From a virus, in IMG/VR virus record IMGVR_UViG_3300031759_000010: DNA of 64,000 nucleotides. The stretch is one strand, 5' to 3'. The notes beneath the pieces were generated by a model. The model saw nothing but the letters and a program-made list of their open reading frames with translations, had not been told where the DNA came from and did no database searches. Below, one piece after another: positions 1 through 64,000 of the stretch. Made by a program: the position numbers and the translations under genes. How positions within the stretch are numbered: position 1 is the stretch's first letter; the number at the start of each line of letters is the position of its first letter.

Positions 1-677
1 AGGTGAAGGTAAACAGCATACTCTTCAGAATCTTTCTCCGCAGTCGGGCCATCGAAAATTCCCAAGTGCTGGCCGGTGACCCTTGCGCGATCAAAAGCCT
101 GTTCCTCGGTGAGGATGTGGCCAGCGGGAGTAATGCCTGGAGTTACCATCCACTTCGTGGTGCCGGGGATAGGCGTGTTGTAGCTGAACAGCGACCCCGA
201 TTGTCCATTGGGAAAATGAACCGACGGGCGCTTGGTGATGTCAATCGTTCCCGGCGCAATCATCCCCTTCGCCTTGCTTGGCCCCGTGTTCTTCCAGGTG
301 TTAAAAAGAGGAACATCTTCCGGGCGCGGCTTCTCTCCGACGCTATATGCGCCGTCATAGGTTTTTTCGGGAGACTTCTTGGGCTCCTTTTGAGACGGAA
401 GGAGGGGATTCACGGGAGGAGTGGCTGGAGGAGGAAGTTTGGTTTCTGTTCCAGCGCCACGGAACTGCGGAGACTGCCAGTGGGTCTGGCGCTTCTGCTG
501 CTCCGTCATGACCGGGGGAGCCTGGCTCACGGGAGTGCGTGGCGGAGGGGCAGATGACTGCATCCGCGCATCGTTGCCTGTGCCAACGACCGTAGGCGAT
601 GCCCAGTGCGTGTGCTGCCTCTGCCAGTCCGTCATGTTCTGGCCCAGCGTAGTGTCGAGGTTGTTGTTGTCTTCCAT
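1..677 (-). CDS. hypothetical late-operon protein, partial (C-terminus beyond window edge)
   Basis: Frame open without stops from ATG 677-675 (overlaps upstream stop as TAATG) down to position 1. It is missing from the ORF track only because it has no stop in the window. Begins MEDNNNLDTTLGQNMTDWQ. Confidence 0.5.
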   Translation of the reverse strand, partial: MEDNNNLDTTLGQNMTDWQRQHTHWASPTVVGTGNDARMQSSAPPPRTPVSQAPPVMTEQQKRQTHWQSPQFRGAGTETKLPPPATPPVNPLLPSQKEPKKSPEKTYDGAYSVGEKPRPEDVPLFNTWKNTGPSKAKGMIAPGTIDITKRPSVHFPNGQSGSLFSYNTPIPGTTKWMVTPGITPAGHILTEEQAFDRARVTGQHLGIFDGPTAEKDSEEYAVYLH

Positions 678-3001
678 TACGCAGCCTCAATTTGTCCAGT
701 CTCGTGATTATAGACGTGAGTGTAGTTCTTCGATTGCGGTTCGGGTGCCTTCTCCTTGCCGCCCTCGGGGGACTCTACATCTTTCAGCTTCTCCTCTTTC
801 TTGGGCTCCTCTTTTTTCTTGGGAGCCGGAGAAACACCACGCGCCACAATCATCAGACGCCGCATGGCAACCCTCAGCTCCGCAGGAGTTTTTGCCTTGC
901 TCAGGGCCCTCATGGCGCTCACTCCGTCAATATCGGTCATGGCGATAACCAGCCTCTGCTCTCCAATCTTCTGGATGGCAAAACCAAGCAACGCGCCCAT
1001 CTCGAACCCTGTCGCAAGAGAACCGGAGAGCATACCAATGCCGCCTCCAATGGCTCCACCCACGGCCGCTCCAGTGAGATTCCCAGACAACCCGGAGATA
1101 AAGTGCGTGATTGCACGAGAGCGGGAGATTGACTCGCCGGAACTCATTCCCGGGGTGGCATCCTGAGAGCGCTTGATAATCTCCGCGCACTCGCGAAGGT
1201 TGGTAATCTGCCTGGCGTTGAACGCCTCTTCAAGAATACCGTCATCATACAAGGTGTTCAGAGTCCTGACCAGCCTCCTGCCCTGCATCTCGGTAGGAAC
1301 CTGCTTGATAAGTGGATCCTTGATGACACCTTCAGGAGTTCCCTCGGTGTCCTTCTTTAAAGCATCGGAGATCTCGGAAAGAGCATACCCCTTCGACCAT
1401 AGCTTGTTTGCCTCCATCCAGTTCTCATACATATCCGAGTCCTTGAAGGCAACCTTGGCATCCTCATTCATGGTCCTGATTTCTTTTCCGACCTCGTAAG
1501 AGGTTTTTGCGTCATTCGCGTCCAGCGCCGCTCTTTGCATCTTGAGAAGCTGCGAGCGAACCTCCATATACGTTTGCAGTGGCTGTTTCGCCATCTTCAT
1601 CGGCTCGATGCGAAGGTTTCCTTCCTTGATGGCCTTCTCTATCGTTGACTGGCCGTAATCGAGTTTGTGAACCAGGTTGCCGTTCCTGTCAACAAGGAAA
1701 TTCTTCTCCTCTTCTGCGGAATCAATTTTGATGCCAAATTTCTCGGCCCTCGCAATGGCCGTCTTGACCAAGGAGCTGGCATCCGCCCAATCCTTTGGAA
1801 CGTATTCCAAAGAGCGGTCCATGGCAGCATAGATCGGCTTGGCTCTCATAAAAGACGCGGTTGCCGCATCCTTCATGGCCGCCCCGGGCTCATATTGAAT
1901 CGGCCCGGTCATGCCGGAGGTTTCACGGGCAACATCGCGAATCACCTGCTTCAGGGCTGCCTGCTGTGCCAGTCCAACCTTTGCCCAATGCTTTCTTCCA
2001 ACACCAGACTTCTTCAGGTTGGTTGCGATGTCTCCGGCGCGGCTTTGCGGGTCTTTTTCTATGATGGTAACTGGAACCTTTGTTCCGTTGATATCAACCT
2101 CGGATGGCTTGATATCTCCGACGACCTTCTCTACCACCTTGTCGCCAATCTTTGATGCGGCCTCTTTGACGAACTCTTTTCCCGGGAACCTTTTTAATCC
2201 TAAAGCATAGAGGGGTATATCCACCAACCCGCGCCCCCACGCCCCGGAGATGTCTCCGCGATCCATGGCATCGTTGATGTTAAGAGCTACCCCGGCAATT
2301 CCAGCAATAGGAGTGACAGATGCCGCTAAAGTAGTACCGCCGCGAATATACTCCAGCATTTTGACAAGATCATTACCTTTCGGGATATCATTGTGCGCCT
2401 GAACGATATACCTCTCTGCCTCTTCCGCAGCCGCCTGGCGCGACCCCATTTCGGATTTCGCAAAGCGCTCTGCGGCAATCGCGGCCGGAGCGACAGGAGG
2501 ATCCACCTTGAACATGATTTTCTCTGCGGGAGTCGCAGGCGGAGCAAGCATGGATGCCGCCCCCTCCGGAATACCCTTCAGTTCCGCTTTTACGTTCGCC
2601 CAAAGTCCAACAGGGGGCGCGTTCTCTTTTTCCACCTTAGGGCCATGTGCAACATCGTGCTCATACTGCCTCTTCAGGTCCGGGTCAGTGAAGTCATATC
2701 CAAGCTCTTTGGCCTCCCCCACCTTTCCATACAGAACACTCACCGGCTTGCCGCCGCCCTTGGGGCGCATCAGGTAGTGGCCCTGCGGCTCCTTGTCTTT
2801 CTGTTGATCGGCCCAATACGTCTCTTGCAGCTTCGAGACATTGCTCTTGATCCTTTCATCATCAAGATGAGCATACTCCGGAAAGGCTGACCTGAACTTG
2901 GCGGGGTCAGACATGTTTTCCAAGATGCGTCCATCGCCCCAATCCTTGAGGCCCGGATACCTCTTGCGAACATCCTCTATTGGATTCCAACGATCAGGCA
3001 T
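677..3001 (-). CDS. hypothetical large virion-operon protein (774 aa)
   Basis: Track ORF, co-directional and tightly packed with neighbours. Gly-rich hydrophobic segment GAAVGGAIGGGIGMLSGSLATGF and a K/E-rich tail. No catalytic motif recognised. Confidence 0.6.
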   Translation of the reverse strand: MPDRWNPIEDVRKRYPGLKDWGDGRILENMSDPAKFRSAFPEYAHLDDERIKSNVSKLQETYWADQQKDKEPQGHYLMRPKGGGKPVSVLYGKVGEAKELGYDFTDPDLKRQYEHDVAHGPKVEKENAPPVGLWANVKAELKGIPEGAASMLAPPATPAEKIMFKVDPPVAPAAIAAERFAKSEMGSRQAAAEEAERYIVQAHNDIPKGNDLVKMLEYIRGGTTLAASVTPIAGIAGVALNINDAMDRGDISGAWGRGLVDIPLYALGLKRFPGKEFVKEAASKIGDKVVEKVVGDIKPSEVDINGTKVPVTIIEKDPQSRAGDIATNLKKSGVGRKHWAKVGLAQQAALKQVIRDVARETSGMTGPIQYEPGAAMKDAATASFMRAKPIYAAMDRSLEYVPKDWADASSLVKTAIARAEKFGIKIDSAEEEKNFLVDRNGNLVHKLDYGQSTIEKAIKEGNLRIEPMKMAKQPLQTYMEVRSQLLKMQRAALDANDAKTSYEVGKEIRTMNEDAKVAFKDSDMYENWMEANKLWSKGYALSEISDALKKDTEGTPEGVIKDPLIKQVPTEMQGRRLVRTLNTLYDDGILEEAFNARQITNLRECAEIIKRSQDATPGMSSGESISRSRAITHFISGLSGNLTGAAVGGAIGGGIGMLSGSLATGFEMGALLGFAIQKIGEQRLVIAMTDIDGVSAMRALSKAKTPAELRVAMRRLMIVARGVSPAPKKKEEPKKEEKLKDVESPEGGKEKAPEPQSKNYTHVYNHETGQIEAA

Positions 3002-3007
3002 AGATTA

Positions 3008-4651
3008 TTACCATCCATCAGGCATAGATTTCGGAGCAGAACCCGCAGGTGCCGGTTGCGTAACAACTCCGGGAGTTATCCTCTTCCTGTTCAACGAAGA
3101 TGATCCAACTGCCGAAACAGCATCAGGGTTGAACTCTTCAGCGCCAGACAAAAATGCCTCGCGCCTTGCTTTCATTTTATCTGCCGCAGATTTGATGATG
3201 GAGGCCATCTGCTTCCGTTGGGTGTCGTCGTAAAGAGTACCGCTTCCCCATCTCTCCGCATTAGCGGTCGCAGCATCCGCCCATCCACGAGAACCCTGAA
3301 TCAACTTTTGTTCCTGTTGCGTAAAGCGAATACCAGCACCACTCCCGGGAGCAGCATCCTTGGCAACCTCAAAGAAGGCAAGCGTAAGCGCAACATCTCC
3401 CGGGCCGGTCGGATTGGATATGTAATCATCGGCAGCGCTTGCGGTGGTTTCAATCTTATCCATTGGGGCAAGTTGCTTCTGAAAAGCGAGAAAGTCTTTC
3501 AGGTTTGTCTCAGACCTCCTCAACTGATAATTCAAGTCGGCCAAGTGGGATGCGTGGCCCGCCAACGCCATGCGCTTGGAAGCATACGGGTTCTTGCTGT
3601 CGTAGCGAGACTTGTAAAACTGTCCCTCCTCGTTCCACCCCCACTCACTCACTGGCTTGCTGATAGACTTCGCAAACAGTTCTTTGTCCTGATCCTCCGC
3701 GCTCTTCTTGGCTGTCGAGGCAAACGTCAGACCTGGAGGGATGCTGGAGCTTACCTTTCCACTTGGATCCTTGTACTCCCCACTGTTCTCGTTATAGAAG
3801 TATGGGTAGTGCTGCCCAGACTCGTCCACCATGTCAAGTTTCTTCCACTTTTCCTTCTCGACGATTGGAGAAAGGGTCTCTGTCAATCTCTGCAATTCAC
3901 CATCTTCTTCTTCACCCCGGTGGCTCTTCAACAGTAAGGCCTCGCGCCTGTCCATCAGTTCTTTGGTCTTCTTCGCGGATGAGAATTGCGAGTCTTCTAG
4001 TTGAATCGCCTGCGCCGCCTGGTGAGCTTGCTGCGCCACTCCAAGAAGGGTTCCATAGACCGGCGGAGGCATCTTTGACCACATCTCGATGATTCCCTCC
4101 CGCTTCGTGGCGGGATCGGGAGACTGGGCCTTCTGCTGAGGAGTCATTTCATCCTGCTTCTTGCCGCCCTTTTTCTTTTTCCCGTCATCCCATTGCGACA
4201 CGCGAAACTGCTTGACCTTTCCCCACGCGTTATCCACCAGAGCCTTGTCGTCATGAAGGAGCTTGAAGTCCTCGTCAGTCATGCCCTCCGGCTTCTGGTT
4301 GGGGTTCTGCATGAGCTTCTGGATGTCTTCCGGCTTGACGCTCTTCTGAACGGCACCGGCAATCGTCCCCTGGAGCTTCTGCGCCGCCATCGTGTAGAGG
4401 GCGACATTGGTCTTGTCGGTACGATCAAGCTCCTTGGCTTGCTTCTCCTGAGCCTGTGCCCTTCCAGCCATGATGCCGCGCATCACGGAATCAAGGACAG
4501 ATGCCACGCCTCCAGCCTTGGTCGGAGCCACCGAAAACTGCTTCGTCTCCGGAGCAGGAATAGGAGAAGGACTCGGCTCCCTCAGCGGAGGAAGCTCTGG
4601 TGCTTGATAAGGAGTCGGATTGGTTGGATCATACTGTGCCACATTTGCCAT
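3008..4651 (-). CDS. hypothetical virion-operon protein (547 aa)
   Basis: Track ORF, 6 nt from the next gene. No motif recognised. Confidence 0.6.
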   Translation of the reverse strand: MANVAQYDPTNPTPYQAPELPPLREPSPSPIPAPETKQFSVAPTKAGGVASVLDSVMRGIMAGRAQAQEKQAKELDRTDKTNVALYTMAAQKLQGTIAGAVQKSVKPEDIQKLMQNPNQKPEGMTDEDFKLLHDDKALVDNAWGKVKQFRVSQWDDGKKKKGGKKQDEMTPQQKAQSPDPATKREGIIEMWSKMPPPVYGTLLGVAQQAHQAAQAIQLEDSQFSSAKKTKELMDRREALLLKSHRGEEEDGELQRLTETLSPIVEKEKWKKLDMVDESGQHYPYFYNENSGEYKDPSGKVSSSIPPGLTFASTAKKSAEDQDKELFAKSISKPVSEWGWNEEGQFYKSRYDSKNPYASKRMALAGHASHLADLNYQLRRSETNLKDFLAFQKQLAPMDKIETTASAADDYISNPTGPGDVALTLAFFEVAKDAAPGSGAGIRFTQQEQKLIQGSRGWADAATANAERWGSGTLYDDTQRKQMASIIKSAADKMKARREAFLSGAEEFNPDAVSAVGSSSLNRKRITPGVVTQPAPAGSAPKSMPDGW

Positions 4652-4711
4652 TTTTATCTCCTACGTCCTAATTCACCGACCGCCAACACCACCAAATATG
4701 CCACCACCACC

Positions 4712-5323
4712 TCACTTTCCACCGCCACCGCCCCCATGGGCAATACCGGCCGCGCCCATGGTGGCGGCATCTCCAGCCAGAGAAGTAAACGCCCCCAGCG
4801 TCTGACCCTTCTGCTGAAGCTGAAGCTGTTGGGTTTCAAGCTGCTGGCTCCCCATGGTTGAGGAGAGGTTTCCTGCGGCACTGGTTCCCTGGATACCAAG
4901 ACTTCCCGCTCCCTGTGAAAGGCCTACAGTCTGAGATCCTATCTGGCCGAGCGCATTGAAGGATCCCAGGTAACCCTGCGTGGCAGCCGCGCCCACGTCT
5001 GCCCCCTGCTTGGCAGATACGCCCTCCAAGGCGAGATTCTTTTCGCCGCCCGCCGGAGCGTTCTGCATGATGTTTTGTTTGGCACCGGCCGCAGCCTCGT
5101 TGACCTGTTGCTCGATAGGAGCAATGGCCGTGTGAATCGCGGAGGGAGATCCGCTGGCTTCAGCCTGATAAAACTGATTGGCGGCGCTGATACCCTGAAT
5201 CCCGGTCTCGTACATCTGGTTCGACTGGGACATGAAGTTGTTGGCATTCCGCGTCAGAGCGTTGACATCTGCCGTCTGGGCGCTGGTAGTGCTTGGGGAT
5301 ATCCCGATATTTGGTTTTCCCAC
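4712..5323 (-). CDS. hypothetical Q/G/A-rich protein with poly-Gly C-terminus
   Basis: Track ORF. Low-complexity composition, ends GIAHGGGGGGK. Confidence 0.5.
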   Translation of the reverse strand: MGKPNIGISPSTTSAQTADVNALTRNANNFMSQSNQMYETGIQGISAANQFYQAEASGSPSAIHTAIAPIEQQVNEAAAGAKQNIMQNAPAGGEKNLALEGVSAKQGADVGAAATQGYLGSFNALGQIGSQTVGLSQGAGSLGIQGTSAAGNLSSTMGSQQLETQQLQLQQKGQTLGAFTSLAGDAATMGAAGIAHGGGGGGK

Positions 5324-5368
5324 AGGAGGTTACCTCAGTAACATCCTAGACCAAAACACCGGCAACGA

Positions 5369-5983
5369 CTAGGTTTGCAGCATCCATTGTGTCAAACGAA
5401 TCTCAAAATCCTCTCGGGAAAGAGTGGAGATAACACCTCCCACCAAGCCATCTCCTCGGGCAATCATCTTGGGAACTGTCGCCAGATCCCTGAAGCCAAA
5501 CCGTTTCAGGTAGTTGGCGGACAGATGATTGTCTTCGTAGCGCTGTGCGTGGATATAGAGCAGGTTCATCTCATTGAAGAGGTGAGAAATTCCGAGCCAG
5601 GTCATAATCTCCTGGTCTTCTGTCCCCCACGTCCACCGAATGAAACCGTAGGCCCCAAAAGCGGAGCGCTCCTTGCCGCCCATCACGGATACCGTCCAAA
5701 CCATCCCGCCGGTTCTGAAGACGTCCCCCTCCCACTTGCCCATAATCACCATGGGCTGCATGGCTAGATAGGTAGTTATCGCGTCGAAGGATAGATCTTT
5801 CACGCCGCAAAACATGGCCTGGAGGTTTTCCCGGCGATAAACAGAGCGCCTGCCACCGGCCAAGGCAAAATAGAGGTTGCCGAGGAATCCGTCTGGAAAG
5901 ATGGGATTATTGCGGTCGTACCGGATCGCCTGCCAATCACCAATCCGGTAGTTCTCTTTCTTTAGTTCGTCGAAGATGGACAT
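5369..5983 (-). CDS. hypothetical protein (204 aa)
   Basis: Track ORF. The ATG directly follows the TAG-fused palindrome at 5983-5996. Confidence 0.6.
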   Translation of the reverse strand: MSIFDELKKENYRIGDWQAIRYDRNNPIFPDGFLGNLYFALAGGRRSVYRRENLQAMFCGVKDLSFDAITTYLAMQPMVIMGKWEGDVFRTGGMVWTVSVMGGKERSAFGAYGFIRWTWGTEDQEIMTWLGISHLFNEMNLLYIHAQRYEDNHLSANYLKRFGFRDLATVPKMIARGDGLVGGVISTLSREDFEIRLTQWMLQT

Positions 5984-5996
5984 TCCGTATACGGAC
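5983..5996. promoter_or_regulatory. palindrome tTCCGTATACGGAC (13 of 14), fused to a TAG stop
   Basis: Gene-sense reads CAG TAG TCCGTATACGGA ATG, between the stop of 5996-6259 and the start of 5369-5983. Confidence 0.5.
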
Positions 5997-6259
5997 TACT
6001 GTGGACGCCCGGGGATGGCGATATTCGATGGGCCGGAAAGTTCGCGCACCGCGTGGTTCAGAGTCGCCACAACGTTCATCAGCAGAACCGTCCTCTGGTC
6101 AGCGATGGCCAGCTCACGCTTGCCGATGGCATCGGTAACCACATCATCAAGAAACAGCTTGATCTGGTTGACAGCCCGGGCGATCTGGGCAACAGATGCC
6201 CCTGGCTCCAGAGTGATGGACGGAAGAGTATTACCGACAGGCATCGTTACAAGCGACAC
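5996..6259 (-). CDS. hypothetical small protein
   Basis: Track ORF 5996-6373 trimmed to the GTG at 6259, which follows AGGAGGA and lies just after the upstream stop. Start is uncertain. Confidence 0.4.
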   Translation of the reverse strand: MSLVTMPVGNTLPSITLEPGASVAQIARAVNQIKLFLDDVVTDAIGKRELAIADQRTVLLMNVVATLNHAVRELSGPSNIAIPGRPQ

Positions 6260-6267
6260 ATTTCCTC

Positions 6268-6540
6268 CTAAAACGTCAAAACATTTCCCTTGAGAGATTC
6301 TACAGCATCCGACATGGCCGTAACCTCGCGGCTGCGCCCCATCTCTCCGGCGTGACGATCCCTCAACCAGCACCCGATAGCCCTTTGGATGCTTTCCTTG
6401 GTGGGAGATCCTGCTCCGTGGTAGTTGCTGATCAGAGAATCCACATCAATCCATGCAGGCTCACACACGCCATTCACATGAACATGAACAGCAATCTCGC
6501 CGGTCTGCCGATCAAACTCCGAATTGAGAATCCGCAACAT
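6268..6540 (-). CDS. hypothetical small protein
   Basis: Track ORF 6268-6639 trimmed to internal Met 34 to avoid overlap with the upstream gene. Start is uncertain. Confidence 0.4.
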   Translation of the reverse strand: MLRILNSEFDRQTGEIAVHVHVNGVCEPAWIDVDSLISNYHGAGSPTKESIQRAIGCWLRDRHAGEMGRSREVTAMSDAVESLKGNVLTF

Positions 6541-6610
6541 GCCTATAGCATGGCACGGCCGCTGCGTCAAAGTCAAAACATTTCTGCGGTCAATTCGTCT
6601 GATCGATTGT

Positions 6611-7087
6611 CTAGCTCGGTGCCGTGAAAGCCGTAACAATGCCGTTCTTGAAGGTCAATGACCCGTTCGATCCGCCGCCTGTCAGCTTGGCCAGAACCAC
6701 GGTTCCACTCGCCCCACTCTGCGTCAACTGATTGAATTGAAGCTGGAGTCCGGTGAGACCCTTCAGGGCGCTCGGTCCGCCAAGGTCCAACTGGGGGCCG
6801 AGGGCTGGGGCGCTATACGAACTGTTCGCGTGAGACAGAGAAACGGCATCCGTGGGGTTCTCTGGCTTTGCCAGGCCCGTTAGCTTACCCCCGGCCACAT
6901 CCACACCGGCAGGAAGAACGGACGGGCCTACGGCCCCATTCGCCAGATTGGCGGCGTTGACAATCTGATCCATGAACTGGTTGAAATATGCCAACCCCCC
7001 CTCTGGAGCCAAATCCTCGGGGCGGAAGTTGGGCCTTTGAATAGGAACCGGATTGCTCTTTGTGGGCGCAACACTGCCTTTTGCCAT
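6611..7087 (-). CDS. hypothetical protein (158 aa)
   Basis: Track ORF in the late operon. Confidence 0.55.
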   Translation of the reverse strand: MAKGSVAPTKSNPVPIQRPNFRPEDLAPEGGLAYFNQFMDQIVNAANLANGAVGPSVLPAGVDVAGGKLTGLAKPENPTDAVSLSHANSSYSAPALGPQLDLGGPSALKGLTGLQLQFNQLTQSGASGTVVLAKLTGGGSNGSLTFKNGIVTAFTAPS

Positions 7088-7095
7088 ATATCCTC

Positions 7096-7305
7096 CTACG
7101 CCATCAAGCCGACGCTGCGGCTCGGTCTACGCCGGTCCTCATACCACTTCTCGCAGTCTGTAAGGCGATGAATGGAGAGTTCGAAGATATCGCGGCTCTC
7201 CATATGAGCCGCCCCGCACGAGTTGCAGTACGGGTGGTGGTCAATAAGCCACACGCAGCGCTTGCGGCGATTGTTGCACTTGAAGCAAAGGAGCCTTACG
7301 GTCAT
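7096..7305 (-). CDS. small Cys-rich (zinc-ribbon-like) protein
   Basis: CFKC...CNSC pairs in 69 aa. 4-nt overlap with the upstream 1442-aa gene. Confidence 0.45.
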   Translation of the reverse strand: MTVRLLCFKCNNRRKRCVWLIDHHPYCNSCGAAHMESRDIFELSIHRLTDCEKWYEDRRRPSRSVGLMA

Positions 7306-10300
7306 GTCGTCAAATCCGCCTGTTTATATCCAACCGACTCAAGGCAGGCCTTCCACCAAAGCTGAGGAGACTGCCACATTTGGAAGCCCGTAGACCCCGA
7401 GGCGATGTTTCCCACCATTCTGAAGTCGCGCAGCTTGATTGCCGGGAAACGAACGCGCACCGTCGCGCGTCCAGGTTCTGCCGGGAGAGTGAAAGTGTAA
7501 TAGGGGACCGTTGATCCGTCGGCATACAAGCCAAACGTCACGGCCAGTGCACTCGTGTAATCAAACACGCACTGCTTGACCAGCTTGTTAAGCTCGGTCC
7601 CGCCAAGAATCCAGTAAGTGTCAAACGTGTAGCGGAACGCCGCCAGCTCGGCCGCGTATACGTTCTCCTGATAGAGAATAGGAGCCACGGTGACCGGCAT
7701 GGTGTGAGTCAGAGACATGCGGTACCCCTGCTGCCCAAGACCGGCATTGACCTCAAGCTGCACTTTCTGGCGAGAGGTTGTTGACGCCGTGGCCAGCGGG
7801 ACGGTAACCGAACCATCATCGAAGGTCAGCGAAGTCGTCATCACCTGACCCTGGGTGTTTACGTCCGTCTCGATCACGTTCCACTGCTTCGGATAGTGGG
7901 GCTTCCCAAGATCCTGATATGGCATCTGGATTGCGATGTTGATTGGGTTCTTGAGAAGGTATCCCGAGTACCACCCTCCATCGTCGTAATCCATTGAGTA
8001 CACCTGATCCTGAACAATGGCGTAGTTCCCGGCGGAGATGAGATATGAGCCCAAAAAGGTGTTTGTGTCGCGCTCCCACAACATCGCCGTCATCGGCAAA
8101 GAGTCGTTCCTGAAGCGCTTGTATACCGTGTCGTAGATCAGGCGATAACGCAAACCGCTCAGAGAGATGTAGGAAACATACACCTCGTTGTTGTAGTAGC
8201 ACATCACATCGTTTGCGGCTTGAGAGTTGTCGGCCAGAGGAAGTGGCGTGAGTGGATTGTTGCGGTATACCCACTCCACGGGAAGGCTCATATACGCGCC
8301 CTCCGAACCTTTGAACTCGCGCAGCCCGTCCGCCGCACGATACCAGATTGCCCCCTCCGTCTGAGTCCACCCTTGCTGGGCCACAATGCCATGCTGTGAG
8401 CCCGTTGGCTGCGCGATGGGGTTTGCCCCACCCTGGATGACATACCAGGTCGTCAGAGTGCCAACAAAGAGCGTTCCGCGCCAGTTGATCACCGCGTTGA
8501 TTGGATCCGACGGGGTGGATACGTTCAGGTAGTTCTCTGGACCAAAGTTTTCCGGCTGCCCCGGCTTCGAGAAGTAAAGATATCCGGGGTTGTTTTTGTC
8601 TCCGGCCAGCCACACGCGATTGTACGCAAGGGCGCACAGGTTACATGGTTGGCGAGGAACGGCATAGACGTTTACCGGCTCTCCCTGATTGTGCTTCAGG
8701 CGGAGGATCGCATAAAACGTGGTCGTCGTGCTGGTTGTTCCTCCAACCTGAGTAATTGCCACCTCCTCCAGGTTTGAAGGGTTGCCGACAATAACAATTT
8801 GATTGACGACCAATCCCGAATACACGCCATTGACTGTCACCGCCTGCGGAGAAAAGGTGCTATAGGCGGAGTTAAGACCAGCCTGGGTGGTGGACAGTGC
8901 GAGTGTGGTCTGAATCGGGTTCACGAGAGAGCTTGTGACCGGCGGGTCGTTGTCTTCCACCAGAATCTGCGCCTGACCAACATAGGAATCGGAGATCACA
9001 TCCTTGAACACATATTGGCCGCCGCCGGTAATGTTGGGAATCTGTCCCACCTGAACCCAGTCCTGGGAAAGAACTCCGCCACGGCGATAGTTGCGAACAT
9101 GAGTCACCTGCGGATCGGAAGAATACTGGCCAGTCACCCGAACAGCCTGACGAAGAACCGTCAGCGGATCTGTTGAGGCGAGATATCCGAAATCCTCATT
9201 GAAGGTCTGTTCTGGACACGGAGAAGACTCCGTTCCGGTGTTCGCGTTGTAATAGGTTTGGCGGTAATCGTACCCCACTCCAGCAAAAGACGATAGACCA
9301 TACCCCCACTGCAAATACAGGCCGTTGACAGAAAACGTAACCCCCCCTGTATTGGTGTTGGTGGTAACGCCAAGGGTCCACCCGGTGACGTTCGACCAAT
9401 TCAATCCGGGTTGACCGGCCTGTCCGACCGGCAAAAAATCTCCCCTCCTCATGTAGCAAGCAGACCAGGAACCAGCGCCTGAAGAGATATTAGATGGCTG
9501 AATCTGTGCCGAGATAGACCCCGGAGGCTGACCAGTAACCAGGTTGAGGCTGTCAGCTAGAATCTGCTGCTCCGTTGCCGAATATGCCAGTTGGGTCTCT
9601 GCGACCGCCTGCTGGTAATAGGCTGGCGAAATGAACTTGGTGTAGTAGTTGACCGGATTGCCTAGATTGCTTGCCCCAACCCAGAATTGAAGCTGAATCT
9701 GAGACACATTGATAGGTGCCGATGTAAGGAGCGTTAACACAATCAGGTCGTCATCGGTAACCTGATTGTTCTGGTTCAGGTCAAGGGCAACCGTTCTTGA
9801 GATGGTTCCAGTTGTTGGGGTTGATCCGCTACTTGCCGCCACGGTCCCAGACCACGCGCCAATAGGAAAACTGTTCAACGTGCTCGATGCGGTTCCGCTG
9901 TCAGAGGTAGACCCAACAGCTCCCGGGGTAAACGACGAATTGCTTGCCGTAAAGGTCGATCCGGTCGAGGCCACCGTGAACAGAAGACCATTCATCTGAA
10001 GCCCAATGGTTGTGCTTAGTCCGGCGATCAAAACCACCTGTCCAGAAACAAAGGAATTGGACGCAGTAACAAAGCTGACCACATTCCCGGCCGACACAGA
10101 GTACGATGTAATCGCCGCCGACACGGTAGACCCAACAGGAACCCACTGATAGAAACCCCAAGCCGTCATCTGAGATGGATAGGGAGTCGTGTACTGGTTG
10201 GACAAAGCGCAGGCATATGGAGACGACGCTCCTCCAGTAACATACCCCCCAGTGGCTCCAATGATCGTTGCCGAAGTAAATGGAATGGTGAATGTGTTCG

Positions 10301-11630
10301 ATGTCGGTGTGGCGGCAACCTGATAAAAACCATCCACTAAATCGCTGGAGGAGGCATAAATTCCAATCATGCTTCCAGCAGATAATCCGTGGGCGGTTGT
10401 CGTGGTGACAAGGAGTTGCGTATACAGCCCCCCCACCAAGGTCTGCGCTGTAACGGTGGAGATGGGAACATTGATCGTGGTGTTGGTGTTAAGAATTGAC
10501 ACCATGCCGTTCTGAACAGGACCAAATGCTCCGGGGTTGGAAACGGTGATTACGGCCCCGGTGATTGAGGCGCTGCACGAGATGATGTTGTAGCTGAACG
10601 CTGTCGCTTGACACGTTACATTCAAATACACCGTATTGATGTTTGCCACGGAAAACGTCGCAGCCCCTCCGGCAGACACGACATTTCCGGTTATCGTATT
10701 CGAGTAGCTGTTCAAGGGTATCCATGTGACCCCAGAGTCCAGGCTATACTCATACGTCGCCGTAGCGTTGCCGTTGGCGTTGCTGGAAAATGAGAAGCTT
10801 ACGCTTCCAAACACCTGCACGGTGACGGTCTGTCCAGACACCGGAACCAGAGAAGGAAAACCATAAACATTTGCTCCCGCCTGCGGGCCCACGCTCCCGG
10901 GAACGCTTATCGAAACAGAAGAAATGTTCGTCGATGATGTTGGGGTATACTGAGAGCCTCCTCCGCCAGCCGGAGATATCTGCGAAAACTGACTGAAATC
11001 CGTAACCATAGAACCGGACGATGCGTTAAGGGTTTCAATGTTCGACCACCCCCACCCGGTCACGCTTGCTGATACGCTGTACGGGTTTGATATATTCGCA
11101 AACGAGTCGATCATCGACAGAAGCGGCGCATACGGAATAGAGTTCACCGTATACGGAGACATGTCGATGCCTGTCAACTGTGAAGCTGAAAGGCTGCCGT
11201 TGTCTTTGATTGAAACGCTCTGGTCGTAGATGAACAGGTATGGCTGGCTGGTCTCAAAACAGGCAGTAATCAGGGAATCGAATGGCTTTCCAGACATCCC
11301 TGAGTAAATAGACGTGTAGCTTCCCTGAGAGTTTCCGGAGATGCGGTAAAGACTCCCGTCAGATGTCCCCGCATACCGCCACGCGCTGCCTTGATAGGTC
11401 AGCCGGGCAAGCGATGTCACAGGGTATGAGAAGTAGTAGTTGTTGGCGGTGACGGCGTTGCGATTGATCACAAGCGTACCGTACCGCGAGGACATGGACG
11501 TCTCTTCGCGAACCTGACAGTTCAGGGTCGTCAGATATGTGTACTCGGGAGCGCGGTCCGTGATATCCCGCGCAATCAAACCCTTCGATGAATAAAGGTA
11601 CGATACCGGCCGGTAGGCTGTGTCTGTCAT
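7302..11630 (-). CDS. very large tail / host-recognition-size structural protein (1442 aa)
   Basis: Longest ORF in the window, S/T/G/V-rich central region, sits in the late operon. Function is inferred from size and position only. Confidence 0.7.
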   Translation of the reverse strand: MTDTAYRPVSYLYSSKGLIARDITDRAPEYTYLTTLNCQVREETSMSSRYGTLVINRNAVTANNYYFSYPVTSLARLTYQGSAWRYAGTSDGSLYRISGNSQGSYTSIYSGMSGKPFDSLITACFETSQPYLFIYDQSVSIKDNGSLSASQLTGIDMSPYTVNSIPYAPLLSMIDSFANISNPYSVSASVTGWGWSNIETLNASSGSMVTDFSQFSQISPAGGGGSQYTPTSSTNISSVSISVPGSVGPQAGANVYGFPSLVPVSGQTVTVQVFGSVSFSFSSNANGNATATYEYSLDSGVTWIPLNSYSNTITGNVVSAGGAATFSVANINTVYLNVTCQATAFSYNIISCSASITGAVITVSNPGAFGPVQNGMVSILNTNTTINVPISTVTAQTLVGGLYTQLLVTTTTAHGLSAGSMIGIYASSSDLVDGFYQVAATPTSNTFTIPFTSATIIGATGGYVTGGASSPYACALSNQYTTPYPSQMTAWGFYQWVPVGSTVSAAITSYSVSAGNVVSFVTASNSFVSGQVVLIAGLSTTIGLQMNGLLFTVASTGSTFTASNSSFTPGAVGSTSDSGTASSTLNSFPIGAWSGTVAASSGSTPTTGTISRTVALDLNQNNQVTDDDLIVLTLLTSAPINVSQIQLQFWVGASNLGNPVNYYTKFISPAYYQQAVAETQLAYSATEQQILADSLNLVTGQPPGSISAQIQPSNISSGAGSWSACYMRRGDFLPVGQAGQPGLNWSNVTGWTLGVTTNTNTGGVTFSVNGLYLQWGYGLSSFAGVGYDYRQTYYNANTGTESSPCPEQTFNEDFGYLASTDPLTVLRQAVRVTGQYSSDPQVTHVRNYRRGGVLSQDWVQVGQIPNITGGGQYVFKDVISDSYVGQAQILVEDNDPPVTSSLVNPIQTTLALSTTQAGLNSAYSTFSPQAVTVNGVYSGLVVNQIVIVGNPSNLEEVAITQVGGTTSTTTTFYAILRLKHNQGEPVNVYAVPRQPCNLCALAYNRVWLAGDKNNPGYLYFSKPGQPENFGPENYLNVSTPSDPINAVINWRGTLFVGTLTTWYVIQGGANPIAQPTGSQHGIVAQQGWTQTEGAIWYRAADGLREFKGSEGAYMSLPVEWVYRNNPLTPLPLADNSQAANDVMCYYNNEVYVSYISLSGLRYRLIYDTVYKRFRNDSLPMTAMLWERDTNTFLGSYLISAGNYAIVQDQVYSMDYDDGGWYSGYLLKNPINIAIQMPYQDLGKPHYPKQWNVIETDVNTQGQVMTTSLTFDDGSVTVPLATASTTSRQKVQLEVNAGLGQQGYRMSLTHTMPVTVAPILYQENVYAAELAAFRYTFDTYWILGGTELNKLVKQCVFDYTSALAVTFGLYADGSTVPYYTFTLPAEPGRATVRVRFPAIKLRDFRMVGNIASGSTGFQMWQSPQLWWKACLESVGYKQADLTT

Positions 11631-12739
11631 TTCTTTACCCCCATCGCCGCTCCCTGCTCACCCTCGAAAAACCTCTGTACGATAGCAATCCCGCGATCCA
11701 CTCTCATCTTGCAATACCCCGCGCGTTGCGGAGAAGCCCATATTCCATCCTTCGAACAGGCATACTCCAGCGCCTTCCATTTCGCCAGATACACCAAGCA
11801 GTCAGGAAGAACGAACCCGTCAGCCAGGGTCAGTGTGTCGTTGTCGCGGATGCTGTACGTCAGGTTTATGGGAAAATTACTCTGCGGCTTCGCGTTCAAG
11901 CCCCACTTATAATTCCCAGCCCTATCCTCAAACCAAGATGTCGGCGGGATAAACGTATCGTTCCTCCATGTCCTCTCCTGCATTGTCTGCTCCTCCTGGG
12001 TAATCTCATAGAGGCGGTTAAACAATGCGAAGGATGCCGTAGCCGATGATGCCGATCCATATTGGATATAGGTTATTGTCGTCAAGGAAACGACAGAGGC
12101 GACACTGAACGCACCCAGGAACGACGTATCGGGAGACGACGCGTAAACCGTGAACGTCTGCCCTTGAGTCATGCCGTGATTATAAGGAAACACGGCGGTC
12201 ACGGTTCCCGTTCCGTTCCTTGTCAGAGCAACCATTGTCAGCGATTGCGTGGACAAGGACACCCGCTCCATCTCCACCATGTTCGCCGGAGAACTCTGGA
12301 ATATCTGACCAAACACAGCCGTCGCCGGAGACTGCGAATACACCACGGGGAGCTGGGAAAGAATCTCATTTTGGGCGCGAGACAGGTAGCTTAAAAACTC
12401 GGCCTGGGTGTAGATTGGATCGGTTGCCTGCTGAAGCGGCCAAGTGGCCCCACTGACCACCACTCCGGCGGCATGAGCATAAACAAAACTTGCAGATACA
12501 GTGCTCGAAGACACCGCAGTCAAGGTGATAACCTCGTTGCCGTTCGTCGCATCAGTGACCAGAAGTTGAGCCCCCACATACACCGCATATGTGGGGATCC
12601 CAAAAGACGACAACGCAAAGACATTTGGACCCACCGTTACAGGATTGGACAATGTTGCATAGACTATCGGCTGAACGAGGTGAAGAGAGCACTCGATCAA
12701 AACATCGTTCGCCAGCCTGTATCCATTGCCGGGGATCAC
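11627..12739 (-). CDS. hypothetical virion-operon protein (370 aa)
   Basis: Track ORF, 4-nt overlap with the downstream gene. Confidence 0.6.
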   Translation of the reverse strand: MIPGNGYRLANDVLIECSLHLVQPIVYATLSNPVTVGPNVFALSSFGIPTYAVYVGAQLLVTDATNGNEVITLTAVSSSTVSASFVYAHAAGVVVSGATWPLQQATDPIYTQAEFLSYLSRAQNEILSQLPVVYSQSPATAVFGQIFQSSPANMVEMERVSLSTQSLTMVALTRNGTGTVTAVFPYNHGMTQGQTFTVYASSPDTSFLGAFSVASVVSLTTITYIQYGSASSATASFALFNRLYEITQEEQTMQERTWRNDTFIPPTSWFEDRAGNYKWGLNAKPQSNFPINLTYSIRDNDTLTLADGFVLPDCLVYLAKWKALEYACSKDGIWASPQRAGYCKMRVDRGIAIVQRFFEGEQGAAMGVKK

Positions 12740-12764
12740 CTTGCACCTCGAATGTCAGTTGCGG

Positions 12765-13121
12765 TTAGAGACTGGCAACCGTCTCCGGCATGATCAGCCT
12801 CTGCTTCTCGGAGTTGGTAACCTCGGGAAAAAGCGGAGCGCCTTCCTTTTCCTCAGCGCTGACCGCATCGGGGTGCTCTGCCAGATATGCCTCCTTGGAG
12901 GCCGGGAAGTGCCCCTTGCCGCCACAAAGATTGCAGGTGGACTCCATGGTTCCAACAGATCCGCCAACCGAAACCACTGTCTTCCCCTTGCCATCACAGT
13001 TCAGGCAAAGAGCCACATAGCCACGGTCAAAACAGTGCTGACAAAACACATGGCTCACTCCCTGGTTGGGAAGGCACAGTCCACACTTACTGACCGGCCC
13101 ACGATAATCGCTCAGATTCAT
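12765..13121 (-). CDS. DnaJ-type CxxCxGxG zinc-finger protein
   Basis: CQHCFDRG, CLNCDGKG and CNLCGGKG repeats match the DnaJ cysteine-rich-domain pattern. Confidence 0.6.
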   Translation of the reverse strand: MNLSDYRGPVSKCGLCLPNQGVSHVFCQHCFDRGYVALCLNCDGKGKTVVSVGGSVGTMESTCNLCGGKGHFPASKEAYLAEHPDAVSAEEKEGAPLFPEVTNSEKQRLIMPETVASL

Positions 13122-13133
13122 ACTTCCTCCTCG

Positions 13134-13832
13134 TTACCTTTGATCCGGAGCCTGTCCCCGGTCTGCTGCCGCGCCAACCCCGCGCGTGAAAATGTAGGGG
13201 TCGCGGCGATCCTCGATGGCGGTCATGCGCTTCATATCCGCCAAGAACCCATCATACAGGCTGATGGCTGTCTGAAACTCAATTCCGCTCTCCTTGAAGC
13301 GAAGGTAGTGGGCGGCATACTTCTCTACCGCCTGGACGAATTCATCGTGAAGATTGATGGTCTGGGTACCCAGGAACGGCCACGCCGTCTGTATGGGGCT
13401 CTGGATGCCGGTAATGGTCACATTCTGAGCCTGTGGGACACATGGCCACACGAAAAATTTGGTGAACCCCAAGGGCCCCCACCGCATGATTGTCTGGCCG
13501 GGCGTCACGTCATTCTCCCAGTCAGACCCATTCCCCGACTGAAGAAAATCCATGTCCCTCAAGGTCCACTTCCACACCTGAGACGCCGGGCCCTGAATAT
13601 CGGTAATCGCCAACACCCCTGTCGGCATTGTCTGCCAGGGAGTATTGGGGGCGATGGACATCACCTGTGTCACAGTTTGGGTGGGGCGGCCGACAAGAAG
13701 GGTGGCCTCACATAGAGCCTCATTGATTGCGGTGAATATCTCGAAGGACTCGCTCCAGAAAACGGGAGCCCCGCGTACTTCCTCAACGCGATCCTCAACA
13801 AGATACGCGGACTGCTGCACCGTTATCGACAT
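13134..13832 (-). CDS. hypothetical virion-operon protein (232 aa)
   Basis: Track ORF, tight spacing. Confidence 0.6.
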   Translation of the reverse strand: MSITVQQSAYLVEDRVEEVRGAPVFWSESFEIFTAINEALCEATLLVGRPTQTVTQVMSIAPNTPWQTMPTGVLAITDIQGPASQVWKWTLRDMDFLQSGNGSDWENDVTPGQTIMRWGPLGFTKFFVWPCVPQAQNVTITGIQSPIQTAWPFLGTQTINLHDEFVQAVEKYAAHYLRFKESGIEFQTAISLYDGFLADMKRMTAIEDRRDPYIFTRGVGAAADRGQAPDQR

Positions 13833-13834
13833 GA

Positions 13835-14419
13835 TTAGCCCTGCGTCATCTGCACAACAACCTTGTCCCCGTTTGCGCCGTTGATCCAGAACTCCGTCGT
13901 GTTGTACGCATGCGCCTTATCCGTGGTCGGAGTCTGAAAGACATTGAACACATAGGTTCCGGTCGAGGGATTGGTCAAAATCGAATAGGTCTGCGTACTC
14001 GCGGCTCCAGTTGTCCAATCCCTGCCCAAGTAAATAAGGGCGGAGTTTCCCTGAACCGGGGCGACTGTCACCGTCTGGATCGCCTCATTGAGAAGAACAT
14101 ACGCACCACTCGGAACAGAGGCGTTCAAGCCTTTTACCGAGATGGTCGAGGCAGCCGAATTGAGGCCCGTAATCAGACCAACGTTCGGCTGGATGCTGGA
14201 GTTGTAAAGAGTGCTGCTCGTTCCGCATATGATCATCTGCCCGATGCGGAACCCCATCATCGAGGTCAGGGCCAGGGTTGTCTGGGACTGGTTTGCGCCA
14301 GTCACGTTTCCCGCGAATTGATCGTATACCGGCGTAGCTGCCGCGCTCGTCGTCGTGCCAAACAACGGCTGCGCCGACCCATTCAATGTCAACAATCCAC
14401 CAAAACCATAAATCGGCAT
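13835..14419 (-). CDS. hypothetical virion-operon protein (194 aa)
   Basis: Track ORF, tight spacing. Confidence 0.6.
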   Translation of the reverse strand: MPIYGFGGLLTLNGSAQPLFGTTTSAAATPVYDQFAGNVTGANQSQTTLALTSMMGFRIGQMIICGTSSTLYNSSIQPNVGLITGLNSAASTISVKGLNASVPSGAYVLLNEAIQTVTVAPVQGNSALIYLGRDWTTGAASTQTYSILTNPSTGTYVFNVFQTPTTDKAHAYNTTEFWINGANGDKVVVQMTQG

Positions 14420-14420
14420 C

Positions 14421-14750
14421 TTACCGCTCCTTGCGCCTGGGCTCAGACTTATAGCTGGTCCCGTTCAGTACGCCGCCCATGCTCTCTCTCACGTTGTCCA
14501 TGACGCTGGCTTTGACTTCAATCATCTTCCCCGGCGGCACGCCAATTGATGTCCAAACCCCAGACCTGTCCATCTTCTCCGCTTTTTTCTGATAGGCAGG
14601 ATTGGTCTCCCACTTCAACTTGGTCTTCAAGCGGCTCTGGTCAATCGCGAAGCTCGACTCCGGAGAAATAGAATCCCTGGTTGCCTCAACGCCCCAATCG
14701 GAGGCGTTGCGGCGGTTGCGGAGCCCGTAAAAGTCATCAATCTTCGGCAT
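14421..14750 (-). CDS. hypothetical protein (109 aa)
   Basis: Track ORF. Confidence 0.5.
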   Translation of the reverse strand: MPKIDDFYGLRNRRNASDWGVEATRDSISPESSFAIDQSRLKTKLKWETNPAYQKKAEKMDRSGVWTSIGVPPGKMIEVKASVMDNVRESMGGVLNGTSYKSEPRRKER

Positions 14751-15136
14751 CAGCTTCTCCTTAGATACTTCGTGTCGATTCCGCGCTCAACCAGCCGCGA
14801 AGTTACATATTCCCTGCGGTCCCTGATGTTCTTGTACAGCCCAGAGTCAAAGGTGTTTGCCTTCTGGTCCGGAGGGATATAGTTCTCACCGTAAGATGTC
14901 ACGGCGTGGACAAAGTGATACTTCTCCTCAGCCTTGCTCATATCCCTCAAGCTGTTCACGACTATCGGCCTTCCGTTTTCATCGTGAGCATGCTCAAGAA
15001 CCAGGCCCTGATACGGAGAATTCACGTTGTCGGCAGAGTGGTCTTTTCCCAAGCATCCGCAATCGGTTCCAATCCACTCTTTGCCACGAAGGGCCCGGCG
15101 GTATTGTGGCACCTGACATCTATCGCAAACCTGCAT
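14750..15136 (-). CDS. hypothetical Cys-containing protein
   Basis: Track ORF 14750-15247 trimmed to Met 38, whose ATG abuts the upstream stop. Confidence 0.5.
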   Translation of the reverse strand: MQVCDRCQVPQYRRALRGKEWIGTDCGCLGKDHSADNVNSPYQGLVLEHAHDENGRPIVVNSLRDMSKAEEKYHFVHAVTSYGENYIPPDQKANTFDSGLYKNIRDRREYVTSRLVERGIDTKYLRRS

Positions 15137-16146
15137 TACCAACCCTCTCCCAACGGTCCCCATCCACCCATGGTGGCGGGTGAGGCGTGAGTCGCATCCC
15201 AATAAGCCCCGCCGGGGTTGAACATCGGCAACTGCTCCGACTTCCACTCCACATTCTGGCGGTACAGATTCTCATCAGCCCTTGCCATCTGGTCGAGTTC
15301 AGAATTGAACTCCCCCATCAACTGAGCCGCTCTCTGAAGATTATAGTACGGATTCTTCTTGGGGCCGCGCCAGGTTAGCGCCTGGGCTATCGCATGCTTG
15401 GCAACAATGTCTCCGCGAATAAACGGAGGCAGGTTATCGGTATCGTAGACCAGATTCGGAGGCTGTATGTAGGCCGAGTAGGGGAAGCTCTGCTGGATAA
15501 TCGGCACCGGATACATCTCGATGACATAGTTGCCGTATTGGTCGGGGGCGGTCGGAGCAATGCCATACGGAGAGAACTGCTGCGCCCTCCATGGATCAGT
15601 CGAATCCAGGGTCTTCTGATTGAGATTCGTCCACATCCTGTAACCCAGCAACAGGTTCTTCATTTCGTAGACGTATTTGATGTTCCCGCCGATGTTGTAA
15701 TAATACTGGGCAATGAAGTATCCCCAGGTGCCGCTATTCCATCCCCACGGCAGATTTATGGTCAGGGAGGTGGTCGAGTTCACGGCCGTGATGGTGTAGA
15801 TCGGCGCGTTATAGCCAACGCGAAACTGCCTGCCAACCATTGAACTCGTCCAGGTGGTTCCCGTTCCGGTAACCGATTGGGATCCATTCGCCACCGTGGC
15901 TGTGCCGATATTGTAGACCTGCGGAGAATTGACCTGCCCGTTGATCATCAAGCCGAACCAGTTGCGCCGGTCATAGATGACGCGCACCGCCTCGTTCACA
16001 AAGATGCCAGCCTGCGATCCCCCGGTGTCTGGATTCTCTGACGCCACTCTTCCCTGCAATTGTCCATAATTATATTGCTGACTGTAAGGAGGCGAAGAGT
16101 TAGGCAATAATTGACCACTTGGTTGTGGTGGTGCTGGTAACGGCAT
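15136..16146 (-). CDS. hypothetical virion-operon protein (336 aa)
   Basis: Track ORF. Confidence 0.6.
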   Translation of the reverse strand: MPLPAPPQPSGQLLPNSSPPYSQQYNYGQLQGRVASENPDTGGSQAGIFVNEAVRVIYDRRNWFGLMINGQVNSPQVYNIGTATVANGSQSVTGTGTTWTSSMVGRQFRVGYNAPIYTITAVNSTTSLTINLPWGWNSGTWGYFIAQYYYNIGGNIKYVYEMKNLLLGYRMWTNLNQKTLDSTDPWRAQQFSPYGIAPTAPDQYGNYVIEMYPVPIIQQSFPYSAYIQPPNLVYDTDNLPPFIRGDIVAKHAIAQALTWRGPKKNPYYNLQRAAQLMGEFNSELDQMARADENLYRQNVEWKSEQLPMFNPGGAYWDATHASPATMGGWGPLGEGW

Positions 16147-16156
16147 GTCTTACCTC

Positions 16157-17062
16157 CTATCCTGCCACTACTTGAAGTTTACCGCACATTACCAGAAAAC
16201 CAATCTTTTCAGCTTCATGATGAAGCTTCTTGTGCTCCGAATTTGTAACTATCTTAAAGTTCTCCACGCGGTTGTCCTGGTGATCTCCATTGATGTGATG
16301 GATATGTTCGCTAGGCTTTAGTTTTCTTCCGATATGGACCTCCATGATATACCTATGCTCTGGAATCCATTTCCCATCCTCCGCCCTAACGCACCACTCG
16401 TTACTGCTTGGCCACCACCTGCGAGATCCAATTGTTCCGCTCGAAAGGCTTGATTGGTACTTCCCTTGGCACTCCTTACCGCAGAGCATATTATTCCTCT
16501 TCCACGACTTGCTCCTGTCTTTAGGTATAGGATTCCCGCAGTATATGCACTTCTTTTCCGGGTAGGCGTCATGCCACTTTTGCTCTGCAATCCTCTTCTT
16601 CAACAGCACCGCGCACCGCACCTTACAGCACACCTTTTCCGAGGAAGGTATAACATCGAACTTATCCCCACACTCCACACACTCGCGGGTTTCAATCTTT
16701 CTCATAATCACAGAACGGCACTTTCTGCTGCATGTTTTTCTTAAGTTATCCTCACACTGGCTTATCCAAAAACTACCCCCGCACGCGAGGCACTTCTTTT
16801 CGATCTTCTTGCCGCTTCCCGGCCTGTATAGGCGACGATAATTGCGATTCGCGCAGGATTTGCTGTGATACTTCCTCCTTCCAATATGGCTCGGAACAAC
16901 GCGCATCATAACCCCGCATCCCAAGCATGGAATCTCGACACTATTTCTTGCCCTCCACCTATAAGAACACGACTTACCGCAAGTGGGGCGATCTGCATCT
17001 CTTTCGGCAACAATAAAATTGTTACCACATACCTCACAGCGTTTTTCTACCATCTTAGCCAT
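16157..17062 (-). CDS. HNH homing endonuclease with five tandem CxxC...CxxxC zinc-ribbon modules
   Basis: C-terminal HIHHINGDHQDNRVENFKIVTNSEHKKLH (HNH). N-terminal repeats CEVCG..CGKSC, CLGCG..SKSC, CLACG..CSRKC, CVECG..CKVRC, CIYCG..CGKEC. Confidence 0.8.
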   Translation of the reverse strand: MAKMVEKRCEVCGNNFIVAERDADRPTCGKSCSYRWRARNSVEIPCLGCGVMMRVVPSHIGRRKYHSKSCANRNYRRLYRPGSGKKIEKKCLACGGSFWISQCEDNLRKTCSRKCRSVIMRKIETRECVECGDKFDVIPSSEKVCCKVRCAVLLKKRIAEQKWHDAYPEKKCIYCGNPIPKDRSKSWKRNNMLCGKECQGKYQSSLSSGTIGSRRWWPSSNEWCVRAEDGKWIPEHRYIMEVHIGRKLKPSEHIHHINGDHQDNRVENFKIVTNSEHKKLHHEAEKIGFLVMCGKLQVVAG

Positions 17063-17169
17063 GAGGTTATTTTACAACAAAACAATTACTCCTGAGGCAT
17101 GTTTCGTCCTCATACACCAAGGGGCTGACCGCTTATCGCAGCCAGCCCCGAAGCGGTTAAAGATGCCAG

Positions 17170-17544
17170 TTAGTAGCCGTACACGATCAGACCAAACGGG
17201 AATCCGCTGAGATCGGTGCTGGCCGAAACTTCCGGCTGCAATCCGGCAGAAGACGCATCGCCATACGCGCTAACCGCGAAGCTCGTGCCTGTCGGCTGCT
17301 GACTCGTGTAGAAGGAGGAGGGCATGTTGACCATGAAGTCATATGATCCACCGGACACATACTTCTGGCCCAACAACTGAGCCCCAAAGATGTTTCCGTT
17401 CCCAAATCCAACCTGGGTCGGAGTGATCACCCACCCGCCAGTCGGATAATCCGAGACTGCCGGAGCACAGGTGACCATCTGTGCCTTCATCGAGGGCCCC
17501 ACATAGAACAGGGTATCGGGAACAATTGTGATCGTAAGCGCCAT
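17170..17544 (-). CDS. hypothetical protein (124 aa)
   Basis: Track ORF downstream of the capsid-region genes. Confidence 0.5.
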   Translation of the reverse strand: MALTITIVPDTLFYVGPSMKAQMVTCAPAVSDYPTGGWVITPTQVGFGNGNIFGAQLLGQKYVSGGSYDFMVNMPSSFYTSQQPTGTSFAVSAYGDASSAGLQPEVSASTDLSGFPFGLIVYGY

Positions 17545-17553
17545 GACTTCTCC

Positions 17554-18438
17554 TTAAATCTGTTGCAACGCCGGGTTCAGAAGCACGTCGCAGGTGGTGT
17601 TGGTCGAAAGATTGGACCACGCCACGCCGAGGTAGTTCTGATACGGGTTGGCTGTTCCCTGGGCTGTGCGTACCACCGTAAACGCGTTCGTCGATGTCAC
17701 CGACATAGACAAAGAGTCTCCGATGACCACCGAGGCCACAGCCGAAACGTTTGGCACCAGTCCGCCGACCGCGATCCAGCACCAGTTGCCATTCAAGGCA
17801 GCCGCTGTTGCACCAGAGGTCGTGTTGGCCAAAAGAACCCCGGCGCATGCGTTCGGGATCATGGCGGCGTTGTTGGTTGTTACGCCATACGCTTCGTTCG
17901 CGTATCCAGAAACCGTCGTGCATGTCGAGTCGGTGTAGTAAACACCGGCCGAGTAGGCCAGCAACGTCGGGTTGTTCTGGCTCGAATAGCGCACATACTT
18001 CACAACCGGAGGAACGCCGTTCGGAACCTTGGAGCCAAAGAAGCAGGTCAACTGGGCCAAGGTAACGCTGGTCGTCGTCGCCTTTGAGAGCGTCAGGGTT
18101 GTCGTGCTCGGGATGGCCGCAATCGTGGTGCCGGTAGGCACACCGGATCCGGTGACCGTCATTCCGACAGACAACTGGGTGGTGTTGGTTACGGCCGTCA
18201 CGTTCACGGATGTGCTGGTCGTGCCAAGCACCGTGGTTGCCGGGGCATAGTTCGTGCTGAACCCGGAGTATTGGGTGAAATACTGCCACGGAAGGCCAGC
18301 ATACACCGCGCCCGGAGGATTCAGTGCGCCATTCGGCCACTGGGTTTGGCTGGTCTGGCTGCCGGTCGCCACATAGGGGTCGATGGCGGTATACAGGTTT
18401 CCAGTCGAGATATTCGGGAAATCAATTCCGTAGCTCAT
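17554..18438 (-). CDS. hypothetical T/S/A/V-rich virion protein (294 aa)
   Basis: Track ORF directly downstream of the capsid-like gene. Composition suggests a surface/decoration protein; that is inference only. Confidence 0.55.
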   Translation of the reverse strand: MSYGIDFPNISTGNLYTAIDPYVATGSQTSQTQWPNGALNPPGAVYAGLPWQYFTQYSGFSTNYAPATTVLGTTSTSVNVTAVTNTTQLSVGMTVTGSGVPTGTTIAAIPSTTTLTLSKATTTSVTLAQLTCFFGSKVPNGVPPVVKYVRYSSQNNPTLLAYSAGVYYTDSTCTTVSGYANEAYGVTTNNAAMIPNACAGVLLANTTSGATAAALNGNWCWIAVGGLVPNVSAVASVVIGDSLSMSVTSTNAFTVVRTAQGTANPYQNYLGVAWSNLSTNTTCDVLLNPALQQI

Positions 18439-18555
18439 TACATGTCTCCTTGAAGGTCTACTGTCCCATTAGTTGTTCCAACTGTTCAACCTCTTCTGAC
18501 TTCTTGTAGTCGAGAAGGTTTTCTCCATCTACAATAGTCGGAACAACAGTTGTTT

Positions 18556-19530
18556 TTAGCCAGTTATACCCGTCAGCACAAAGCCGGTGCGCGGCATCGA
18601 AACAACGACGTCGCCGATAAAGCAAAGCTGTCCAGCGGCCTGCCATGCGTTCGGAAGCTCCTTGAAGCCGGTGAATCCGAAAGCAAACTGCTCCTGCGTC
18701 GAGATGTACACCGTGAGAGCGTTGGTGTTCATGCCGAACAGATAGCCAGCCGGGCAATACTGGTCAACCACAACACGCTGGCCGTTGAAGCGGAACGAGT
18801 TGAAGCCGATGTTCTGGGTGTTGTCCTCGCCAAAGTTATCCATAACGCGCTGCGCCGGGAGCATCTTGGCCCACAGGGCGTTGTAGATGATCTGCGTGGT
18901 TGAGAACAGGTTCGGCTGCATGGGGCCAAACGTCGCCTGACCGTATGCCTTCTGAAGCGTGTTCAGGGAGACGATTCCACCCACGTTCAGGTAGTAACCG
19001 TTGATTCCAGCTGAGGCTCCAGTACCAACCAGCGACCGCGACACGTTGCCGTAGGAGGGATAGTTGGTGCCGTCGTCATATGCGGCCTGTAGGCCGTCCA
19101 GCGCGATGATCGAGGAGTTTGTTCCCTGGCCATCCAGATAGAAGTCGGTAACCAGGTTGGTTGCCATCGCCTGACCGCCGTTCACCATCTGCTGCTCGAC
19201 GTAGCCCATCACACCAGCGCCGCCATGGTTAATGGCAAGCTGCGCCTCGTCGATGGTCACGTTGACGTAATACTGCTTCGGGTTGAAGGTCATCGCAGTG
19301 TCAACCTGAACCTGCGAAATGTCGAAGGTTGAGCCGAAGGTAGTCGCCCCGCCCTTCAGCGGTGCATACTGGAACGGCTGCTGAATCCAGGTGCCGCCGT
19401 TGTAATCGGCTGTCCGATCACCCTTGAACATCAAGTAGAAAACTGGCGAATACTTATAATAGTTGTCCGCCATCTCCGGCACGATGAATGGGAGGGTGAT
19501 CGCATTGATGTTGTTGTAATTCAGCGCCAT
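18556..19530 (-). CDS. putative major capsid protein
   Basis: 324-aa ORF directly downstream of an acidic coiled scaffold-like gene, in portal-scaffold-capsid order. Called from position and size, not from a motif. Confidence 0.55.
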   Translation of the reverse strand: MALNYNNINAITLPFIVPEMADNYYKYSPVFYLMFKGDRTADYNGGTWIQQPFQYAPLKGGATTFGSTFDISQVQVDTAMTFNPKQYYVNVTIDEAQLAINHGGAGVMGYVEQQMVNGGQAMATNLVTDFYLDGQGTNSSIIALDGLQAAYDDGTNYPSYGNVSRSLVGTGASAGINGYYLNVGGIVSLNTLQKAYGQATFGPMQPNLFSTTQIIYNALWAKMLPAQRVMDNFGEDNTQNIGFNSFRFNGQRVVVDQYCPAGYLFGMNTNALTVYISTQEQFAFGFTGFKELPNAWQAAGQLCFIGDVVVSMPRTGFVLTGITG

Positions 19531-19546
19531 TGCTCATTCTCCTTGG

Positions 19547-20206
19547 TTAGCTTGCCCGTTCCAACTGGGACAGCTTCTCGTTCAATACTTCAGCCCGCGT
19601 CTTGCCATCAGCGTTCACGGCCCGCCCAAAAGCCTTCAGGGCCCCACGGACCCCGGTTGCTGCCGCAGGAGTAACCCCGGGAATCGACTGAGAAGAACTC
19701 TTCTCCTTCGCTTTCTCCTCCGCGCGGCGCTCAACCTCAAGCTCCGTGTGGCGGTCGCGGGTCCACTCCTTGTAGGCTTCCTTCGGAGACGAGAAAGTCC
19801 TCCCCGAGTCACCCACAAACTTGTTCAAGGCTTCCAAATCAAGATCCTCGCCAAAGAGCTGCTTGTGCTCGTTGCGGATCTGCATGGTGTCGTCAGCCAT
19901 CCTGATCGCGCGGCCGAGAAAGGCAGAGCCCTCAGCCTGAACAACAGCCTTGGCTTGCTCTTTTGCGATCTCGCTAAACTTCGGCGTCAGAGATGTCTCA
20001 AAATCTGTAAACGATGTCTTCAGGGTCTTGGTCAAATCTTCCAAGGTGAAACCAGAAATAGAGCCAGACTCAGGAATACCCCTTCCATCGTCCAGATAGG
20101 TGACCAGCTCTTCGCCGCGCACCAACTTGTCCGCAAGGCCTGCCGCCTGAATCTTGGCGATTGCGTCTTCCCCGAGAACACCCTTCAGCTCGTCAATGAT
20201 TGCCAT
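19547..20206 (-). CDS. putative scaffolding protein
   Basis: 219 aa, charged and predicted helical (E/K/A-rich), immediately upstream of the capsid-like gene. Confidence 0.45.
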   Translation of the reverse strand: MAIIDELKGVLGEDAIAKIQAAGLADKLVRGEELVTYLDDGRGIPESGSISGFTLEDLTKTLKTSFTDFETSLTPKFSEIAKEQAKAVVQAEGSAFLGRAIRMADDTMQIRNEHKQLFGEDLDLEALNKFVGDSGRTFSSPKEAYKEWTRDRHTELEVERRAEEKAKEKSSSQSIPGVTPAAATGVRGALKAFGRAVNADGKTRAEVLNEKLSQLERAS

Positions 20207-20223
20207 AAAATCCTATCCTCCTG

Positions 20224-20613
20224 TTACGCGCCCGGAACAGCCTCGGGACCTGGTTGCGGCGGAGGAGCCGAAGCCTCAGCCGGTGGGGGTGCTTGTCCGC
20301 CAGGAGCGCCGCCGCCATCAAGAACGGAGGGATCCTGCTTCATAGAGGTTGCAACAAATTTCTTGAGGCTATCCTTGGCCGCATCCAGATTTGGATCCGG
20401 CTTTCCGCCAAGTTTGGCTTCGAGCTTCTTGAAAACCTCAAACACGGCCTTCAATGCCTCGATAACCTCGTCACCTGCCCCACCCTTCTTAGCCGGAGGA
20501 GGCGCTTGACGCATGGACGCGACCCTGGAGTAGTAGTCCGGGGGGGTGGACCCAGAAGGCCCCCCACCGCTGCCGCCGCCGAAGCTGTCCGCTACTACGT
20601 TTGCGTTTGCCAT
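20224..20613 (-). CDS. hypothetical G/P/A-rich protein (129 aa)
   Basis: Track ORF. Confidence 0.45.
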   Translation of the reverse strand: MANANVVADSFGGGSGGGPSGSTPPDYYSRVASMRQAPPPAKKGGAGDEVIEALKAVFEVFKKLEAKLGGKPDPNLDAAKDSLKKFVATSMKQDPSVLDGGGAPGGQAPPPAEASAPPPQPGPEAVPGA

Positions 20614-20621
20614 CTTGTCCC

Positions 20622-20801
20622 TTACTGGTTATCCGGGTAGGCGTTCTTCACGTTGGGAGAGATACCCTTGGCCGGGATCTTTCCGGCATCGTGATAGGAC
20701 ACGCCAATTGCATGAAACACACCCTTCTTCAGCTTTGCCGTCTTGGCTGCTGGTCCGAAGGTGTCTTCCGTCGCCTTGTTGGTCTCAACAAACTTCTTCA
20801 T
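20622..20801 (-). CDS. hypothetical small protein (59 aa)
   Basis: My own translation (below the track size cutoff): MKKFVETNKATEDTFGPAAKTAKLKKGVFHAIGVSYHDAGKIPAKGISPNVKNAYPDNQ. Stop lies 9 nt before the next ATG. Confidence 0.35.
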   Translation of the reverse strand: MKKFVETNKATEDTFGPAAKTAKLKKGVFHAIGVSYHDAGKIPAKGISPNVKNAYPDNQ

Positions 20802-20818
20802 CTGGATTCTCCAGTTGT

Positions 20819-20842
20819 GAGGGGGATGTCTCCATCCCCCTC
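20819..20842. other. perfect 10-bp hairpin GAGGGGGATG-TCTC-CATCCCCCTC
   Basis: Lies between the 22-aa micropeptide ORF and the 59-aa ORF. A T-run follows only on the plus strand (TTGGTTTT). Confidence 0.5.
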
Positions 20843-20865
20843 TTGGTTTTAAATCTGCTGCGTGA

Positions 20866-20934
20866 TTACTTCACGCGCTTTGCGCTACGCTTGCCGTGGC
20901 GCTTTCCACCCTTGCGGCCCTTGTGACGTGCCAT
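20866..20934 (-). CDS. 22-aa Arg/Lys-rich micropeptide candidate
   Basis: My own translation: MARHKGRKGGKRHGKRSAKRVK stop. First ORF of the leftward unit, divergent from the glycosyltransferase cassette. Confidence 0.25.
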   Translation of the reverse strand: MARHKGRKGGKRHGKRSAKRVK

Positions 20935-20938
20935 ATGG

Positions 20939-22309
20939 ATGTACTCCTTTCGTGAAAGGATCGGCGTTTTTAACGTGCCCGTCTCCACGAACACCAAAGT
21001 AACCAAACATGGTTACCTTGGAGTTGATTTAACTGTACCCAATCAGATTGGCGTGTCAAGAGATACGTCCAAATTGACATCTTTTTTCCTCGACCCGTTC
21101 TGCGCCAGAGTAAAATGTTCTTGCGGAGGAGACGTGCCACATAAAATCCTTGTTCTCTCGGACTTACCGACATCCAGCTCTGGATTAGCGAAAATATCGC
21201 GCGAACTGGCGTGCAGAATCAATAAGATGGAAGATTTCGAGGTTGCCAGTTATGGGTCTGGAGGAATCGCCTCCAAGCGCTTCCCGTGGCCACAATGCGA
21301 ACTGGCTGGTCCAAATGCTCTTGCCCCTCAAAATCTCCCAGAAGCATGGACAGACTTCGCCGGAAATGAAAGAGGAACCCTGCTTACGATATGGAATCCG
21401 GGATGGCTCGGGTGGCTTACGCATCCAGAGCTTCTGCCGGACGGGAAGCTGAAAAACTTCATCCAATCCGATCCATTTGATGTTTGGGCATACCTCCCCC
21501 TGGACGCCGAAGGCCCGGACGGCCGCGTACCACTGGGAATTGCGAATATCATCAAGAGGTTCGACCGGCCCCTGGCTTACACGCAATGGGAGGCCGACAT
21601 GATCGACAAGACCATCGGCGGCAACATAGAACATCTTCCACATGGAACCGACTCGTCAATCTTCTATCCGCGAGACAGAGAGTCATCCCGGTCCTCCCTG
21701 GTCAACTTGGTCACAGAAAAAGGCGACTATCCAATCAAAGATGGAACCCTGATGATTGGGGTTGTGGCCACAAACAGCGCCAGAAAGGATTGGCAACTGG
21801 CGTTCCAAGTTGGGCGGGAACTCGTGAATCGCGGACTCAATATCGGCCTCTGGTGCCACACGGATGCCTATGTAAAATACTGGGATATCCCCGCCCTTAT
21901 TGCCGAATACGGGTTGGATGGGAGGGTTATCGTCTCCAACAAACACCTCACCGACAACGAGGTGGCTACCTGCTTTTCCGCCTGCGACGTCACCTTTGGA
22001 ATAGGTAGGGGCGAGGGGTGGGGATTACCCCTAAGCGAATCTCTTGCGGCCGGGACTCCGGTTGTTCATGGAAAATACGCCGGAGCCACCGAATTCATAC
22101 CGCCCAATATGCTCGTTGAGCCCATAGCGCTTTTCAACGACGACTTCTACGGACACCAGAGGCCGGTCTTCAATGTGTCAGACTGGGCAGACAAAACCAT
22201 CTTCGCGGCATCGCTCGGAACCGGAAAATCTCTCCTCGATCCCAAGTTCTACTGGGACAACTGCTGGGCGAGCTGGGAAGAGTGGCTGAAGAGAGGAATT
22301 GCCAAGTGA
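20939..22309 (+). CDS. glycosyltransferase, GT4/GT1-like (GT-B fold)
   Basis: C-terminal GRGEGWGLPLSESLAAGTPVV matches the E-x7-E retaining-GT motif region. The likely true start is GTG 21134, after GGAGGA (VPHKILVLSD...). Confidence 0.75.
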   Translation: MYSFRERIGVFNVPVSTNTKVTKHGYLGVDLTVPNQIGVSRDTSKLTSFFLDPFCARVKCSCGGDVPHKILVLSDLPTSSSGLAKISRELACRINKMEDFEVASYGSGGIASKRFPWPQCELAGPNALAPQNLPEAWTDFAGNERGTLLTIWNPGWLGWLTHPELLPDGKLKNFIQSDPFDVWAYLPLDAEGPDGRVPLGIANIIKRFDRPLAYTQWEADMIDKTIGGNIEHLPHGTDSSIFYPRDRESSRSSLVNLVTEKGDYPIKDGTLMIGVVATNSARKDWQLAFQVGRELVNRGLNIGLWCHTDAYVKYWDIPALIAEYGLDGRVIVSNKHLTDNEVATCFSACDVTFGIGRGEGWGLPLSESLAAGTPVVHGKYAGATEFIPPNMLVEPIALFNDDFYGHQRPVFNVSDWADKTIFAASLGTGKSLLDPKFYWDNCWASWEEWLKRGIAK

Positions 22310-23715
22310 GAATCTGTCTGGTTACTCCACCCAGCCCATTCCTCCTCGACCAGCGGGTCTTTGTCTCTCTCGGAATCCTGAAGGTCGGAGCCGTACTTGA
22401 GCGCCAAGGGTTCTCCGTTGACCACGTTGACCTGACTGGAGTCTCCAACTACGAGGAGGCTATAAGGGACTACCCCCACAAAGACGCAATCTTCGCCCTC
22501 ACGGCAACCACCCCTCAAATGCCATCCGCGATAGCCATCAGATCTGCCCTTGCAGGCTCTCGCACCATCCTGGGAGGCCCACATACCACCCTAATCAACG
22601 CAGCGGCCAAGAAGGGCAACCAGAGGTCAGCAGAGATGCTGTCAGAGCTGGTCTCCATATTTGGAACAGTGGTCGCCGGAGATGGAGAGAAGTCAATTTT
22701 CACCGCCATACACCAGCGGGGGCTTATTGACGCCGACGACCCCAAGTCGATCCTCTGGAATACCTCCAAAGACTTCACAGATGACCCATGGCCAGCCCGT
22801 CACCTGGTGGACATGTCTTCCTACCACTACACGGTAGACGGAAGAAAGTCATACTCTCTGATCGGCCAAACCGGGTGCCCGATGCACTGCAACTTCTGCG
22901 GAGGAAGAAACTCTCCCATGTTGAGGCAGATTCGCAAGCGGTCCACAGAAAACATCGTCGCCGAAATGATGCACCTTCACGACGTGTATGGTGCCGATGG
23001 AGCCATGTTTTACGACGACGAACTCAATATCAACAAAAGCATCATCCCACTGATGAGGCAAATTGCCAACACCGGGGTTGACTGGCGTCTGCGCGGATTC
23101 GTGAAGTCTGAATTGTTCACCGAAGAGCAGGCGGAGTCGATGTATGCGGCCGGTTTTCGCTGGCTTCTCTGTGGATTCGAGGCGGCGCATCCGCGCATCC
23201 TCCGCAATATCGCCAAAAACGCCACCGTCCAAGACAACACTAACATGCTAAGAATCGCCCACAAGCACGGCTTAAAGGTCAAAGCCCTCATGAGCGTCGG
23301 CCACCCCGCAGAGAGCGAAGAGACAATCCTCGCCATGCGCGACTGGCTGCTCGACGAAAAGCCCGACGACTTCGACGTAACCGTGATCACTGTGTATCCG
23401 GGAACTCCGTACCATGACAGCGCTATCGAGGTCGCGCACCCGATATACAGGTTCGACACGTTTGGCGATTCTCTCTACTTTGAGAGCGTTGACTTCAACA
23501 AAGAGCAAGCCTTTTACAAGGGAAAGCCGGGAGAATACCGCTCCTATGTGTGGACAGACTTCATTTCGCGCGAACGCCTGGCGCAGATGCGAGATGAGAT
23601 AGAAGATGAGGTGCGGTCAAAACTGTCCATCCCTTACCCCACGGCGGCGGAAGCAGTAGCCTATGAACACAGCATGGGCATGAGCCTGCCCACCAACATA
23701 TTGAGGACAAAATGA
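22282..23715 (+). CDS. B12-binding-domain radical SAM protein
   Basis: CPMHCNFCGG is a CxxxCxxC 4Fe-4S/SAM motif. The N-terminal VRICLVTPP...ILGGPHTT resembles a cobalamin-binding Rossmann domain. Probable start is GTG 22306, overlapping the upstream TGA. Confidence 0.8.
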   Translation: MAEERNCQVRICLVTPPSPFLLDQRVFVSLGILKVGAVLERQGFSVDHVDLTGVSNYEEAIRDYPHKDAIFALTATTPQMPSAIAIRSALAGSRTILGGPHTTLINAAAKKGNQRSAEMLSELVSIFGTVVAGDGEKSIFTAIHQRGLIDADDPKSILWNTSKDFTDDPWPARHLVDMSSYHYTVDGRKSYSLIGQTGCPMHCNFCGGRNSPMLRQIRKRSTENIVAEMMHLHDVYGADGAMFYDDELNINKSIIPLMRQIANTGVDWRLRGFVKSELFTEEQAESMYAAGFRWLLCGFEAAHPRILRNIAKNATVQDNTNMLRIAHKHGLKVKALMSVGHPAESEETILAMRDWLLDEKPDDFDVTVITVYPGTPYHDSAIEVAHPIYRFDTFGDSLYFESVDFNKEQAFYKGKPGEYRSYVWTDFISRERLAQMRDEIEDEVRSKLSIPYPTAAEAVAYEHSMGMSLPTNILRTK

Positions 23716-24245
23716 ACATTGAGAAAGCCCTCGCAACACCCGGATGGATGGGGGAAAGGGACCTGGAGTACCTTGCCCATGCCGCATCCAAATCCTCAAC
23801 CATCGTTGAAGTAGGGTCGTGGATGGGACGCAGCACCCTGGCCCTGGCCTGCAATACCGCCGGAACAATCTATGCCGTGGATACATGGCAAGGAACCGAA
23901 CAGCAGGGCGACTTTTTGGCAGACAAGGATCCGGACTGGCTCCTTGGAGAATTCAGAAAATACACCTCATGCGCGGCAAATATCATCATCTGCAAGGGGC
24001 CATCGGCAGATATCGCCGCATCCTTTCCAGACATCACCGCCGACCTGATCTTCATCGATGGGTATCACACCTATGAAGGAGTGAGAGACGACATCCTGGC
24101 ATGGAGACCCAAACTTCGCCCCGGAGGAATCCTCTGCGGACACGATTACGGAGCCCCGCCTTGGGATGGAGTCAAGCAGGCGGTGGATGAGCTGGTACCC
24201 AAGTTTCGCATTATCGATTCAATCTGGACTACGGAGGAAGAGTGA
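23712..24245 (+). CDS. class I SAM-dependent methyltransferase (Methyltransf_24-like)
   Basis: VEVGSWMGRST (glycine-rich SAM loop) and FIDGYHTYEGV...GGILCGHDY pattern. 4-nt overlap with the radical SAM gene. Confidence 0.75.
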   Translation: MNIEKALATPGWMGERDLEYLAHAASKSSTIVEVGSWMGRSTLALACNTAGTIYAVDTWQGTEQQGDFLADKDPDWLLGEFRKYTSCAANIIICKGPSADIAASFPDITADLIFIDGYHTYEGVRDDILAWRPKLRPGGILCGHDYGAPPWDGVKQAVDELVPKFRIIDSIWTTEEE

Positions 24246-24892
24246 GCGATTACAAGATGTGGATTCCATACCTTAACCGTCCCGACCTTCTCGATACGGC
24301 CGTAAGGTCATCTGAAGCCTACGGTTCAAACCGTATCATTATTGACAACTCCCCAGAAGGCCTGCCAACAGACACCTGGATGCACTGGCATGGAGTCTAC
24401 GTTCTTCGCCCCCTGGTTCCCCTTTCATGCCCCCAAACCTTCAACTACATCATGAGGACGACACAAGAACAGGGAGCAAACATCTGCATCTGGATGCACA
24501 ACGACGCCGAGCCCCACCCAGGCGTATGCGAAGAGCTTCTCAAGATCGCGCGTCAGTCCAACCTTCAAGGCAGAAAGTGGGGAGTCCTGTGGACCCACTA
24601 CGACACGCTGTCGGCTATCAACACAGATTTACTGTCGGCAGGCGTCGAGTGGGACACAACCTTTTGGCAGTATTTTTGCGACAACGACTTCTATCGGAGG
24701 GTTCGTCTGGCTGGATACGAGTGCATTGACACTGGTCTTCAGGTGAACCACCCCGGAAGCCAGACCATCAACAGCGATCCAGCCATAAAACTGAAGAACA
24801 ATGCAACCTTCATGCTCTACAGGGACTACTACATCCGCAAGTGGGGCGGAGAGCCGGGGCACGAAGCATTTACAACCCCATTCGGAGTCTAA
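24242..24892 (+). CDS. glycosyltransferase family 2-like protein
   Basis: N-terminal IPYLNRPDLLDTAV...IIIDNSP is typical of small GT-A enzymes. 4-nt overlap with the upstream gene. Confidence 0.55.
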   Translation: MSDYKMWIPYLNRPDLLDTAVRSSEAYGSNRIIIDNSPEGLPTDTWMHWHGVYVLRPLVPLSCPQTFNYIMRTTQEQGANICIWMHNDAEPHPGVCEELLKIARQSNLQGRKWGVLWTHYDTLSAINTDLLSAGVEWDTTFWQYFCDNDFYRRVRLAGYECIDTGLQVNHPGSQTINSDPAIKLKNNATFMLYRDYYIRKWGGEPGHEAFTTPFGV

Positions 24893-26716
24893 CTACTTCT
24901 TCTTCCCAGATTCCTTTGCTTGGTGGGCAGCCTGCCCCATAGCCATGGCCATCTGCGCCTTCTTCGCGGACTCTTCGTCGAGGCGGCGCTGAATCAGTGA
25001 GATGTTCAGGTTCGCGTTGAACTTGGAGTTCAGGAACTCAAGGAAGGTGGTGTGATCAATCTCACCCGCCCTGCGAAGCTGCGACATCTGCGCCAGCTCA
25101 TCCGTGCGCTCAATCGCCAGCAAAGAACCACGGCGAATCGTAAACGACACGTTGCGAACGAAATCCTCGGGCTCCATGGTGGCTGGGCAGAGGTGCTTGT
25201 AGTAGGGGTGGAAGTCGGAGTCGGTCAATCCCTTCGATCCATACTGAGCCACGCGCTTATCGGCCGTCTCAAACTGCAACATGTTGCTGACAACCATCAC
25301 GCCGACCTCTTCCATAAAAGACTGGAGGCCGCGCCCATACAGGCGAATGTTTCCCGCCCGCGAGTTGACAATCATTTCCAGGGAATCGCCGCCCGGAATC
25401 TGTTTCTTCTGGAGGGTCTGGTTCACTGCCGCCGCGCCAGAGTTCATCGCCATCTCCTTGTCGATTCCGTCACGCATCGGCATGGTGTAGTTGCCAAGCT
25501 CGGGAGGCTTGCGAAACTCAGGAGGACGAGGAGAGTTGTTGCGGTAGAAAATCTTGCCACCAGGGGCTCCGGGGTCAATTGAGTCTTTGTCCTGATCGCT
25601 AAACGCCGCCATAGGGGCCATCATCGTCGGCTCTATAGTGGAGTTGATTACATCCAGAACTCCTCCCTCAATCCGATTCAAAATAGCCTGCATGGCGCAC
25701 AGGGGATCCATGATGCTTTGACCGGCAAACTTCCACGGAACGCGGAGTGGGCGATAGATCGCGAACGGAAACCGGCCGTGCCAATATGGATTCGGCGCAT
25801 CCTCAAGAACCCTTCCTCCGGCCACCGCCAACACGCGGCCACGAGGATACTTCGGCATGCCCGGTTCAACCCGATACGACCAGCAGGCGTTCGGATCTCC
25901 AATGATTATCGACTCCGACCCATCCCAAATGCTGTCGTCCTTAAACCAGAACTCCTTGTAAATCACCTTGGGAAACTTGGTGGTTGGAGCCCCGGCCCCA
26001 GAGTTGGCCAATTTGGAGTGGATGTTCCTCATCAAAGGACTCAATTTGGCCCAGCGGCGAGAAGACACAGCGTTCGGCCTTTGCGGGGTAGCCGACATCT
26101 CCGACTCGATGTCAGGCTGAACTCCGTAAGCAACCTCCCCAAACCGGCGGACCAGCCATGGCTTGGTAACCACCCGGCGAACAATGCAAACCTCAGCCTC
26201 GGCCTGAAGACGGCCAGAAGCGCCAATCTGAAGAAAATCGAGGGGCGACAGCGGCTGGAAATCGTTGCTTCCCATGCCGTTTCGCAGATAGGGGTTCCAC
26301 TGAACCTTGACGGGACCATAGGAGATCAGGCCATACATGACCACCTGAACCAGTTCCTGCTCGAAATCGGACATATACGTCCAATCCGTGAGCATCCGAT
26401 TCATCAGGCTTTCGACTTCAGAGTAGTTCTCGTCCGCATCGGTGAACTTGACCCGGACATCCGGCTGAATATCGGTGAGCATCGACGCCATCTCGACAAA
26501 CTGACGAACAACGCGATTAGCCACCGGACGTGAGCGTCCGTGCCTGGCCGTTGAAGCCCACTGTTTTCCCTCAAGGAAGTCGATGACTCTCTGAACCTGT
26601 TTCGATTCGGGAGACGACATAAGCTCTGAATCGGCTTCCTCATAGACAGAATTTGCCCAATCGAGGACTTCGGCTTCCAGCTTAACTTCGGGGCGCTCTT
26701 GTAGGGAGGCGTTCAC
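24893..26716 (-). CDS. putative portal protein
   Basis: 607-aa ORF one gene downstream of the large terminase. Called from size and position. Confidence 0.6.
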   Translation of the reverse strand: MNASLQERPEVKLEAEVLDWANSVYEEADSELMSSPESKQVQRVIDFLEGKQWASTARHGRSRPVANRVVRQFVEMASMLTDIQPDVRVKFTDADENYSEVESLMNRMLTDWTYMSDFEQELVQVVMYGLISYGPVKVQWNPYLRNGMGSNDFQPLSPLDFLQIGASGRLQAEAEVCIVRRVVTKPWLVRRFGEVAYGVQPDIESEMSATPQRPNAVSSRRWAKLSPLMRNIHSKLANSGAGAPTTKFPKVIYKEFWFKDDSIWDGSESIIIGDPNACWSYRVEPGMPKYPRGRVLAVAGGRVLEDAPNPYWHGRFPFAIYRPLRVPWKFAGQSIMDPLCAMQAILNRIEGGVLDVINSTIEPTMMAPMAAFSDQDKDSIDPGAPGGKIFYRNNSPRPPEFRKPPELGNYTMPMRDGIDKEMAMNSGAAAVNQTLQKKQIPGGDSLEMIVNSRAGNIRLYGRGLQSFMEEVGVMVVSNMLQFETADKRVAQYGSKGLTDSDFHPYYKHLCPATMEPEDFVRNVSFTIRRGSLLAIERTDELAQMSQLRRAGEIDHTTFLEFLNSKFNANLNISLIQRRLDEESAKKAQMAMAMGQAAHQAKESGKKK

Positions 26717-26760
26717 GCTTGGATTTTATCCTGACATCACTGTTTTGTCGCGAGTTACGT

Positions 26761-27294
26761 CTATTCCTGTGAACCCTGCCCCTGTAGACCCTTGGCCGCA
26801 TTGGCAAACAGGGCCGCCAAACGCTGGGAGTCGCGCGTAACCTGCTCGTTCTCGGCAACCAGACGAGCGTTGTCCTCAACCACAGCCAAAATGTCCTCCT
26901 GCTTGCGAATGTTGGACTTTTGCAGCTTCCTCACCGTATCCCCGGTCAGAAACAAAAAGTCGTCATCCAGCATGGTTGAGAGAACAGAGTTCAAGGTAGA
27001 GTTCACGCGCCCCGAGAATTTAGAGGAAAAGCGATTCCAGATATCCTTCCGCAGCCAGCACTCCGCCTTCACGTCCAGGGTAGGATTCGGAATCTCCTTG
27101 GTGACGAACGGCACCATGTCAGGGTGCATAGACTGAAGCTGCATATAGGGAATCTCGTGGCCAACATCACACTTAAACAGGTGGGCAGAGCGCTTCAGGT
27201 TGACATCTCTCACCCCGCGCGTATCCCTGCACATTGGGCAATACATACCACTTTCCGCACTCATGGGCGGTAAAAACTGACCCGTCGTCGCCAT
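26761..27294 (-). CDS. hypothetical zinc-ribbon plus coiled-coil protein
   Basis: CPMC...C..GH near the N-terminus. Sits between the terminase and portal genes. Confidence 0.5.
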   Translation of the reverse strand: MATTGQFLPPMSAESGMYCPMCRDTRGVRDVNLKRSAHLFKCDVGHEIPYMQLQSMHPDMVPFVTKEIPNPTLDVKAECWLRKDIWNRFSSKFSGRVNSTLNSVLSTMLDDDFLFLTGDTVRKLQKSNIRKQEDILAVVEDNARLVAENEQVTRDSQRLAALFANAAKGLQGQGSQE

Positions 27295-27306
27295 TACTCC
27301 TCCAAA

Positions 27307-29520
27307 CTACCAATCATCATTGTAGCCGACCAACTCCTCCGCGCTCGATCCGGAACGGGCGGACTCCCTCCAGTTGCGGAACGCAGAAACCATCTCGGGC
27401 GTTATCTCTTGATCTGGAACACCTAGAACCCTCTTTGCCTGATACTGTATGCTACTTCCGGAGTAGCCCGGCGGAGAGGATTGGTGAATCGGGGAAACCA
27501 GGGGGTTCGCTGCCGCAAAAGCCCAGTGAGGACTGACTGTGTATACCCCCTTCAGCCCCTTGATCGCCCTCTCGGCGTCCTCCCGGCGCTGGAAAACACC
27601 ATCCGCAATTGGACGCATCGCTGAGTCGCGGATAACCCACGGACCCTGCCACGAAAAAGGCAGAGATCCCCAAATCTTCCCCTCGGCATCGCGTGGCTGC
27701 GCCATCGCCAAACCTGGAGACTCTCTCACCGACTGTAGCGTCTCACGCAGGCAATAGAGACAAATTGTCGAAGCCAGCACTCCGTCGTCGTTGGAATCAA
27801 CACCCTCGTATCTCTTGCGCCCCGGCCCCTCGTCGAGGGTTGCGAAGTCGCCCATCTCATCCAAAAGATCATGTGAGTAGATGACAATCGAATCAGTCAG
27901 AAGGGCATCGCGCATCTCGTCAATCACCAGGTCGCGCGTCTTGATTGAAGTCACCCAGTGAAGGTAGGGGGTGAAGGTTGTTTGAACCCTGTCCTTATGT
28001 CTCGGCCTCCACAGGTTTGGATAGTCCATATCGACCAAGGCGTCTCCGGTGGTGATTCCGGGTCCATTGTATTCATTTGTCACCTCAGCCCCGTTATACC
28101 AATACCCCAGGGCGGCCACGATTCCGGCAAATCTCTTCGGCGATTCCCAGCCCCACCACTCGGCAACCTGAACGTCTTTCTGCCCCAGAGACCCGGCCAT
28201 AAACACCTCAGCCACGCTATAGTCTCCGCCATTTCCAAGAGCAGCATCCGAGCCGACATAGTAAGACCTTCCCGGCTCAGGCAAATGCCAAACATGAAGA
28301 CGGTGACCACCTTTTCCACGCTTGCGAACAGGAAGATCTTCCCCCGGATCCACGGCGCGAATATCAAGCTCCTCGCGCTTTCCTCTGAGACGAATCTCTC
28401 CCGCATAAGCAGGATTCTTAGGGGCCCTCATTCTCTGCTCATCCATAGCATCGCGATCAAAGGCGCACAGGCCGGAGTTCTGGAACGCCTCTTCCGGGGT
28501 AATCGGGTAGGACTCCAGAAAACCGGCTTTGTTCTTTTTGGAACGCTTCAGGCCAAAATGGCGAAACTTCCAAAAACCGAGAGGAATTTCGTATTTTTGC
28601 TCCTTTTTCACCCGGTCATGAAACACCTGCTCAGTCTCGCTGAGGACGATATTGTCCGACTTTGAAACCGGAAGAAAATACTTCCTAACCCGATAGGTAG
28701 GAACAAATACCGGACGCCATCCGGTATCGCCAGCCACCGTATCTTGCCACCAATCGTAGAAAAGGCCATTCTTTCCCAGACCAGTTGATTCCATCACATA
28801 GAACCCATCAATAGCGTTCATTGAGGGAAGAATGTCAGCCTCAAAAACCTGAGCATCAGGCCAGCGCGAAACCTCGCTATAGTGGCCACTCCGTATGCTG
28901 CGGCCGATAGCCACGCCGCTCATCTTTTGAGCGTGAGAGATCTTCAACACAGATCCCAAGCCGGGATCGGACATAACCTGGTCCTCACCCTCGCGTTGAA
29001 AGTCAATACCTTCCGCGACCGACTTGTATCTCCACTCCGGCCTCATCCACCACGGGAGATTCTCATACGCCTTCACAGACATCTTGTAGATGTGTGTGGA
29101 CACAACTTTATCCTGAGCGACAATCAAGGTGAAGGTGTGGGGATAGAAGATCGTGCGGTGGAACATGTGCGCCTGAATATGTGTGCTGCCGCCAAACTGA
29201 CGCCCCTTGAGAAGAATCAGCTTGCAGCATCCGTTGTTCTCCCACTCCTCCTTCATTGCCGCGCTGACGATCTCCTGCTGATCCCAGTACGGATACAGGG
29301 TTTTCAGTTCGCCATTTTCGGTTGTGATTGTAAAGTAGTTTTTCGTCCAGTAGTCGGGATCAATGCACCTCTCCAGCTCCTCGTTGATCCAATCGTTTTC
29401 CGAGCGAGACAAGGCGGCGCTGGCCTCATCAACAGCATTGTTCCCGTGGAATCTTGCGAAGTGGCGCTCCAGCTCCTCGATGGCGTCGTTCAGGTCGGGG
29501 TCTTGTCTAGGAAGCCTCAT
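27307..29520 (-). CDS. terL: terminase large subunit
   Basis: 737 aa. Walker-A-like KGRQFGGST and an acidic nuclease-half pattern. Sits adjacent to the small-subunit-like and portal-like genes. Confidence 0.7.
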   Translation of the reverse strand: MRLPRQDPDLNDAIEELERHFARFHGNNAVDEASAALSRSENDWINEELERCIDPDYWTKNYFTITTENGELKTLYPYWDQQEIVSAAMKEEWENNGCCKLILLKGRQFGGSTHIQAHMFHRTIFYPHTFTLIVAQDKVVSTHIYKMSVKAYENLPWWMRPEWRYKSVAEGIDFQREGEDQVMSDPGLGSVLKISHAQKMSGVAIGRSIRSGHYSEVSRWPDAQVFEADILPSMNAIDGFYVMESTGLGKNGLFYDWWQDTVAGDTGWRPVFVPTYRVRKYFLPVSKSDNIVLSETEQVFHDRVKKEQKYEIPLGFWKFRHFGLKRSKKNKAGFLESYPITPEEAFQNSGLCAFDRDAMDEQRMRAPKNPAYAGEIRLRGKREELDIRAVDPGEDLPVRKRGKGGHRLHVWHLPEPGRSYYVGSDAALGNGGDYSVAEVFMAGSLGQKDVQVAEWWGWESPKRFAGIVAALGYWYNGAEVTNEYNGPGITTGDALVDMDYPNLWRPRHKDRVQTTFTPYLHWVTSIKTRDLVIDEMRDALLTDSIVIYSHDLLDEMGDFATLDEGPGRKRYEGVDSNDDGVLASTICLYCLRETLQSVRESPGLAMAQPRDAEGKIWGSLPFSWQGPWVIRDSAMRPIADGVFQRREDAERAIKGLKGVYTVSPHWAFAAANPLVSPIHQSSPPGYSGSSIQYQAKRVLGVPDQEITPEMVSAFRNWRESARSGSSAEELVGYNDDW

Positions 29521-30133
29521 CGTCGTCCCCTTCCTCCAAGTCCTCCAGGTCGCCGTCCTCCAAATCTATTCCAGCCTCCTCAAACTCTGCAACAATTTTC
29601 TCGGCGCGAGTCATTTGTGGAGGAGCCTCCAAGAGCATCGGATTATTCCCCGGAATCTGCTGAACCTCCCGCTTTGCCCTTATCTCGCGAAGCCGCTGCT
29701 CAAAACTCATGCCGCCGCTTGCCCCAACCCCACTCGCCACATTTTGCTGCACATTGACCTGCGTGGATGGAACCCTCGGCCGGGTCACCTCAATCAACTC
29801 CCTCGCGGTATCGATTGCCTTCAGCCTCGTCAGATGGTCAGGAATCGACTCCTGCCTGCCGTCAGGAAATGTCCTCCACGTCTCAGCCACCATCGCGCTG
29901 CGAAGGGTGTTTTCCTGATCTTCAATCAGATTCAAGGCGAGATGATTGTAAGCAACATCCACCTCCTCCACGGAGGCGATGAAGCGATATGCCTCAACCC
30001 TGTCGATGGACTTTCGAATGGTCTCTACGGATGCCCGTTCCCGGGCCGCAATCTCCTCAAGAGGCTTCTCGCTGCGCCAGAGATACCAGCGCTGCCTGTC
30101 GCGCACCGTGGGCTTTTGTAGGGCCATTGTCAT
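29507..30133 (-). CDS. putative terminase small subunit / HTH DNA-binding protein
   Basis: Sigma-region-4-like HTH (EKPLEEIAARERASVETIRKSI) and an acidic tail. Overlaps the terL start. Confidence 0.4.
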   Translation of the reverse strand: MTMALQKPTVRDRQRWYLWRSEKPLEEIAARERASVETIRKSIDRVEAYRFIASVEEVDVAYNHLALNLIEDQENTLRSAMVAETWRTFPDGRQESIPDHLTRLKAIDTARELIEVTRPRVPSTQVNVQQNVASGVGASGGMSFEQRLREIRAKREVQQIPGNNPMLLEAPPQMTRAEKIVAEFEEAGIDLEDGDLEDLEEGDDDEAS

Positions 30134-30720
30134 TGAGTAAACAGCTCCCCGCCAACCATGCGATCAAAAGCCTCCCCGGTCTCAGTCTCATCCACCGCAT
30201 CGCGGTCATAGACAGAACGGCCAACCCTCGACTGCTCTGGAGAAGCTGACTCCGTAGCCCGCGCCGACTCTGACCACTCTGAGGGGGTTCCATCCGCAGC
30301 TCCCGCTGAAGATATCAACTCGCCAAGAGACTGGGCCACAAATTCAAGACGCTTCACGGCTGAAACGTTTTGCTTTGACGCCTCCATCATGGCCTTGCCG
30401 TTCAGGTTCCTCAAGGCCCCACGAAACGCATCTTCAAACATCTTGAAGGTTTGACGCATTTCGCTGGACTGGGCATCCAGAATGGACTTCATATCCGCCC
30501 TGATGCCCTGGAACACACCCTTCCCCGACTCCATGGCTTTGCTCTGGGCCTCCAAGTGTTGAACCTGAAGGGCGTCATAAGCCTCCAGAGCAACCCTCAA
30601 AGCCTTCACCTGCTTGTATACAAACCACGAGATCCACAGGGAGGCCGCCAGGGCCAAGCAGACCACGATGAGAAAGATCCCCCCGATAAAGGCAAGAGCA
30701 ACAACGCCGATAGTGTTCAT
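30130..30720 (-). CDS. membrane-anchored hypothetical protein
   Basis: N-terminal hydrophobic helix VVALAFIGGIFLIVVCLALAASLWISWFV. First gene of the leftward late unit. Confidence 0.5.
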   Translation of the reverse strand: MNTIGVVALAFIGGIFLIVVCLALAASLWISWFVYKQVKALRVALEAYDALQVQHLEAQSKAMESGKGVFQGIRADMKSILDAQSSEMRQTFKMFEDAFRGALRNLNGKAMMEASKQNVSAVKRLEFVAQSLGELISSAGAADGTPSEWSESARATESASPEQSRVGRSVYDRDAVDETETGEAFDRMVGGELFTQ

Positions 30721-30869
30721 AGGTTACAAAATAGCAGCACTTGTGCGGCATCGCAACGGGTTTAAGCGGGGACATGGCTGGGGGAGGATGCCCAGCAGGG
30801 AGGTCGGCGTCTCTCGGTGCCCCCGCTAAAAACAGTCTGCCCCACCACAACCATCCACGCAAGAGATAT

Positions 30870-30880
30870 GGTTACCAAAG
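30870..30880 (+). promoter_or_regulatory. GGTTACCAAAG motif, copy 1
   Basis: Exact 11-mer in the divergent region upstream of the plus-strand genes starting 30912/30936. Confidence 0.5.
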
Positions 30881-30911
30881 TAACAATTACCAGAAATACC
30901 TTGCCAATTAG

Positions 30912-31103
30912 ATGTGCCCGGTAGAAAATGTGAACATGAACAAAGGCGAGCTTTTCCACATCATCGACCAAGAAATTATCAGGCTGAAAAAAATCGCCGC
31001 GCGAGGAACTATTCCTCTTGTTGGAACTCAGTCTGGCATTGCCGCCCTCAATGAACTCAAGGTAAAGATCGAGGAGCTACTTGAACAAGTTCCGCAATCG
31101 TAA
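30912..31103 (+). CDS. hypothetical small protein
   Basis: Track ORF. The real start may be ATG 30936. Confidence 0.35.
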   Translation: MCPVENVNMNKGELFHIIDQEIIRLKKIAARGTIPLVGTQSGIAALNELKVKIEELLEQVPQS

Positions 31104-31398
31104 GACCGGCGGCTTTGACAGCAAGAAAGAGTTCAATCGGGCTCAGGAACTCAGGCTCCTGGAAAAGGCAGGAGCCATCTCTGGTTTGGAGTTTCAGATC
31201 ACCTTCGTTCTCATCCCAAAACAAGTGGACGACAAAGGAAAGACCATCGAGAGGGCCTGCTCCTATGTCGCCGACTTCCAATATGTGGAGGATGGAAGGA
31301 TTGTTGTCGAGGACTGCAAGGGGTTCCGCACTCCGGATTACATCTTGAAGCGGAAGATGATGCTTTACTTTTACAAGATCAGAATTCGGGAAACCTAA
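31081..31398 (+). CDS. DUF1064-family protein
   Basis: FDSKKEFNRAQELRLLEKAGAISGLEFQ...YVADFQY...VVEDCKG follows the DUF1064 consensus as I remember it. Confidence 0.7.
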   Translation: MNKFRNRKTGGFDSKKEFNRAQELRLLEKAGAISGLEFQITFVLIPKQVDDKGKTIERACSYVADFQYVEDGRIVVEDCKGFRTPDYILKRKMMLYFYKIRIRET

Positions 31399-31576
31399 AG
31401 TGCATCTGGCTGGACCCAAGAAACCCCCTGGCATCCTTGGACCACTCAGAAAGCAACTTTTTCTCGCCACACGCCGGACACTCGTATACCCGCCCAAGAC
31501 GAACCAGGCGAACACGAGACCTCCAAAGAAAACCAAACACGCGATGGCGATAGCAGAAATAGCCGCTCTTCTTCAT
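31379..31576 (-). CDS. 65-aa Cys/His protein, downstream partner of the Phd-like gene
   Basis: Track ORF trimmed to Met 25, whose ATG overlaps the Phd-like stop. FCYRH...CPACG. Confidence 0.4.
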   Translation of the reverse strand: MKKSGYFCYRHRVFGFLWRSRVRLVRLGRVYECPACGEKKLLSEWSKDARGFLGSSQMHFRFPEF

Positions 31577-31734
31577 TTTTCCTCTTTGTAGGGGATGATC
31601 TTTACGATTGGAGTTTTTACGGGTCTCACGCCAGCGCCACCATGGCAAATGATTACAGTTTTTCCAGACTCCACCTCCCTGAGAATCTTGTGCAGGATCT
31701 TCTTGGCCTGAGAAATCGTGTACACGCTGGGCAT
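31573..31734 (-). CDS. Phd/YefM-like antitoxin-fold protein
   Basis: MPSVYTISQAKKILHKILREVESGKTVIICHGG matches the Phd/YefM N-terminal pattern. AAGGAG ribosome-binding site before ATG 31734. Confidence 0.55.
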   Translation of the reverse strand: MPSVYTISQAKKILHKILREVESGKTVIICHGGAGVRPVKTPIVKIIPYKEEK

Positions 31735-31778
31735 AACCACTCCTTGAAGTATCCGCACAAACGGGGTACTATTACCAT

Positions 31779-32027
31779 GTGGAATCAAAAAAGTTTTTCA
31801 GTCCAGAAGATGCTGTTCTTATGATTCGGTCCAGGATGGGAGCAAGAAGCTCGTCGGCCTATGCCAGGGCCATGGGGGTTTCCCGCCAATTCATGTCCGA
31901 TGTCTTGACAGGAAACCGTGGCCCCTCAAAAGAAATGCTTGCCTCGATTGGTTTGGAGCGGGTAATCATGTACCGCCGCCTTCGCTACTCGGGGAAGCCT
32001 GCATCCCAATCTGACCCCGACGACTGA
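31779..32027 (+). CDS. HTH DNA-binding protein (XRE-like)
   Basis: AYARAMGVSRQFMSDVLTGNRGPS helix-turn-helix. Paralogous to 36790-37092. Divergent from the Phd-like gene. GTG start. Confidence 0.5.
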   Translation: MESKKFFSPEDAVLMIRSRMGARSSSAYARAMGVSRQFMSDVLTGNRGPSKEMLASIGLERVIMYRRLRYSGKPASQSDPDD

Positions 32028-32386
32028 GGGTCGTCTTGAGCATCCTTGGGTTTGTTGCCGAGAAGCACCAGCTCGAACGCCATAATCTCCGTCCGGTACT
32101 TTTTCTCGCCCGTATTCTTGTCGTTCCAGCTCTGGGTGCGGAGCTTCCCCTCGATGTAAATCTTGTCGCCCTTGTGGACATAATCCCTGATCACTTCGGC
32201 CGTCTTCGAGAAGGTCACGATGTTGTGCCACTCGGTCCTGTCTGTCCAGTTACCACCAGAATCCTTTTCGCGCTCCGTGGTGGCAATAGAAAAGTTGGCA
32301 ACAACCGTACCCCCGGGAGTTACCTTGACGTCTGGATCCTTGCCCACATGGCCAAGAATCTGCACCTTGTTCACTGTCTTGCTCAT
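31985..32386 (-). CDS. ssb: single-stranded DNA-binding protein
   Basis: VNKVQILGHVGKDPDV...TEWHNIVTF...GDKIYIEGKLRTQSW is the canonical SSB OB-fold signature. Confidence 0.9.
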   Translation of the reverse strand: MSKTVNKVQILGHVGKDPDVKVTPGGTVVANFSIATTEREKDSGGNWTDRTEWHNIVTFSKTAEVIRDYVHKGDKIYIEGKLRTQSWNDKNTGEKKYRTEIMAFELVLLGNKPKDAQDDPQSSGSDWDAGFPE

Positions 32387-32400
32387 TCTTCCTCCTGTTT

Positions 32401-32414
32401 GTCCGTATACGGAC
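32401..32414. promoter_or_regulatory. palindrome GTCCGTATACGGAC, fused to a TAG stop
   Basis: Gene-sense reads CAG TAG TCCGTATACGGAC AAACAGGAGGAAGA ATG(ssb). Confidence 0.5.
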
Positions 32415-32959
32415 TACTGTCCGTTTTGTAAAATGCTCATCACTGTCTTCTGCATTACAGCAGAGAGTTCCAGTGGATTGAAGGTTGTAAGGGTTTCCAC
32501 GCGTCCGCTTCCACCATGATCCATAAACCTGAAGACAATGACATCCTTGACGGCATCCATGTTCTCCATGGCCTTAATCATTAACCCCGTCAGGCTTCTG
32601 TCGCTCTTCAGCTCGGTCAACACTTCGTCTCCCTCTGCTGGCTTGGCATCCTCCTCCTCCTGGGCGTTCAGTAAGCCTTGGAGTATATCGCCGTGATTCG
32701 AAGACCCAATACACCCCGCAGGACAGGCCATAGAAAACTCCACGGGAACCCCACAAAAAAACAATCTCTTATCCAGCTTGCGAAACGGATGAAGAATGGA
32801 AAAGTGAGAGCATGGGAATGGATCAGCTCCCCACTCAATCAGGTATGCAACAAGCTGGGAAGCGCTGGATGGATGAACCACAAGGCGCTCGATCTCCAGG
32901 CCCCGCCTACGCATACTCCAGATGGCATCTTTGAATGATTCAAACCTCATATCAGACAT
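32414..32959 (-). CDS. hypothetical protein (181 aa)
   Basis: Track ORF. Preceded by the GTTACCAAAG / TTGATT / TAGACT promoter-like arrangement. Confidence 0.55.
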   Translation of the reverse strand: MSDMRFESFKDAIWSMRRRGLEIERLVVHPSSASQLVAYLIEWGADPFPCSHFSILHPFRKLDKRLFFCGVPVEFSMACPAGCIGSSNHGDILQGLLNAQEEEDAKPAEGDEVLTELKSDRSLTGLMIKAMENMDAVKDVIVFRFMDHGGSGRVETLTTFNPLELSAVMQKTVMSILQNGQ

Positions 32960-32961
32960 GG

Positions 32962-33010
32962 TGAAAGTCTACCCCCTCATCGATTTGTAATCAACAAAAC
33001 TTTGGTAACA
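32962..33010 (-). promoter_or_regulatory. GTTACCAAAG motif copy 5 (10 of 11) plus -35/-10-like hexamers, minus strand
   Basis: Minus sense: tGTTACCAAAG-N5-TTGATT-17 nt-TAGACT-ttcacc-ATG(32959). Confidence 0.45.
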
Positions 33011-33066
33011 AACAACCTCAGTGGCCCTTCTTTGCCTTGCGTAAGGCGTCCTTCGAAAACAGGGCA

Positions 33067-33384
33067 TCATCCCTTTCTTTTTTTCTGTTTTTCGATAATT
33101 GCAGCCCTCGCCTCGAAACGCTCCCTGCACTTAACCCTCTTCGCCTCGGCCTCGCGATAGTGGTCCGAGCAAAACACAAGAACCCCCACCTTGTACAAGC
33201 CGGTTTTTCCGCAATGACAGAGGCGGTGCTTGTATGCCGACTCCCCGAGACGAATGTATCCATGCTCGTTAACCAGGTGATCAGTAAACTCGGCGTGATT
33301 CACAAATGTCCTTTTTCCAAGACACTCCATACACGACGCCTCTTTCTTGCCGTAACTCGGAACAAAGCGCGGAAGCAGACTCAT
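33067..33384 (-). CDS. hypothetical Cys/His-rich protein
   Basis: Track ORF directly downstream of dnaB. CMEC...HLVNEH, CHC..C..H. Confidence 0.45.
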   Translation of the reverse strand: MSLLPRFVPSYGKKEASCMECLGKRTFVNHAEFTDHLVNEHGYIRLGESAYKHRLCHCGKTGLYKVGVLVFCSDHYREAEAKRVKCRERFEARAAIIEKQKKRKG

Positions 33385-33386
33385 CG

Positions 33387-34739
33387 CTACCCTCTTTCAA
33401 ACGTCGCAAAGTCGGTGTTGAATTTTGTTTTCACGTTGCCCGTAAACCCAAAACGCTGCTTGGGAACCACAATCATTCCGCTGGTTGAGTGGTACCCCTT
33501 CTCTTTGTCGTACTCCCTCCAGAGAAGGGCGATACAGTGGGCGTCGTTCTCAATCTGCCCACTCTCCCTCAAGTCGCGCATGGTTGGAAAAGAATTGTCG
33601 TCGCGGCGGCGCAGTTGACTCAAAAGCATCAGATGGGCCCCCGTTCCCTTGATTAGATCCGCAAGCCTCTTGGAACACTCCGCCACCTTCAGGCGCTCAT
33701 CCTTGTTGCCGGGAACCGTAATCCTCTGAAGATAGTCCACGCCGACAAAACGAACTCCCTTGCGCTTGATGTGAAGACGGGCTGTAGCCAAAATCTCATT
33801 CAGACTCATGCCGCCGCGATCATAGATATCCAGAGGCCACTCTGCAATCTCCAAAGCCGCAGAACGAATCCTCCTCACCTGCTCCTCGGTTGCCGTCCTT
33901 GGGAACCTGACAAACCGATATGGAACCTCGGCGACAATTGACCACATCTTGCCAAGAAGCTGGCTCTTGGTCATCTCCAGTGAATAGCAAACCGAAGGAT
34001 AGCCGTTCCGGCCGGTGCGAATCAAAGCCTGTGCCAGAGCGGAACTCTTGCCAACCCCCGACTCGCCGCCAACCACCGTAACCTCTCCGGCAAACATACC
34101 CCCAGTCAACTCATCCATCTCTGGGGTCATGCCATAGGAAAGAGTTTCGTCGCTTTCCGCCTGCCGCCTGGACTCAAACTCATTCAGGGCGGCCATTGTT
34201 GCCTCAGAAACGTCCGTGCTGACACGATCAACGCTTCCGGCACCCTCAACTATCGAACCGATCTTCTCGCCCGCCCATGAGGCGATGTCGAGAGCTGGTT
34301 CCGATTGGTCCTGAGCCCGGTCCGCCATGGCACCCGACACGCGCATCAACTCGCGCAACATGGCGCGATCCTTCACGATGTCGATGTACTCCGCAATAAC
34401 CGGACGGCGCGGAAGGCCCTCTGTCAGGGATGCCAGGTACGCAACCCCGCCAATAGCATCGATCTCCTTCCTGCGAGACAGCTCATTGACCAAGGTCACA
34501 AGATCGACCGACTTCTGTCCATCCACCAAGCCAACCATTGCGTGGAAGATGCGGCGATGCGAGTCGTATGCGAAGTCGTCCGAACAAAGAACCTCAGACG
34601 CCTCCAACAAAGCATTGTTGTCCAACAACACCGCCCCGAGAATCGTCTTCTCGGCGTGTTCGTTCATGGGAAGAGACTTGTAAGAAACATCAACAATCTC
34701 CGGGGCCTCCTCGGGAACCGACCAGTCATCGTATTTCAT
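33387..34739 (-). CDS. dnaB: replicative DNA helicase DnaB
   Basis: N-terminal EKTILGAVLLDN, Walker A GGESGVGKSS, Walker B FVGVDYLQ, and C-terminal QLRRRDD...ENDAH motifs. Confidence 0.9.
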   Translation of the reverse strand: MKYDDWSVPEEAPEIVDVSYKSLPMNEHAEKTILGAVLLDNNALLEASEVLCSDDFAYDSHRRIFHAMVGLVDGQKSVDLVTLVNELSRRKEIDAIGGVAYLASLTEGLPRRPVIAEYIDIVKDRAMLRELMRVSGAMADRAQDQSEPALDIASWAGEKIGSIVEGAGSVDRVSTDVSEATMAALNEFESRRQAESDETLSYGMTPEMDELTGGMFAGEVTVVGGESGVGKSSALAQALIRTGRNGYPSVCYSLEMTKSQLLGKMWSIVAEVPYRFVRFPRTATEEQVRRIRSAALEIAEWPLDIYDRGGMSLNEILATARLHIKRKGVRFVGVDYLQRITVPGNKDERLKVAECSKRLADLIKGTGAHLMLLSQLRRRDDNSFPTMRDLRESGQIENDAHCIALLWREYDKEKGYHSTSGMIVVPKQRFGFTGNVKTKFNTDFATFERG

Positions 34740-35065
34740 TTGCCCCCCACAAACGAGACATTCGCCATCTCTGGATTAGAGAACCCCATCTTGGCGGCCC
34801 TTACCCGGCGAACCTCCACAAGAATCGTTCCAAGATCGGGAAGCGCAAACTCCCCCTGCTGGCGCGGCCTTTTTCCCAAGCACTCCAGGGCCGCGAGAAC
34901 CTCATCCAAGGGCTCACTCGATAGAGCTTTCGAGAAGAGCGGCAGAAAGTTCTCTGGTATCGTTGCCTGGCGGTAACACGCCATCTCCGTCAACGCACAC
35001 TTGATCTTGCCCAAGTGAATCGCGGAGCATTTGGATGTTGTGATTGATTTTTCCTGATTTTCCAT
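34736..35065 (-). CDS. hypothetical protein (109 aa), possible helicase-loading accessory
   Basis: Track ORF, 4-nt overlap with the dnaB start. Function is guessed from position only. Confidence 0.4.
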   Translation of the reverse strand: MENQEKSITTSKCSAIHLGKIKCALTEMACYRQATIPENFLPLFSKALSSEPLDEVLAALECLGKRPRQQGEFALPDLGTILVEVRRVRAAKMGFSNPEMANVSFVGGK

Positions 35066-35780
35066 TCATTCCCCCTTCGATTGGCCGACCAAACTCCCCG
35101 GCGGCCCCATTCAACCAACTTGCCGCATACCGGATCCAGGCACTCAACGGATTGCCGTGGGCCACAGGACTCCGTGCCCGATTCCGAAGAATTGCCCCCC
35201 ACTGTTCCAGCGAAACGGTTGGGTTGGACTCCAGCCACACCTTCAAATCTTTTGCCTCGCGCCCGTTCCAAGGAGCGGGGATTCCGTTCCTGCTTTGGTA
35301 GTACCCGCAGAAGGCTTCCTTGAAGGGAGAGAACCGGGACGTGACCGCTTCAGCGGAATAGTTCTTCTTTCCTTCTTTTTCATTCTTATTGTTAGGGTAG
35401 CTATTAGCACCCACCCCCTTGCTATTAGCAACCGGGGGGTGGTAGCTATTAGCACCCACCCCCTTGCCAATAGAGCCGATATTGACCTGAAGGAGGATGT
35501 ACTGGTTGGAGTCTCGCGCCCCATCCGACTGCCTCACCTCAACGCTTATCAGGAGGTGTTTTTCGAGATCCTTCAATCCATCAGACACGGTATCCTTCGA
35601 CACCCCCAAGAGGGAGGCTAGGGTTGATTTGGACGGGAAGCAGGCCTGACTCGTTCCGTTGGCAAATGCAACCAGCCCCATGTACACGAGGTTGGCCTTC
35701 CACCCCAAACCCATTTTCAAGATCGATTTATTGAACCACGCAAAATCCCCATCGCGAAGATCACGAATACTGTCAGCCAT
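34914..35780 (-). CDS. replication initiator / replisome organiser with winged-helix N-terminus
   Basis: Track ORF 34914-36140 trimmed to Met 121 (MADSIRDLRDGDFAWFNKSILK). HTH LASLLGVSKDTVSDGLKDLE. Internal 45-nt direct repeat encoding GVGANSY twice. Confidence 0.55.
   Translation of the reverse strand: MADSIRDLRDGDFAWFNKSILKMGLGWKANLVYMGLVAFANGTSQACFPSKSTLASLLGVSKDTVSDGLKDLEKHLLISVEVRQSDGARDSNQYILLQVNIGSIGKGVGANSYHPPVANSKGVGANSYPNNKNEKEGKKNYSAEAVTSRFSPFKEAFCGYYQSRNGIPAPWNGREAKDLKVWLESNPTVSLEQWGAILRNRARSPVAHGNPLSAWIRYAASWLNGAAGEFGRPIEGGMNGKSGKINHNIQMLRDSLGQDQVCVDGDGVLPPGNDTRELSAALLESSIE
35396..35467. repeat. 27-nt direct repeat (2 copies, 45-nt period) with internal inverted CCACCCCC/GGGGGGTGG, inside the initiator gene
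   Basis: GGTAGCTATTAGCACCCACCCCCTTGC at 35396-35422 and 35441-35467. A partial GCTATTAGCA lies between them. Confidence 0.8.
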
Positions 35781-35956
35781 TACCGCTCCCAGCTTCTTTT
35801 GAGCACAACTCTCCCGTAGGCGCTGGACTTTCGGTCTGCGGATAAGGATGTGCCAATGGATTTCCCAGCTCGGGGTATTGCGGGGGCTGATTGGGCAACC
35901 AACCCCCGAAACCACTCCATCGGCTAGGCATCGGGTGATCAAGCCCGACAGTGACC

Positions 35957-35986
35957 ACTTTAGGTCATCGCTTGTTTTTTTGTCAA
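35957..35986 (-). promoter_or_regulatory. sigma70-like promoter candidate for the replication initiator gene
   Basis: Minus sense TTGACA(35986-81)-18 nt-TAAAGT(35962-57), flanked by a C8 tract and an A7 tract. About 175 nt upstream of ATG 35780. Confidence 0.35.
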
Positions 35987-36155
35987 GAGGGGGGGGTGGG
36001 CACTCTGTTTCATGGGGGGAATCAGAAAGAGGAAAAAGCCCCGTCCGGAACTCTCTTCCGGAACCATAACGCGCCCACCTGCTCAGTGTACCACGTTTCT
36101 GTGGACAGCGAGGGGGTACCTGTACGATACCCCCAAGCACTCGTCGAACATGCTC

Positions 36156-36911
36156 TTATTTTACGCGACGGCTCATCCCGGCAGCAGCCACCTTCCCGCC
36201 ACGCACATGCGTCAGGAAGTCCTGTGTGTTTGATTGCAGGCTGGATGTGTATGCGGAGGTCGCATCAGCCAGACAGCTCATGGTCATCCCCATGTTGGCC
36301 TGGTTGTACATAATTGAGTTCGCCGTCCTGATTCCCATCTGATCTCCCACTTGGTAGGCAGAGATATCCGCTCCAAGGAAAACGAAGGTCCAGTTGCCCA
36401 AATCCTCCTTGGATTTGATCAGGGACTTGATCGCGGACAACGTAAACTCCCGCGAAGAATTCTCTTCCCCGTCGGTCAGGATCACGGTCAACACCTTGTC
36501 GTACTTCTTGCCCAGGTCGTCTACCGCCGCAACCGTTTTTCCGATGGCGTCATACAGAGCCGTCCACCCGTTGGGGGTATAGGTCTTCAGGTTGAGTTCC
36601 TGGACATCCTTGAGATCCACCGAGACATAGCGGGTCTCGTAAGAGGTATCGAATAAGGTGAGGCTGAACGCGTACTCGTTCTTCTTGTCCGCCTTCAGCG
36701 TGTTGATGTAGGAGTTGAATCCGCCGATGGTGTCGTTGATGCACGATTGCATCGATCCCGACCTGTCGAGCACAAAGTTGACCAGCATCTTACCGGCGGC
36801 TTTTGCGCTTTTTGCTGGAGACTTCCTTGGGCTTTTTGTTGCTGGCTTTTTGACTGCCTTCTTTGCTGGCATTGCTTCCTCCGATACTGCTGGTGAATGT
36901 TTCTGGAACAA
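36156..36911 (-). CDS. von Willebrand factor A (vWA) domain protein
   Basis: MIDAS motif VLDRSGSMQS, later TALYDAIG and LTDGEEN. Lys/Pro/Ala-rich N-terminus if the start is 36911; alternative start 36788. Confidence 0.7.
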   Translation of the reverse strand: MFQKHSPAVSEEAMPAKKAVKKPATKSPRKSPAKSAKAAGKMLVNFVLDRSGSMQSCINDTIGGFNSYINTLKADKKNEYAFSLTLFDTSYETRYVSVDLKDVQELNLKTYTPNGWTALYDAIGKTVAAVDDLGKKYDKVLTVILTDGEENSSREFTLSAIKSLIKSKEDLGNWTFVFLGADISAYQVGDQMGIRTANSIMYNQANMGMTMSCLADATSAYTSSLQSNTQDFLTHVRGGKVAAAGMSRRVK

Positions 36912-37092
36912 GGTACGATCTCGTCGCCCCCATGGAGCTAAGGATCGCAGGTCCAGGTTCGCGGCGCTGTTTGTAGACGTCGCAAAGATATTGAGGTGTC
37001 ACGCCAATACTTCTTGCGTACTCGGCCTGCGTCTTACCCCCCTGCATGATTCTCATGATTTCAAGGAGTCCCTTGACGTCGGTGTTGTACAT
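36790..37092 (-). CDS. HTH DNA-binding protein (XRE-like)
   Basis: Track ORF trimmed to Met 31. GGKTQAEYARSIGVTPQYLCDVYKQRR helix-turn-helix. Confidence 0.5.
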   Translation of the reverse strand: MYNTDVKGLLEIMRIMQGGKTQAEYARSIGVTPQYLCDVYKQRREPGPAILSSMGATRSYLVPETFTSSIGGSNASKEGSQKASNKKPKEVSSKKRKSRR

Positions 37093-37312
37093 GATTTTGA
37101 GTATACCCTTCCTTGTGGTACATGGCAACTGTTTTTTTGTTTGGTTGACATCCATCGTCCGATATGTGATGATGTGAACCATGAGCTTCCGCGCCCATAC
37201 CGCATTTACACCAGCGACGGCACAGCCGCGCCAGGGTAACGATATGTAAGCGCCGGGAGATCTCCAAGTTTCGAGACCCTCGGCCGCAAGGTTCGAGGGT
37301 TTTTAGTTGGGG

Positions 37313-37341
37313 TTGAATAATGGTAGCATGCGTGTTAATGT
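37313..37341 (+). promoter_or_regulatory. sigma70-like promoter candidate at the head of the plus-strand HNH/tRNA array
   Basis: TTGAAT-17 nt-TAATGT, ending 5 nt before ATG 37347. Confidence 0.3.
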
Positions 37342-37346
37342 AAGGC

Positions 37347-37823
37347 ATGCGAAACGGCCTCTATGAACTCGTCATCGCTCCAGAAGGATATCCCGGGAAG
37401 CTGTATCGAGGAAGATACTGCTATGAACACCACTTAGTGTGGTGGAAAAACACTGGGGAATTGGTAGTCGAGCCAATGCTCATTCACCACAAGAATGACC
37501 AAAAGCGCGACAATCGTTTTGAAAATTTGGAGAAGAAAGAACGCGCCAAGCATAGTAGCGACCATACCAAAGAAAGAATGGGACCTCCTGGTTACGTTGA
37601 ATTGAAATGCGCTTGGTGTGAAAAAACTTTTCAGATTCTTCGCAGAAATTTTGCTTTCAGAAGGCGATACACGAACAACCACTGCTCCAGATCTTGTGCG
37701 GTCAAGAATCAGTGGCGGTTAGGGTTTGTAAATGTTGGCAAGAAAAAGTTTATTCACGGGAAGCTCTATGGCGAGCATTCCGCTGTTAACGGAAAAGGTG
37801 TGGGTTCGAATCCCTCCCCGTGA
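37347..37823 (+). CDS. HNH homing endonuclease
   Basis: YEHHLVWW...IHHKNDQKRDNRFENL (HNH) plus one CAWC...CSRSC module. The last 70 nt run through tRNA-Asn. Confidence 0.75.
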   Translation: MRNGLYELVIAPEGYPGKLYRGRYCYEHHLVWWKNTGELVVEPMLIHHKNDQKRDNRFENLEKKERAKHSSDHTKERMGPPGYVELKCAWCEKTFQILRRNFAFRRRYTNNHCSRSCAVKNQWRLGFVNVGKKKFIHGKLYGEHSAVNGKGVGSNPSP

Positions 37824-37824
37824 G
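37754..37824 (+). tRNA. tRNA-Asn (GTT)
   Basis: Acceptor TCACGGG/CCCGTGA, D stem GCTC/GAGC, anticodon arm TTCCG-CTGTTAA-CGGAA, T loop TTCGAAT. Confidence 0.75.
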
Positions 37825-37839
37825 CCTTTAGAAGTATGT

Positions 37840-37914
37840 TGCGCGTTGGTGAAATTGGAATCACAGATGGCTCTGAACCATCAGTAGGGGGATCAAAACC
37901 TCCACGCGCAGCCA
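37840..37914 (+). tRNA. tRNA-Gln (CTG)
   Basis: Acceptor TGCGCGT/ACGCGCA (U1:A72, G73), anticodon arm GATGG-CTCTGAA-CCATC, encoded CCA. Confidence 0.75.
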
Positions 37915-37920
37915 AGTTAT

Positions 37921-37994
37921 AGCGGGATGGCCGATTGGTTAGGCACTGGCCTTTGGCACCAGTAAGACAGGTTCAATTCCTGTTCCCGCTGCCA
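37921..37994 (+). tRNA. tRNA-Gln (TTG)
   Basis: Acceptor AGCGGGA/TCCCGCT, G73, anticodon loop CTTTGGC with one C-A mismatch in the stem, T arm ACAGG-TTCAATT-CCTGT, CCA. Confidence 0.6.
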
Positions 37995-37995
37995 T

Positions 37996-38071
37996 GCGGA
38001 CGTAGCTCAATTGGTAGAGCATTGCGCTGCCAGCGCGAAGGTTGCCGGATCATTGCCGGTCGTCCGCTCCA
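37996..38071 (+). tRNA. tRNA-Gly (GCC)
   Basis: Acceptor GCGGACG/CGTCCGC, D arm GCTC-AATTGGTA-GAGC, anticodon loop CTGCCAG, CCA. Confidence 0.8.
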
Positions 38072-38077
38072 GGTTTT

Positions 38078-38151
38078 GCCGGGTTGGTTTAGTGACATAA
38101 CGGCGGGTCCGTACCCCGCAAGCAGGCGTTTGAATCGCCTACCCGGCTCCA
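38078..38151 (+). tRNA. tRNA-Thr (CGT), C at position 33
   Basis: Acceptor GCCGGGT/ACCCGGC, anticodon arm GCGGG-TCCGTAC-CCCGC, T arm AGGCG-TTTGAAT-CGCCT, CCA. Confidence 0.65.
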
Positions 38152-38171
38152 ACTATGATACGATTTAATTT

Positions 38172-38936
38172 ATGAGACTCGTATCAAAGCAGCAGTTTAA
38201 TTCCGCTCGCAGTCGCGACCTTATCGACTTACGTTGCGATTTTTGCGACAGGATTTTCTGGTTACCGAAGCACGAGGCGATGAGGAGAGCAAAACGCGGA
38301 ACAGGAAAAACGTACTGCTCTCCTCTTTGCTCAAATGATTCACAGAGGAGGAATAAGCCAAAGCCTTGCAAGCAGTGCGGAAAAGATTGCCGCAAGATTT
38401 TTTGTTCTCACAGGTGTTCTGCGTTATTCAACAACCCCCTCAAGGCTAACAAGAAGAAAAAGTGCCTTGAGTGTGGAGTAAAGCACTCGAACAAAAAATT
38501 TTGTAGCCATGGATGCAATCAGAAAAACAAAGAGAAAGCGGTGCTCGTAGAATGGCGATCCGGAGCGCGTAGTGGGTTAACAAAGAATGGCTTTCTTTGT
38601 GAAACCGTAAGACGGTACCTTCTTGGGAAATACGACAACAAGTGCTCTAGGTGTGGATGGTGCGAGGTTAACCATAAAAGTGGAAAGGTGCCGGTTCAGA
38701 TCGAGCATATCGACGGGGATTTTCGCAATTGCAGTGAAAGCAATTTGATCGTTTTGTGCCCTAATTGCCATTCTTTAACTCCGACATACATGTCGCTTAA
38801 TCGGGGCAATGGAAGAGACGTTAACGGAATGAGGCGCAAAAAGGATGCCGGAATAGCTCAACAGGAAGAGCATATCATCGGTAATGATACGACTGGGGTT
38901 CGAGGCCCCATTTCGGCTCCAAGGTTTTTAATGTAA
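38172..38936 (+). CDS. HNH homing endonuclease with three zinc-ribbon modules
   Basis: HIDGDFRNCSESNLIVLCPNCH (HNH). CDFC..CSPLC, CKQC..CSHRC, CLEC..CSHGC. The 3' end runs through tRNA-Thr(GGT). Confidence 0.8.
   Translation: MRLVSKQQFNSARSRDLIDLRCDFCDRIFWLPKHEAMRRAKRGTGKTYCSPLCSNDSQRRNKPKPCKQCGKDCRKIFCSHRCSALFNNPLKANKKKKCLECGVKHSNKKFCSHGCNQKNKEKAVLVEWRSGARSGLTKNGFLCETVRRYLLGKYDNKCSRCGWCEVNHKSGKVPVQIEHIDGDFRNCSESNLIVLCPNCHSLTPTYMSLNRGNGRDVNGMRRKKDAGIAQQEEHIIGNDTTGVRGPISAPRFLM
38847..38921 (+). tRNA. tRNA-Thr (GGT), C at position 33
   Basis: Acceptor GCCGGAA/TTTCGGC, D arm GCTC-AACAGGAA-GAGC, anticodon arm TATCA-TCGGTAA-TGATA, T loop TTCGAGG, CCA. Confidence 0.65.
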
Positions 38937-38942
38937 GTTTTT

Positions 38943-39017
38943 GCCCTGCAAGCATTGCCGTCGATGCACCGGGCCTGTACCCCGGACAATGCCGTTAGAC
39001 TCGGCAGCAGGGCTCCA
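38943..39017 (+). tRNA. tRNA-Thr (TGT), C at position 33
   Basis: Acceptor GCCCTGC/GCAGGGC, D stem GCAT/ATGC, anticodon arm CCGGG-CCTGTAC-CCCGG, T arm TGCCG-TTAGACT-CGGCA, CCA. Confidence 0.6.
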
Positions 39018-39020
39018 AGT

Positions 39021-39100
39021 GTGGCCGTGCCGACTATTGGTATGTCGGGCATGTCTGTGGAACATGTCTCTTGTGGATTCGATTTCCACCGGCCACCCCA
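39021..39100 (+). tRNA. tRNA-His (GTG)
   Basis: Acceptor GTGGCCG/CGGCCAC with C73, anticodon arm CATGT-CTGTGGA-ACATG, T arm GTGGA-TTCGATT-TCCAC, CCA. No encoded G-1. Confidence 0.7.
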
Positions 39101-39107
39101 TTTACGC

Positions 39108-39183
39108 GGGCCCTTAGCTCATTTGGGAGAGCGCCTCGTTTGCACCGAGGAGGCGGTCGGATCGAAGCCGACAGGGTCCACCA
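39108..39183 (+). tRNA. tRNA-Ala (TGC)
   Basis: Acceptor GGGCCCT/AGGGTCC with the G3:U70 identity pair, anticodon arm CCTCG-TTTGCAC-CGAGG, CCA. Confidence 0.85.
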
Positions 39184-39245
39184 GTTTTGCCGATTGAGCT
39201 AGTGCGGTCATAGCAGTGGTTTGATTTTAATGGTATAATGCTTGC

Positions 39246-40250
39246 ATGTTCAGAACTATACCATGTAGTAAATGTGGGACAGAAATAGGGATGAATCGTA
39301 TCAAGACGCATGAACGTCTGTGCGATGGTTTTGGACCTGCCCGCCGCAGGAAAACAGTGATTTTCGAGACCGATGTAGACGGCAAGAAGATTTGTCCAGA
39401 TTGCGGTAAGAAGTGCAGCAAATATGGCGCTGCAACTCACTGGAGGATTGCTCATCGTGGCGATTATGCTGGAAGACCGTTAGGCACTGGGCCAGCAAAA
39501 GGGAAATCTTGGAACAGAGGTCTGACAAAGGAAACGGACGAAAGGATAGCGAGAGCCTGTGCCAATGTCAGTGAAGGAGTAAGGCGATACGTTGCCAACA
39601 TGACCGATGAGGACCGCAAGAAGCGATCTGAAATTGGAAGGAGAAAAAGTCCGACTAAAGGTGGCCCAAGAAAGGGGGCTGGACGTGGTAAAAGTGGGTG
39701 GTATCAAGGATTTTGGTGTGATTCGTCTTGGGAGTTGGCTTGGGTAATACACGCTATCGATCATTCAATTTCTTTCAGCAGAAATACGCTTGGTTATGAA
39801 TATGAGTTTGAGGGTAAGCGATCCAAGTTTTATCCAGACTTTCTTTTGGGTGCTGGAAACCTAGTCGAAGTCAAGGGGTATTTTGACCGACGCAACAATG
39901 CAAAGATAGCAGCAGTTGAAGGATTAACGGTTTTAGGCGAAAAAGAAATAAAGCCGTATTTGTTATATGCGGTTGAAAGGTTTGGTACTGATTTCGTTTC
40001 TGCTGCTTATCAACAACCGCCAGAATACAGATGTTGTGATTGTGGCACTGCCGTAACAAATAATGCTCCGCGCTGTGCAAGATGTGCTGGATTGAAGAGT
40101 GCGAAGTATAAGATTCAATGGCCGACAAATGAACAGTTGATCGATATGATTGGTTTAAGTAACCGAAATCAAGTTGCAAAACGGCTAGGGGTATCATTTA
40201 GTGCGATTGCGAAGCGTTTGAAAGTTCATGGACTCGTAGCTCCAATGTAG
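39246..40250 (+). CDS. putative homing endonuclease (NUMOD-like N-terminus, PD-(D/E)XK-like core, C-terminal HTH)
   Basis: SWNRGLTKETD is NUMOD3-like. YPDF...LVEVKG is PD-ExK-like. The last 21 nt overlap tRNA-Phe. Confidence 0.5.
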   Translation: MFRTIPCSKCGTEIGMNRIKTHERLCDGFGPARRRKTVIFETDVDGKKICPDCGKKCSKYGAATHWRIAHRGDYAGRPLGTGPAKGKSWNRGLTKETDERIARACANVSEGVRRYVANMTDEDRKKRSEIGRRKSPTKGGPRKGAGRGKSGWYQGFWCDSSWELAWVIHAIDHSISFSRNTLGYEYEFEGKRSKFYPDFLLGAGNLVEVKGYFDRRNNAKIAAVEGLTVLGEKEIKPYLLYAVERFGTDFVSAAYQQPPEYRCCDCGTAVTNNAPRCARCAGLKSAKYKIQWPTNEQLIDMIGLSNRNQVAKRLGVSFSAIAKRLKVHGLVAPM

Positions 40251-40304
40251 AGCGACACGTTGAAGCCGTGTGCGGTGCTGGTTCAAGTCCAGTCGAGTCC
40301 ACCA
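40230..40304 (+). tRNA. tRNA-Phe (GAA)
   Basis: Acceptor GGACTCG/CGAGTCC, A73, anticodon arm ACACG-TTGAAGC-CGTGT, T loop TTCAAGT, CCA. Confidence 0.8.
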
Positions 40305-40312
40305 TAGTTTAT

Positions 40313-40389
40313 CCGGGCCTAGCCTAGCGGCTTCAGGCACCTGTTTCGGGAACAGGATGAGCGGCGTTCAACTCGCCGGGTCCGGACCA
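40313..40389 (+). tRNA. tRNA-Pro (CGG)
   Basis: Acceptor CCGGGCC/GGTCCGG, anticodon arm CCTGT-TTCGGGA-ACAGG, T arm CGGCG-TTCAACT-CGCCG, CCA. Confidence 0.8.
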
Positions 40390-40395
40390 GCTTAA

Positions 40396-40472
40396 CCGTG
40401 TGTGGCGCAGCCAGGAAGCGCACCTGATTTGGGATCAGGGGGTCATCAGTTCGAATCTGATCACGCGGACCA
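40396..40472 (+). tRNA. tRNA-Pro (TGG)
   Basis: Acceptor CCGTGTG/CACGCGG, anticodon arm CCTGA-TTTGGGA-TCAGG, T arm ATCAG-TTCGAAT-CTGAT, CCA. Confidence 0.8.
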
Positions 40473-40476
40473 TTGA

Positions 40477-40553
40477 GGGGCTGTAGCTCATCTGGATAGA
40501 GCGCCGGTTTGCGGAACCGGAGGCAGCAAGTTCGAACCTTGCCAGCCCCACCA
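40477..40553 (+). tRNA. tRNA-Arg (GCG)
   Basis: Acceptor GGGGCTG/CAGCCCC, D arm GCTC-ATCTGGATA-GAGC, anticodon arm CCGGT-TTGCGGA-ACCGG, CCA. Confidence 0.75.
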
Positions 40554-40559
40554 TACTTC

Positions 40560-40635
40560 GCACCTGTGGCAGAGTGGATTATGCTCCTGTATTCGAAACA
40601 GGAAGACGCGGGTTCGAATCCTGCCAGGTGCCCCA
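40560..40635 (+). tRNA. tRNA-Arg (TCG)
   Basis: Acceptor GCACCTG/CAGGTGC, anticodon arm CCTGT-ATTCGAA-ACAGG, T arm GCGGG-TTCGAAT-CCTGC, CCA. Confidence 0.75.
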
Positions 40636-40682
40636 GGTTACCAAAGTTCTCTTGCAATCTTCCCCCAGACCGGCGTTATACT
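40636..40682 (+). promoter_or_regulatory. GGTTACCAAAG motif copy 2 plus sigma70-like promoter inside the tRNA array
   Basis: GGTTACCAAAG-N5-TTGCAA(40652-57)-19 nt-TATACT(40677-82). The 5' end of the CAT tRNA lies 8 nt after the -10 hexamer. Confidence 0.5.
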
Positions 40683-40689
40683 TGTCTCC

Positions 40690-40766
40690 AGCGGATATGG
40701 AGAAAGGGAGTCTCGTCAGCCTCATAAGCTGAATATCGCCGGAGTCGGGGTCCGGATCCGCAACCA
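40690..40766 (+). tRNA. tRNA with CAT anticodon (Met or Ile2-type)
   Basis: D arm GAGA-AAGGGAG-TCTC, anticodon arm TCAGC-CTCATAA-GCTGA, T stem CCGGA/TCCGG, 3' ATCCGCA-A-CCA. The 5' acceptor register is ambiguous (A1-A72 mismatch or one extra nucleotide). Confidence 0.55.
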
Positions 40767-40771
40767 AGTTT

Positions 40772-40845
40772 GGACCATTGTTCTATGGGTATGATGTTCG
40801 GCTGTCTACCGAACAGAGCGAGTTCGAGTCTCGCATGGTCCGCCA
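40772..40845 (+). tRNA. tRNA-Asp (GTC)
   Basis: Acceptor GGACCAT/ATGGTCC, G73, anticodon arm TTCGG-CTGTCTA-CCGAA, T arm GCGAG-TTCGAGT-CTCGC, CCA. The D stem is weak. Confidence 0.6.
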
Positions 40846-41152
40846 ATGTCCGGGCTGGTGTAGGCCTCCTTTCCTCCGCGCCCACCGGAGGGGACAAAGT
40901 GGGCACAAGTTTTGGAGGAACAATGATTCACGCGGAGGATGCCATGACAAGTACATAGTGAAAGGAGACTTGTCATGGGCAATGCACACGCTTCAAGGCA
41001 CCGTCGTGGGCTCGGAAAGCCATGTTCCATCGGTTGCCTTTATTGCGCGATGCGCCCCAAGGATGGGCCACCCGGGAAGCGGCGCAAAAACTACGCCAAC
41101 AAAACTTCCAGGGGCCGCCATGTTCCCCATGGGCGCAACGCAAACCGCCGCA

Positions 41153-41221
41153 AGGGTTAAGCATGTCAACGCTGTAGGGATGTGGTTTCGGACGCGGGTT
41201 CAATTCCCACCGGGTCCACCA
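41153..41221 (+). ncRNA. ssrA: tmRNA acceptor (3') piece: P2 3' strands, T arm, 3' acceptor strand, CCA
   Basis: GTTAAGCATGTCAACGCTGTAGGGATGTGGTTTCGGACGCGGGTTCAATTCCCACCGGGTCCACCA closely parallels the E. coli ssrA 3' end as I remember it. The 5' limit of the piece is not determinable by eye. Confidence 0.6.
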
Positions 41222-41293
41222 GAGAGGGTTGGAAGCTGCTTTAGGACTTACCCCCTTGGAAAAAGTGAGCGGTTAATGTCAACCCTCTCTTGT
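41222..41293 (+). other. intervening segment of the permuted tmRNA locus, closed by a perfect 10-bp stem
   Basis: GAGAGGGTTG (41222-31) pairs with CAACCCTCTC (41280-89). It starts directly after CCA and ends 4 nt before the GGGCCCG 5' end. Confidence 0.6.
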
Positions 41294-41465
41294 GGGCCCG
41301 TCACGGTTTCGACGGGATCAGGGATCTACAGTTTCATGCCGGGATTGATGCTCACCGCAACGAGAATCAAACCATAAGTGCAGCAGCATTTGCGCTCCCG
41401 GTTGCCGCCTAAACAACGGTAACCCGTGGACGGCCGGGTTCCATGTAAAAAAACACCCGGCAAGG
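41294..41465 (+). ncRNA. ssrA: tmRNA coding (5') piece: 5' acceptor strand, D-loop analogue, PK1 region, tag reading frame
   Basis: GGGCCCGTCACGGTTTCGACGGGAT...TTCATGCCGGG is the canonical tmRNA 5' domain. Tag frame 41359-41412 encodes NENQTISAAAFALPVAA then stop. The 3' limit is set arbitrarily before tRNA-Glu. Confidence 0.6.
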
Positions 41466-41469
41466 TTTT

Positions 41470-41546
41470 GGCCCTGTCTGCTAAGTGGATAGGCAACTGG
41501 ACTCTCACTCCGGAAATGACGGGTTCGAATCCCGCCAGGGCTACCA
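41470..41546 (+). tRNA. tRNA-Glu (CTC)
   Basis: Acceptor GGCCCTG/CAGGGCT (G1-U72), anticodon arm CTGGA-CTCTCAC-TCCGG, T loop TTCGAAT, CCA. Confidence 0.7.
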
Positions 41547-41593
41547 AGTTGCATTTGTTTGGGAATTACGTACTTAACTCCCTTGGAGGGTAA

Positions 41594-42067
41594 ATGAGCA
41601 TCGTTCATCAAAGTCAGTTGATGCCAGCCGAGAACAAGTTTCACGTCGGCAATAGCGAAGATGGAAAACATTACTGGATCACTCCGCCTGATCTCTATTC
41701 GGCGCTGGACACAGAGTTTCACTTCGATTTTGACCCATGCCCCTTCCCGCTTCCGGTAGGCTTTGACGGCCTCACTTGCGAATGGGGTAAGTCTAATTAC
41801 GTCAATCCGCCGTTTGGGTCCATCATTCATCAAGGCAAGAAGAAAGGTCCGACCGCTTGGGTCCGTAAGTCCATTGAAGAGCAGCAAAAAGGGAACCTCG
41901 TTGTGCTTGTCTACCCCGTCGATAAATGGGTGCTCATGATGCTCAAGGCTATCGGGACTAAAGTCCGAAACCTTGGCGACGTTCGATGGCTTGCAACTGA
42001 GGACATGTCCATCGGCAAAGGTACTGGAAGGCATATTGCAGCTTTCATTTTGGAGCCGAAACTGTGA
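41594..42067 (+). CDS. DNA N6-adenine methyltransferase, phage Dam (T1-type) family
   Basis: FDFDPCP ... NYVNPPFG (motif IV NPPF) ... VVLVYP. Small single-domain enzyme. Confidence 0.75.
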   Translation: MSIVHQSQLMPAENKFHVGNSEDGKHYWITPPDLYSALDTEFHFDFDPCPFPLPVGFDGLTCEWGKSNYVNPPFGSIIHQGKKKGPTAWVRKSIEEQQKGNLVVLVYPVDKWVLMMLKAIGTKVRNLGDVRWLATEDMSIGKGTGRHIAAFILEPKL

Positions 42068-42100
42068 AAGGGACTCAAGTATATAAGTCCCATTTGTTTT

Positions 42101-42178
42101 GAGATGGCAGGCTGCGTCGGTTTGGCCCACGGTCTTTCACACCGTGCTACGCGGGTTCGACTCCCGTCCATCTCGCCA
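42101..42178 (+). tRNA. tRNA-Glu (TTC)
   Basis: Acceptor GAGATGG/CCATCTC, anticodon arm ACGGT-CTTTCAC-ACCGT, T arm GCGGG-TTCGACT-CCCGT, CCA. Confidence 0.75.
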
Positions 42179-42196
42179 GTTCTATGAGGAGGAATC

Positions 42197-42379
42197 GTGA
42201 AGGTTGCAAGGAGTCACATCGTCGCCGCAATCGAGGTAGCTGATCAGATCAAGAACGGCAAGATTCTTTTTTATCCCAAATACGCCATCAAGGCCAAACG
42301 CTATGCCGGAAAAGACAAATCCACCGGCGAGTTTGGGTGGACGGTATCGGTTGTTCCTCTCCGGCCAGTCAAAGCATAA
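42197..42379 (+). CDS. hypothetical small protein (60 aa)
   Basis: Track ORF. Stop lies 2 nt before the GGQ-protein ATG. Confidence 0.4.
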   Translation: MKVARSHIVAAIEVADQIKNGKILFYPKYAIKAKRYAGKDKSTGEFGWTVSVVPLRPVKA

Positions 42380-42381
42380 AA

Positions 42382-42714
42382 ATGAAAACCCTCTTGTTTT
42401 CCCTTACTTCAAAAGATTTCGAGTTTCAGACTTTTTGCACTGGCGGCAACGGCGGCCAACACCGCAACGCAAAGCAAAACGGTGTGCGGTGTATCCATAC
42501 AGCCTCTGGGGCCAGGGCCGAACACCGCGACGGACGCGATCAGCGGAAGAATAAGGAAGAAGCCTTCCGCAAATGCGCCGAGACCCCTCAGTTTAAGGCT
42601 TGGCACAGGGCTGAAACTATGCGCCGCATGGGCCTCATGAAGAGCGTTGACCGGGCCGTTGATGAGGCTATGAGGCCAGAAAACATCAAGGTCGAGATTT
42701 TGAATGGGATCTAA
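42382..42714 (+). CDS. GGQ-motif release-factor-domain protein (ArfB/RF-1-domain-like peptidyl-tRNA hydrolase)
   Basis: TGGNGGQHRNAKQNGVRCIHTASG...RDQRKNKEEA matches the class I release factor PTH domain with the catalytic GGQ. Only 110 aa, so no codon-recognition domains. Confidence 0.8.
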   Translation: MKTLLFSLTSKDFEFQTFCTGGNGGQHRNAKQNGVRCIHTASGARAEHRDGRDQRKNKEEAFRKCAETPQFKAWHRAETMRRMGLMKSVDRAVDEAMRPENIKVEILNGI

Positions 42715-42738
42715 AGAGGACTTCGAGGAGTCTGATTG

Positions 42739-42812
42739 TGGAGCGGCCGAGGAGATTCAAACTCCCGTCATCGGATTGGAAGTCCGAGGCCCTATCATTG
42801 GACGACGGCCGC
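42739..42812 (-). tRNA. tRNA-Gly (TCC)
   Basis: Minus strand: acceptor GCGGCCG/CGGCCGC, anticodon arm TCGGA-CTTCCAA-TCCGA, T arm GGGAG-TTTGAAT-CTCCT, CCA. Confidence 0.8.
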
Positions 42813-42817
42813 AAATT

Positions 42818-42855
42818 TGGTGCCGGATGCTGGGCTTGAACCAGCTACCTCTCGC
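42818..42855 (-). tRNA. 3' half of a split tRNA gene (anticodon-stem 3' strand, variable loop, T arm, acceptor 3' strand, CCA)
   Basis: Minus strand: GCGAG-AGGTA-GCTGG-TTCAAGC-CCAGC-ATCCGGC-A-CCA. The acceptor strand is perfectly complementary to GCCGGAT at 43424-43430. Confidence 0.6.
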
Positions 42856-43320
42856 TTATATCGTATCCAATTGATCAACCGATTTTAATTCATAGTCTGA
42901 TGCCAATCTAACTCCTCGCACTTGATTGTTGGCTGACGGCTTGAATCTCAAGGCAATATCCCTTTTCAATTGTCTCAATAAATCTGGTCCGAATAGATAG
43001 AACTTCCGATCATTCGGTTCGTAAGCTACGAGTGCATCTACTTGATTTTCGTAGCTACGATGAACAACTTTTCCGTGGTCAGTTGTATTATTTACAAATG
43101 ATACCGAGAATGTCTTACCATTATTACGCCATGTTGTTTTTACCTGCACTCGTAGCAGTCGTTTTCCAGTGTCTACGATCATATCGTAGCGGTGGCGGTC
43201 TCCAAGTGGAACAGATACCGCTAATCCTTGTTCAACACACCATAGAGCAAACCTCATCTCAGATATGTCGCCTGTCTGCTTGGTGTTAATTTTTGTTGTC
43301 GCGTTAATCATCGAACTCAC
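42856..43320 (-). CDS. PD-(D/E)XK endonuclease, I-Ssp6803I-like (PDDEXK_5-like)
   Basis: GDISEMRFALWCVEQGLAVSVPLGDRHRYDMIVD...LLRVQVKTT follows the E...D...QVK pattern of that family as I remember it. Sits between the two halves of a tRNA gene. Confidence 0.55.
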   Translation of the reverse strand: MSSMINATTKINTKQTGDISEMRFALWCVEQGLAVSVPLGDRHRYDMIVDTGKRLLRVQVKTTWRNNGKTFSVSFVNNTTDHGKVVHRSYENQVDALVAYEPNDRKFYLFGPDLLRQLKRDIALRFKPSANNQVRGVRLASDYELKSVDQLDTI

Positions 43321-43395
43321 AACCTTTCCATTATCGATGGAATCCTATTCCAAATTTATCTACGCTACAATCATATAACACATTACTCCTGTATA

Positions 43396-43430
43396 CCGAA
43401 CGCTCTAAGCCATCGGTGAGCTAATCCGGC
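43396..43430 (-). tRNA. 5' half of the same split tRNA gene (acceptor 5' strand, D arm, anticodon-stem 5' strand)
   Basis: Minus strand: GCCGGAT-TA-GCTC-ACCGATGGCTTA-GAGC-G-TTCGG, followed by TATACAGG... and the endonuclease ORF. Confidence 0.6.
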
Positions 43431-43435
43431 AAACC

Positions 43436-43511
43436 TGGTGCGGAGTGAGGGACTCGAACCCCCGACGACCTGCTTGTAAGGCAGACGATCTAGCCGCTGA
43501 TCAAACTCCGC
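43436..43511 (-). tRNA. tRNA-Val (TAC)
   Basis: Acceptor GCGGAGT/ACTCCGC, D arm GATC-AGCGGCTA-GATC, anticodon arm TCTGC-CTTACAA-GCAGG, T loop TTCGAGT, CCA. Confidence 0.8.
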
Positions 43512-43584
43512 AAAATACCCTAAACAACTTATAACTTAGGCGTATACATCAAAAAACCGGAACACGCCCAAGATACAAAGCAAC

Positions 43585-43661
43585 TGGAGCTGCCGACAGG
43601 ACTCGAACCTGCCTTATCCACCTACGGTGTTCGCCTTCGGAGGGCGACCCGGTACGGCAGC
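43585..43661 (-). tRNA. atypical tRNA-like gene, Arg (CCG)-type anticodon hairpin, no recognisable D arm
   Basis: Acceptor GCTGCCG/CGGCAGC, T arm GCAGG-TTCGAGT-CCTGT and CCA are canonical. The only good internal hairpin, TCGCC-CTCCGAA-GGCGA, starts 7 nt after the acceptor and is followed by an 18-nt segment containing the mini-hairpin CACC-GTA-GGTG. Confidence 0.4.
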
Positions 43662-43665
43662 AAAC

Positions 43666-43742
43666 TGGTGGTCGCAGGAAGAGTCGAACTTCCGGCCTAC
43701 GGTTTAGGAAACCATCGCTCTATCCGTCTGAGCTATGCGACC
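43666..43742 (-). tRNA. tRNA-Arg (CCT)
   Basis: Acceptor GGTCGCA/TGCGACC, D arm GCTC-AGACGGATA-GAGC, anticodon arm ATGGT-TTCCTAA-ACCGT, T arm GGAAG-TTCGACT-CTTCC, CCA. Confidence 0.8.
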
Positions 43743-43759
43743 AAATCTGGTGATCCTAA

Positions 43760-43834
43760 TGGAAGACCTATCCCGGATCGAACGGGAATCATTCGCTTAG
43801 AAGGCGAGGCTCTATCCCTTTGAGCTATAGGTCC
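43760..43834 (-). tRNA. tRNA-Arg (TCT)
   Basis: Acceptor GGACCTA/TAGGTCT, D arm GCTC-AAAGGGATA-GAGC, anticodon hairpin TCGC-CTTCTAA-GCGA (4 bp plus a C-A mismatch), T arm TCCCG-TTCGATC-CGGGA, CCA. Confidence 0.65.
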
Positions 43835-43836
43835 AT

Positions 43837-43915
43837 TGGTGAGACGGGTGAGATTTGAACTCACGTTTATGACGACTTAAAAGGTCGTTGCCGAACCAGA
43901 CTAGGCGACCGTCTC
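43837..43915 (-). tRNA. tRNA-Lys (TTT)
   Basis: Acceptor GAGACGG/CCGTCTC, anticodon arm ACGAC-CTTTTAA-GTCGT, T arm GTGAG-TTCAAAT-CTCAC, CCA. Confidence 0.75.
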
Positions 43916-44500
43916 TCGTAAATTCTTGGTATATTCTCTGTTTGCTCTTGTACAACCATCGCAATGCCGAAGACCGCGACGAGCTTCTGCTAAGTATCCC
44001 GACCTTGTTCCGTGCTGAATTTCAAGCAGTTTTCTCGGACCACCGTTGTTCTTCTTTTGATATTTACGAACGCAATCCTTGCAGTCAGATGCTAAACCAT
44101 CCCAACGGCTTTTGTTCTTGCTGAACATCGCAACTGGCTGAGGCTTTTTGCAGGTTGAGCATCGTTTTGTCCCGTCTTCTTGGAGAGCGTTTCTGTACCT
44201 GCCGGATTGTTCCGCGCAATTCTGCATCTGTGAAACAATCCTTATGTTTCCAAGTTCGTAGTGACCAGAATCGCCAATCCTTGCCGCGTTAGGTGTAACG
44301 TCAGGATTCTCTTTTTGAAACTTCTCGTATTCAGGGATGGCCCATTTCAGCCATTCATCCCACGTCATTCGTAATTCCACATTCGCGTAAGAGGGGTTCT
44401 TCCCATCTTTATTAAGACACCTTTTCAACATCCCATAATACGCTGCTTTTGCTCGATAAAGAGGGGTGCGATGAATCTCCGGGCTTTTGTAGGCAATCAT
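43901..44500 (-). CDS. putative HNH_3-type homing endonuclease
   Basis: GDSGHYELGNIRIVSQMQN resembles the HNH_3 core. Cys pairs CSTC, CKDC, CDGC. The last 15 nt overlap the 5' end of tRNA-Lys(TTT). Confidence 0.5.
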   Translation of the reverse strand: MIAYKSPEIHRTPLYRAKAAYYGMLKRCLNKDGKNPSYANVELRMTWDEWLKWAIPEYEKFQKENPDVTPNAARIGDSGHYELGNIRIVSQMQNCAEQSGRYRNALQEDGTKRCSTCKKPQPVAMFSKNKSRWDGLASDCKDCVRKYQKKNNGGPRKLLEIQHGTRSGYLAEARRGLRHCDGCTRANREYTKNLRETVA

Positions 44501-44535
44501 GTCTTAAACTTAAAATAATCTTGCCTACGTGTCAA

Positions 44536-44611
44536 TGGTGGATGCGGAAGGATTTGAACCTTCATCTTCACGGGTAAGGGCCGTGCATACTAGCCGTTGT
44601 ACTACGCATCC
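44536..44611 (-). tRNA. tRNA-Lys (CTT), C at position 33
   Basis: Acceptor GGATGCG/CGCATCC, anticodon arm CACGG-CCCTTAC-CCGTG, T arm GAAGG-TTCAAAT-CCTTC, CCA. Confidence 0.7.
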
Positions 44612-44613
44612 AC

Positions 44614-44708
44614 TGGGGCCGGAAGAGGGAATCGAACCCGTCTCGCATCGGTAATCTACCGACAACTACAAGGCTTATAAGACCTCGCGGCAACCTATGC
44701 TTTCCGGC
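44614..44708 (-). tRNA. atypical 95-nt tRNA-like gene, anticodon loop CTTATAA (TAT), long extra arm
   Basis: Perfect acceptor GCCGGAA/TTCCGGC, C73, CCA, and T loop GGGTTCGATTCCC. Anticodon hairpin GAGGT-CTTATAA-GCCTT, extendable to 7 bp. Extra arm TCGGTA-GAT-TACCGA. The D stem and outer T stem do not pair canonically. Confidence 0.4.
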
Positions 44709-44822
44709 AAAACTGCTGTTGTGCGATCCGGCCCTTACATCGGAAAAGATGCAGGATATTCCGGTTACTCGCTAGTCAGGCTCTCGCCCTTCTGCTGCCG
44801 CGTTTCACCCGCACAACAACCT

Positions 44823-44895
44823 TGGTGCCGCACGGGGGAAACGATCCCCTACTCCGTCTGCTTTATGAGGGCAGCGTTCCTCTTGGATATGCGGC
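44823..44895 (-). tRNA. tRNA with CAT anticodon (Met or Ile2-type)
   Basis: Acceptor GCCGCAT/GTGCGGC, anticodon arm CTGCC-CTCATAA-AGCAG (one C-A mismatch), T loop ATCGTTT, CCA. Short D region. Confidence 0.55.
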
Positions 44896-44900
44896 GAGTC

Positions 44901-44971
44901 TGGCGCGGGACCGGAGAGTCGAACTCCGCACGGCGGCGTTTGGAGTGCTGCCTGATCTCGGATCGTCCCGC
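44901..44971 (-). tRNA. tRNA-Trp (CCA), compact
   Basis: Acceptor GCGGGAC/GTCCCGC, G73, T arm CGGAG-TTCGACT-CTCCG, anticodon loop CTCCAAA in a stem with two A-C mismatches. Small D arm. Confidence 0.5.
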
Positions 44972-44987
44972 ATTTTCAAAGAGCATT

Positions 44988-45011
44988 AAAAAACCCCCAC
45001 CTGAGTGGAGG
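44988..45011 (-). terminator. intrinsic terminator inside the minus-strand tRNA array
   Basis: Minus-strand sense CCTCCAC-TCAG-GTGGGGG (7-bp stem), followed by TTTTTT. Confidence 0.6.
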
Positions 45012-45138
45012 TCTGGTGGTGCCAACACGCAGACCCCTAAGACACGACTCCCCAAATGACCCGCTTGGTCATCCTGGTTATCGGTTTGGTCTTGGTCATC
45101 ATGTTGTTAATCTTCCCATGGATGGGCTGCGATGTCAA

Positions 45139-45229
45139 TGGTGCGTTCGGCAGGATTCGAACCTGCAGCGTCCTCAAAGAGGATTCCGGGTTACAGCCGG
45201 ACAGTGTCCACCGTCTCACCAGCGAACGC
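45139..45229 (-). tRNA. tRNA-Tyr (GTA), type II
   Basis: Acceptor GCGTTCG/CGAACGC, A73, anticodon arm TCCGG-CTGTAAC-CCGGA, long variable arm CCTC-TTTG-GAGG, T arm GCAGG-TTCGAAT-CCTGC, CCA. Confidence 0.8.
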
Positions 45230-45235
45230 ACAATA

Positions 45236-45322
45236 TGGTGGAGGGTAATGGTATCCATCCATCATCCCTTACGGGAGCCACGGTGTTCAGGACCGTTTGC
45301 CTCAGCATCGGCGGTACCCTCC
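45236..45322 (-). tRNA. tRNA-Ser (TGA), type II, C at position 33
   Basis: Acceptor GGAGGGT/ACCCTCC, anticodon arm ACGGT-CCTGAAC-ACCGT, variable arm TCCC-GTAA-GGGA, T arm GATGG-ATGGATA-CCATT, CCA. Confidence 0.65.
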
Positions 45323-45327
45323 AAACT

Positions 45328-45414
45328 TGGCGGTAGCGGCGTGAGTCCAACACGCAACGGCTTTCACCGTGTCCGCTTTCGAGGCGGGTGGGCTTGGCAA
45401 TGCCCAACGCTACC
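45328..45414 (-). tRNA. tRNA-Ser (CGA), type II
   Basis: Acceptor GGTAGCG/CGCTACC, G73, D stem GGGC/GCCC, anticodon loop CTCGAAA, variable arm ACGG-TGAAAG-CCGT, T arm GCGTG-TTGGACT-CACGC, CCA. Confidence 0.75.
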
Positions 45415-45415
45415 G

Positions 45416-45501
45416 TGGAGGAAGGCAGGTCACTCGAAGACCAGTCCTTACGGACCTCATCGCTTTCCAAGCGAGACCACAACCTCAGTGGTTTACCTTC
45501 C
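45416..45501 (-). tRNA. tRNA-Ser (GGA), type II
   Basis: Acceptor GGAAGGT/GCCTTCC, anticodon loop TTGGAAA, variable arm GTCC-GTAA-GGAC, T loop TTCGAGT, CCA. Confidence 0.7.
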
Positions 45502-45506
45502 CAAAC

Positions 45507-45593
45507 TGGCGGAGAGCCGAGGTCTTGATCCCCACTCCCGAAGGAGCCATCGGTTTAGCAAACCGCGCCCATGCCCTGACGGGTTGACTCTCC
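45507..45593 (-). tRNA. tRNA-Ser (GCT), type II
   Basis: Acceptor GGAGAGT/GCTCTCC, G73, anticodon loop TTGCTAA, variable arm CTCC-TTCG-GGAG, CCA. Confidence 0.7.
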
Positions 45594-45658
45594 AAAATAT
45601 CTACTGCATCGACATATCACCAAAACATGTCGATTTTCTGCCCATCTTTCGACGTATT

Positions 45659-45739
45659 TGGTGCCGCACGTCAGAATCGAACTGACAAACAATCAACAGT
45701 TTTTGAAACTGTCCGCTTTACCTATTTGCGTAGTGCGGC
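45659..45739 (-). tRNA. tRNA-Leu (CAA)
   Basis: Acceptor GCCGCAC/GTGCGGC, A73, anticodon arm ACAGT-TTCAAAA-ACTGT, T arm GTCAG-TTCGATT-CTGAC, CCA. Confidence 0.75.
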
Positions 45740-45746
45740 ACAATTT

Positions 45747-45838
45747 TGGTAGGCGTGGTGGGGGTCGAACCCACAGGTGACCGTTTAGGGTACGGCAGTT
45801 TCTAAGACTGCTGGCTGATCCAATTCGCCGTCACGCCC
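45747..45838 (-). tRNA. tRNA-Leu (TAG), type II
   Basis: Acceptor GGGCGTG/CACGCCT, A73, anticodon arm GCAGT-CTTAGAA-ACTGC, long variable region, T arm GTGGG-TTCGACC-CCCAC, CCA. Confidence 0.75.
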
Positions 45839-45914
45839 ACGTTTTTGTTTTTTCTTCCACTCGTTAATAGTAAAATTGTGAGCTTTCTTGCAAGCATCAC
45901 ATCTGCACCCACGT

Positions 45915-45988
45915 TGGAGAGCGCGAGAGGAATCGGACCTCCGTAAACGGCTTTGCAGGCCGCTGCATGACCACTCTGCCACGCGCTC
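45915..45988 (-). tRNA. tRNA-Cys (GCA)
   Basis: Acceptor GAGCGCG/CGCGCTC with U73, anticodon arm GCGGC-CTGCAAA-GCCGT, T arm GGAGG-TCCGATT-CCTCT, CCA. Confidence 0.8.
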
Positions 45989-45989
45989 G

Positions 45990-46064
45990 TGTGGGAACCG
46001 GGAGTCGAACCCGGAGACAACGGTTTTTAAGACCGTCCGCTCGATCCATTCGGCGTGTTCCCAC
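45990..46064 (-). tRNA. tRNA-Leu (TAA), short variable loop, no encoded CCA
   Basis: Acceptor GTGGGAA/TTCCCAC, A73, anticodon arm ACGGT-CTTAAAA-ACCGT, T arm CCGGG-TTCGACT-CCCGG. Confidence 0.7.
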
Positions 46065-46099
46065 AAAAGAAAAACCCTCCAAACCTTTCGGCTGGAGGG
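46065..46099 (-). terminator. intrinsic terminator between the leftward small-gene unit and the tRNA array
   Basis: Minus-strand sense CCCTCCA-GCCGAAAGGTT-TGGAGGG, followed by TTTTTCTTTT. Confidence 0.6.
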
Positions 46100-46221
46100 C
46101 GCTTCCTCACGAATCTCTTATCGTGTCAGGCGCACCCATCCCCGCAGGATGACAGATACGAACTGAGCGACAAGTTCTTCATGTGTTCCACCTTCTCACA
46201 AGAGCAACCGCATGACAAGGT

Positions 46222-46665
46222 TTATTTTTTGGGATCCATCGCCGCATCCCCAAATCCTGCTGCCCGCATGCTATCCCGGCCGCGACGATAGGCTTCGAGG
46301 ACATTGTGATTGTAGATTTTCATGTGTTTCAACGCGGGCCAGGGATTGCCGTCATCCCACGCATCATCGACAAACAGGTCTTTTACCGCGTCGGCTCCTG
46401 ATTCGTCCACGGGAACGTCATACATTTCCCGCTGCCATTTCTGAATACACTTTTGGATAAATTCGCTTGGCGGCAGGCAGCTAAAATATGTCCAGAATTC
46501 TCTTGCCTGGCTCTCGCTCGGCACGATTGGGTTCTCTGACTGCCAGCGAAGAGCGGCTTCAACGATTCCCCTTACCGAGCTTTTCGATCTCGCTCCAGTG
46601 GACTCCCACTCTACCTCAGCCGCCTTCAACATCCCCTCGGGTACCTTGATCTTTTTCGCCGTCAT
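46222..46665 (-). CDS. hypothetical protein
   Basis: Track ORF 46222-46842 trimmed to Met 60, after AAGGGAGA. Confidence 0.45.
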   Translation of the reverse strand: MTAKKIKVPEGMLKAAEVEWESTGARSKSSVRGIVEAALRWQSENPIVPSESQAREFWTYFSCLPPSEFIQKCIQKWQREMYDVPVDESGADAVKDLFVDDAWDDGNPWPALKHMKIYNHNVLEAYRRGRDSMRAAGFGDAAMDPKK

Positions 46666-46685
46666 CCCATCATCTCCCTTGCTCG

Positions 46686-46967
46686 TCAATGCAAAACAAT
46701 CTTTTTCCCTGTTTGCGCGGTGAGCCTTGCCTCGTAGCGACCAACCTCGCGCTCCACCTCGTCGGCAAGCTCCTTCCAGTATTCCTCTATCGTGATGATG
46801 CCCTTTCCGATAAGAAGGCGCAGCAGCGCCGTGTTCTCGCAAAGCGCCGAGTTGACGCCGACGCGCAAATGCTTCGGCTCCGCATCCTTTGATCCCAACT
46901 CCCTCTCTGCCGCCACACCGGCCTGCATGGCCTGCATGGCCTTTTCATAGCGATCCCTGTCGCTCAT
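46686..46967 (-). CDS. hypothetical protein (93 aa)
   Basis: Track ORF. GAGGAGG ribosome-binding site. Confidence 0.5.
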   Translation of the reverse strand: MSDRDRYEKAMQAMQAGVAAERELGSKDAEPKHLRVGVNSALCENTALLRLLIGKGIITIEEYWKELADEVEREVGRYEARLTAQTGKKIVLH

Positions 46968-47353
46968 CGATCCTCCTCAGTATTTCTTCCCGTTTGGTTT
47001 AAGGCGCTCCTCGCGCGTGTGGTCCTTGCGGGTAAGGTTGTAGGCCATCTTCTCCTGAAACGCCCCACCCAGGTCAATTCTGAGCCCGCAGACATATCCA
47101 GGATGCGGATCAGGCAATCCGCCATCTCGACCTCCAGCATTGTCCGGTGGGGCAGCTTGTCATCCATCAGGTTCTTGCGATGACCCTCCATTGCCTCCGC
47201 CAGCTCGGACACGCAAAGCATGAGCATCTCGCCGACATTGCGCTCGACGGGTTGACCTGTCTCCAGATCCACCCACCACTTTTTGTTGTTTTCATGAACC
47301 TCTTCAGCGAGGCTGTTGATCTTTTCTGCGGACGTCATGGTCTCCTCACGCAT
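46964..47353 (-). pseudogene. MazG-like NTP pyrophosphohydrolase with apparent frameshift
   Basis: EMLMLCVSELAEAMEG...EVEMADCLIRILD is the MazG EExxE/D core. The family-typical C-terminus IDLGGAFQEKMAYNLTRKDHTREERLKPNGKKY is encoded in another frame from about 47078 to stop 46977. Confidence 0.6.
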
Positions 47354-47906
47354 AGATGTATTTCTCCCAACAGCTATCCTCTTCGAGCCCCACCAGCCTC
47401 AGCAGCGCCCTGGAGGTGTGAATGGTCAAGCGCCTCGGCCTCTTGATCAGCTTCATGTCGGCCTCCTCGGGAGTTCTGTCGGCCTTCTTGTGGTTGCAGA
47501 GATGGCAGCAGGTGACCAGGTTCTCCCACTTGTTCTGGCCGCCCCTCGATTTGGGAACGATATGGTCGAGCGTCATTCTCAGGGACGTCTTTTTCCCTCC
47601 GGAGACGACAATCTCCCCTGCCTTCCGGCCGCAATACTGGCACACCTTCCTGTCCCGGGAGTAGATGTTCTCGCGGGTGAGCATGGTGATGCGTATGGGG
47701 ACTTTTGCCAGATGAGCCAATCTGATCACGGAAGGAAGCATGATCCCCGGGTACACCTCCCGGCCGTAGTCCTCCACAATGACGCAGGCCTCCTTGACGT
47801 AGAGCGTGATGGCTCTACGCGCGGAGCACACTGCAATCGGCTCGTAGGATGCGTTCAGCACCAGGCAGGCCTTGTGGATGCTCATACCAGCTCCCTTGAG
47901 TTCCAT
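47346..47906 (-). CDS. HNH endonuclease (McrA-like)
   Basis: CQYCGRK...LDHIVPKSRGGQNKWENLVTCCHLCNHKK. Confidence 0.8.
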   Translation of the reverse strand: MELKGAGMSIHKACLVLNASYEPIAVCSARRAITLYVKEACVIVEDYGREVYPGIMLPSVIRLAHLAKVPIRITMLTRENIYSRDRKVCQYCGRKAGEIVVSGGKKTSLRMTLDHIVPKSRGGQNKWENLVTCCHLCNHKKADRTPEEADMKLIKRPRRLTIHTSRALLRLVGLEEDSCWEKYIYA

Positions 47907-48175
47907 GATTCAGCGCGGTGTTTCTTGTTGGCAATGGATTTGGGGACGACGAGTGTCGAGAGGCCATGGGCGCAGCATCCGGCGTTGATCATGCCCGGAC
48001 CCGCGCAGTTGCATACCAGCTTTGCCTTGGCCTTGTACTCGGCGCTCTTGGGGTGCAGCAGGGACATATCCGCCAGGATCTGCCTCTTCTCCTGGTAGAT
48101 CAGCTCGATGCGGATCGACTCTTCCGAGTTTTTTTTTCCTCGCTGCTCAAAGTAGCTTTCTGTTGTGGTGTCCAC
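47882..48175 (-). CDS. hypothetical protein (97 aa)
   Basis: Track ORF. Confidence 0.4.
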   Translation of the reverse strand: MDTTTESYFEQRGKKNSEESIRIELIYQEKRQILADMSLLHPKSAEYKAKAKLVCNCAGPGMINAGCCAHGLSTLVVPKSIANKKHRAESWNSRELV

Positions 48176-48435
48176 TATGTGATCCTCATGGGGTTGAGCG
48201 ACTTGAGGGGCGAGTTTTCCAGCATGGCGCGTTTCATCTTTCTTCTCTCGCGCCTGCGGGCCGAACGTTCCTTGCGCTGCACAATCTCCTGCTGGGCTTC
48301 CTCAATGCAGAGGCAGTCGCATCCGACGTTCTGGCATCCGCCCTCTTTGTGGTCCCGGTGCCAGCACATGTAGCAGATTTGCTTGTGCGTGAGAGGATCT
48401 TCCTGTGTTGGATTCAGGATCCAATTGTGTTCCAT
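48175..48435 (-). CDS. hypothetical Cys-rich protein with basic tail
   Basis: Track ORF. CYMCWHRDHKEGGCQNVGCDCLC. Confidence 0.45.
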   Translation of the reverse strand: MEHNWILNPTQEDPLTHKQICYMCWHRDHKEGGCQNVGCDCLCIEEAQQEIVQRKERSARRRERRKMKRAMLENSPLKSLNPMRIT

Positions 48436-48486
48436 GTTTCCTCCATTCGACGACCATCGTAAGTACGGCGGAAGGGGTTGTCAAGA

Positions 48487-48849
48487 TTACTCCGGTAACC
48501 TGTCCGCCGCGCGGACCGTATCCGCTTCCAGGGGGTACCGTAGCAAACTTTGCCGGACCCCCTCGTAAACTTTGCTGATCCGTCCAGGTTCTTCCAAGAA
48601 GGATGTAGTTGTTGCTGTGCCGATCTGTTCCCGGCCGATGCCGGTGAGACGCCAGTAGACGCCGTAGACGTTGGTCAGCGGGTGAACCTCCGACCTGTAC
48701 CCAGTGTGGATTTTCCCTTCTTTCGAGATTATCCACTGGATGAGGATCTCTGGGGGCGGGGGGATAAGGGCCCATGACACCCAGTTGCTGGCGTCCACAT
48801 AATCCTCGCTGTTTGCGTTTGATTCGACATTAGAAGCGTGGATAGTCAT
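48487..48849 (-). CDS. hypothetical protein
   Basis: Track ORF trimmed to Met 13. Confidence 0.4.
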   Translation of the reverse strand: MTIHASNVESNANSEDYVDASNWVSWALIPPPPEILIQWIISKEGKIHTGYRSEVHPLTNVYGVYWRLTGIGREQIGTATTTSFLEEPGRISKVYEGVRQSLLRYPLEADTVRAADRLPE

Positions 48850-49000
48850 CGCTCCCCCGGAAGAACGTCCAGAGAGTGATGGCAAAGGCGAGGAGCGCCG
48901 CGACCCTCTGTGTGTCGATGCCTCCGCCGATCACGCCAATCGCCCATCCGACGACGAGGCTGGCGAAGAGGGAACTCAGGATTGCGATGGTGAACCTCAT
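48830..49000 (-). CDS. small membrane protein (56 aa)
   Basis: Track ORF trimmed to Met 57, after GAAGGAGGAAAA. Two hydrophobic helices. Confidence 0.4.
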   Translation of the reverse strand: MRFTIAILSSLFASLVVGWAIGVIGGGIDTQRVAALLAFAITLWTFFRGSDDYPRF

Positions 49001-49281
49001 TTTTCCTCCTTCTTGCAGGTTCTGGTTACGATTGCCTTGCCGTCGTATACGACGGTCACCTGTCCGTAGCGGCTGGTGGAGTAGTAGCGGTAGGAGCCAT
49101 CCGCACTGACGATGAAGGGGTTGGCTTCTGGCAGCGTCATCTTGCTGTCGGCGTAGATGTCCTGCCATTGCCCGTTGCAGGTTTGCACCCAGACCATGGC
49201 GACGACCGGCTGGGGCAGGATCTGGTGTGTTCCGAGGATTGAGCCGGAGTGGGCCACGGCGGCGAGGAGGAGTTCGATCAT
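48997..49281 (-). CDS. hypothetical protein
   Basis: Track ORF trimmed to Met 27, whose ATG overlaps the upstream stop (ATGA). Confidence 0.4.
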   Translation of the reverse strand: MIELLLAAVAHSGSILGTHQILPQPVVAMVWVQTCNGQWQDIYADSKMTLPEANPFIVSADGSYRYYSTSRYGQVTVVYDGKAIVTRTCKKEEK

Positions 49282-49580
49282 TTGTCTTTCCACCTTTCTA
49301 GTGAATCGGCTTTTTGCGACAGCGCATCTTCCCATGCCAAGCGGCAGGCCTCTTGCCAACCAAGGCGCTCAAAGTCAAACGCGGCCGAATAAGAGACAGT
49401 ACAAACATGGTCCGTAAACTCCATCCGAACCGGGCTCTTGTCCGCCATCCTCCGCGTAAACCCTCCCCGGTGCCACACCCTCCTCCACACCGGCCCCCCG
49501 ATCATCACAACACCACACCCATGACAGGGAGACGCGTCAGGGTGCAGCACAAGAAACTCCCTTACCGTTTTCATCGCCAA
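49278..49580 (-). CDS. hypothetical protein (100 aa), first gene of leftward unit
   Basis: Track ORF bordering the 800-bp non-coding region. Confidence 0.45.
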   Translation of the reverse strand: MAMKTVREFLVLHPDASPCHGCGVVMIGGPVWRRVWHRGGFTRRMADKSPVRMEFTDHVCTVSYSAAFDFERLGWQEACRLAWEDALSQKADSLERWKDK

Positions 49581-49777
49581 TCCCTTAAACCCTTAATCAG
49601 GAATCCTTTAATCAGAGAAACACCCAATCAACCAATCAAGAAGGCATCCGCCCTCCCACCAACTCACGCCCCCCCCGGGGAGGAATGTTCCACCTCGGGC
49701 TCTTGCACAAAGGACAATAACGGGGATTCTCCACCTTCGGCTCCCACGTCCCCCTACACCGCATGCACGTCTTCATA

Positions 49778-49840
49778 ATAATCATCATCATCATCACTTT
49801 TATAACCGGGTGTCAAGAAAAAAATGATGATGATGATTAT
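49778..49840. repeat. 17-bp perfect inverted repeat with 29-nt spacer in the control region
   Basis: ATAATCATCATCATCAT (49778-94) and ATGATGATGATGATTAT (49824-40). Confidence 0.8.
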
Positions 49841-50226
49841 GATCAGACCGTGTAAATTTTACATACCATCCACATTTTTGCGGACAACTGGATCGGATAG
49901 TGGGGATTTTTTCGCTGAAGGGGTAACTGTTTCTATCACCCCCCACCATAGGGGGTGTACCCCTTGGTACCCCATCCCGGTCCCGCTCTGTACCTGCATT
50001 GCATGGACCCACATGATCTCATGTACGGTCCCATGGTATGAACAGGGTACACTCTAGAGAGACACTCCAACGCTCCCCGCGCAGTGTCTAATTGATTGAG
50101 GCTGATAGACTCACCATCCAATTGTCTATCACTCTCTATGAGATTGAATAGATATATCTGGATGAGGATATCTCCGCTATGGTCCCGAGCTATATCGTGT
50201 ATGTCATTCCATAGTAATCACTTGCA

Positions 50227-50237
50227 GGTTACCAAAG
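50227..50237 (+). promoter_or_regulatory. GGTTACCAAAG motif, copy 3
   Basis: Exact 11-mer, 143 nt upstream of the first rightward gene (50380). TTGCAC-17-TATTCG follows at 50265-50293. Confidence 0.45.
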
Positions 50238-50379
50238 AGTTGGCCGGTATGTTACCTCCGTGACGTTGCACTAGCGTGGGATGTGTATTATTCGCTTGCA
50301 TTATGTCTATTCCATTGTATGATGAATCTATGAAAGTAATCCACTCCACCTATATCAGCGTGGAGTCTACGAGGATCAA

Positions 50380-51108
50380 ATGAGACAATCGAATCGAAAT
50401 GGAAGGGTACTCTACTCGGATGATAACGTCACTGTTATCGTCACCGGATTATCCCGCAAGAGCGAGAACGTGAAAACGGGACCCATGTTGCAGGTATTCA
50501 TCCTGCAAACTGGAGTATCTCCACTAGATGGAGTTAAAACCGGCAGTGATTACGCTATCTGCGGGAATTGTCCGCATCGTAGAAACCCCATTACTGGTAA
50601 ACGTTCCTGTTACGTCAATGTGGGCCAATCGCCACAAAATGTCTGGATATCCTTTAAATCAGGGGCTTATGCGCCGTTGGCGATCGAAGACTACGGCACA
50701 GTATTCAATGGTAAGCGAGTGCGATTAGGTGCCTATGGTGACCCTGCTTTTATCCCACAAAACATTGTCAGTGCTATTTGCTCCTCGTCCGCTAAGTGGG
50801 CGGGATACACTCACCAGTGGAAACGGGCAGAATGGTTAAAACCATACACCATGGCCAGTGTGGACAGTCCGGCAGAGCAAGCTATTGCCGCGGGGCGGGG
50901 GTGGCGGACGTTTCGAGTTAACTCCGACAATTCACCCATAGCCGGTGAGATCCGCTGTCCCTCGTCACCCGAGGGGGGGGACAAGGTTCAGTGTTATAAC
51001 TGCTGCCTTTGTCATGGGGCGGGATCTGAACGAAACATTACAATTCAGGTACATGGATCTGGCAAAGCCAACTTTGTCTCTCTCGCGTCATTGACGGCAC
51101 GCTCTTAA
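50380..51108 (+). CDS. hypothetical Cys-rich protein (242 aa), first gene of rightward unit
   Basis: Track ORF. CGNCPHR...CYV and CYNCCLCHG. Confidence 0.55.
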   Translation: MRQSNRNGRVLYSDDNVTVIVTGLSRKSENVKTGPMLQVFILQTGVSPLDGVKTGSDYAICGNCPHRRNPITGKRSCYVNVGQSPQNVWISFKSGAYAPLAIEDYGTVFNGKRVRLGAYGDPAFIPQNIVSAICSSSAKWAGYTHQWKRAEWLKPYTMASVDSPAEQAIAAGRGWRTFRVNSDNSPIAGEIRCPSSPEGGDKVQCYNCCLCHGAGSERNITIQVHGSGKANFVSLASLTARS

Positions 51109-51175
51109 TTGGGCGCGCCGTTTTTTGTTTGCACATCAGCCGAGCTCGGGCGCATCCGGGCATGAGGATAGGACC

Positions 51176-51391
51176 ATGAAAGATACCAGAACGGCAATTG
51201 ATCAGTACGTTGATTCCGAGGAGTATGAACAGGAACGGGATAAACGGGAACATGATGACGCAATCAAAGCATTTCAGGAGCAAAATCTTGCATGGGCAAG
51301 AATCCGCGAACTACCACGCAAGGACAATGTTTACAGCGCTATGATGCGCCGTTTCTATGGTCCTCCCCCAGATCCGCGTCCCGGCCTGTAA
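51176..51391 (+). CDS. hypothetical acidic small protein
   Basis: Track ORF trimmed to Met 18, after GAGGA. Confidence 0.4.
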   Translation: MKDTRTAIDQYVDSEEYEQERDKREHDDAIKAFQEQNLAWARIRELPRKDNVYSAMMRRFYGPPPDPRPGL

Positions 51392-51468
51392 TGCCGAAAC
51401 CCCCCCATGGGGGTCCGCCGGAAATAGCCTACCGGCGCTGATAAGGCAGGCTAGAGAGCAGGGAATCA

Positions 51469-51711
51469 ATGAAGCAGGGAATCAGAGTACCAGAACCGCG
51501 AACCTATGACCTTAACGGGGGAAGTTGTCTCACTGCCACCGTTGCCGGAATTCCAGATCTTCAACTCGCCATCGTGGTAGACCATCGAGACGCGGCCCTG
51601 ATAGCAGATGCACTCGCCATTCTTGAGCCGGACAATGACGACGATAGGGAGGCTGCCCAAAAGCTATCAGCCCTTATCGCTGAAGAGATTGGCCGTCCCA
51701 TGTCGGCATGA
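51469..51711 (+). CDS. hypothetical protein (80 aa)
   Basis: Track ORF. Confidence 0.4.
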   Translation: MKQGIRVPEPRTYDLNGGSCLTATVAGIPDLQLAIVVDHRDAALIADALAILEPDNDDDREAAQKLSALIAEEIGRPMSA

Positions 51712-51734
51712 GAAAGGCAGAGGGGGGAGAGAAC

Positions 51735-51938
51735 ATGAGACCTGATCACAAGTACCTCGTAGACCATGGGTGGGTTCGTGACCCCAACCGGCCACAAAAC
51801 ACCATGGGAAACCGCATCCAGTACCTCTGGATGCACCCGCAGCTACGTCCGCAGGGACTAGCGCCAACCAGCCACGCGCTGTATGTACAGCAGAGAAAGG
51901 GGAATCACAATGAAAATCCATCGGGCAATCTGGTATAA
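51735..51938 (+). CDS. hypothetical small protein
   Basis: Track ORF 51708-51938 trimmed to Met 10. Start is uncertain. Confidence 0.35.
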   Translation: MRPDHKYLVDHGWVRDPNRPQNTMGNRIQYLWMHPQLRPQGLAPTSHALYVQQRKGNHNENPSGNLV

Positions 51939-52290
51939 GGCGGACGGGTCCATCATGAACGTCCAGCCTGTTGACGGTAAGAAGTTCGACTACAGGGAAC
52001 TACAGAAGGCCGTCGGCGGCCTGATCGAGAGCATTATCCCGAACAAGGGACGAGTTAACCTGGATACCGGGCGGGTCGAGGTCACGGCCACGGGGCCCAA
52101 GTGCTCTCAAGTGTGGGCCAACGAAGAGGGGTTGCTCCTGGGCCTGAGCCCCAACCCGTTCACCCCGGTATTCGCCAACATGGAAGTCTACCGGTGCAAT
52201 GGGTACGGGCCTGGCTGGAGAGTGGCAGGGAATGCCATTGCCGTCTACAGCGTCGAGAAGGATGCTGCACCCACCTACCCCGTCATCTAG
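51910..52290 (+). CDS. DUF3846-like protein
   Basis: DYRELQKAVGGLIESI and overall pattern resemble DUF3846. The TAG stop is fused to the palindrome. Confidence 0.45.
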   Translation: MKIHRAIWYKADGSIMNVQPVDGKKFDYRELQKAVGGLIESIIPNKGRVNLDTGRVEVTATGPKCSQVWANEEGLLLGLSPNPFTPVFANMEVYRCNGYGPGWRVAGNAIAVYSVEKDAAPTYPVI

Positions 52291-52303
52291 TCCGTATACG
52301 GAC
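52290..52303. promoter_or_regulatory. palindrome GTCCGTATACGGAC, fused to a TAG stop
   Basis: ATC TAG TCCGTATACGGAC AAAACC at the end of the DUF3846-like gene. Confidence 0.5.
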
Positions 52304-52397
52304 AAAACCGCCCGCCGGAGCGCATCCGGCAGGGTCCATCGGCAAGCCTTCATGGGGCGGACCTGAGCACCTACCGATTGCCGGGAAAGAGGAGCAC

Positions 52398-52727
52398 ATG
52401 ACAAGGAAAAACCACAAGGTCGCCGATCTTGGCAGTTTCGCCACTCGAATCAATCCCATGACCATGGGATTCTCGCCCAAGATGGCCGCCATCGTCGGCG
52501 CTATCATCGGCCACGATTACGGCGTTAAGGACCGCAGGGGCAGACGCCCCACCGGGATCTCCATTACCAGCGATGGATTCGTCATCGCATCCAGCACAGC
52601 ATCGGACGGCGGCGGTGTCTTTATCGGCGGCGCTGGCGACCTGGAACAGAACCTCTCCATCTGGAAAGCCGACCAGTCGGAGTTCGAAACCCACTACGCC
52701 AAAGTAACCGACTGGCGCAAACGGTAA
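52398..52727 (+). CDS. hypothetical protein
   Basis: Track ORF 52101-52727 trimmed to Met 100, after GAGGAG. Confidence 0.45.
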   Translation: MTRKNHKVADLGSFATRINPMTMGFSPKMAAIVGAIIGHDYGVKDRRGRRPTGISITSDGFVIASSTASDGGGVFIGGAGDLEQNLSIWKADQSEFETHYAKVTDWRKR

Positions 52728-52800
52728 CCGTTACTTTCGTGATGTAGACAGTCAATCAGACACCCTGTAGAGTGGTTTGTGACATCGAGGGAGGTGAGGT

Positions 52801-52953
52801 TTGGTATTCACGGCGTTTCTGCTTGTGGCGGGTGGAGTTTCAATCTGGGCAGTCAGAAGGGCCCGGAACAACTCCACCCTTGTGATAGGGGGGTTGGCCC
52901 TCTATTGGATCTTCGGACGGCTGATGGCCATTCTGGCCCACCTGCTCTCCTAA
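52801..52953 (+). CDS. small membrane protein candidate (50 aa, TTG start)
   Basis: My own translation, LVFTAFLLVAGGVSIWAVRRARNNSTLVIGGLALYWIFGRLMAILAHLLS, after GGGAGGTGAGG. Confidence 0.3.
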   Translation: MVFTAFLLVAGGVSIWAVRRARNNSTLVIGGLALYWIFGRLMAILAHLLS

Positions 52954-53062
52954 CCGGCAGCATGGGCTGCCGTCAGGGTTCCGGCGCAAGTCGTAATCCT
53001 GACGGGAGCCCAAAGCTCCAAATTGCCCACCGGGGGGCTATCCCGGAAGGAGGATTCACCCA

Positions 53063-53575
53063 ATGGAAAACACACCCACCGTCGGCCAGATCACTGAACT
53101 GGCTCTCCGCTACGACAAGGCCCGTTCCGCCCGGAACCTGGCGCAGGAAGCCCTGAGCCAGATCGAGGCCGAGGCCGTCGCCATGGTCGAGAAGTATGGC
53201 CACTGCCCGGCAAAGGCTGAAAAATCCCGGCGTCTCTCCGGGCTCGGCTGCGACATCACCGTCACCCATGCCGATGCCGTCTCGGTCGTCACCGAGCGTG
53301 TCCTCGACCTGAAAAAGGCCCTCGAAGCCAACAAGAAAGACTCTGCCTTCGATGGCCTGTTCCGTGAGCGCATCTCCTATGAGGCGGTGCAGAACCCACA
53401 GGAGACCATCGCCAACCTGCCCAAGAGGCTCTCTGTGCGTATCGGCAAGATGTTTGCCGGATGCTTCAAGATCAGCCCCAAGAAACCGGCCCTGAAGGTC
53501 ACCGTGACCGATCAGGCGAAGGTTATCGGAGAGGGTCAGGGGTTCAAAGAGTACGTCGCGCAGATCGCGGCCTAA
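53063..53575 (+). CDS. hypothetical protein (170 aa)
   Basis: Track ORF. N-terminal helical region. Confidence 0.5.
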   Translation: MENTPTVGQITELALRYDKARSARNLAQEALSQIEAEAVAMVEKYGHCPAKAEKSRRLSGLGCDITVTHADAVSVVTERVLDLKKALEANKKDSAFDGLFRERISYEAVQNPQETIANLPKRLSVRIGKMFAGCFKISPKKPALKVTVTDQAKVIGEGQGFKEYVAQIAA

Positions 53576-53628
53576 CCGCCCGCCCCGGGCGTACCGGGGT
53601 AACCCTCATCAGCACCAGCGCCGCCAGA

Positions 53629-53910
53629 GTGCGGGCTGAGGAAGCTGCCGAACGGGCTGCAATCCAAGCCGTAGAGGCTGAGCAGGAACGGCAAGCAACG
53701 GCGGCGCGCAAGGAAGCCGAAGAGAAGGCCGCCCGCGAAGCCAACAAAGAGCACTCCCGGAAGATCAACTCCGAGGCCCTCGAAGGCATCGTCCAGGCCA
53801 TCGTGAGCGCCAACACCAACCTCGACGCTGACCAGATAACAGCGGTCGCCCGCGCCGTCACAGTCGCAATCATCAAGGGCGAAGTTCGCCACACCTCCAT
53901 CACCTACTAA
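53629..53910 (+). CDS. hypothetical A/E-rich protein
   Basis: Track ORF 53461-53910 has no credible ATG. A GTG at 53629 is assumed. Confidence 0.3.
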   Translation: MRAEEAAERAAIQAVEAEQERQATAARKEAEEKAAREANKEHSRKINSEALEGIVQAIVSANTNLDADQITAVARAVTVAIIKGEVRHTSITY

Positions 53911-53928
53911 CCAGCAAGGAGACCGACC

Positions 53929-54663
53929 ATGGAAATTCTCAAGATCACAAAGGCTGATCTAAACGAGCGGAACGAATACACCCGCTCACGCGACCTTGAA
54001 TTTGAAGGCCACATCGAAGTTGAAGCATCGCTCGGGCTGGTCAGCGTGCTCGGATTTATCCGAGCCGCCGGCGGGTTGTTCATCAAGGCCGGGTCGTCCA
54101 TCAAGGCCGGGGAGTCCATCGAGGCCGGGGAGTTCATCAAGGCCGGGTCGTCCATCAAGGCCGGGGAGTTCATCAAGGCCGGGTCGTCCATCAAGGCCGG
54201 GTGGTCCATCAAGGCCGGGGAGTTCATCAAGGCCGGGTCGTCCATCGAGGCCGGGGAGTTCATCAAGGCCGGGTGGTCCATCGAGGCCGGGGAGTTCATC
54301 AAGGCCGGGTCGTCCATCAAGGCCGGGGAGTTCATCAAGGCCGGGTCGTCCATCGAGGCCGGGTCGTCCATCAAGGCCGGGTCGTCCATCAAGGCCGGGT
54401 CGTCCATCAAGGCCGGGTCGTCCATCGAGGCCGGGTCGTCCATCAAGGCCGGGGAGTCCATCGAGGCCGGGTGGTCCATCAAGGCCGGGTGGTCCATCCG
54501 TTGCAAAGCGAAGCTCACCGTCAAGCTCCGGATCTTCGCGGGCCTTTGCACCTGGCGCCTGCCGAAACCCGAGGAGCAAATCATCGAGTGCGCCGAACTG
54601 GCCCAAGGCACCGTTTGTTTCGGTGAACTGAAGCTCCTATCCGCCAAGACTGAAGCCGCCTAA
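53929..54663 (+). CDS. hexapeptide tandem-repeat protein (predicted beta-helix-like)
   Basis: About 23 consecutive 6-aa units G(S/E/W)(S/F)I(K/E)A, encoded by an 18-bp DNA repeat, flanked by unique N- and C-terminal sequence. Confidence 0.65.
54082..54497 (+). repeat. 18-bp tandem repeat, about 23 units
   Basis: Units of the form ATCAAGGCCGGGTCGTCC with point variants. Open in all six frames. Confidence 0.9.
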
Positions 54664-54715
54664 CCCAACCGGGGCGGTCTACCAGCCGCCCCCACTACCC
54701 GCAAGAGGGGGAACG

Positions 54716-54892
54716 ATGGCAGCAACGATCACATTACGCGAACACGCCGCCCGGATGAACAGCGTGCTGCACCTGACCGCGCCGCGGGGAACGGGCTCAT
54801 CACCCAGACGAGCCGGTTTCGCAAGTCCAGCCGGGTATCTGCCCGTCGGCGCAATGTGCAGGTTTGGAAGTCGCTGCTCTATACCGGGGTGA
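54716..54892 (+). CDS. hypothetical small protein (58 aa)
   Basis: My own translation after AGAGGGGGAACG. Begins MAATITLREHAARMNSVLHL. Confidence 0.3.
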   Translation: MAATITLREHAARMNSVLHLTAPRGTGSSPRRAGFASPAGYLPVGAMCRFGSRCSIPG

Positions 54893-54896
54893 CCGC

Positions 54897-55247
54897 GTGA
54901 GACCAAGGAAAAGCATCATCCTTTTCGACGAAGCTCAGCAGTCAGGGTCCGAGCTAACTTTCATTCTCAACACAGCCATTCATGCCAAGGTTCACCGGGT
55001 CGATTCGCCCGAATCTTACAGCGCGGCGCTTGAAACAGAAACCTACGATCTGGCCATTTTGATTGACTCCGGAGACAAGCGTCCGGCGCTAGTGGGCCTC
55101 AACGCGCACATCCCCATCCTCTTCACTTCCGCGAAGCGCACCAGTTGCAACGCGCAATTGATCGAAGAAGCCAAAAGGCTGCTGGCACGTAAGCGCGGCC
55201 CGCGCCCGGCAGTGATGCCGGTTCAGGTTCTATCGGAGGTGGCATGA
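54897..55247 (+). CDS. hypothetical protein
   Basis: Track ORF 54864-55247, with GTG 54897 assumed as the start. Confidence 0.4.
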   Translation: MRPRKSIILFDEAQQSGSELTFILNTAIHAKVHRVDSPESYSAALETETYDLAILIDSGDKRPALVGLNAHIPILFTSAKRTSCNAQLIEEAKRLLARKRGPRPAVMPVQVLSEVA

Positions 55248-55591
55248 TGGGCGCTAGCACCGCAATTGCCTGGACCGACGCGACGTGGAACTGCTGGCAG
55301 GGCTGCCACAAGGTCTCGACCGGCTGCAAGAACTGCTACATGTTCACCGACAAAAAGCGGTATGGACAGACGCCCGACGTGGTGATCCGTTCCGCCGCGG
55401 CGACCTTCAACGCCCCGCTGAAGTGGGCACAAAACCGCGAAAAGTACGGGCACATAAACCGCGTGTTCGTCGATTCATGGTCTGACTTCTTCATCGAAGA
55501 GGCCGACGCCTGGCGCGCTGAAGCCTGGGCCATCAGCACCAGCGCCGCCAAGAGGCTGAGGGTGGGCAACGGGGAACGGCGAACAAAGTAG
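55244..55591 (+). CDS. DUF5131 (phage Gp37/Gp68) N-terminal fragment
   Basis: IAWTDATWNCWQGCHKVSTGCKNCYMF and VFVDSWSDFF match the family N-terminus. The ORF stops after 115 aa, about half the usual length as I remember it. Confidence 0.55.
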   Translation: MMGASTAIAWTDATWNCWQGCHKVSTGCKNCYMFTDKKRYGQTPDVVIRSAAATFNAPLKWAQNREKYGHINRVFVDSWSDFFIEEADAWRAEAWAISTSAAKRLRVGNGERRTK

Positions 55592-55752
55592 TCACCCCCG
55601 GCCAAGGCTGGATGAAAAAGGGAAGGATGGGTATCGATGTGTAAGCGACTGGAGCCCCGCCGGGGGCGTGGTTCCCGGCACAGTCTTAACCCGCCAACGC
55701 CCGAGTCCCAAGCCTCGGGGTGAGAGAAGAGTGAGGGGGAAAAGAGGACACC

Positions 55753-56208
55753 ATGGGACTGGATATGTACCTGTCGGCGGAGAAGTATCTCTCTAACGCC
55801 GACTATAACGAAAGAGGCCGACAGCAGAAGGCTACGGGCGAGAAGGTTGCCGAGTTGATCAATACCCCGTTCTGCGTGAAGGGAGTCGAGATCGAACTGG
55901 CCTACTGGTGCAAGGCCAACCAGATTCACAACTGGTTTGTCACTCACTGTCAAGGGGGCCAGGACAATTGCCAGAAGACCTGCATCTCGAAGGTGCAATT
56001 GCAGAAGCTCCTCGATACCGTCAACGCGGTTCTCACCGGCCACTCAAAAGCCGAAGAACTGCTGCCGACGCGGAGAGGATTCTTTTTCGGCGGCACGGAC
56101 TACGACGAGAGCTACTACGGGGACCTGGAACACACCAAGACAGCATTGGAGAAGGCCCTCACCGCCGAGTTGGACGATTGGGACATCTACTACCAGTCAA
56201 GCTGGTAA
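55753..56208 (+). CDS. hypothetical protein (151 aa)
   Basis: Track ORF. Begins MGLDMYLSAEKYL. Confidence 0.55.
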   Translation: MGLDMYLSAEKYLSNADYNERGRQQKATGEKVAELINTPFCVKGVEIELAYWCKANQIHNWFVTHCQGGQDNCQKTCISKVQLQKLLDTVNAVLTGHSKAEELLPTRRGFFFGGTDYDESYYGDLEHTKTALEKALTAELDDWDIYYQSSW

Positions 56209-56276
56209 ACCGCCCGGCGGGGGCGTACCCCGCCACCTTTATACCGGCATCATTCATTACTGAAAGAGAGGACACC

Positions 56277-56429
56277 ATGGGACAGTATTGGAAACCAGTC
56301 AACCTGACGAAACGAGAGTTCATCAACCCCCATTTCCTGGGGGCCGGTCTGAAGCTGGGGGAGCAGGTTGGAACCTACCCCGGAACCGGCGATGGCTGGA
56401 GAGACTTCACCCCTGTGGCAAGGCGGTGA
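56277..56429 (+). CDS. hypothetical small protein
   Basis: Track ORF 55908-56429 trimmed to Met 124 (MGQYWKPVNLTKREFINPH). Confidence 0.4.
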   Translation: MGQYWKPVNLTKREFINPHFLGAGLKLGEQVGTYPGTGDGWRDFTPVARR

Positions 56430-56608
56430 GCTAATGCACGAAGGCAGAGTAAGCGGAACCGTCAACACCGACACCCACCCCCTCGAACGGTCCACAACGC
56501 GAGGACACAACGAGGTGATCCTGGGCCAGGAGATGCCCGAGAATACCGTGGTCATGAAGAGATCCAGGTGCCCGGTATGCTTCGAAACCTTCTGGTCCGT
56601 GAGCGGAA

Positions 56609-56628
56609 GTTGTCCGTATACGGACAAC
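56609..56628. promoter_or_regulatory. extended palindrome GTTGTCCGTATACGGACAAC (20 bp)
   Basis: Fourth copy of the 14-bp core, about 100 nt upstream of GGTTACCAAAG motif copy 4. Confidence 0.5.
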
Positions 56629-56728
56629 TATCTGCACCAAAGATTCACATGGAAGGGGGACCTGAGATGAGCGGAAGAAGGCAAAGAGGAATAAGACAGC
56701 CACCAGACGAGTGTCGTAACGTCTGTAT

Positions 56729-56772
56729 GGTTACCAAAGATTCCTTGCAAATTGTCTCATTGTCTGTATTGT
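56729..56772 (+). promoter_or_regulatory. GGTTACCAAAG motif copy 4 plus -35/-10-like hexamers
   Basis: GGTTACCAAAG-N5-TTGCAA(56745-50)-16 nt-TATTGT, upstream of the DUF932-like gene start 56839. Confidence 0.5.
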
Positions 56773-56838
56773 TTAGGAGTACCACACAACTGGCCGGGCA
56801 GACTCCCGGCAAGTTCCGAGGTCTTAAGGAGGACCAGA

Positions 56839-57720
56839 ATGAACATGCACAACTTCTCTACCGGCGCGGCCTACAACGGTCGCCAGCTTCACCCCCTCAC
56901 CCTCGAAGAGATCCGCCACGCGGCCCCCTCGGCCTTTGCGACGGAAGCACACGAGTCTCGCTCCAGCCGCTACACCTACATCCCCACCAGCCAGGTCATC
57001 GCTGGCCTGATGCGCGAGGGTTTCCAGCCCTTCAAGGCATCCCAATCCCACACCCGGGTTCCCGGCAAGGCGGACTTCACCAAACACATGATCCGCTTCC
57101 GCCACATGTCGTCCATGGACACGCTCCGTGTCGGCGACACCGTGCCCGAGGTGGTCCTCATCAACTCCCATGACGGCACGTCCAGCTACCAACTGCTCGA
57201 AGGCCTGTTCCGGCTGGTTTGCAGCAATGGCCTGATCGTTCCGGACGGGATCGTCCAGTCCCTCAAGGTCTACCACAAGGGCAATATCGTGGACGAGGTT
57301 GTCGAGGGCTCGTTCCAGATCATCCAGCAGTCTCAGGTGGTCCTGGATCGCGTCAAGGAGTTCCAGCAGCTTCAACTGACGGCCGGTGAGCGCACCGCCT
57401 TCGCCGAAACGGCGCGGGAGTATCGGTTCGCCGACAACGAGGGCAAGGTTGCCACTCCCATCTCCGCCACCCAGCTTCTGGCTCCACGCCGCGCCGAGGA
57501 TGTTGGCGACGACCTGTGGCGAGTAGGAAACCGGGTTCAAGAGCATGTAATTAAAGGCGGTCTCCGTGGCACCAAGGTTGTCACAAATCCCGACAACGGA
57601 AGACACATATCCCGGAGAATCACCACTCGCCCTGTCACCGGAATCGATCAAGATGTGAGGCTCAACAGGGCGATTTTTGCCCTCATGGAAAGAATGGCGC
57701 AGCTAAAAACTGCCGCCTAA
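56839..57720 (+). CDS. DUF932-like protein
   Basis: Track ORF trimmed to Met 30, after AGGAGGACC. SRYTYIPTSQVI...INSHDGTSSYQL resembles DUF932. Confidence 0.6.
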   Translation: MNMHNFSTGAAYNGRQLHPLTLEEIRHAAPSAFATEAHESRSSRYTYIPTSQVIAGLMREGFQPFKASQSHTRVPGKADFTKHMIRFRHMSSMDTLRVGDTVPEVVLINSHDGTSSYQLLEGLFRLVCSNGLIVPDGIVQSLKVYHKGNIVDEVVEGSFQIIQQSQVVLDRVKEFQQLQLTAGERTAFAETAREYRFADNEGKVATPISATQLLAPRRAEDVGDDLWRVGNRVQEHVIKGGLRGTKVVTNPDNGRHISRRITTRPVTGIDQDVRLNRAIFALMERMAQLKTAA

Positions 57721-57892
57721 CATTCTGGTTTTTATCCGGCCTGTCCTCTTTGGAACTGGTTCCCAAGGAGGGCGTTGACAAGGACAAGGCCATGCGCCAC
57801 ATCAAGGCGATCATGGCAAGCTGGCGTCCAAAACACGAGGACAAGGAAGCCGCATGCGCGTTTCTTTTCTCCGAGTGGTTTGAGTCTGCGAA

Positions 57893-58156
57893 ATGGAAGA
57901 AGGGGAAGAAATCATGACAACCGAAACCGCACGTCGAGTATTGCTGGACGTCATCAACTCCACGCCCGGGACACGCGAGGCCCTTGAGGCCGAGTTTGGT
58001 CAGGTGTGGGACACCACTCAACTCACCCAAGATTTCCGCGTCAAGGGGTTCGCCGCTCCGTTTGTCGTCGTGGAGCGCAAGACCGATGGGCAGGTGGGCA
58101 GCCTTACGTTTCAGCACTCGCCCCGCCTGTACTTCGACTTTCAGGAGGTCAAATGA
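57893..58156 (+). CDS. hypothetical protein (87 aa)
   Basis: Track ORF. Confidence 0.45.
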   Translation: MEEGEEIMTTETARRVLLDVINSTPGTREALEAEFGQVWDTTQLTQDFRVKGFAAPFVVVERKTDGQVGSLTFQHSPRLYFDFQEVK

Positions 58157-58335
58157 CTGCCGGCCGCGATGCTGCCGGCCGCTGGCTGGCCGCATCTTGG
58201 AGTAACGTTCTGGGCGGGGAGAACACATCTCTCCGTCCATCCATGGCCCTCCAGATCATCGCCTACGGGTCCATCGCCTTGGTAATCGCCGCAGTGATGG
58301 CCTTGGTGCTGTTCTGGCCAGAGGCGGTTCAGTAA
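58153..58335 (+). CDS. small membrane protein
   Basis: Track ORF trimmed to Met 50. C-terminal hydrophobic helix. Confidence 0.35.
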   Translation: MTAGRDAAGRWLAASWSNVLGGENTSLRPSMALQIIAYGSIALVIAAVMALVLFWPEAVQ

Positions 58336-58634
58336 TGGAACCACTCATGATCTACCTGTCGCAATGCAAGCCGGGGATACTGTACCGGCTTCGAGGACGG
58401 AAGCTGATGGCCGGAGTCTGGACAGGCAAGGAGTTCATCGGCACCCACGACTACAAGGGGCAGCCGTATCTCAATGGAGAGTATCATCGGGAGACAGATC
58501 GAGCCTACGGCATGACCTCTCCCATTGAAGTTCTTGCCGAGTGCCCGATTGCCCTGGCCGACGTCAACATTCACAACAAAGATCTCTACCTGTGGTTGGC
58601 GGAGGAAGAGAGAAAGGCGGGGCTGAGAAAATGA
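58335..58634 (+). CDS. hypothetical protein (99 aa)
   Basis: Track ORF. Confidence 0.45.
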   Translation: MEPLMIYLSQCKPGILYRLRGRKLMAGVWTGKEFIGTHDYKGQPYLNGEYHRETDRAYGMTSPIEVLAECPIALADVNIHNKDLYLWLAEEERKAGLRK

Positions 58635-58753
58635 TGAACCACGAGAAGAGTTCCGGCCCCACCCTCTTCGGGGGATTGTTTTGGATAGCCGTTCTCACCT
58701 CACCCCTCTGGGTGACTGTGGGGCTGGCCGTCTGGGAAAGGATGAAGCAATGA
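58631..58753 (+). CDS. small membrane protein (40 aa)
   Basis: ATGA overlap with the upstream stop. Hydrophobic core LFGGLFWIAVLTSPLWVTVGLAVW. Confidence 0.3.
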   Translation: MMNHEKSSGPTLFGGLFWIAVLTSPLWVTVGLAVWERMKQ

Positions 58754-59034
58754 GAGGCAACGATTTTCGCTTGCTCAAGGCAACCATGAGCGCATCTATC
58801 GTCATGGTGCCCGTACTCGCGGCCGTGGCGGCTTGCCTTACCTGGGGATCGCATCCCTATCTGGCCAAGATTATGACTGCGGTAAGCGTGTGCTCCGTGG
58901 GGGCCCTCGCCGATCTGGTGTGGGACATCCCATGGAGGCATGTGTTCGGAACCATAATTTCCATCGCGGCCGTGTCGCTGTTTGTCTACATGGTGCTGGT
59001 TATCTTGGGGGGACTATTCCCCGGGAGGTGGTGA
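58750..59034 (+). CDS. multi-pass small membrane protein
   Basis: Track ORF trimmed to Met 24. Three hydrophobic segments. Confidence 0.4.
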   Translation: MRGNDFRLLKATMSASIVMVPVLAAVAACLTWGSHPYLAKIMTAVSVCSVGALADLVWDIPWRHVFGTIISIAAVSLFVYMVLVILGGLFPGRW

Positions 59035-59306
59035 TGGCTGGAGAGAAAACATTCATCTGCGCGACCTGCGGTATCCAGAAGAGAGTCGCAAACCGATGGT
59101 TTGTGACGTGGAAGATTGACGGGGTTCTGCGTTTCGCCAAATTCACCTATCAACGGGCCGGGAGGAAATCCTCCATGTGCCTCTGCGGAGAAGGATGTGC
59201 CCACAAGCTGCTCTCTCAGGAGCTGTCAGCTTTGGAGGCTCCCGACCCGATAGAGGCATCGGCCGAAGAGTTGCCAACAGAATCACCAAGAGAGGAGGAG
59301 CTATGA
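59034..59306 (+). CDS. hypothetical Cys-containing protein
   Basis: Track ORF trimmed to Met 68. CATC...CLCGEGC. Confidence 0.4.
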   Translation: MAGEKTFICATCGIQKRVANRWFVTWKIDGVLRFAKFTYQRAGRKSSMCLCGEGCAHKLLSQELSALEAPDPIEASAEELPTESPREEEL

Positions 59307-60019
59307 TGGGAAAACGAGTAGGCTACATCCGCGTTTCCTCCGTCGATCAGAATACTGCCCGGCAGTTGGCGGACATCAAGCTGGACAGAATTTTCGAGGA
59401 CAAGGCCAGCGGTAAGAGCGCCAATCGCCCCGCCCTTCAGGAGGCCCTTGCCTATCTGCGCGAAGGGGACACCTTCATCGTTCACTCGATGGATCGCCTG
59501 GCGAGAAATCTGGACGACCTGCGGAAGATTGTCTTCAGTCTGGTCGAGAGGGGAGTCACGGTTGAGTTTGTCAAGGAGAGCATGAAGTATTCTCCCAACT
59601 CAGCCAATCCGATGAGCACTCTCCTTCTGTCGGTTATGGGAGCCTTCGCCGAGTTCGAAAGATCCATCATCAAGGAGCGCCAGCGCGAGGGCATTATGAT
59701 CGCGCGGCAAAACAACTTGTTTGGGGGCGGCAAGGAAGTCTTCACGGATGAACACATCCTCAACATGATCCATCGCATCGAGAACGGGGAACCGCTCTCC
59801 CGTGTCGCCAACAGCATCGGCTACCTGGGTATTCGCAGGGCGAATGGATCGCTCGTCACCAACATTGCCCGCTGCACCCTTAGTTCCCGGAGGTCACAGT
59901 ACGTCAATGCCCATCCGGAAATTGTCAACGTCTACCCGCGCCTGAAGATTTTCCTCAAGAGCGCCACAACCGGAAAGAAGGAGGAAGTGCATGACCGAGC
60001 AGATCAAAAAGATTCTTGA
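59303..60019 (+). CDS. small serine recombinase (resolvase/invertase family)
   Basis: VGYIRVSSVDQN (nucleophile Ser), DTFIVHSMDRLARN and AEFERSIIKERQREG are the canonical catalytic-domain motifs. Track ORF trimmed to Met 43. Confidence 0.85.
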   Translation: MMGKRVGYIRVSSVDQNTARQLADIKLDRIFEDKASGKSANRPALQEALAYLREGDTFIVHSMDRLARNLDDLRKIVFSLVERGVTVEFVKESMKYSPNSANPMSTLLLSVMGAFAEFERSIIKERQREGIMIARQNNLFGGGKEVFTDEHILNMIHRIENGEPLSRVANSIGYLGIRRANGSLVTNIARCTLSSRRSQYVNAHPEIVNVYPRLKIFLKSATTGKKEEVHDRADQKDS

Positions 60020-60344
60020 AGAGGAAATCGCGGCATCTCAACAGTACACGACCGAAAACTTTGGAGCCCGCAACGGGCGGGAGTTTCCCGAGTTGGCCGA
60101 GGCGGTCCTCGAAAACAAAACCATCAGCACCAAGCTGACGGTTTCGTTCCTGATAAACCTCCTGGAGTTGACCACGAGTAAAAACCAGACCCTGGAGAGG
60201 TTCTCCACCCCCAGCAAGACAGCCCGCGACGAGTCTGTCAACGGCGTTCCCCTGGACTTCTTCTGGCTTGGGTATCGCCTCGGGCGCAGGATGCAGATTG
60301 CCGAGGACGAGGCCCTCAAGAACATCGAGAAGGTCTCCGTTTAA
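59991..60344 (+). CDS. hypothetical protein (117 aa)
   Basis: Track ORF. Confidence 0.45.
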   Translation: MTEQIKKILEEEIAASQQYTTENFGARNGREFPELAEAVLENKTISTKLTVSFLINLLELTTSKNQTLERFSTPSKTARDESVNGVPLDFFWLGYRLGRRMQIAEDEALKNIEKVSV

Positions 60345-60392
60345 CCCGGGGAGGCTCCGGCCTCCCCATCACCATCGAGCAAGGAGGATGCA

Positions 60393-61214
60393 GTGGCCGT
60401 AGAATTCAACAGCGAAACTGTGAAGAGGGCCGGAGCACTCTACTGTGACTATCCGGAAAACATTCTCATCGACCCGGTTCTCAACGGCAGACATGAGCAC
60501 ACGGACATCGAGAGCTTGGCGGCCGACATCGAGGCCAACGGGCAGAACACGCCGGTTATTCTCCGCAAGGACGACCAGGGACGCCCCGTCCTCGTGGCCG
60601 GGCATCGCCGCTGGAGGGCGGTCTCCCTCCTGAACGAGAGATCTCCCGAACAGAAGAGAAAACTGGTCGGAAACTATTTCTCCCTCACCGAGGCTGAAGC
60701 CTTGGCTATGGCTGTGTCGGAGAATCGGTTCCGGCAGGACGTCTCTCCCATCGACGATGCCTCCAACATCAAGATCTTCCGCAAGCGTTTCGGATTGGCG
60801 GATGAGGACATCGCAAAAATCTACTTCCCGGGAGCCAAGACGGAGGCCGACAAGGCGACCGCCCTGCGCTTCATCGAGCAACGCGCCAGCTTGATCGAGT
60901 TGGCCCCAGAAGCCGCCCAGGCGGTTCGTGACGGCCGGATGAAGGTTACGGCCGCCGTGGCCCTCGCCAAGCTCTCCAAGGACCAGCAGAGGGCAAGAGT
61001 GGCCATCCCAGGCAAGGTCAAGGTAGCCGACGTGAAGCCGGTAAAGAAAGCCGACACCTCGGTTCCCTTCAAGGAGTTCGCGGACAACGCCATCGCGCTG
61101 GCCCAGGAGATCCTTTACGACCACACCGATAACGAGATCACCGGGAGGCTCTCCCGACTGATCCTCAGACTGGCCAAAAAGGCCGGGATGGAAATCATCC
61201 CGAGGGAGGAGTGA
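60393..61214 (+). CDS. ParB/Srx-fold N-terminal domain protein (ParB-like nuclease domain)
   Basis: IEANGQNTPVILRKD...VLVAGHRRWRAV is the ParB box GxxR region. Confidence 0.75.
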   Translation: MAVEFNSETVKRAGALYCDYPENILIDPVLNGRHEHTDIESLAADIEANGQNTPVILRKDDQGRPVLVAGHRRWRAVSLLNERSPEQKRKLVGNYFSLTEAEALAMAVSENRFRQDVSPIDDASNIKIFRKRFGLADEDIAKIYFPGAKTEADKATALRFIEQRASLIELAPEAAQAVRDGRMKVTAAVALAKLSKDQQRARVAIPGKVKVADVKPVKKADTSVPFKEFADNAIALAQEILYDHTDNEITGRLSRLILRLAKKAGMEIIPREE

Positions 61215-61224
61215 CCAGAGGATC

Positions 61225-61407
61225 ATGCCGACCCTGACAGTCACTAACGGAAGCTATCTGGTCGAGGGGATTCAGCTCACCCCTCGCCGGTTCATTGCCA
61301 AGCGGGTGGGGGATTTTATTCTCTGGCTGTTCTTCCACCGCCTGGACTCGACAACAACGATCAAGATTACCGGACTCGCCGAAGAGGACCGTGGATATCC
61401 GGTATAG
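61225..61407 (+). CDS. hypothetical small protein
   Basis: Track ORF. Confidence 0.35.
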   Translation: MPTLTVTNGSYLVEGIQLTPRRFIAKRVGDFILWLFFHRLDSTTTIKITGLAEEDRGYPV

Positions 61408-61415
61408 GAGGCACC

Positions 61416-61610
61416 ATGCAGAGTTCAGAGAAGAGGACGATTCTCGATGTTGCCCTGACGGGGATGAAGGTGGGAGAGGATCTCCTGGTGACATCGAGGG
61501 GGTTCAAGGCCATCAAGCAGAGGCTGGCGGTGTTCACGCAGTCTCAGCCCGGGAAAAGGTTTGTTGTGAATGGGGGGCCTTCGGTTCGTTTGATCCGAAG
61601 GACCCGGTAG
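61416..61610 (+). CDS. hypothetical small protein
   Basis: Track ORF. Confidence 0.35.
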   Translation: MQSSEKRTILDVALTGMKVGEDLLVTSRGFKAIKQRLAVFTQSQPGKRFVVNGGPSVRLIRRTR

Positions 61611-61634
61611 TTCATATGGGGGGGGGGTACGTTG

Positions 61635-62018
61635 TCAGCCAGTAGGCTGGGCGGGGGGCTCCAGAAGGGCCTCCCGCTCTTTTCTTTCTTTTACCCTCTT
61701 GGCCTCGGCCGTATAGCTCCTGGCTGGAGTGAGAAGGTGTTGCCGGATGCGTATGGTGGGGATCTTCACTCCCTTCCACCCACGCACGAAAGGGCCGTAT
61801 TCGAGGAGGCCGGACTTCACCAAGAAATCGACTCTCCGGTTGAGGGTGGTTTCATTTCTCCGAACCCCGAACCCTTCGTTGATGCCAAACTCAATCAGCT
61901 TCCTGGGGTTCATGGCGGTGAATTTTTTCAGGTCGAAGTTGGCCAGCAGGAACACCGTGAAACCAAGTTTCTCGGGACCAAATGAGGCGAGGATCTTGAA
62001 GCCTTCCCGGTTTAGCAT
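61635..62018 (-). CDS. hypothetical protein (127 aa), opposite strand
   Basis: Track ORF. Possibly winged-helix; no firm motif. Confidence 0.45.
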   Translation of the reverse strand: MLNREGFKILASFGPEKLGFTVFLLANFDLKKFTAMNPRKLIEFGINEGFGVRRNETTLNRRVDFLVKSGLLEYGPFVRGWKGVKIPTIRIRQHLLTPARSYTAEAKRVKERKEREALLEPPAQPTG

Positions 62019-62039
62019 AGGGATATTCTAGGAGACATC

Positions 62040-62240
62040 ATGAAGGACTGGAAGAATTTTCGATCCATTATGCGAAAGCACAACGGCACCCTGATCCGAA
62101 CCGGGAGGCATCAGGTCTGGAGGATTCCAGGGGTGGGGCAATTTTCCGTCTCCGTCTCTCCATCGGACAACAGGGCGGAGATCAACGCTGTCAAACTTGT
62201 AGAGAAGGCCCTTCGGCAGCACGGTATCACGGAAAGGTGA
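62040..62240 (+). CDS. HicA-like (YcfA-fold) small protein, tentative
   Basis: KHNGTLIRTGRHQVWRIPGVGQFSVSVSPSD...VKLVEKALRQHG parallels the HicA pattern G..R..GSH..y....t.vp.h. No HicB-like partner recognised. Confidence 0.35.
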   Translation: MKDWKNFRSIMRKHNGTLIRTGRHQVWRIPGVGQFSVSVSPSDNRAEINAVKLVEKALRQHGITER

Positions 62241-62589
62241 CGGGGTTTGTGACGGTGTTAAGCCATGCGCTGTAGGGGTAAATGGTTCCGCATACGCACG
62301 AGCAAAGCGGACAGCATATCAGGGCCACCGAGGAGGAGAGGGTGTAATCGTACTCTCTCACAACCAGGGGCTCATCGAAGAAATGAGAGCAGACTCCCGA
62401 CATCACGCCGGTCTGCTCTGTCACCGGCTGGCCACTGAAAGGGGCAATGGTGCTGGAGGGATTAACAATCTGCGCTGGAAGGACAGGGGTATTGGCCCCG
62501 CCTGGCTGGGTGAATCCCCGGCCGACGCCCGGGAGCCCAAAACCACCGCCGGGATAGTACATGGTCCCCAATTTCCAGCCATTCACCAT
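62227..62589 (-). CDS. hypothetical Gly/Pro/Cys-containing protein
   Basis: Track ORF, opposite strand. Confidence 0.35.
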   Translation of the reverse strand: MVNGWKLGTMYYPGGGFGLPGVGRGFTQPGGANTPVLPAQIVNPSSTIAPFSGQPVTEQTGVMSGVCSHFFDEPLVVREYDYTLSSSVALICCPLCSCVCGTIYPYSAWLNTVTNPVTFP

Positions 62590-62686
62590 GCAACCATTGT
62601 ACCTCCATACTGGTTACCAAAGGCATCTTGTGGTTTCTTGGAAAACAAACTATCCTCGGTTTCGACCAGGGAGACGTTTTTGGAGG

Positions 62687-63115
62687 ATGAAGATGGCAAC
62701 CGTTAGGACGCGCATCCACGGCATCTACTCCGCGCTAAAACGGCGGGTTGGCGCGAAGCATTGGCAGTCCGGCAAGCGCAAGGGCCAGTTGCGGCAAGTA
62801 GGCGAAGAACTACCCTTCAGCGAAGCTGAGTTGTTCCGCTGGTATGACGCACAGACATTGACCCGTTGCCCGTTCTGCCTTCAGCCCATCGACGCCCTGA
62901 GCGCATCCATCGACCACATGACGCCCCTGAGCCGTGGCGGGTCGCTTGGCTTGGACAATCTGGAGTGCATCTGCGAACTGTGCAATCGCATCAAGGGCGG
63001 ATTGACTCGAAGCGAGTTTGCCGAACTGAGCGAATGGATGATGCGGATTGAACCGCTGGCCCATGCCGATCTGGTGCGCCGTCTCCGGGCCGCGCCGATG
63101 TGGAGGCACAGATGA
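62687..63115 (+). CDS. HNH endonuclease
   Basis: CPFCLQPI...IDHMTPLSRGGSLGLDNLECICELCNRIK. Track ORF trimmed to Met 43. Confidence 0.75.
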   Translation: MKMATVRTRIHGIYSALKRRVGAKHWQSGKRKGQLRQVGEELPFSEAELFRWYDAQTLTRCPFCLQPIDALSASIDHMTPLSRGGSLGLDNLECICELCNRIKGGLTRSEFAELSEWMMRIEPLAHADLVRRLRAAPMWRHR

Positions 63116-63405
63116 GCCGCAACGCTGGCAACGTTGACAGCAGCATCAAGTTCCTCACCGCGCAAGAACTGGCAGCGGAGCGCGATGCACAACGCCTTGA
63201 AGACGAGAAAGCGCCGCCCGTCTGCACCTGCGCCCACAACCATGAACCCTACGAGGGACCGGACGGGCATATGTACATCAGCCAAGACCCAGGCTGCCGC
63301 GTCCATCCCGCCAGCTTCAGCCGGTGGGTGCCTCAGTCGATGGACATTAACCGCTCGTGGTCAAGAGACACGCGCAAACACGCGGCCACCCGGCCAAAGG
63401 AATAA
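63112..63405 (+). CDS. hypothetical protein
   Basis: ATGA overlap with the HNH stop. Confidence 0.4.
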   Translation: MSRNAGNVDSSIKFLTAQELAAERDAQRLEDEKAPPVCTCAHNHEPYEGPDGHMYISQDPGCRVHPASFSRWVPQSMDINRSWSRDTRKHAATRPKE

Positions 63406-63435
63406 CGCAACATCAACCGTGTAGTGGAGGAAAGA

Positions 63436-63732
63436 ATGGCAATCACCAAAGGAACCTATGTTATCGTTCGCACTTACAGCGCCGGAGTGTTTGCCGGTAC
63501 GCTCGCATCCCGCAAGGGAAGGGAAGTGGAACTCACCAATGCGCGCCGGATATGGTATTGGGATGGCGCTGCTTCACTTTCGCAACTGGCGGCGTTGGGA
63601 ACATCCAAGCCGCAGAACTGCAAGTTTCCCGTACCTGTGGGCCGCGTATTGCTTTTGGAGGCAATCGAAATTCTTCCGGCTACTTCCGTTGCCCAAAAAA
63701 GCATTGAGGGGGTGAAACCGTGGGAAGTCTAA
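63436..63732 (+). CDS. hypothetical protein (98 aa)
   Basis: Track ORF trimmed to Met 5, after GGAGGAAAGA. Confidence 0.5.
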   Translation: MAITKGTYVIVRTYSAGVFAGTLASRKGREVELTNARRIWYWDGAASLSQLAALGTSKPQNCKFPVPVGRVLLLEAIEILPATSVAQKSIEGVKPWEV

Positions 63733-64000
63733 AGATAGGCTACGGCTCCGGCTACGGCTCCGGCGACGGCTCCGGCTACGGCTCCGGCGACGGCTCCGGC
63801 TCCGGCTACGGCGACGGCTCCGGCTCCGGCTCCGGCGACGGCTACGGCTCCGGCTCCGGCTACGGCTCCGGCGACGGCTACGGCGACGGCTACGGCGACG
63901 GCTCCGGCTACGGCTCCGGCTCCGGCTCCGGCGACGGCTCCGGCTCCGGCTACGGCTCCGGCTACGGCTCCGGCTCCGGCGACGGCGACGGCTCCGGCGA
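63720..64000 (+). CDS. Gly-(Ser/Tyr/Asp) dipeptide-repeat protein, partial
   Basis: GTG start overlapping the upstream gene. GSLKIGYGSGYGSGDGSGYGSGDGSGSGYGDGSG... continues to the window edge. Confidence 0.45.
   Translation, partial: MGSLKIGYGSGYGSGDGSGYGSGDGSGSGYGDGSGSGSGDGYGSGSGYGSGDGYGDGYGDGSGYGSGSGSGDGSGSGYGSGYGSGSGDGDGSG
63741..64000 (+). repeat. 6-bp tandem repeat (GGCTCC / GGCTAC / GGCGAC), runs to the window edge
   Basis: Uninterrupted GGC-(TCC/TAC/GAC) units. Confidence 0.9.

Follow-up and report, generated by a model that had tools for sequence, protein, structure and literature searches.

Keiler, Shapiro and Williams reportedly described in 2000 how processing of the permuted tmRNA precursor of Caulobacter crescentus yields an acceptor piece and a coding piece that are base-paired with each other, and this tmRNA is the experimental model for the two-piece kind. 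The tag of the C. crescentus tmRNA ends in VAA; its gene is chromosomal and of the alpha lineage, and it differs from the gene described here in pseudoknot content and break point. Two-piece tmRNAs are also known in phages, among them OM43 phage Melnitz, pelagiphages and cyanophages, and Buchholz et al. 2022 counted 53 two-piece molecules, mostly marine, among 133 unique phage tmRNAs (PMC9004378). Like the present gene, these are permuted ssrA genes of lytic-type phages that were detected with ARAGORN and have the same presumed roles, ribosome rescue or proteome recycling; they are mostly marine, of the alpha or cyano type and in some cases linked to a glutamine riboswitch (PMC9004378), whereas the gene described here belongs to a soil/peat clade, lies in an island of 28 tRNA genes and has no blastn match among GenBank phages. 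Catalogues of phage tmRNAs go back to at least 2014, and tRNA-rich mycobacteriophages (Bxz1-like) and Bacillus phage G resemble the present phage in combining a tmRNA with many tRNAs in a large genome, but their tmRNAs are one-piece and of standard order (PMC4131195). Among the genes of huge phages are those for tmRNAs, SmpB and release factors (PMC7162821), and the 2025 tmRNA database, which is the source of the Rfam model RF04321, holds 79 phage sequences (PMC11915505). Phage two-piece tmRNAs are already documented; what is new here is a soil-phage lineage with tags of the form ...LP[MV]AA.

Here we describe the plus strand of positions 41155-41465 in a stretch of 64,000 nucleotides from an uncultivated phage (IMG/VR record IMGVR_UViG_3300031759_000010; hereafter the window). 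With a probability of roughly 0.8, this segment is a working circularly permuted tmRNA gene (ssrA) within the 28-tRNA island, for which a processing and rescue mechanism is proposed below. The window is phage DNA, as it encodes a portal, a large terminase, a DnaB-type helicase and a replication initiator; its G+C content is about 54%. A blastn comparison with GenBank phages gave no match to the locus or to a 7-kb stretch, and among GenBank phage proteins none exceeds 27.5% identity to the large terminase. The tRNA island extends from 37754 to 46064 and holds HNH and PD-(D/E)XK nuclease-like ORFs between its 28 tRNA genes. The features of the locus are as follows (all positions are those of the window).

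40923-40978, plus strand: leader of the small upstream gene, with a uORF (40923-58), then a hairpin (40942-52/40968-78)
40975-41160, plus strand: gene of a small basic protein of 61 residues, with C-x3-C-x2-C and NYANKTSRGRH; homologues exist
41155-41221, plus strand: acceptor piece, with the P2 3' strands, the T arm, the 3' acceptor strand, A41218 and CCA
41194-41210, plus strand: T arm, stem 41194-98/41206-10, loop TTCAATT
41211-41217, plus strand: 3' acceptor strand CGGGTCC, partner 41294-41300, with U41215 as U70 opposite G3
41222-41293, plus strand: intervening segment of 72 nt, stem 41222-31/41280-89 (10 bp), then a TTGT linker
41294-41465, plus strand: coding piece, from ARAGORN, RF04321, RF01850 and the relatives
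41340-41370, plus strand: predicted pseudoknot PK1, with P3 (41340-42/41355-57) and P4 (41345-49/41366-70)
41380-41412, plus strand: tag frame, with resume codon GCA, AAAFALPVAA and stop TAA
41425-41461, plus strand: H-type pseudoknot after the tag, S1 41425-30/41440-45, S2 41433-39/41455-61, loop 3 A-rich
41470-41546, plus strand: tRNA-Glu(CUC), directly downstream of the coding piece
42382-42714, plus strand: protein of 110 residues that consists of an RF-1 (GGQ) domain only (PF00472, 43.5 bits against a threshold of 35; phrog_3122)

The 5' end of the acceptor piece (41155) was placed where homology with relatives begins, the Rfam match starting at 41161, and the 3' end of the coding piece (41465) is approximate, being bounded by the tRNA-Glu gene at 41470. 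The acceptor piece ends in the discriminator A41218 (A73) and an encoded CCA (41219-21). Along the coding piece the order is 5' acceptor strand, D-loop analogue GGTTTCGAC, P2 5' strands, PK1, tag frame and pseudoknot. Both the T arm and the D-loop analogue GGUUUCGAC are present, with one C.A mismatch in the T stem of the window.

ARAGORN calls one tmRNA at the locus, flags it as permuted and gives its tag as AAAFALPVAA. The general permuted model of Rfam, RF04321, matches 41161-41412 over the full model (positions 1-213) with 89.4 bits against a gathering threshold of 47 (E = 7e-16). The gene order is that of a permuted tmRNA: the CCA end at 41221 lies upstream of G1 at 41294, and P2, PK1 and the tag come after G1. 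In an Rfam search that reports only the best model of a clan, here the tRNA clan, none of the three lineage-specific models reached its threshold; the best was that of the betaproteobacterial two-piece tmRNA, beta_tmRNA (RF01850), which scored 56.7 bits and so stayed below its gathering threshold of 84; its alignment runs end to end through all 331 model positions over 41121-41479 and has the same layout as the window. Among the relatives introduced below, L255 reached 57.7 bits with the full model and L251 54.4 bits with model positions 76-170 only. The tmRNA of the window is a member of the general permuted family and is of beta-type architecture, although it scores below the beta threshold. 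It has in common with the beta type the break point, an acceptor piece starting ...GCAUG, P2, the T arm, the acceptor stem, a predicted PK1 hairpin, a single pseudoknot or hairpin after the tag, and 10 tag codons ending GCC GCC UAA. It differs in the sequence of PK1 and in its tag (AAAFALPVAA versus AND..FALAA), and the promoter-like 5' region and the terminator hairpin of the beta model are replaced in the window by a protein gene and a tRNA.

An earlier reading of the window from its letters and open reading frames (the sequence-only reading) had proposed a permuted tmRNA of the two-piece type in a phage. This proposal is borne out by the ARAGORN call, for which a permuted search had been suggested, by RF04321 and by covariation, while the outcome with the Rfam models was divided, the general model scoring above its threshold and the best lineage model below. 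Most structural parts lie where that reading had put them. The T arm, 3' acceptor strand and CCA at 41191-41221 have exactly the sequence described, the 5' acceptor strand GGGCCCG is found downstream of the CCA at 41294-41300, and the two form a 7-bp acceptor stem with G3:U70 (G41296:U41215). Both P2 pairings (41161-65/41335-39 and 41172-77/41326-31) are present and covary among relatives, and a perfect 10-bp stem (41222-31/41280-89) does close the intervening segment, with closing stems recurring in relatives. Taken as the five items of that reading, these arms, stems, P2 and closing stem are far beyond chance, and the pieces of about 70 and 170 nt that it predicted fit the 61-67 nt and about 172 nt obtained here.

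A generic permuted-tmRNA pattern retrieved permuted tmRNAs on at least 120 IMG/VR contigs, only one of which, L082, aligned with the window over the whole gene (71% identity, 41156-41463). A 20-mer of PK1 common to the window and L082 was then used to recruit the clade and yielded 12 further distinct sequences from viral contigs and from soil, peat and bog metagenome contigs. A syntenic relative, L255, was found later via the upstream ORF; there, as in the window, tRNA-Asp is followed by the small ORF and then by the permuted tmRNA. The gene is conserved throughout this clade, the members of which are so far phage-like or metagenome contigs only. The same 20-mer gave 9 matches in GTDB genomes (species representatives), none with tmRNA features, which are for that reason regarded as chance or unrelated; no host lineage emerged from this search. 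Homology to all relatives begins at 41155, and all of them (13 or more) are already permuted at identities of about 71% or less. Because the permuted order is common to relatives that have diverged this far and have different tags and spacers, the permutation is old. An upstream element conserved in relatives, TGGTGGAGG, had no Rfam match. None of the 80 viral loci fetched via the neighbouring Dam-like methyltransferase had a tmRNA, so the methyltransferase gene is not a marker for the tmRNA locus.

Covariation was assessed in an alignment of 13 distinct sequences that comprised the acceptor piece and the coding piece up to the resume codon, with the Rfam consensus structure as pairing scheme. 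In these 13 sequences, 99.2% of the pair cells were paired, versus 35-46% when partners were slid by 1-3 columns; compensatory changes were seen in 21 of the 37 pairs, and none of 500 shuffles reached any of the measures. The acceptor stem (helix 5) is 100% paired, with four compensatory pairs, and G3:U70 is invariant (13/13 sequences). P2 (helices 1-3) is 98.7-100% paired, with compensatory changes in 12 of its 17 pairs: GCATG/CATGC becomes GCACG/CGTGC or GCCTG/CAGGC, and in the second pairing CTGTAG/CTACAG becomes CTGTAC/GTACAG. In the T stem (helix 4) all five pairs have compensatory changes among relatives; the mismatch C41195.A41209 occurs in the window only and in no relative. In PK1, P3 (3 bp) and P4 (5 bp) can form; the clade members hardly vary in this region, which is in part an effect of PK1 having been the search pattern, and the two stems show no covariation. 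The pseudoknot after the tag was tested by a search in each sequence separately and by shuffles, the MAFFT alignment being out of pseudoknot register in this region: none of 100 shuffles reached the score of the window, and relatives form the same fold from different sequences. Its S2 hairpin is also matched by RF01850.

An MFE fold of the precursor contains the acceptor stem, the intervening stem, P2 and the post-tag hairpin. The co-fold of the two pieces, in which the sequence-only reading had expected acceptor and P2 helices, agrees with it in part: P2 is reproduced and the acceptor stem is missed in the MFE structure, which we judge to be a limit of MFE prediction for tRNA-like domains, as both covariance model and covariation support the stem. 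Within the clade the intervening segment can be as short as 2 nt and as long as 111 nt, some members having only 2-4 nt between CCA and G1. Closing stems occur in L082 (ACAAGCCCTTG/CAAGGGCTTGT), L221 (AAGCCCC/GGGGCTT; also L246) and L255 (GGAGAGCAA/TTGCTTTCC), in each case with sequences unrelated to those of the window. Given these unrelated stems and the variable length, the segment is a dispensable spacer.

The tag is AAAFALPVAA, starting at the resume codon GCA 41380, on which ARAGORN, the Rfam alignment and the relatives agree. The sequence-only reading had taken 41359-41412 as the tag; its frame, the ending ...FALPVAA and the stop TAA (41410-12) stand, whereas the start moves to 41380 and the tag has 10 residues, not 17. 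A start at 41359, which would add the seven residues NENQTIS, is rejected: 41359-79 (AACGAGAATCAAAC...) is the predicted 3' strand of PK1, the nucleotides of which are conserved in every clade member. Tags of relatives include AEDFALPMAA (L226), ADSFELPVAA (L250), ADFDALPMAA (L255) and ATAEPFALPMAA; clade tags are 10-28 residues long and end in ...LP[MV]AA, unlike the 10-residue ANDxxFALAA tags of most other permuted tmRNAs on viral contigs.

For the expression of the gene we infer the following course. The tmRNA region would probably be transcribed as part of the tRNA array and together with the small gene upstream of it; neither a convincing promoter nor a convincing terminator of the tmRNA gene itself was recognised at the locus. 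RNase P would cut 5' of G41294 and 5' of tRNA-Glu. As the tRNA-Glu gene lies directly downstream, RNase P cleavage there would define where the tmRNA precursor ends. An endonuclease and 3' trimming would expose CCA41221, the 72-nt segment being discarded, and leave an acceptor piece (61-67 nt) and a coding piece (about 172 nt) held together by the 7-bp acceptor stem and P2. As charging needs a free CCA 3' end, the functional RNA must be in two pieces; it would be charged with alanine via G3:U70 and A73. No SmpB was found in the 64-kb window by a weak test (tblastn with an E. coli sequence), so the SmpB would be that of the host. With it and EF-Tu, the complex would enter stalled ribosomes, translation would resume at GCA 41380, (A)AAAFALPVAA, a tag with a degron ending of the Val-Ala-Ala type, would be added, and the ribosome would be released at TAA. 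The phage may benefit in that ribosomes are kept free during infection, alongside its own tRNAs and the GGQ protein.

The strongest of the other readings, which we nevertheless consider unlikely, is that of a decaying passenger, captured from a host or another phage and no longer working in this one. The C.A mismatch in the T stem, unique to the window, is what such decay might leave behind, yet the other helices, G3:U70, A73, CCA and GGTTTCGAC are all intact. The gene shows no promoter or terminator of its own, and the genes of L082, L221 and L250 do end in terminator hairpins; its embedding in a tRNA array would supply both transcription and cleavage by RNase P. Two loci that are otherwise related, L254 and L256, lack a tmRNA. 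In the window the tag is read without interruption to a proper stop codon, the pseudoknot after the tag is intact and PK1 can form.

It is less probable still that the RNA acts against the host, by competing for SmpB or by re-directing tagged proteins via ...LPVAA instead of ...ALAA. The contrast between clade tags and ANDxxFALAA would suit such a role, and phage DS6A has an RNA consisting of a tRNA-like domain only, of a type reported to inhibit tmRNA (PMC4131195, PMC11915505). The RNA of the window, however, encodes a complete tag, which is conserved and ends in the Ala-Ala typical of degrons, and the GGQ protein of rescue type nearby suggests that rescue capacity is added rather than blocked.

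The sequence-only reading had further taken 41008-41152 for a degenerate in-line 5' domain ('copy 1') and the locus for a possible duplication intermediate. This segment lies inside the small protein gene, which is not part of the tmRNA and the TAA stop of which abuts the tmRNA 5' end. The gene has a Shine-Dalgarno sequence (GAAAGGAG) 7 nt before its ATG, and in the leader hairpin the Shine-Dalgarno sequence lies in the loop and the ATG in the stem. Homologues with 70-87% identity occur on three other long phage-like contigs, from which the gene differs at codon positions 1/2/3 by 9/5/37, 9/12/31 and 13/10/38 changes; this third-position excess indicates purifying selection on the protein. In L254 and L256 the small ORF is followed by tRNA-Trp or tRNA-Val with no tmRNA, and it thus exists independently of the tmRNA. 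No match to the protein was found in Pfam, NCBIfam, PHROGs or PDB sequences.

The strings on which the duplication idea was built (GGGCTCG at 41008, CCCCAAGG and GCGCAAAAACTACGCCAAC) are present, but are at chance level as RNA features and are codons of this gene. GGGCTCG encodes Gly-Leu-Gly, for which the homologues read GGACTTG, GGCCGCG and GGACTTG, and the supposed 'resume context' encodes the invariant NYANK motif. Comparison of 41008-41152 with the coding piece gave a Smith-Waterman score of 17, where shuffles averaged 16.7 and 449 of 1000 scored as high or higher, and the same procedure detected no similarity to the coding pieces of relatives either. With the true 5' domain cut away, the standard in-line tmRNA model RF00023 gave only a 5'-truncated match (model positions 82-374) of 40 bits against 47, found no acceptor strand or D-loop analogue at 41008 and had low posterior probability upstream of 41150. 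The heptamer GGGCTCG (41008-14) could pair with CGGGTCC, including G3:U, and is the true 5' acceptor strand in L221 and L246; a short direct repeat, GCAAGG(G)TT, flanks the gene immediately upstream of the acceptor piece and immediately downstream of the coding piece, in keeping with an origin of the clade by an ancient duplication. A tandem duplication caught in the window, with copy 1 (41008-41221) keeping the 3' domain and a decaying 5' domain and copy 2 the 5' domain, is extremely improbable in view of codons under purifying selection (third-position differences of 37, 31 and 38 versus 5-13 elsewhere), a small gene that occurs without any tmRNA, a heptamer not conserved among the homologues of that gene, no similarity to the coding piece, no 5' domain recognised by RF00023, and homology with 13 or more already permuted relatives that starts only at 41155. 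The locus gives no snapshot of how permuted tmRNA genes arise.

The GGQ protein, encoded 1 kb downstream of the tmRNA and likewise within the tRNA island, has an orthologue in L254. It is a possible second ribosome-rescue function, which suggests that the island may bundle tRNAs with ribosome-rescue functions. The present analysis adds a covariation-validated two-piece tmRNA in a soil-phage lineage without cultured relatives. The gene travels within tRNA islands, beside a GGQ-domain protein, which is useful for annotating phage translation modules, and it bears on ideas of how phages keep ribosomes available during infection. More tentatively, and rather less likely than not, a permuted-tmRNA lineage with its own tag family may have been kept in phages that, with the GGQ protein and the 28 tRNAs, forms a portable module for rescue and translation autonomy; such a module, if real, might offset host defences based on the cleavage of tRNAs or mRNAs.

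The permuted tmRNA gene of the window (41155-41465, plus strand) lies within an island of 28 tRNA genes (37754-46064). One block of the island (37754-42178) is on the plus strand and the other (42739-46064) on the minus strand, and HNH-like and PD-(D/E)XK nuclease-like ORFs are scattered among the tRNA genes. The features of the island considered here are as follows.

40923-40978, plus strand: leader of the small protein gene, with an upstream ORF and a hairpin
40975-41160, plus strand: conserved small protein, 61 residues, very basic
41594-42067: Dam-like methyltransferase
42382-42714, plus strand: stand-alone RF-1/GGQ domain protein, 110 residues

The 61-residue protein, which carries a C-x3-C-x2-C motif and an invariant NYANKTSRGRH, yielded no match in Pfam, NCBIfam, PHROG or PDB, and its gene recurs within tRNA arrays in four phage-like contigs. 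The leader has a Shine-Dalgarno sequence of its own and contains an upstream ORF of 11 codons (MIHAEDAMTST), as well as a hairpin of 11 bp (40942-52/40968-78) in whose loop the main Shine-Dalgarno sequence lies, the ATG being part of the stem. This hairpin is kept in three other phage contigs with homologues of the small protein gene (L254, L255 and L256), with eight pairs invariant and two covarying, and the arrangement looks like one of translational coupling or control.

A short direct repeat flanks the permuted gene on either side, both in the window and in the related contigs L218 and L249; the upstream copy in the window coincides with the last codons of the small protein gene. The two copies in the window read GCAAGGGTT followed by AAGCATG (41147-41160) versus GGCAAGGTT followed by TT (41459-41469); in L218 they read CATTTTAAGT versus CATTTAAGT. 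The repeat could be a trace left by the ancient duplication, or a processing site that both ends have in common. In the syntenic relative L255 the acceptor end of the tmRNA (about 4290-4300) reads ACCG, not ACCA; the CCA is therefore incompletely encoded and would need post-transcriptional addition.

A conserved element precedes the tmRNA start by 33-48 nt (or about 160 nt) in several relatives (L082, L201/L202, L219, L221/L246, L223, L250 and L251/L239). Its components, in order, are a short hairpin whose loop has 7 nt, an invariant TGGTGGAGG, a GC-rich hairpin and CCCC(C)AA. The tmRNA 3' end, CCTCCACCA, is the reverse complement of TGGTGGAGG, and the opposite strand (GGGGG-N17-25-CCTCCACCA) resembles a minihelix with a G3:U pair. 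The element is absent from the window and has no match in Rfam. At 51392-51455 (plus strand) of the window, there is an Rfam match to the type II hammerhead ribozyme (RF02276; 41.9 bits, threshold 37).

Relatives of the Dam-like methyltransferase occur in 80 viral contigs (59-83% identity), none of which carries a tmRNA. The RF-1/GGQ protein (PF00472 above threshold; phrog_3122) is encoded 1 kb 3' of the tmRNA, and an orthologue with 67% identity is present in L254, a contig without tmRNA. This protein may be an ArfB/PrfH-like ribosome-rescue factor.

Follow-up and report, generated by a model that had tools for sequence, protein, structure and literature searches.

A phage tRNA gene split by an endonuclease gene and a tRNA-Ile(GAU) remnant, probably a mobile cassette rather than an intron

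A known case of an endonuclease gene embedded in a tRNA gene is the group I intron of the tRNA-fMet gene of Synechocystis PCC 6803, which encodes I-Ssp6803I, a homing endonuclease of the PF11645 family that reportedly leaves 3-nt 3' overhangs. Free-standing homing endonucleases live in phage tRNA clusters, among them SegB of phage T4 and the HNH endonucleases of the tRNA region of phage T5. SegB is mentioned in a published account (PMC13096335). According to a 2014 review (PMC3984707), all phage introns known at that time resided in protein-coding genes despite the many tRNA genes that phages carry. In the literature searched, we found neither a later description of introns in phage tRNA genes nor any description of endonuclease-bearing inserts in such genes, and compact PF11645 inserts in phage tRNA genes do not seem to have been described before.

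The locus analyzed here is located in a 64,000-nt stretch of viral DNA (IMG/VR record IMGVR_UViG_3300031759_000010; hereafter, the window), within an array of tRNA genes on the minus strand. One gene of the array, which we denote X, is split into a 5' part and a 3' part that lie in register, 5 nt from the neighboring tRNA gene on either side (Table 1). The first-pass annotation of this DNA had recognized the two halves, and direct reading of the sequence bears this out: the acceptor strands are paired at 7/7 positions, the D stem and the T arm are canonical, and the tertiary features are in place (U8, A14, the GG of the D loop, A21, the T loop TTCAAGC, G53-C61 and the terminal ACCA). Furthermore, the same two halves flank an orthologous ORF in a sister lineage (lineage B, comprising L004-L010, L023 and L024; the window represents lineage A), which is more than chance would produce; in lineage B, the acceptor and D stems are unchanged and the T-stem pair 50:64 shows a compensatory change from C-G to U-A. 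ARAGORN did not call X in the window, with or without intron search, and the Rfam tRNA model did not match it at E<=10. No intact paralogue of X was found within the 64-kb window, in agreement with the earlier proposal of a single split gene. X most likely represents the remains of a single tRNA gene of the CAU (Met/Ile2) type, an identity that is uncertain: the nearest match to X is an intact phage tRNA(CAU) in L014, and the copies of the 3' part retain (C/T)ATA(A/G) at the would-be positions 34-38. Assignment of X to Thr(UGU) or Ile(GAU), prompted by the G1-C72/C2-G71 pairs and by the stem TTCG./GCGA.., was rejected given the better overall match of tRNA(CAU) and the CATA/TATA found at positions 34-37 of the 3' copies.

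Table 1. Features of the split tRNA locus (coordinates are those of the window)
Feature	Coordinates	Strand	Description
tRNA-Val(tac)	43436..43511	minus	5 nt upstream of X; ARAGORN/Rfam
X, 5' part	43396..43430	minus	GCCGGAT TA GCTC ACCGATGGCTTA GAGC G TTCGG, direct read; acceptor 5' strand GCCGGAT, U8 A9, D arm GCTC/GAGC (12-nt loop), G26, anticodon-stem 5' strand TTCGG
Decayed copy of X 32-48	43379..43395	minus	TATACAG GAGTA ATGTG; gap-free alignment with L004/L024
Spacer	43370..43378	minus	TTATATGAT in the window, TGATATGAT in lineage B
Decayed inner tRNA-Ile(GAU)	43295..43369	minus	called by ARAGORN at -ps80/-ps90 only
35-nt block	43309..43343	minus	ATTCCATCGATAATGGAAAGGTTGTGAGTTCGATG; 100% identical in lineages A and B
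Homing endonuclease gene, PF11645 / I-Ssp6803I family	42856..43311	minus	151 aa from ATG 43311
X, 3' part	42818..42857	minus	A37 A38 (the final two stop-codon bases) plus 42855-42818, GCGAG AGGTA GCTGG TTCAAGC CCAGC ATCCGGC A CCA; GCGAG (39-43), variable loop AGGTA, T arm GCTGG TTCAAGC CCAGC, acceptor 3' strand ATCCGGC, A73, CCA
tRNA-Gly(tcc)	42739..42812	minus	5 nt downstream of X; ARAGORN/Rfam

The assignment of the ORF in the insert to the I-Ssp6803I family, made initially from its sequence pattern, is upheld by profile searches. The ORF matches the Pfam family PF11645 (PDDEXK_5) with an E-value of 1.1e-31 and a score of 110.1 bits against a cut-off of 26.1, over profile positions 1-137 of 138, and the comparison with the I-Ssp6803I structure that had been suggested as a check yields a match to 2OST (E 1.6e-11) in which RYDMIVD...LLRVQVK of the window ORF is aligned with SYDLVFD...LLKVQVK. 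The YD...VQVK catalytic pattern is retained, with D43, Q56 and K58 invariant among 12 aligned sequences. The length of 154 codons, as originally reported, corresponds to an alternative start at GTG 43320; ATG 43311 is the likelier start. The protein is 76% identical to its lineage B orthologue. Given the codon-position identities of 0.80, 0.86 and 0.40 between the two genes (third positions, 39.5%), the endonuclease gene appears to be under purifying selection, and these identities together with the preserved D...QxK pattern allow the prediction that it is functional.

The insert between the two parts of X spans 540 nt (43395-42856, minus strand), with 84 nt of non-coding sequence before the ORF (75 nt if counted to the GTG) and 0 nt after it: the stop codon TAA (42858-42856) abuts the GCGAG of the X 3' part and occupies the would-be X positions 36-38. 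The composition of this insert can be read from lineage B, where X 1-48 is followed by a 9-nt spacer, a complete tRNA-Ile(GAU), the ORF, the stop codon, and X from the variable loop onward. The lineage B insert begins with a second copy of X positions 32-48, a perfect hairpin with a variable loop (AGTGAAA GCGAA AGGTG), to which the corresponding segment of the window is identical at 9 of 17 positions. The inner tRNA-Ile(GAU) of lineage B is a full tRNA, called by ARAGORN with default settings and scored by Rfam at 59.7 bits, and the ATG of the endonuclease gene sits inside its T-loop. In the window, the anticodon arm of this inner tRNA (TTCCA TCGATAA TGGAA) is intact, and pairing amounts to 2/4 in the D stem, 3/5 in the T stem and 6/7 in the acceptor stem; Rfam did not match it at E<=10. 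The 35-nt block that is common to both lineages contains a hairpin, a Shine-Dalgarno-like GGAAAGG and the ATG start. The interruption is not a simple split of the anticodon loop: in lineage B, it lies past the variable loop, and the two parts of X overlap by 12-17 nt. In a sub-lineage, B2 (L004 and L008), the 3' acceptor strand is gone as a result of rearrangement; the ORF and the 5' part are unchanged.

At least 3 backgrounds of lineage B share, at 100% identity, a block that starts ~170-350 nt upstream of X and runs to its end; the flanks of these backgrounds align at only ~30-60% upstream and 32-90% downstream, and the right-hand breakpoint of the block falls either inside the X 3' part or at its end. 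The occurrence of an identical cassette in widely differing flanks indicates that it spreads as DNA. In this respect, and in the location of an endonuclease gene between or inside the tRNA genes of an array, the locus is similar to those of T4 SegB and the T5 HNH endonucleases, which spread with flanking tRNA markers; unlike in those systems, the enzyme is a PD-(D/E)XK rather than a GIY-YIG or HNH nuclease, and the cassette splits a tRNA gene. Together, these observations make it probable that X was interrupted by a mobile cassette, consisting of a passenger tRNA-Ile(GAU) and a free-standing endonuclease gene, and not by an intron. Under this scenario, which refines the earlier suggestion that insertion of an endonuclease gene destroyed an Ile/Met-type tRNA, a mobile DNA cassette would have interrupted X around the anticodon and variable region, and X would thereby have lost its function. 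During co-infection, the endonuclease would presumably cut the intact tRNA gene of the other phage, and the cassette would be copied into the cut gene in the course of repair, with the X halves and the neighboring tRNA genes serving as homology arms, so that homing is the likely mode of spread. In the window phage, the passenger tRNA-Ile has decayed, with the endonuclease gene kept intact under purifying selection. Simple homing leaves the 12-17 nt overlap of the X parts unaccounted for. The uninterrupted allele in related phages, for which a search had been proposed, was not found by exact-match scans of IMG/VR, the JGI metagenome collection and GTDB genomes: the scans yielded only tRNAs with the same acceptor stem, the JGI scan only split copies, and the GTDB genomes no informative match. 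Among GenBank phages and in IMG/VR, neither such an allele nor close relatives were found. Given that these scans relied on exact matches and that known carriers were missed in the metagenome collection, the missing allele is weak evidence against the cassette scenario.

In phages, genes of the PF11645 family are typically associated with tRNA genes. Among the 78 phage loci encoding homologues of the window endonuclease, tRNA genes occur within 1.5 kb in 72, the endonuclease gene abuts an intact tRNA gene in 19, and it lies inside a tRNA gene in 48, mostly as an insert at position 36/37 with a covarying hairpin and no space for a ribozyme. In 20 distinct loci, joining the flanks in silico yields a canonical anticodon loop (U33, U36/A37 A38; pattern N-U-N-N-U-A-A), and nucleotides 34-36 together with the first bases of the insert form a junction helix with the last six insert bases. 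Across these loci, 95% of the cells are paired, double changes occur at 5/6 pairs, and 0/500 shuffles reach the observed value; in L040, the junction duplex has an energy of -31.5 kcal/mol compared with -16.3 +/- 2.9 in shuffles. The combination of a covarying junction helix and canonical joined loops argues for removal at the RNA level in those 20 loci. A kink-turn in the CUGA / CUGAUG(U) loop of the Asn/Lys-type inserts was considered and rejected given that the bulge is 2 nt rather than 3 nt and that the motif is absent from the Thr- and CAU-type inserts. The window shares with the hairpin-type inserts, such as that in the tRNA-Asn(GUU) gene of the cultured Enterococcus phage EFP01 (KY549443, ~105242-105777), the endonuclease family, the 36/37 right junction of an ANN-decoding tRNA and an ORF that takes up nearly the whole insert, but has neither the covarying helix nor a canonical joined loop and, in addition, contains the remnant of a nested tRNA. 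More specifically, the right junction of the window (.../AA GCGAG) fits the 36/37 class, whereas the left one (TTCGG TATAC..., A33) does not; in lineage B, the left side departs from this class as well, with X running to nt 48. Cassettes in which an endonuclease gene is nested along with a passenger tRNA recur independently: in L036, a tRNA-Asn and the endonuclease are nested in an old tRNA-Asn, and in L080, the endonuclease and a tRNA-Asn are nested in a tRNA-Pro at 36/37. In relatives of L036, as in those of L033, the closest viral relative of the window endonuclease, the endonuclease genes are free-standing, next to intact tRNAs. A model in which the cassette supplies a replacement copy of the interrupted tRNA fits L036 (Asn in Asn) but not the window, given that here a tRNA-Ile(GAU) is nested in a tRNA that looks CAU-type.

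Two kinds of intron have to be weighed against the mobile cassette. A compact group I intron with a ribozyme overlapping the ORF, as in the cyanobacterial tRNA-fMet gene, was one of the options initially considered; it would account for the I-Ssp6803I family membership, for the NCBI label of the relatives ('group I intron-associated PD-(D/E)XK endonuclease') and, possibly, for the tRNA-Lys inserts of L089 and L101 (602 and 697 nt), the boundaries of which can be placed such that the 5' exon ends in U and the insert in G. We nevertheless regard it as extremely improbable for the window. Across both strands of 42500-43800, the suggested Rfam scan detected neither Intron_gpI nor any other ribozyme at E<=10, and none was found at E<=1 in lineage B and 23 related loci. 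The sequence before the ORF is accounted for by a duplicated tRNA segment (the X 32-48 copy), the spacer and the decayed tRNA-Ile, all tRNA-derived apart from the spacer and too short for a ribozyme of ~200 nt or more, and the ORF itself is collinear with free-standing homologues. The X 3' part is preceded by ...GATATAA, that is, by A rather than the G expected of an omega-G, and no internal guide pairing was found. Pairing of the insert ends (-13.5 kcal/mol) is no stronger than that in shuffles (-14.5 +/- 2.7), and a candidate pairing of TTATAT/ATATAA plus ATTG/CAAT was rejected, its register being shifted in lineage B. The locus resembles the Synechocystis intron in the endonuclease family, in the interruption of a tRNA in the anticodon region and, probably, in the CAU anticodon, but differs from it in having no ribozyme, in carrying a second tRNA gene, in the overlap of the X parts and in that no functional tRNA could be rebuilt in silico. 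The alternative is an intervening sequence removed from the RNA without a ribozyme, by a protein endonuclease (of the host, the phage or encoded in the insert) and an RNA ligase, to produce a functional tRNA. The numerous in-tRNA relatives and, above all, the 20 loci with the junction helix lend weight to this possibility, as does the right junction GATAT/AA, which is like the GATATG/AA ends of the CAU-type inserts; for the window, it appears very unlikely. The junction helix is lacking in both the window and lineage B, and all 7 joins made in silico (5 for the window, 2 for lineage B) were rejected by ARAGORN at the default threshold: after joining, 31:39 is G.G, the obtainable loops have A33 (window) or G33 (lineage B) instead of U33, and no join yields a 7-nt loop on a 5-bp anticodon stem. 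The position of the join would, moreover, have to differ between lineages A and B, and RNase P together with 3'-end processing would excise the nested tRNA. A scan of 51 window ORFs, the majority >150 aa, revealed no domain of an RNA ligase, RtcB or polynucleotide kinase. Archaeal and eukaryal bulge-helix-bulge introns and the split tRNAs of Nanoarchaeum are comparable in that a tRNA is interrupted without a ribozyme and the acceptor halves are complementary; by contrast, the window belongs to a tailed phage with bacterial-type features, with no splicing endonuclease or ligase gene detected in it, no complementary leader pairing seen, and no bulge-helix-bulge, with its two 3-nt bulges around a 4-bp helix, in the junction region, either as stable pairing by duplex energy or by inspection. 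The peculiarities recorded in the first-pass annotation, namely the ~75 nt before the ORF, the stop codon abutting the 3' stem, the failure to obtain a U33 loop and the TATA on both sides, were all found again. The TATA is not conserved in lineage B and looks like chance; taking it as a target-site duplication or splice ambiguity leads to a 5-nt loop upon joining. With no ribozyme, no hairpin of the insert ends and no join that restores decoding, the insert does not appear to be an intron.

Interruption by a mobile cassette accounts for the origin of the split but not for its preservation. The X halves are 83% (5' part) and 88% (3' part) identical between lineages A and B, compared with 52-74% for the neighboring functional tRNAs, and synonymous sites of the ORF are near saturation between the same lineages. 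Such conservation would not be expected of a dead remnant; the halves must have been either repeatedly refreshed by homing into functional alleles or retained for a function of their own. A reading of the latter kind assumes the same insertion origin with the split tRNA now functional: pairing of the halves at the RNA level would produce a tRNA-like module that lacks an anticodon arm, the unit would be excised from the polycistronic tRNA transcript by RNase P and the 3'-end enzymes, and its paired ends would protect the endonuclease mRNA. Such an RNA would be an mRNA on a natural tRNA scaffold, similar to tmRNA in topology. Lineages A and B have either the same or compensated pairs in the acceptor, D and T stems, whereas the anticodon region varies and its topology differs. 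The gene-encoded ACCA persists, as do the 5-nt distances to the neighboring tRNAs, and when the entire 613-nt unit is folded thermodynamically, the acceptor helix is closed with a probability of 0.8-1.0 in both lineages. There is no promoter-like site between tRNA-Val and the ORF, so that the array transcript probably serves for expression of the ORF as well. In L033, too, the ORF is enclosed in such a module: an acceptor strand and D arm, a ribosome-binding site, the ORF and its stop codon are directly followed by a T arm and acceptor strand, without any anticodon arm. The acceptor of L033 is, however, paired at 6/7 positions only, and the comparison of stems rests on two lineages and one compensatory pair. 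B2 has lost the 3' acceptor strand with the ORF and the 5' part unaffected, and processing of the lineage B tRNA-Ile would leave the mRNA without its ATG and detached from the 5' part. The likeness to tmRNA and to engineered tRNA scaffolds would be one of topology alone, the 5' and 3' ends forming an acceptor/T-arm module around an ORF; unlike in tmRNA, the window ORF codes for a nuclease from a start codon of its own, and no sign of alanylation, ribosome rescue or a tag frame was seen. On balance, we consider an RNA scaffold rather unlikely. We would be similarly hesitant about a broader scenario, in which PF11645 genes define ribozyme-less inserts at 36/37 (with a covarying hairpin, the last three bases of which pair with the anticodon) that are removed by a protein-based or new pathway, and the window is a derived member that has given up decoding but kept the tRNA ends as a scaffold for processing and stabilizing the endonuclease mRNA, its cassette shuttling the passenger tRNA between phages.

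The PF11645 family, familiar from a single cyanobacterial group I intron, proves to be widespread in the tRNA arrays of phages. Because standard tRNA finders miss tRNA genes interrupted in this way, the tRNA repertoires of phages are under-counted. Should the hairpin-type tRNAs be matured, bacteria or phages would splice tRNA by a route other than group I. Given how well the dead-looking halves are conserved, a natural tRNA-scaffolded mRNA is conceivable. Finally, through cassettes that destroy one tRNA gene and deliver another, homing endonucleases would actively reshape the tRNA repertoires of phages.

On the minus strand of the window, a tRNA gene, designated X, is split into two parts (Table) separated by 540 nt containing a minus-strand ORF. 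The description of these parts as halves of one tRNA in the first-pass annotation proved accurate in all details when the sequence was reread: the acceptor strands form 7/7 pairs, the D stem, T arm, T loop, discriminator and CCA are canonical, and X lies in register within a run of 12 minus-strand tRNA genes, with tRNA-Val(tac) 5 nt upstream and tRNA-Gly(tcc) 5 nt downstream. ARAGORN, with or without intron search, does not call X, and neither half is matched by the Rfam tRNA model at E<=10. An intact paralogue of the halves, named earlier as possible counter-evidence, does not occur in the window. The ORF encodes a full-length PF11645 (PDDEXK_5) protein (E 1.1e-31) that also matches the I-Ssp6803I structure 2OST (E 1.6e-11), which confirms its assignment as an I-Ssp6803I-like PD-(D/E)XK endonuclease. 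The catalytic pattern YD...VQVK is invariant throughout the family, and the conserved N-terminus, M-x-x-x-TTKINTKQTGDISE, aligns with that of I-Ssp6803I. Of the two possible starts, the ATG, located 11 nt past GGAAAGG, is more plausible than the GTG.

Features of the split tRNA locus, its surroundings and comparable loci
Feature	Source	Position	Strand	Remarks
X 5' part	window	43430-43396	minus	GCCGGAT TA GCTC ACCGATGGCTTA GAGC G TTCGG
Diverged copy of X positions 32-48	window	43395-43379	minus	9/17 identical to lineage B
Spacer	window	43378-43370	minus	gap-free alignment with lineage B
Decayed inner tRNA-Ile	window	43369-43295	minus	D stem 2/4, T stem 3/5, G53-C61 lost
35-nt block	window	43343-43309		inner anticodon hairpin, ribosome-binding site, ATG
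Endonuclease ORF	window	GTG 43320 (154 codons) or ATG 43311; stop TAA 42858-42856	minus	abuts GCGAG
X 3' part	window	42855-42818	minus	GCGAG AGGTA GCTGG TTCAAGC CCAGC ATCCGGC A CCA
X 5' part	lineage B			GCCGGAT TA GCTC ATCGTCTGGTTCA GAGC G TTCGC AGTGAAA GCGAA AGGTG
Insert after X 5' part	lineage B			TGATATGAT, complete tRNA-Ile(GAU), ORF, stop TAG
X 3' part after TAG	lineage B			AGGCG GTTGG TTCAAGC CCAAC ATCCGGC A CCA
tRNA-Arg(CCG)-like	window	43588-43662	minus	acceptor stem, anticodon arm (loop CTCCGAA), T arm; lacks D arm; long variable region
Candidate permuted tmRNA	window	41129-41503	plus	ARAGORN call; tag AAAFALPVAA; overlaps tRNA-Glu(ctc) 41470-41546
RF-1/peptidyl-tRNA hydrolase-type ORF	window	42337-42714	plus	PF00472, E 4.6e-11; adjoins tRNA array
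HNH-type endonuclease-like ORFs	window	38172-38936; 43901-44500; 16157-17062; 62561-63115	plus; minus; minus; plus
Backbone genes	window	22282-24245; 24893-26716; 13134-16146	plus; minus; minus	SU10-type portal and adaptor proteins, B12-binding radical SAM enzyme, methyltransferase
DnaB-type helicase	window	33387-34739		phage backbone
15-nt indel	window	45367-45381		tRNA-Ser(cga) variable arm
Hairpin-type inserts	L040; L058; L066	1432-1977; 1456-2013; 1450-1977
Cultured hairpin-type insert	L026 (Enterococcus phage EFP01)	1141-1676		KY549443, about 105242-105777
tRNA-Asn, ORF, 29-nt repeat of the tRNA's 3' end	L003 (HSTV-4)	1435-2013		tRNA complete
Nested cassette	L036	1354-1973		old tRNA-Asn 1-46, complete tRNA-Asn, ORF, old tRNA-Asn from ~nt 30 to 76
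Nested cassette	L080	1434-2009		tRNA-Pro(UGG) interrupted between nt 36 and 37 by ORF and complete tRNA-Asn
C33 tRNA-Ile(GAU)	L004; L001	5889-5965; 1896-1968		loops TCGATAA (lineage B), CCGATAA (Pectobacterium phage My1)
CTTATAA-loop tRNA (Ile UAU), then PF11645 gene	L111; L113; L044	926-1423; 92-588; about 1419-1914		GTG start immediately after the tRNA
ROOL RNA (265, 137 bits) and GOLLD-like match	L064; L056; L063	2439-3025; 3105-3408; 943-1300		one ROOL match in EFP01

The anatomy of the insert emerges from comparison with relatives. No close relatives of the window were found among GenBank phages or in IMG/VR; lineage A comprises the window, an identical contig from the protein database (L011) and L022, which differs over 2.7 kb solely by the 15-nt indel. 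The sister lineage B (seven JGI contigs, L004-L010, plus L023 and L024) encodes an endonuclease 76% identical, whose N-terminus begins at an ATG within the T-loop of an inner tRNA-Ile; ARAGORN recognizes this tRNA with its default settings, and at 59.7 bits it is the best Rfam tRNA match of its contig. The two inserts align without gaps, and the approximately 75 nt preceding the ORF in the window, correctly noted before as non-coding, therefore correspond to a copy of X positions 32-48, a spacer and a decayed tRNA-Ile. Under relaxed thresholds (-ps80 for the window, -ps90 for the excised stretch), ARAGORN calls a weak tRNA-Ile(GAT) over the latter segment, inside the supposed intron and overlapping the ORF start. 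Past the stop codon, the window keeps X positions 37-48 (AA-GCGAG-AGGTA); positions 39-43 are missing in lineage B. The two X parts thus overlap, the first ending at nt 48 and the second beginning at about nt 34-37. These alignments show that the insert is a cassette of tRNA-Ile and endonuclease, with an anatomy unlike that of an intron.

The compact intron with a ribozyme overlapping the ORF, previously proposed as one option, is not borne out, given this anatomy and the lack of any Intron_gpI match: when both strands of 42500-43800 were scanned with Rfam at a permissive threshold (E<=10), the suggested group I check returned nothing, and only three neighboring tRNAs and chance-level matches were recovered. 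The window thus differs from I-Ssp6803I, the intron-encoded member of the same family. None of seven in silico exon joins (five for the window, two for lineage B) was accepted by ARAGORN at the default threshold; the obtainable loops have A33 in the window and G33 in lineage B, and pair 31:39 is G.G in the window. The abutment of the stop codon on the 3' stem and the failure to form a U33 loop are as first described, and TATA does flank the insert on both sides in the window but is not conserved in lineage B. Of the 51 window ORFs scanned, none gave a match to an RNA ligase, RtcB or polynucleotide kinase domain, and the phage backbone likewise showed neither RNA ligase nor repair genes.

Masking the anticodon loops and ranking 697 tRNAs by similarity to X placed an intact phage tRNA(CAU), that of contig L014, far ahead of all others; it has the acceptor, D stem, G26, T stem, A73 and CCA in common with X, and CAU tRNAs dominate the top 40 matches. 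The X 3' copies retain TATAA (window) or CATAG (lineage B) at positions 34-38, and the stop codon thus falls on U36-A37-A38. In Vibrio phage phi-pp2, the 5' half of an intact tRNA-Met is likewise covered by the end of a homologous ORF, whose stop codon is the TAA in CTCATAA, and L036 has the same arrangement. The earlier Ile/Met guess is therefore reasonable, although X could also have been of the Thr type.

Contigs of lineage B with widely different flanks share, at 100% identity, a block made up of tRNA-Val/Thr, the X 5' part, tRNA-Ile, the endonuclease and the X 3' part. Counting from the start of X (unit 609 nt), L005 is 100% identical to L004 from -173 to about +547, except for 87-92% over tRNA-Thr (-113 to -1), compared with ~30-57% outside; to L010 from -233 to +600, with diverged sequence outside; and to L006 over the whole upstream region, with divergence right past the X CCA (tRNA-Gly 63%). 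A residue-for-residue identical endonuclease occurs in at least three backgrounds. Because block and protein are identical in diverged backgrounds, the cassette bears the signature of recent horizontal spread via recombination, with a right-hand crossover in the X 3' part or at its end. The ORFs of lineages A and B have codon-position identities of 0.80, 0.86 and 0.40, with synonymous sites near saturation, indicating that the endonuclease is under purifying selection.

We consider it fairly probable that the locus is a DNA-mobile cassette, in which a passenger tRNA-Ile and a PD-(D/E)XK homing endonuclease would travel together, that its entry split a CAU-type tRNA gene and that the passenger subsequently decayed in the window phage. 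The conservation of the X halves between the lineages is unexpectedly strong: they are 83% and 88% identical, against just 52-74% for the five or six neighboring tRNAs in common, with all stem positions identical save the compensated T stem pair 50:64 and differences only in the D loop, variable loop and nt 31. The 35-nt block is 100% identical as well, even though the window's inner tRNA is defunct. The X arms may be refreshed at each homing of the cassette into a functional allele, although no uninterrupted allele was found in exact-match scans and in a metagenome collection that missed known carriers. Because of this conservation, we also weighed a role of the tRNA-like ends (acceptor, T and D) as a scaffold, for example in RNase P/3'-end processing or protection of the endonuclease mRNA in the array transcript. 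The acceptor helix is predicted to close in both lineages (probability ~0.8-1.0), no promoter-like site lies upstream of the ORF, and in L033, an IMG/VR locus, acceptor and D arm, ORF, and T arm and acceptor follow each other without any anticodon arm. However, the 3' acceptor strand is gone from sub-lineage B2 (L004, L008), and in lineage B the X 5' part would be cut off once the inner tRNA is processed; we regard such a role as unlikely.

The tRNA array is heavily colonized by endonuclease genes. Two of the HNH-type ORFs lie inside it, that at 43901-44500 overlapping the 5' end of tRNA-Lys(ttt), and L004 carries a second PF11645 gene that abuts tRNA-Lys(ttt). The tRNA-Arg(CCG)-like element has only a weak tRNA-Sec match (23 bits) and no ARAGORN call; at the equivalent array position of lineage B, a tRNA-Arg(ccg) is called.

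All seven GenBank phage homologues examined (My1, phi-pp2, FKP10, Sf-FR1, J2-1, EFP01 and haloarchaeal virus HSTV-4) lie in or beside tRNA genes. A family-level IMG/VR scan yielded 78 loci (L033-L110): ordinary tRNA calls lie within 1.5 kb of 72, in 19 the ORF abuts or overlaps an intact tRNA, and in 48 ARAGORN intron mode finds a tRNA with an ORF-holding intron. Individual mapping resolved junctions at 33 loci (28 distinct). Joining produces canonical loops in 20 of the 28 (CTGTTAA, Asn; CTGATAA, Ile; C/TTTGTAA, Thr; CTCATAA, CAU; CTTTTAA, Lys), always with the insert between U36 and A37; at 18 strictly mapped loci, inserts span 453-483 nt, with ~13-35 nt before the ORF and 9-15 nt after it. 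In these 20 sequences, the last six insert bases are the pairing partners of nt 34-36 plus the first three bases of the insert (95% of cells paired, changes on both sides at 5/6 pairs), with a covariation score of 0.97 versus 0.21 in shuffles (0/500 reach 0.97) and 33-47% pairing with slid partners. The junction duplex of L040 reaches -31.5 kcal/mol versus -16.3 ± 2.9 for shuffles, and the ORF of hairpin inserts is enclosed by a further helix of 12-16 bp. Omega-G is lacking, as these inserts end in the complement of nt 34 (C, A or G), and the Rfam group I models matched none of 20 such loci. In the window, by contrast, the insert ends pair no better than shuffles (-13.5 versus -14.5 ± 2.7 kcal/mol) and no usable loop results. 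The longer inserts of L089 and L101, which lack the junction helix, could be genuine group I introns. Nested cassettes resembling that of the window, a tRNA and endonuclease inside another tRNA, recur in L036 and L080.

Several further features accompany these genes. Asn- and Lys-type inserts (L035, L039-L054, L064, L069, L092), but not Thr- and CAU-type ones, share an internal loop between the junction and ORF-closing helices, CUGA(C) opposite CUGAUG(U), which resembles box D/box C (kink-turn) but has a 2-nt bulge. Endonuclease-linked tRNA-Ile(GAU) genes with C33 instead of the near-universal U33 may be cleavage-resistant alleles. The CTTATAA-loop tRNA-PF11645 pairs are found in Streptomyces genomes and actinophage-like contigs, beside transposase genes, and the ROOL and GOLLD-like matches adjoin endonuclease-bearing tRNA arrays.

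According to a 2014 review, the phage introns known by then were all confined to protein-coding genes even though phages carry many tRNA genes (PMC3984707), and a 2012 review described I-Ssp6803I homologues as mainly cyanobacterial (PMC3384342). In the literature searched, which included few subscription journals, no account of phage tRNA genes with endonuclease-bearing inserts was found. The window locus thus belongs to a broad and apparently undescribed association of the PF11645 family with phage tRNA genes, the commonest form of which, a ribozyme-less hairpin insert between nt 36 and 37, raises a real mechanistic question.
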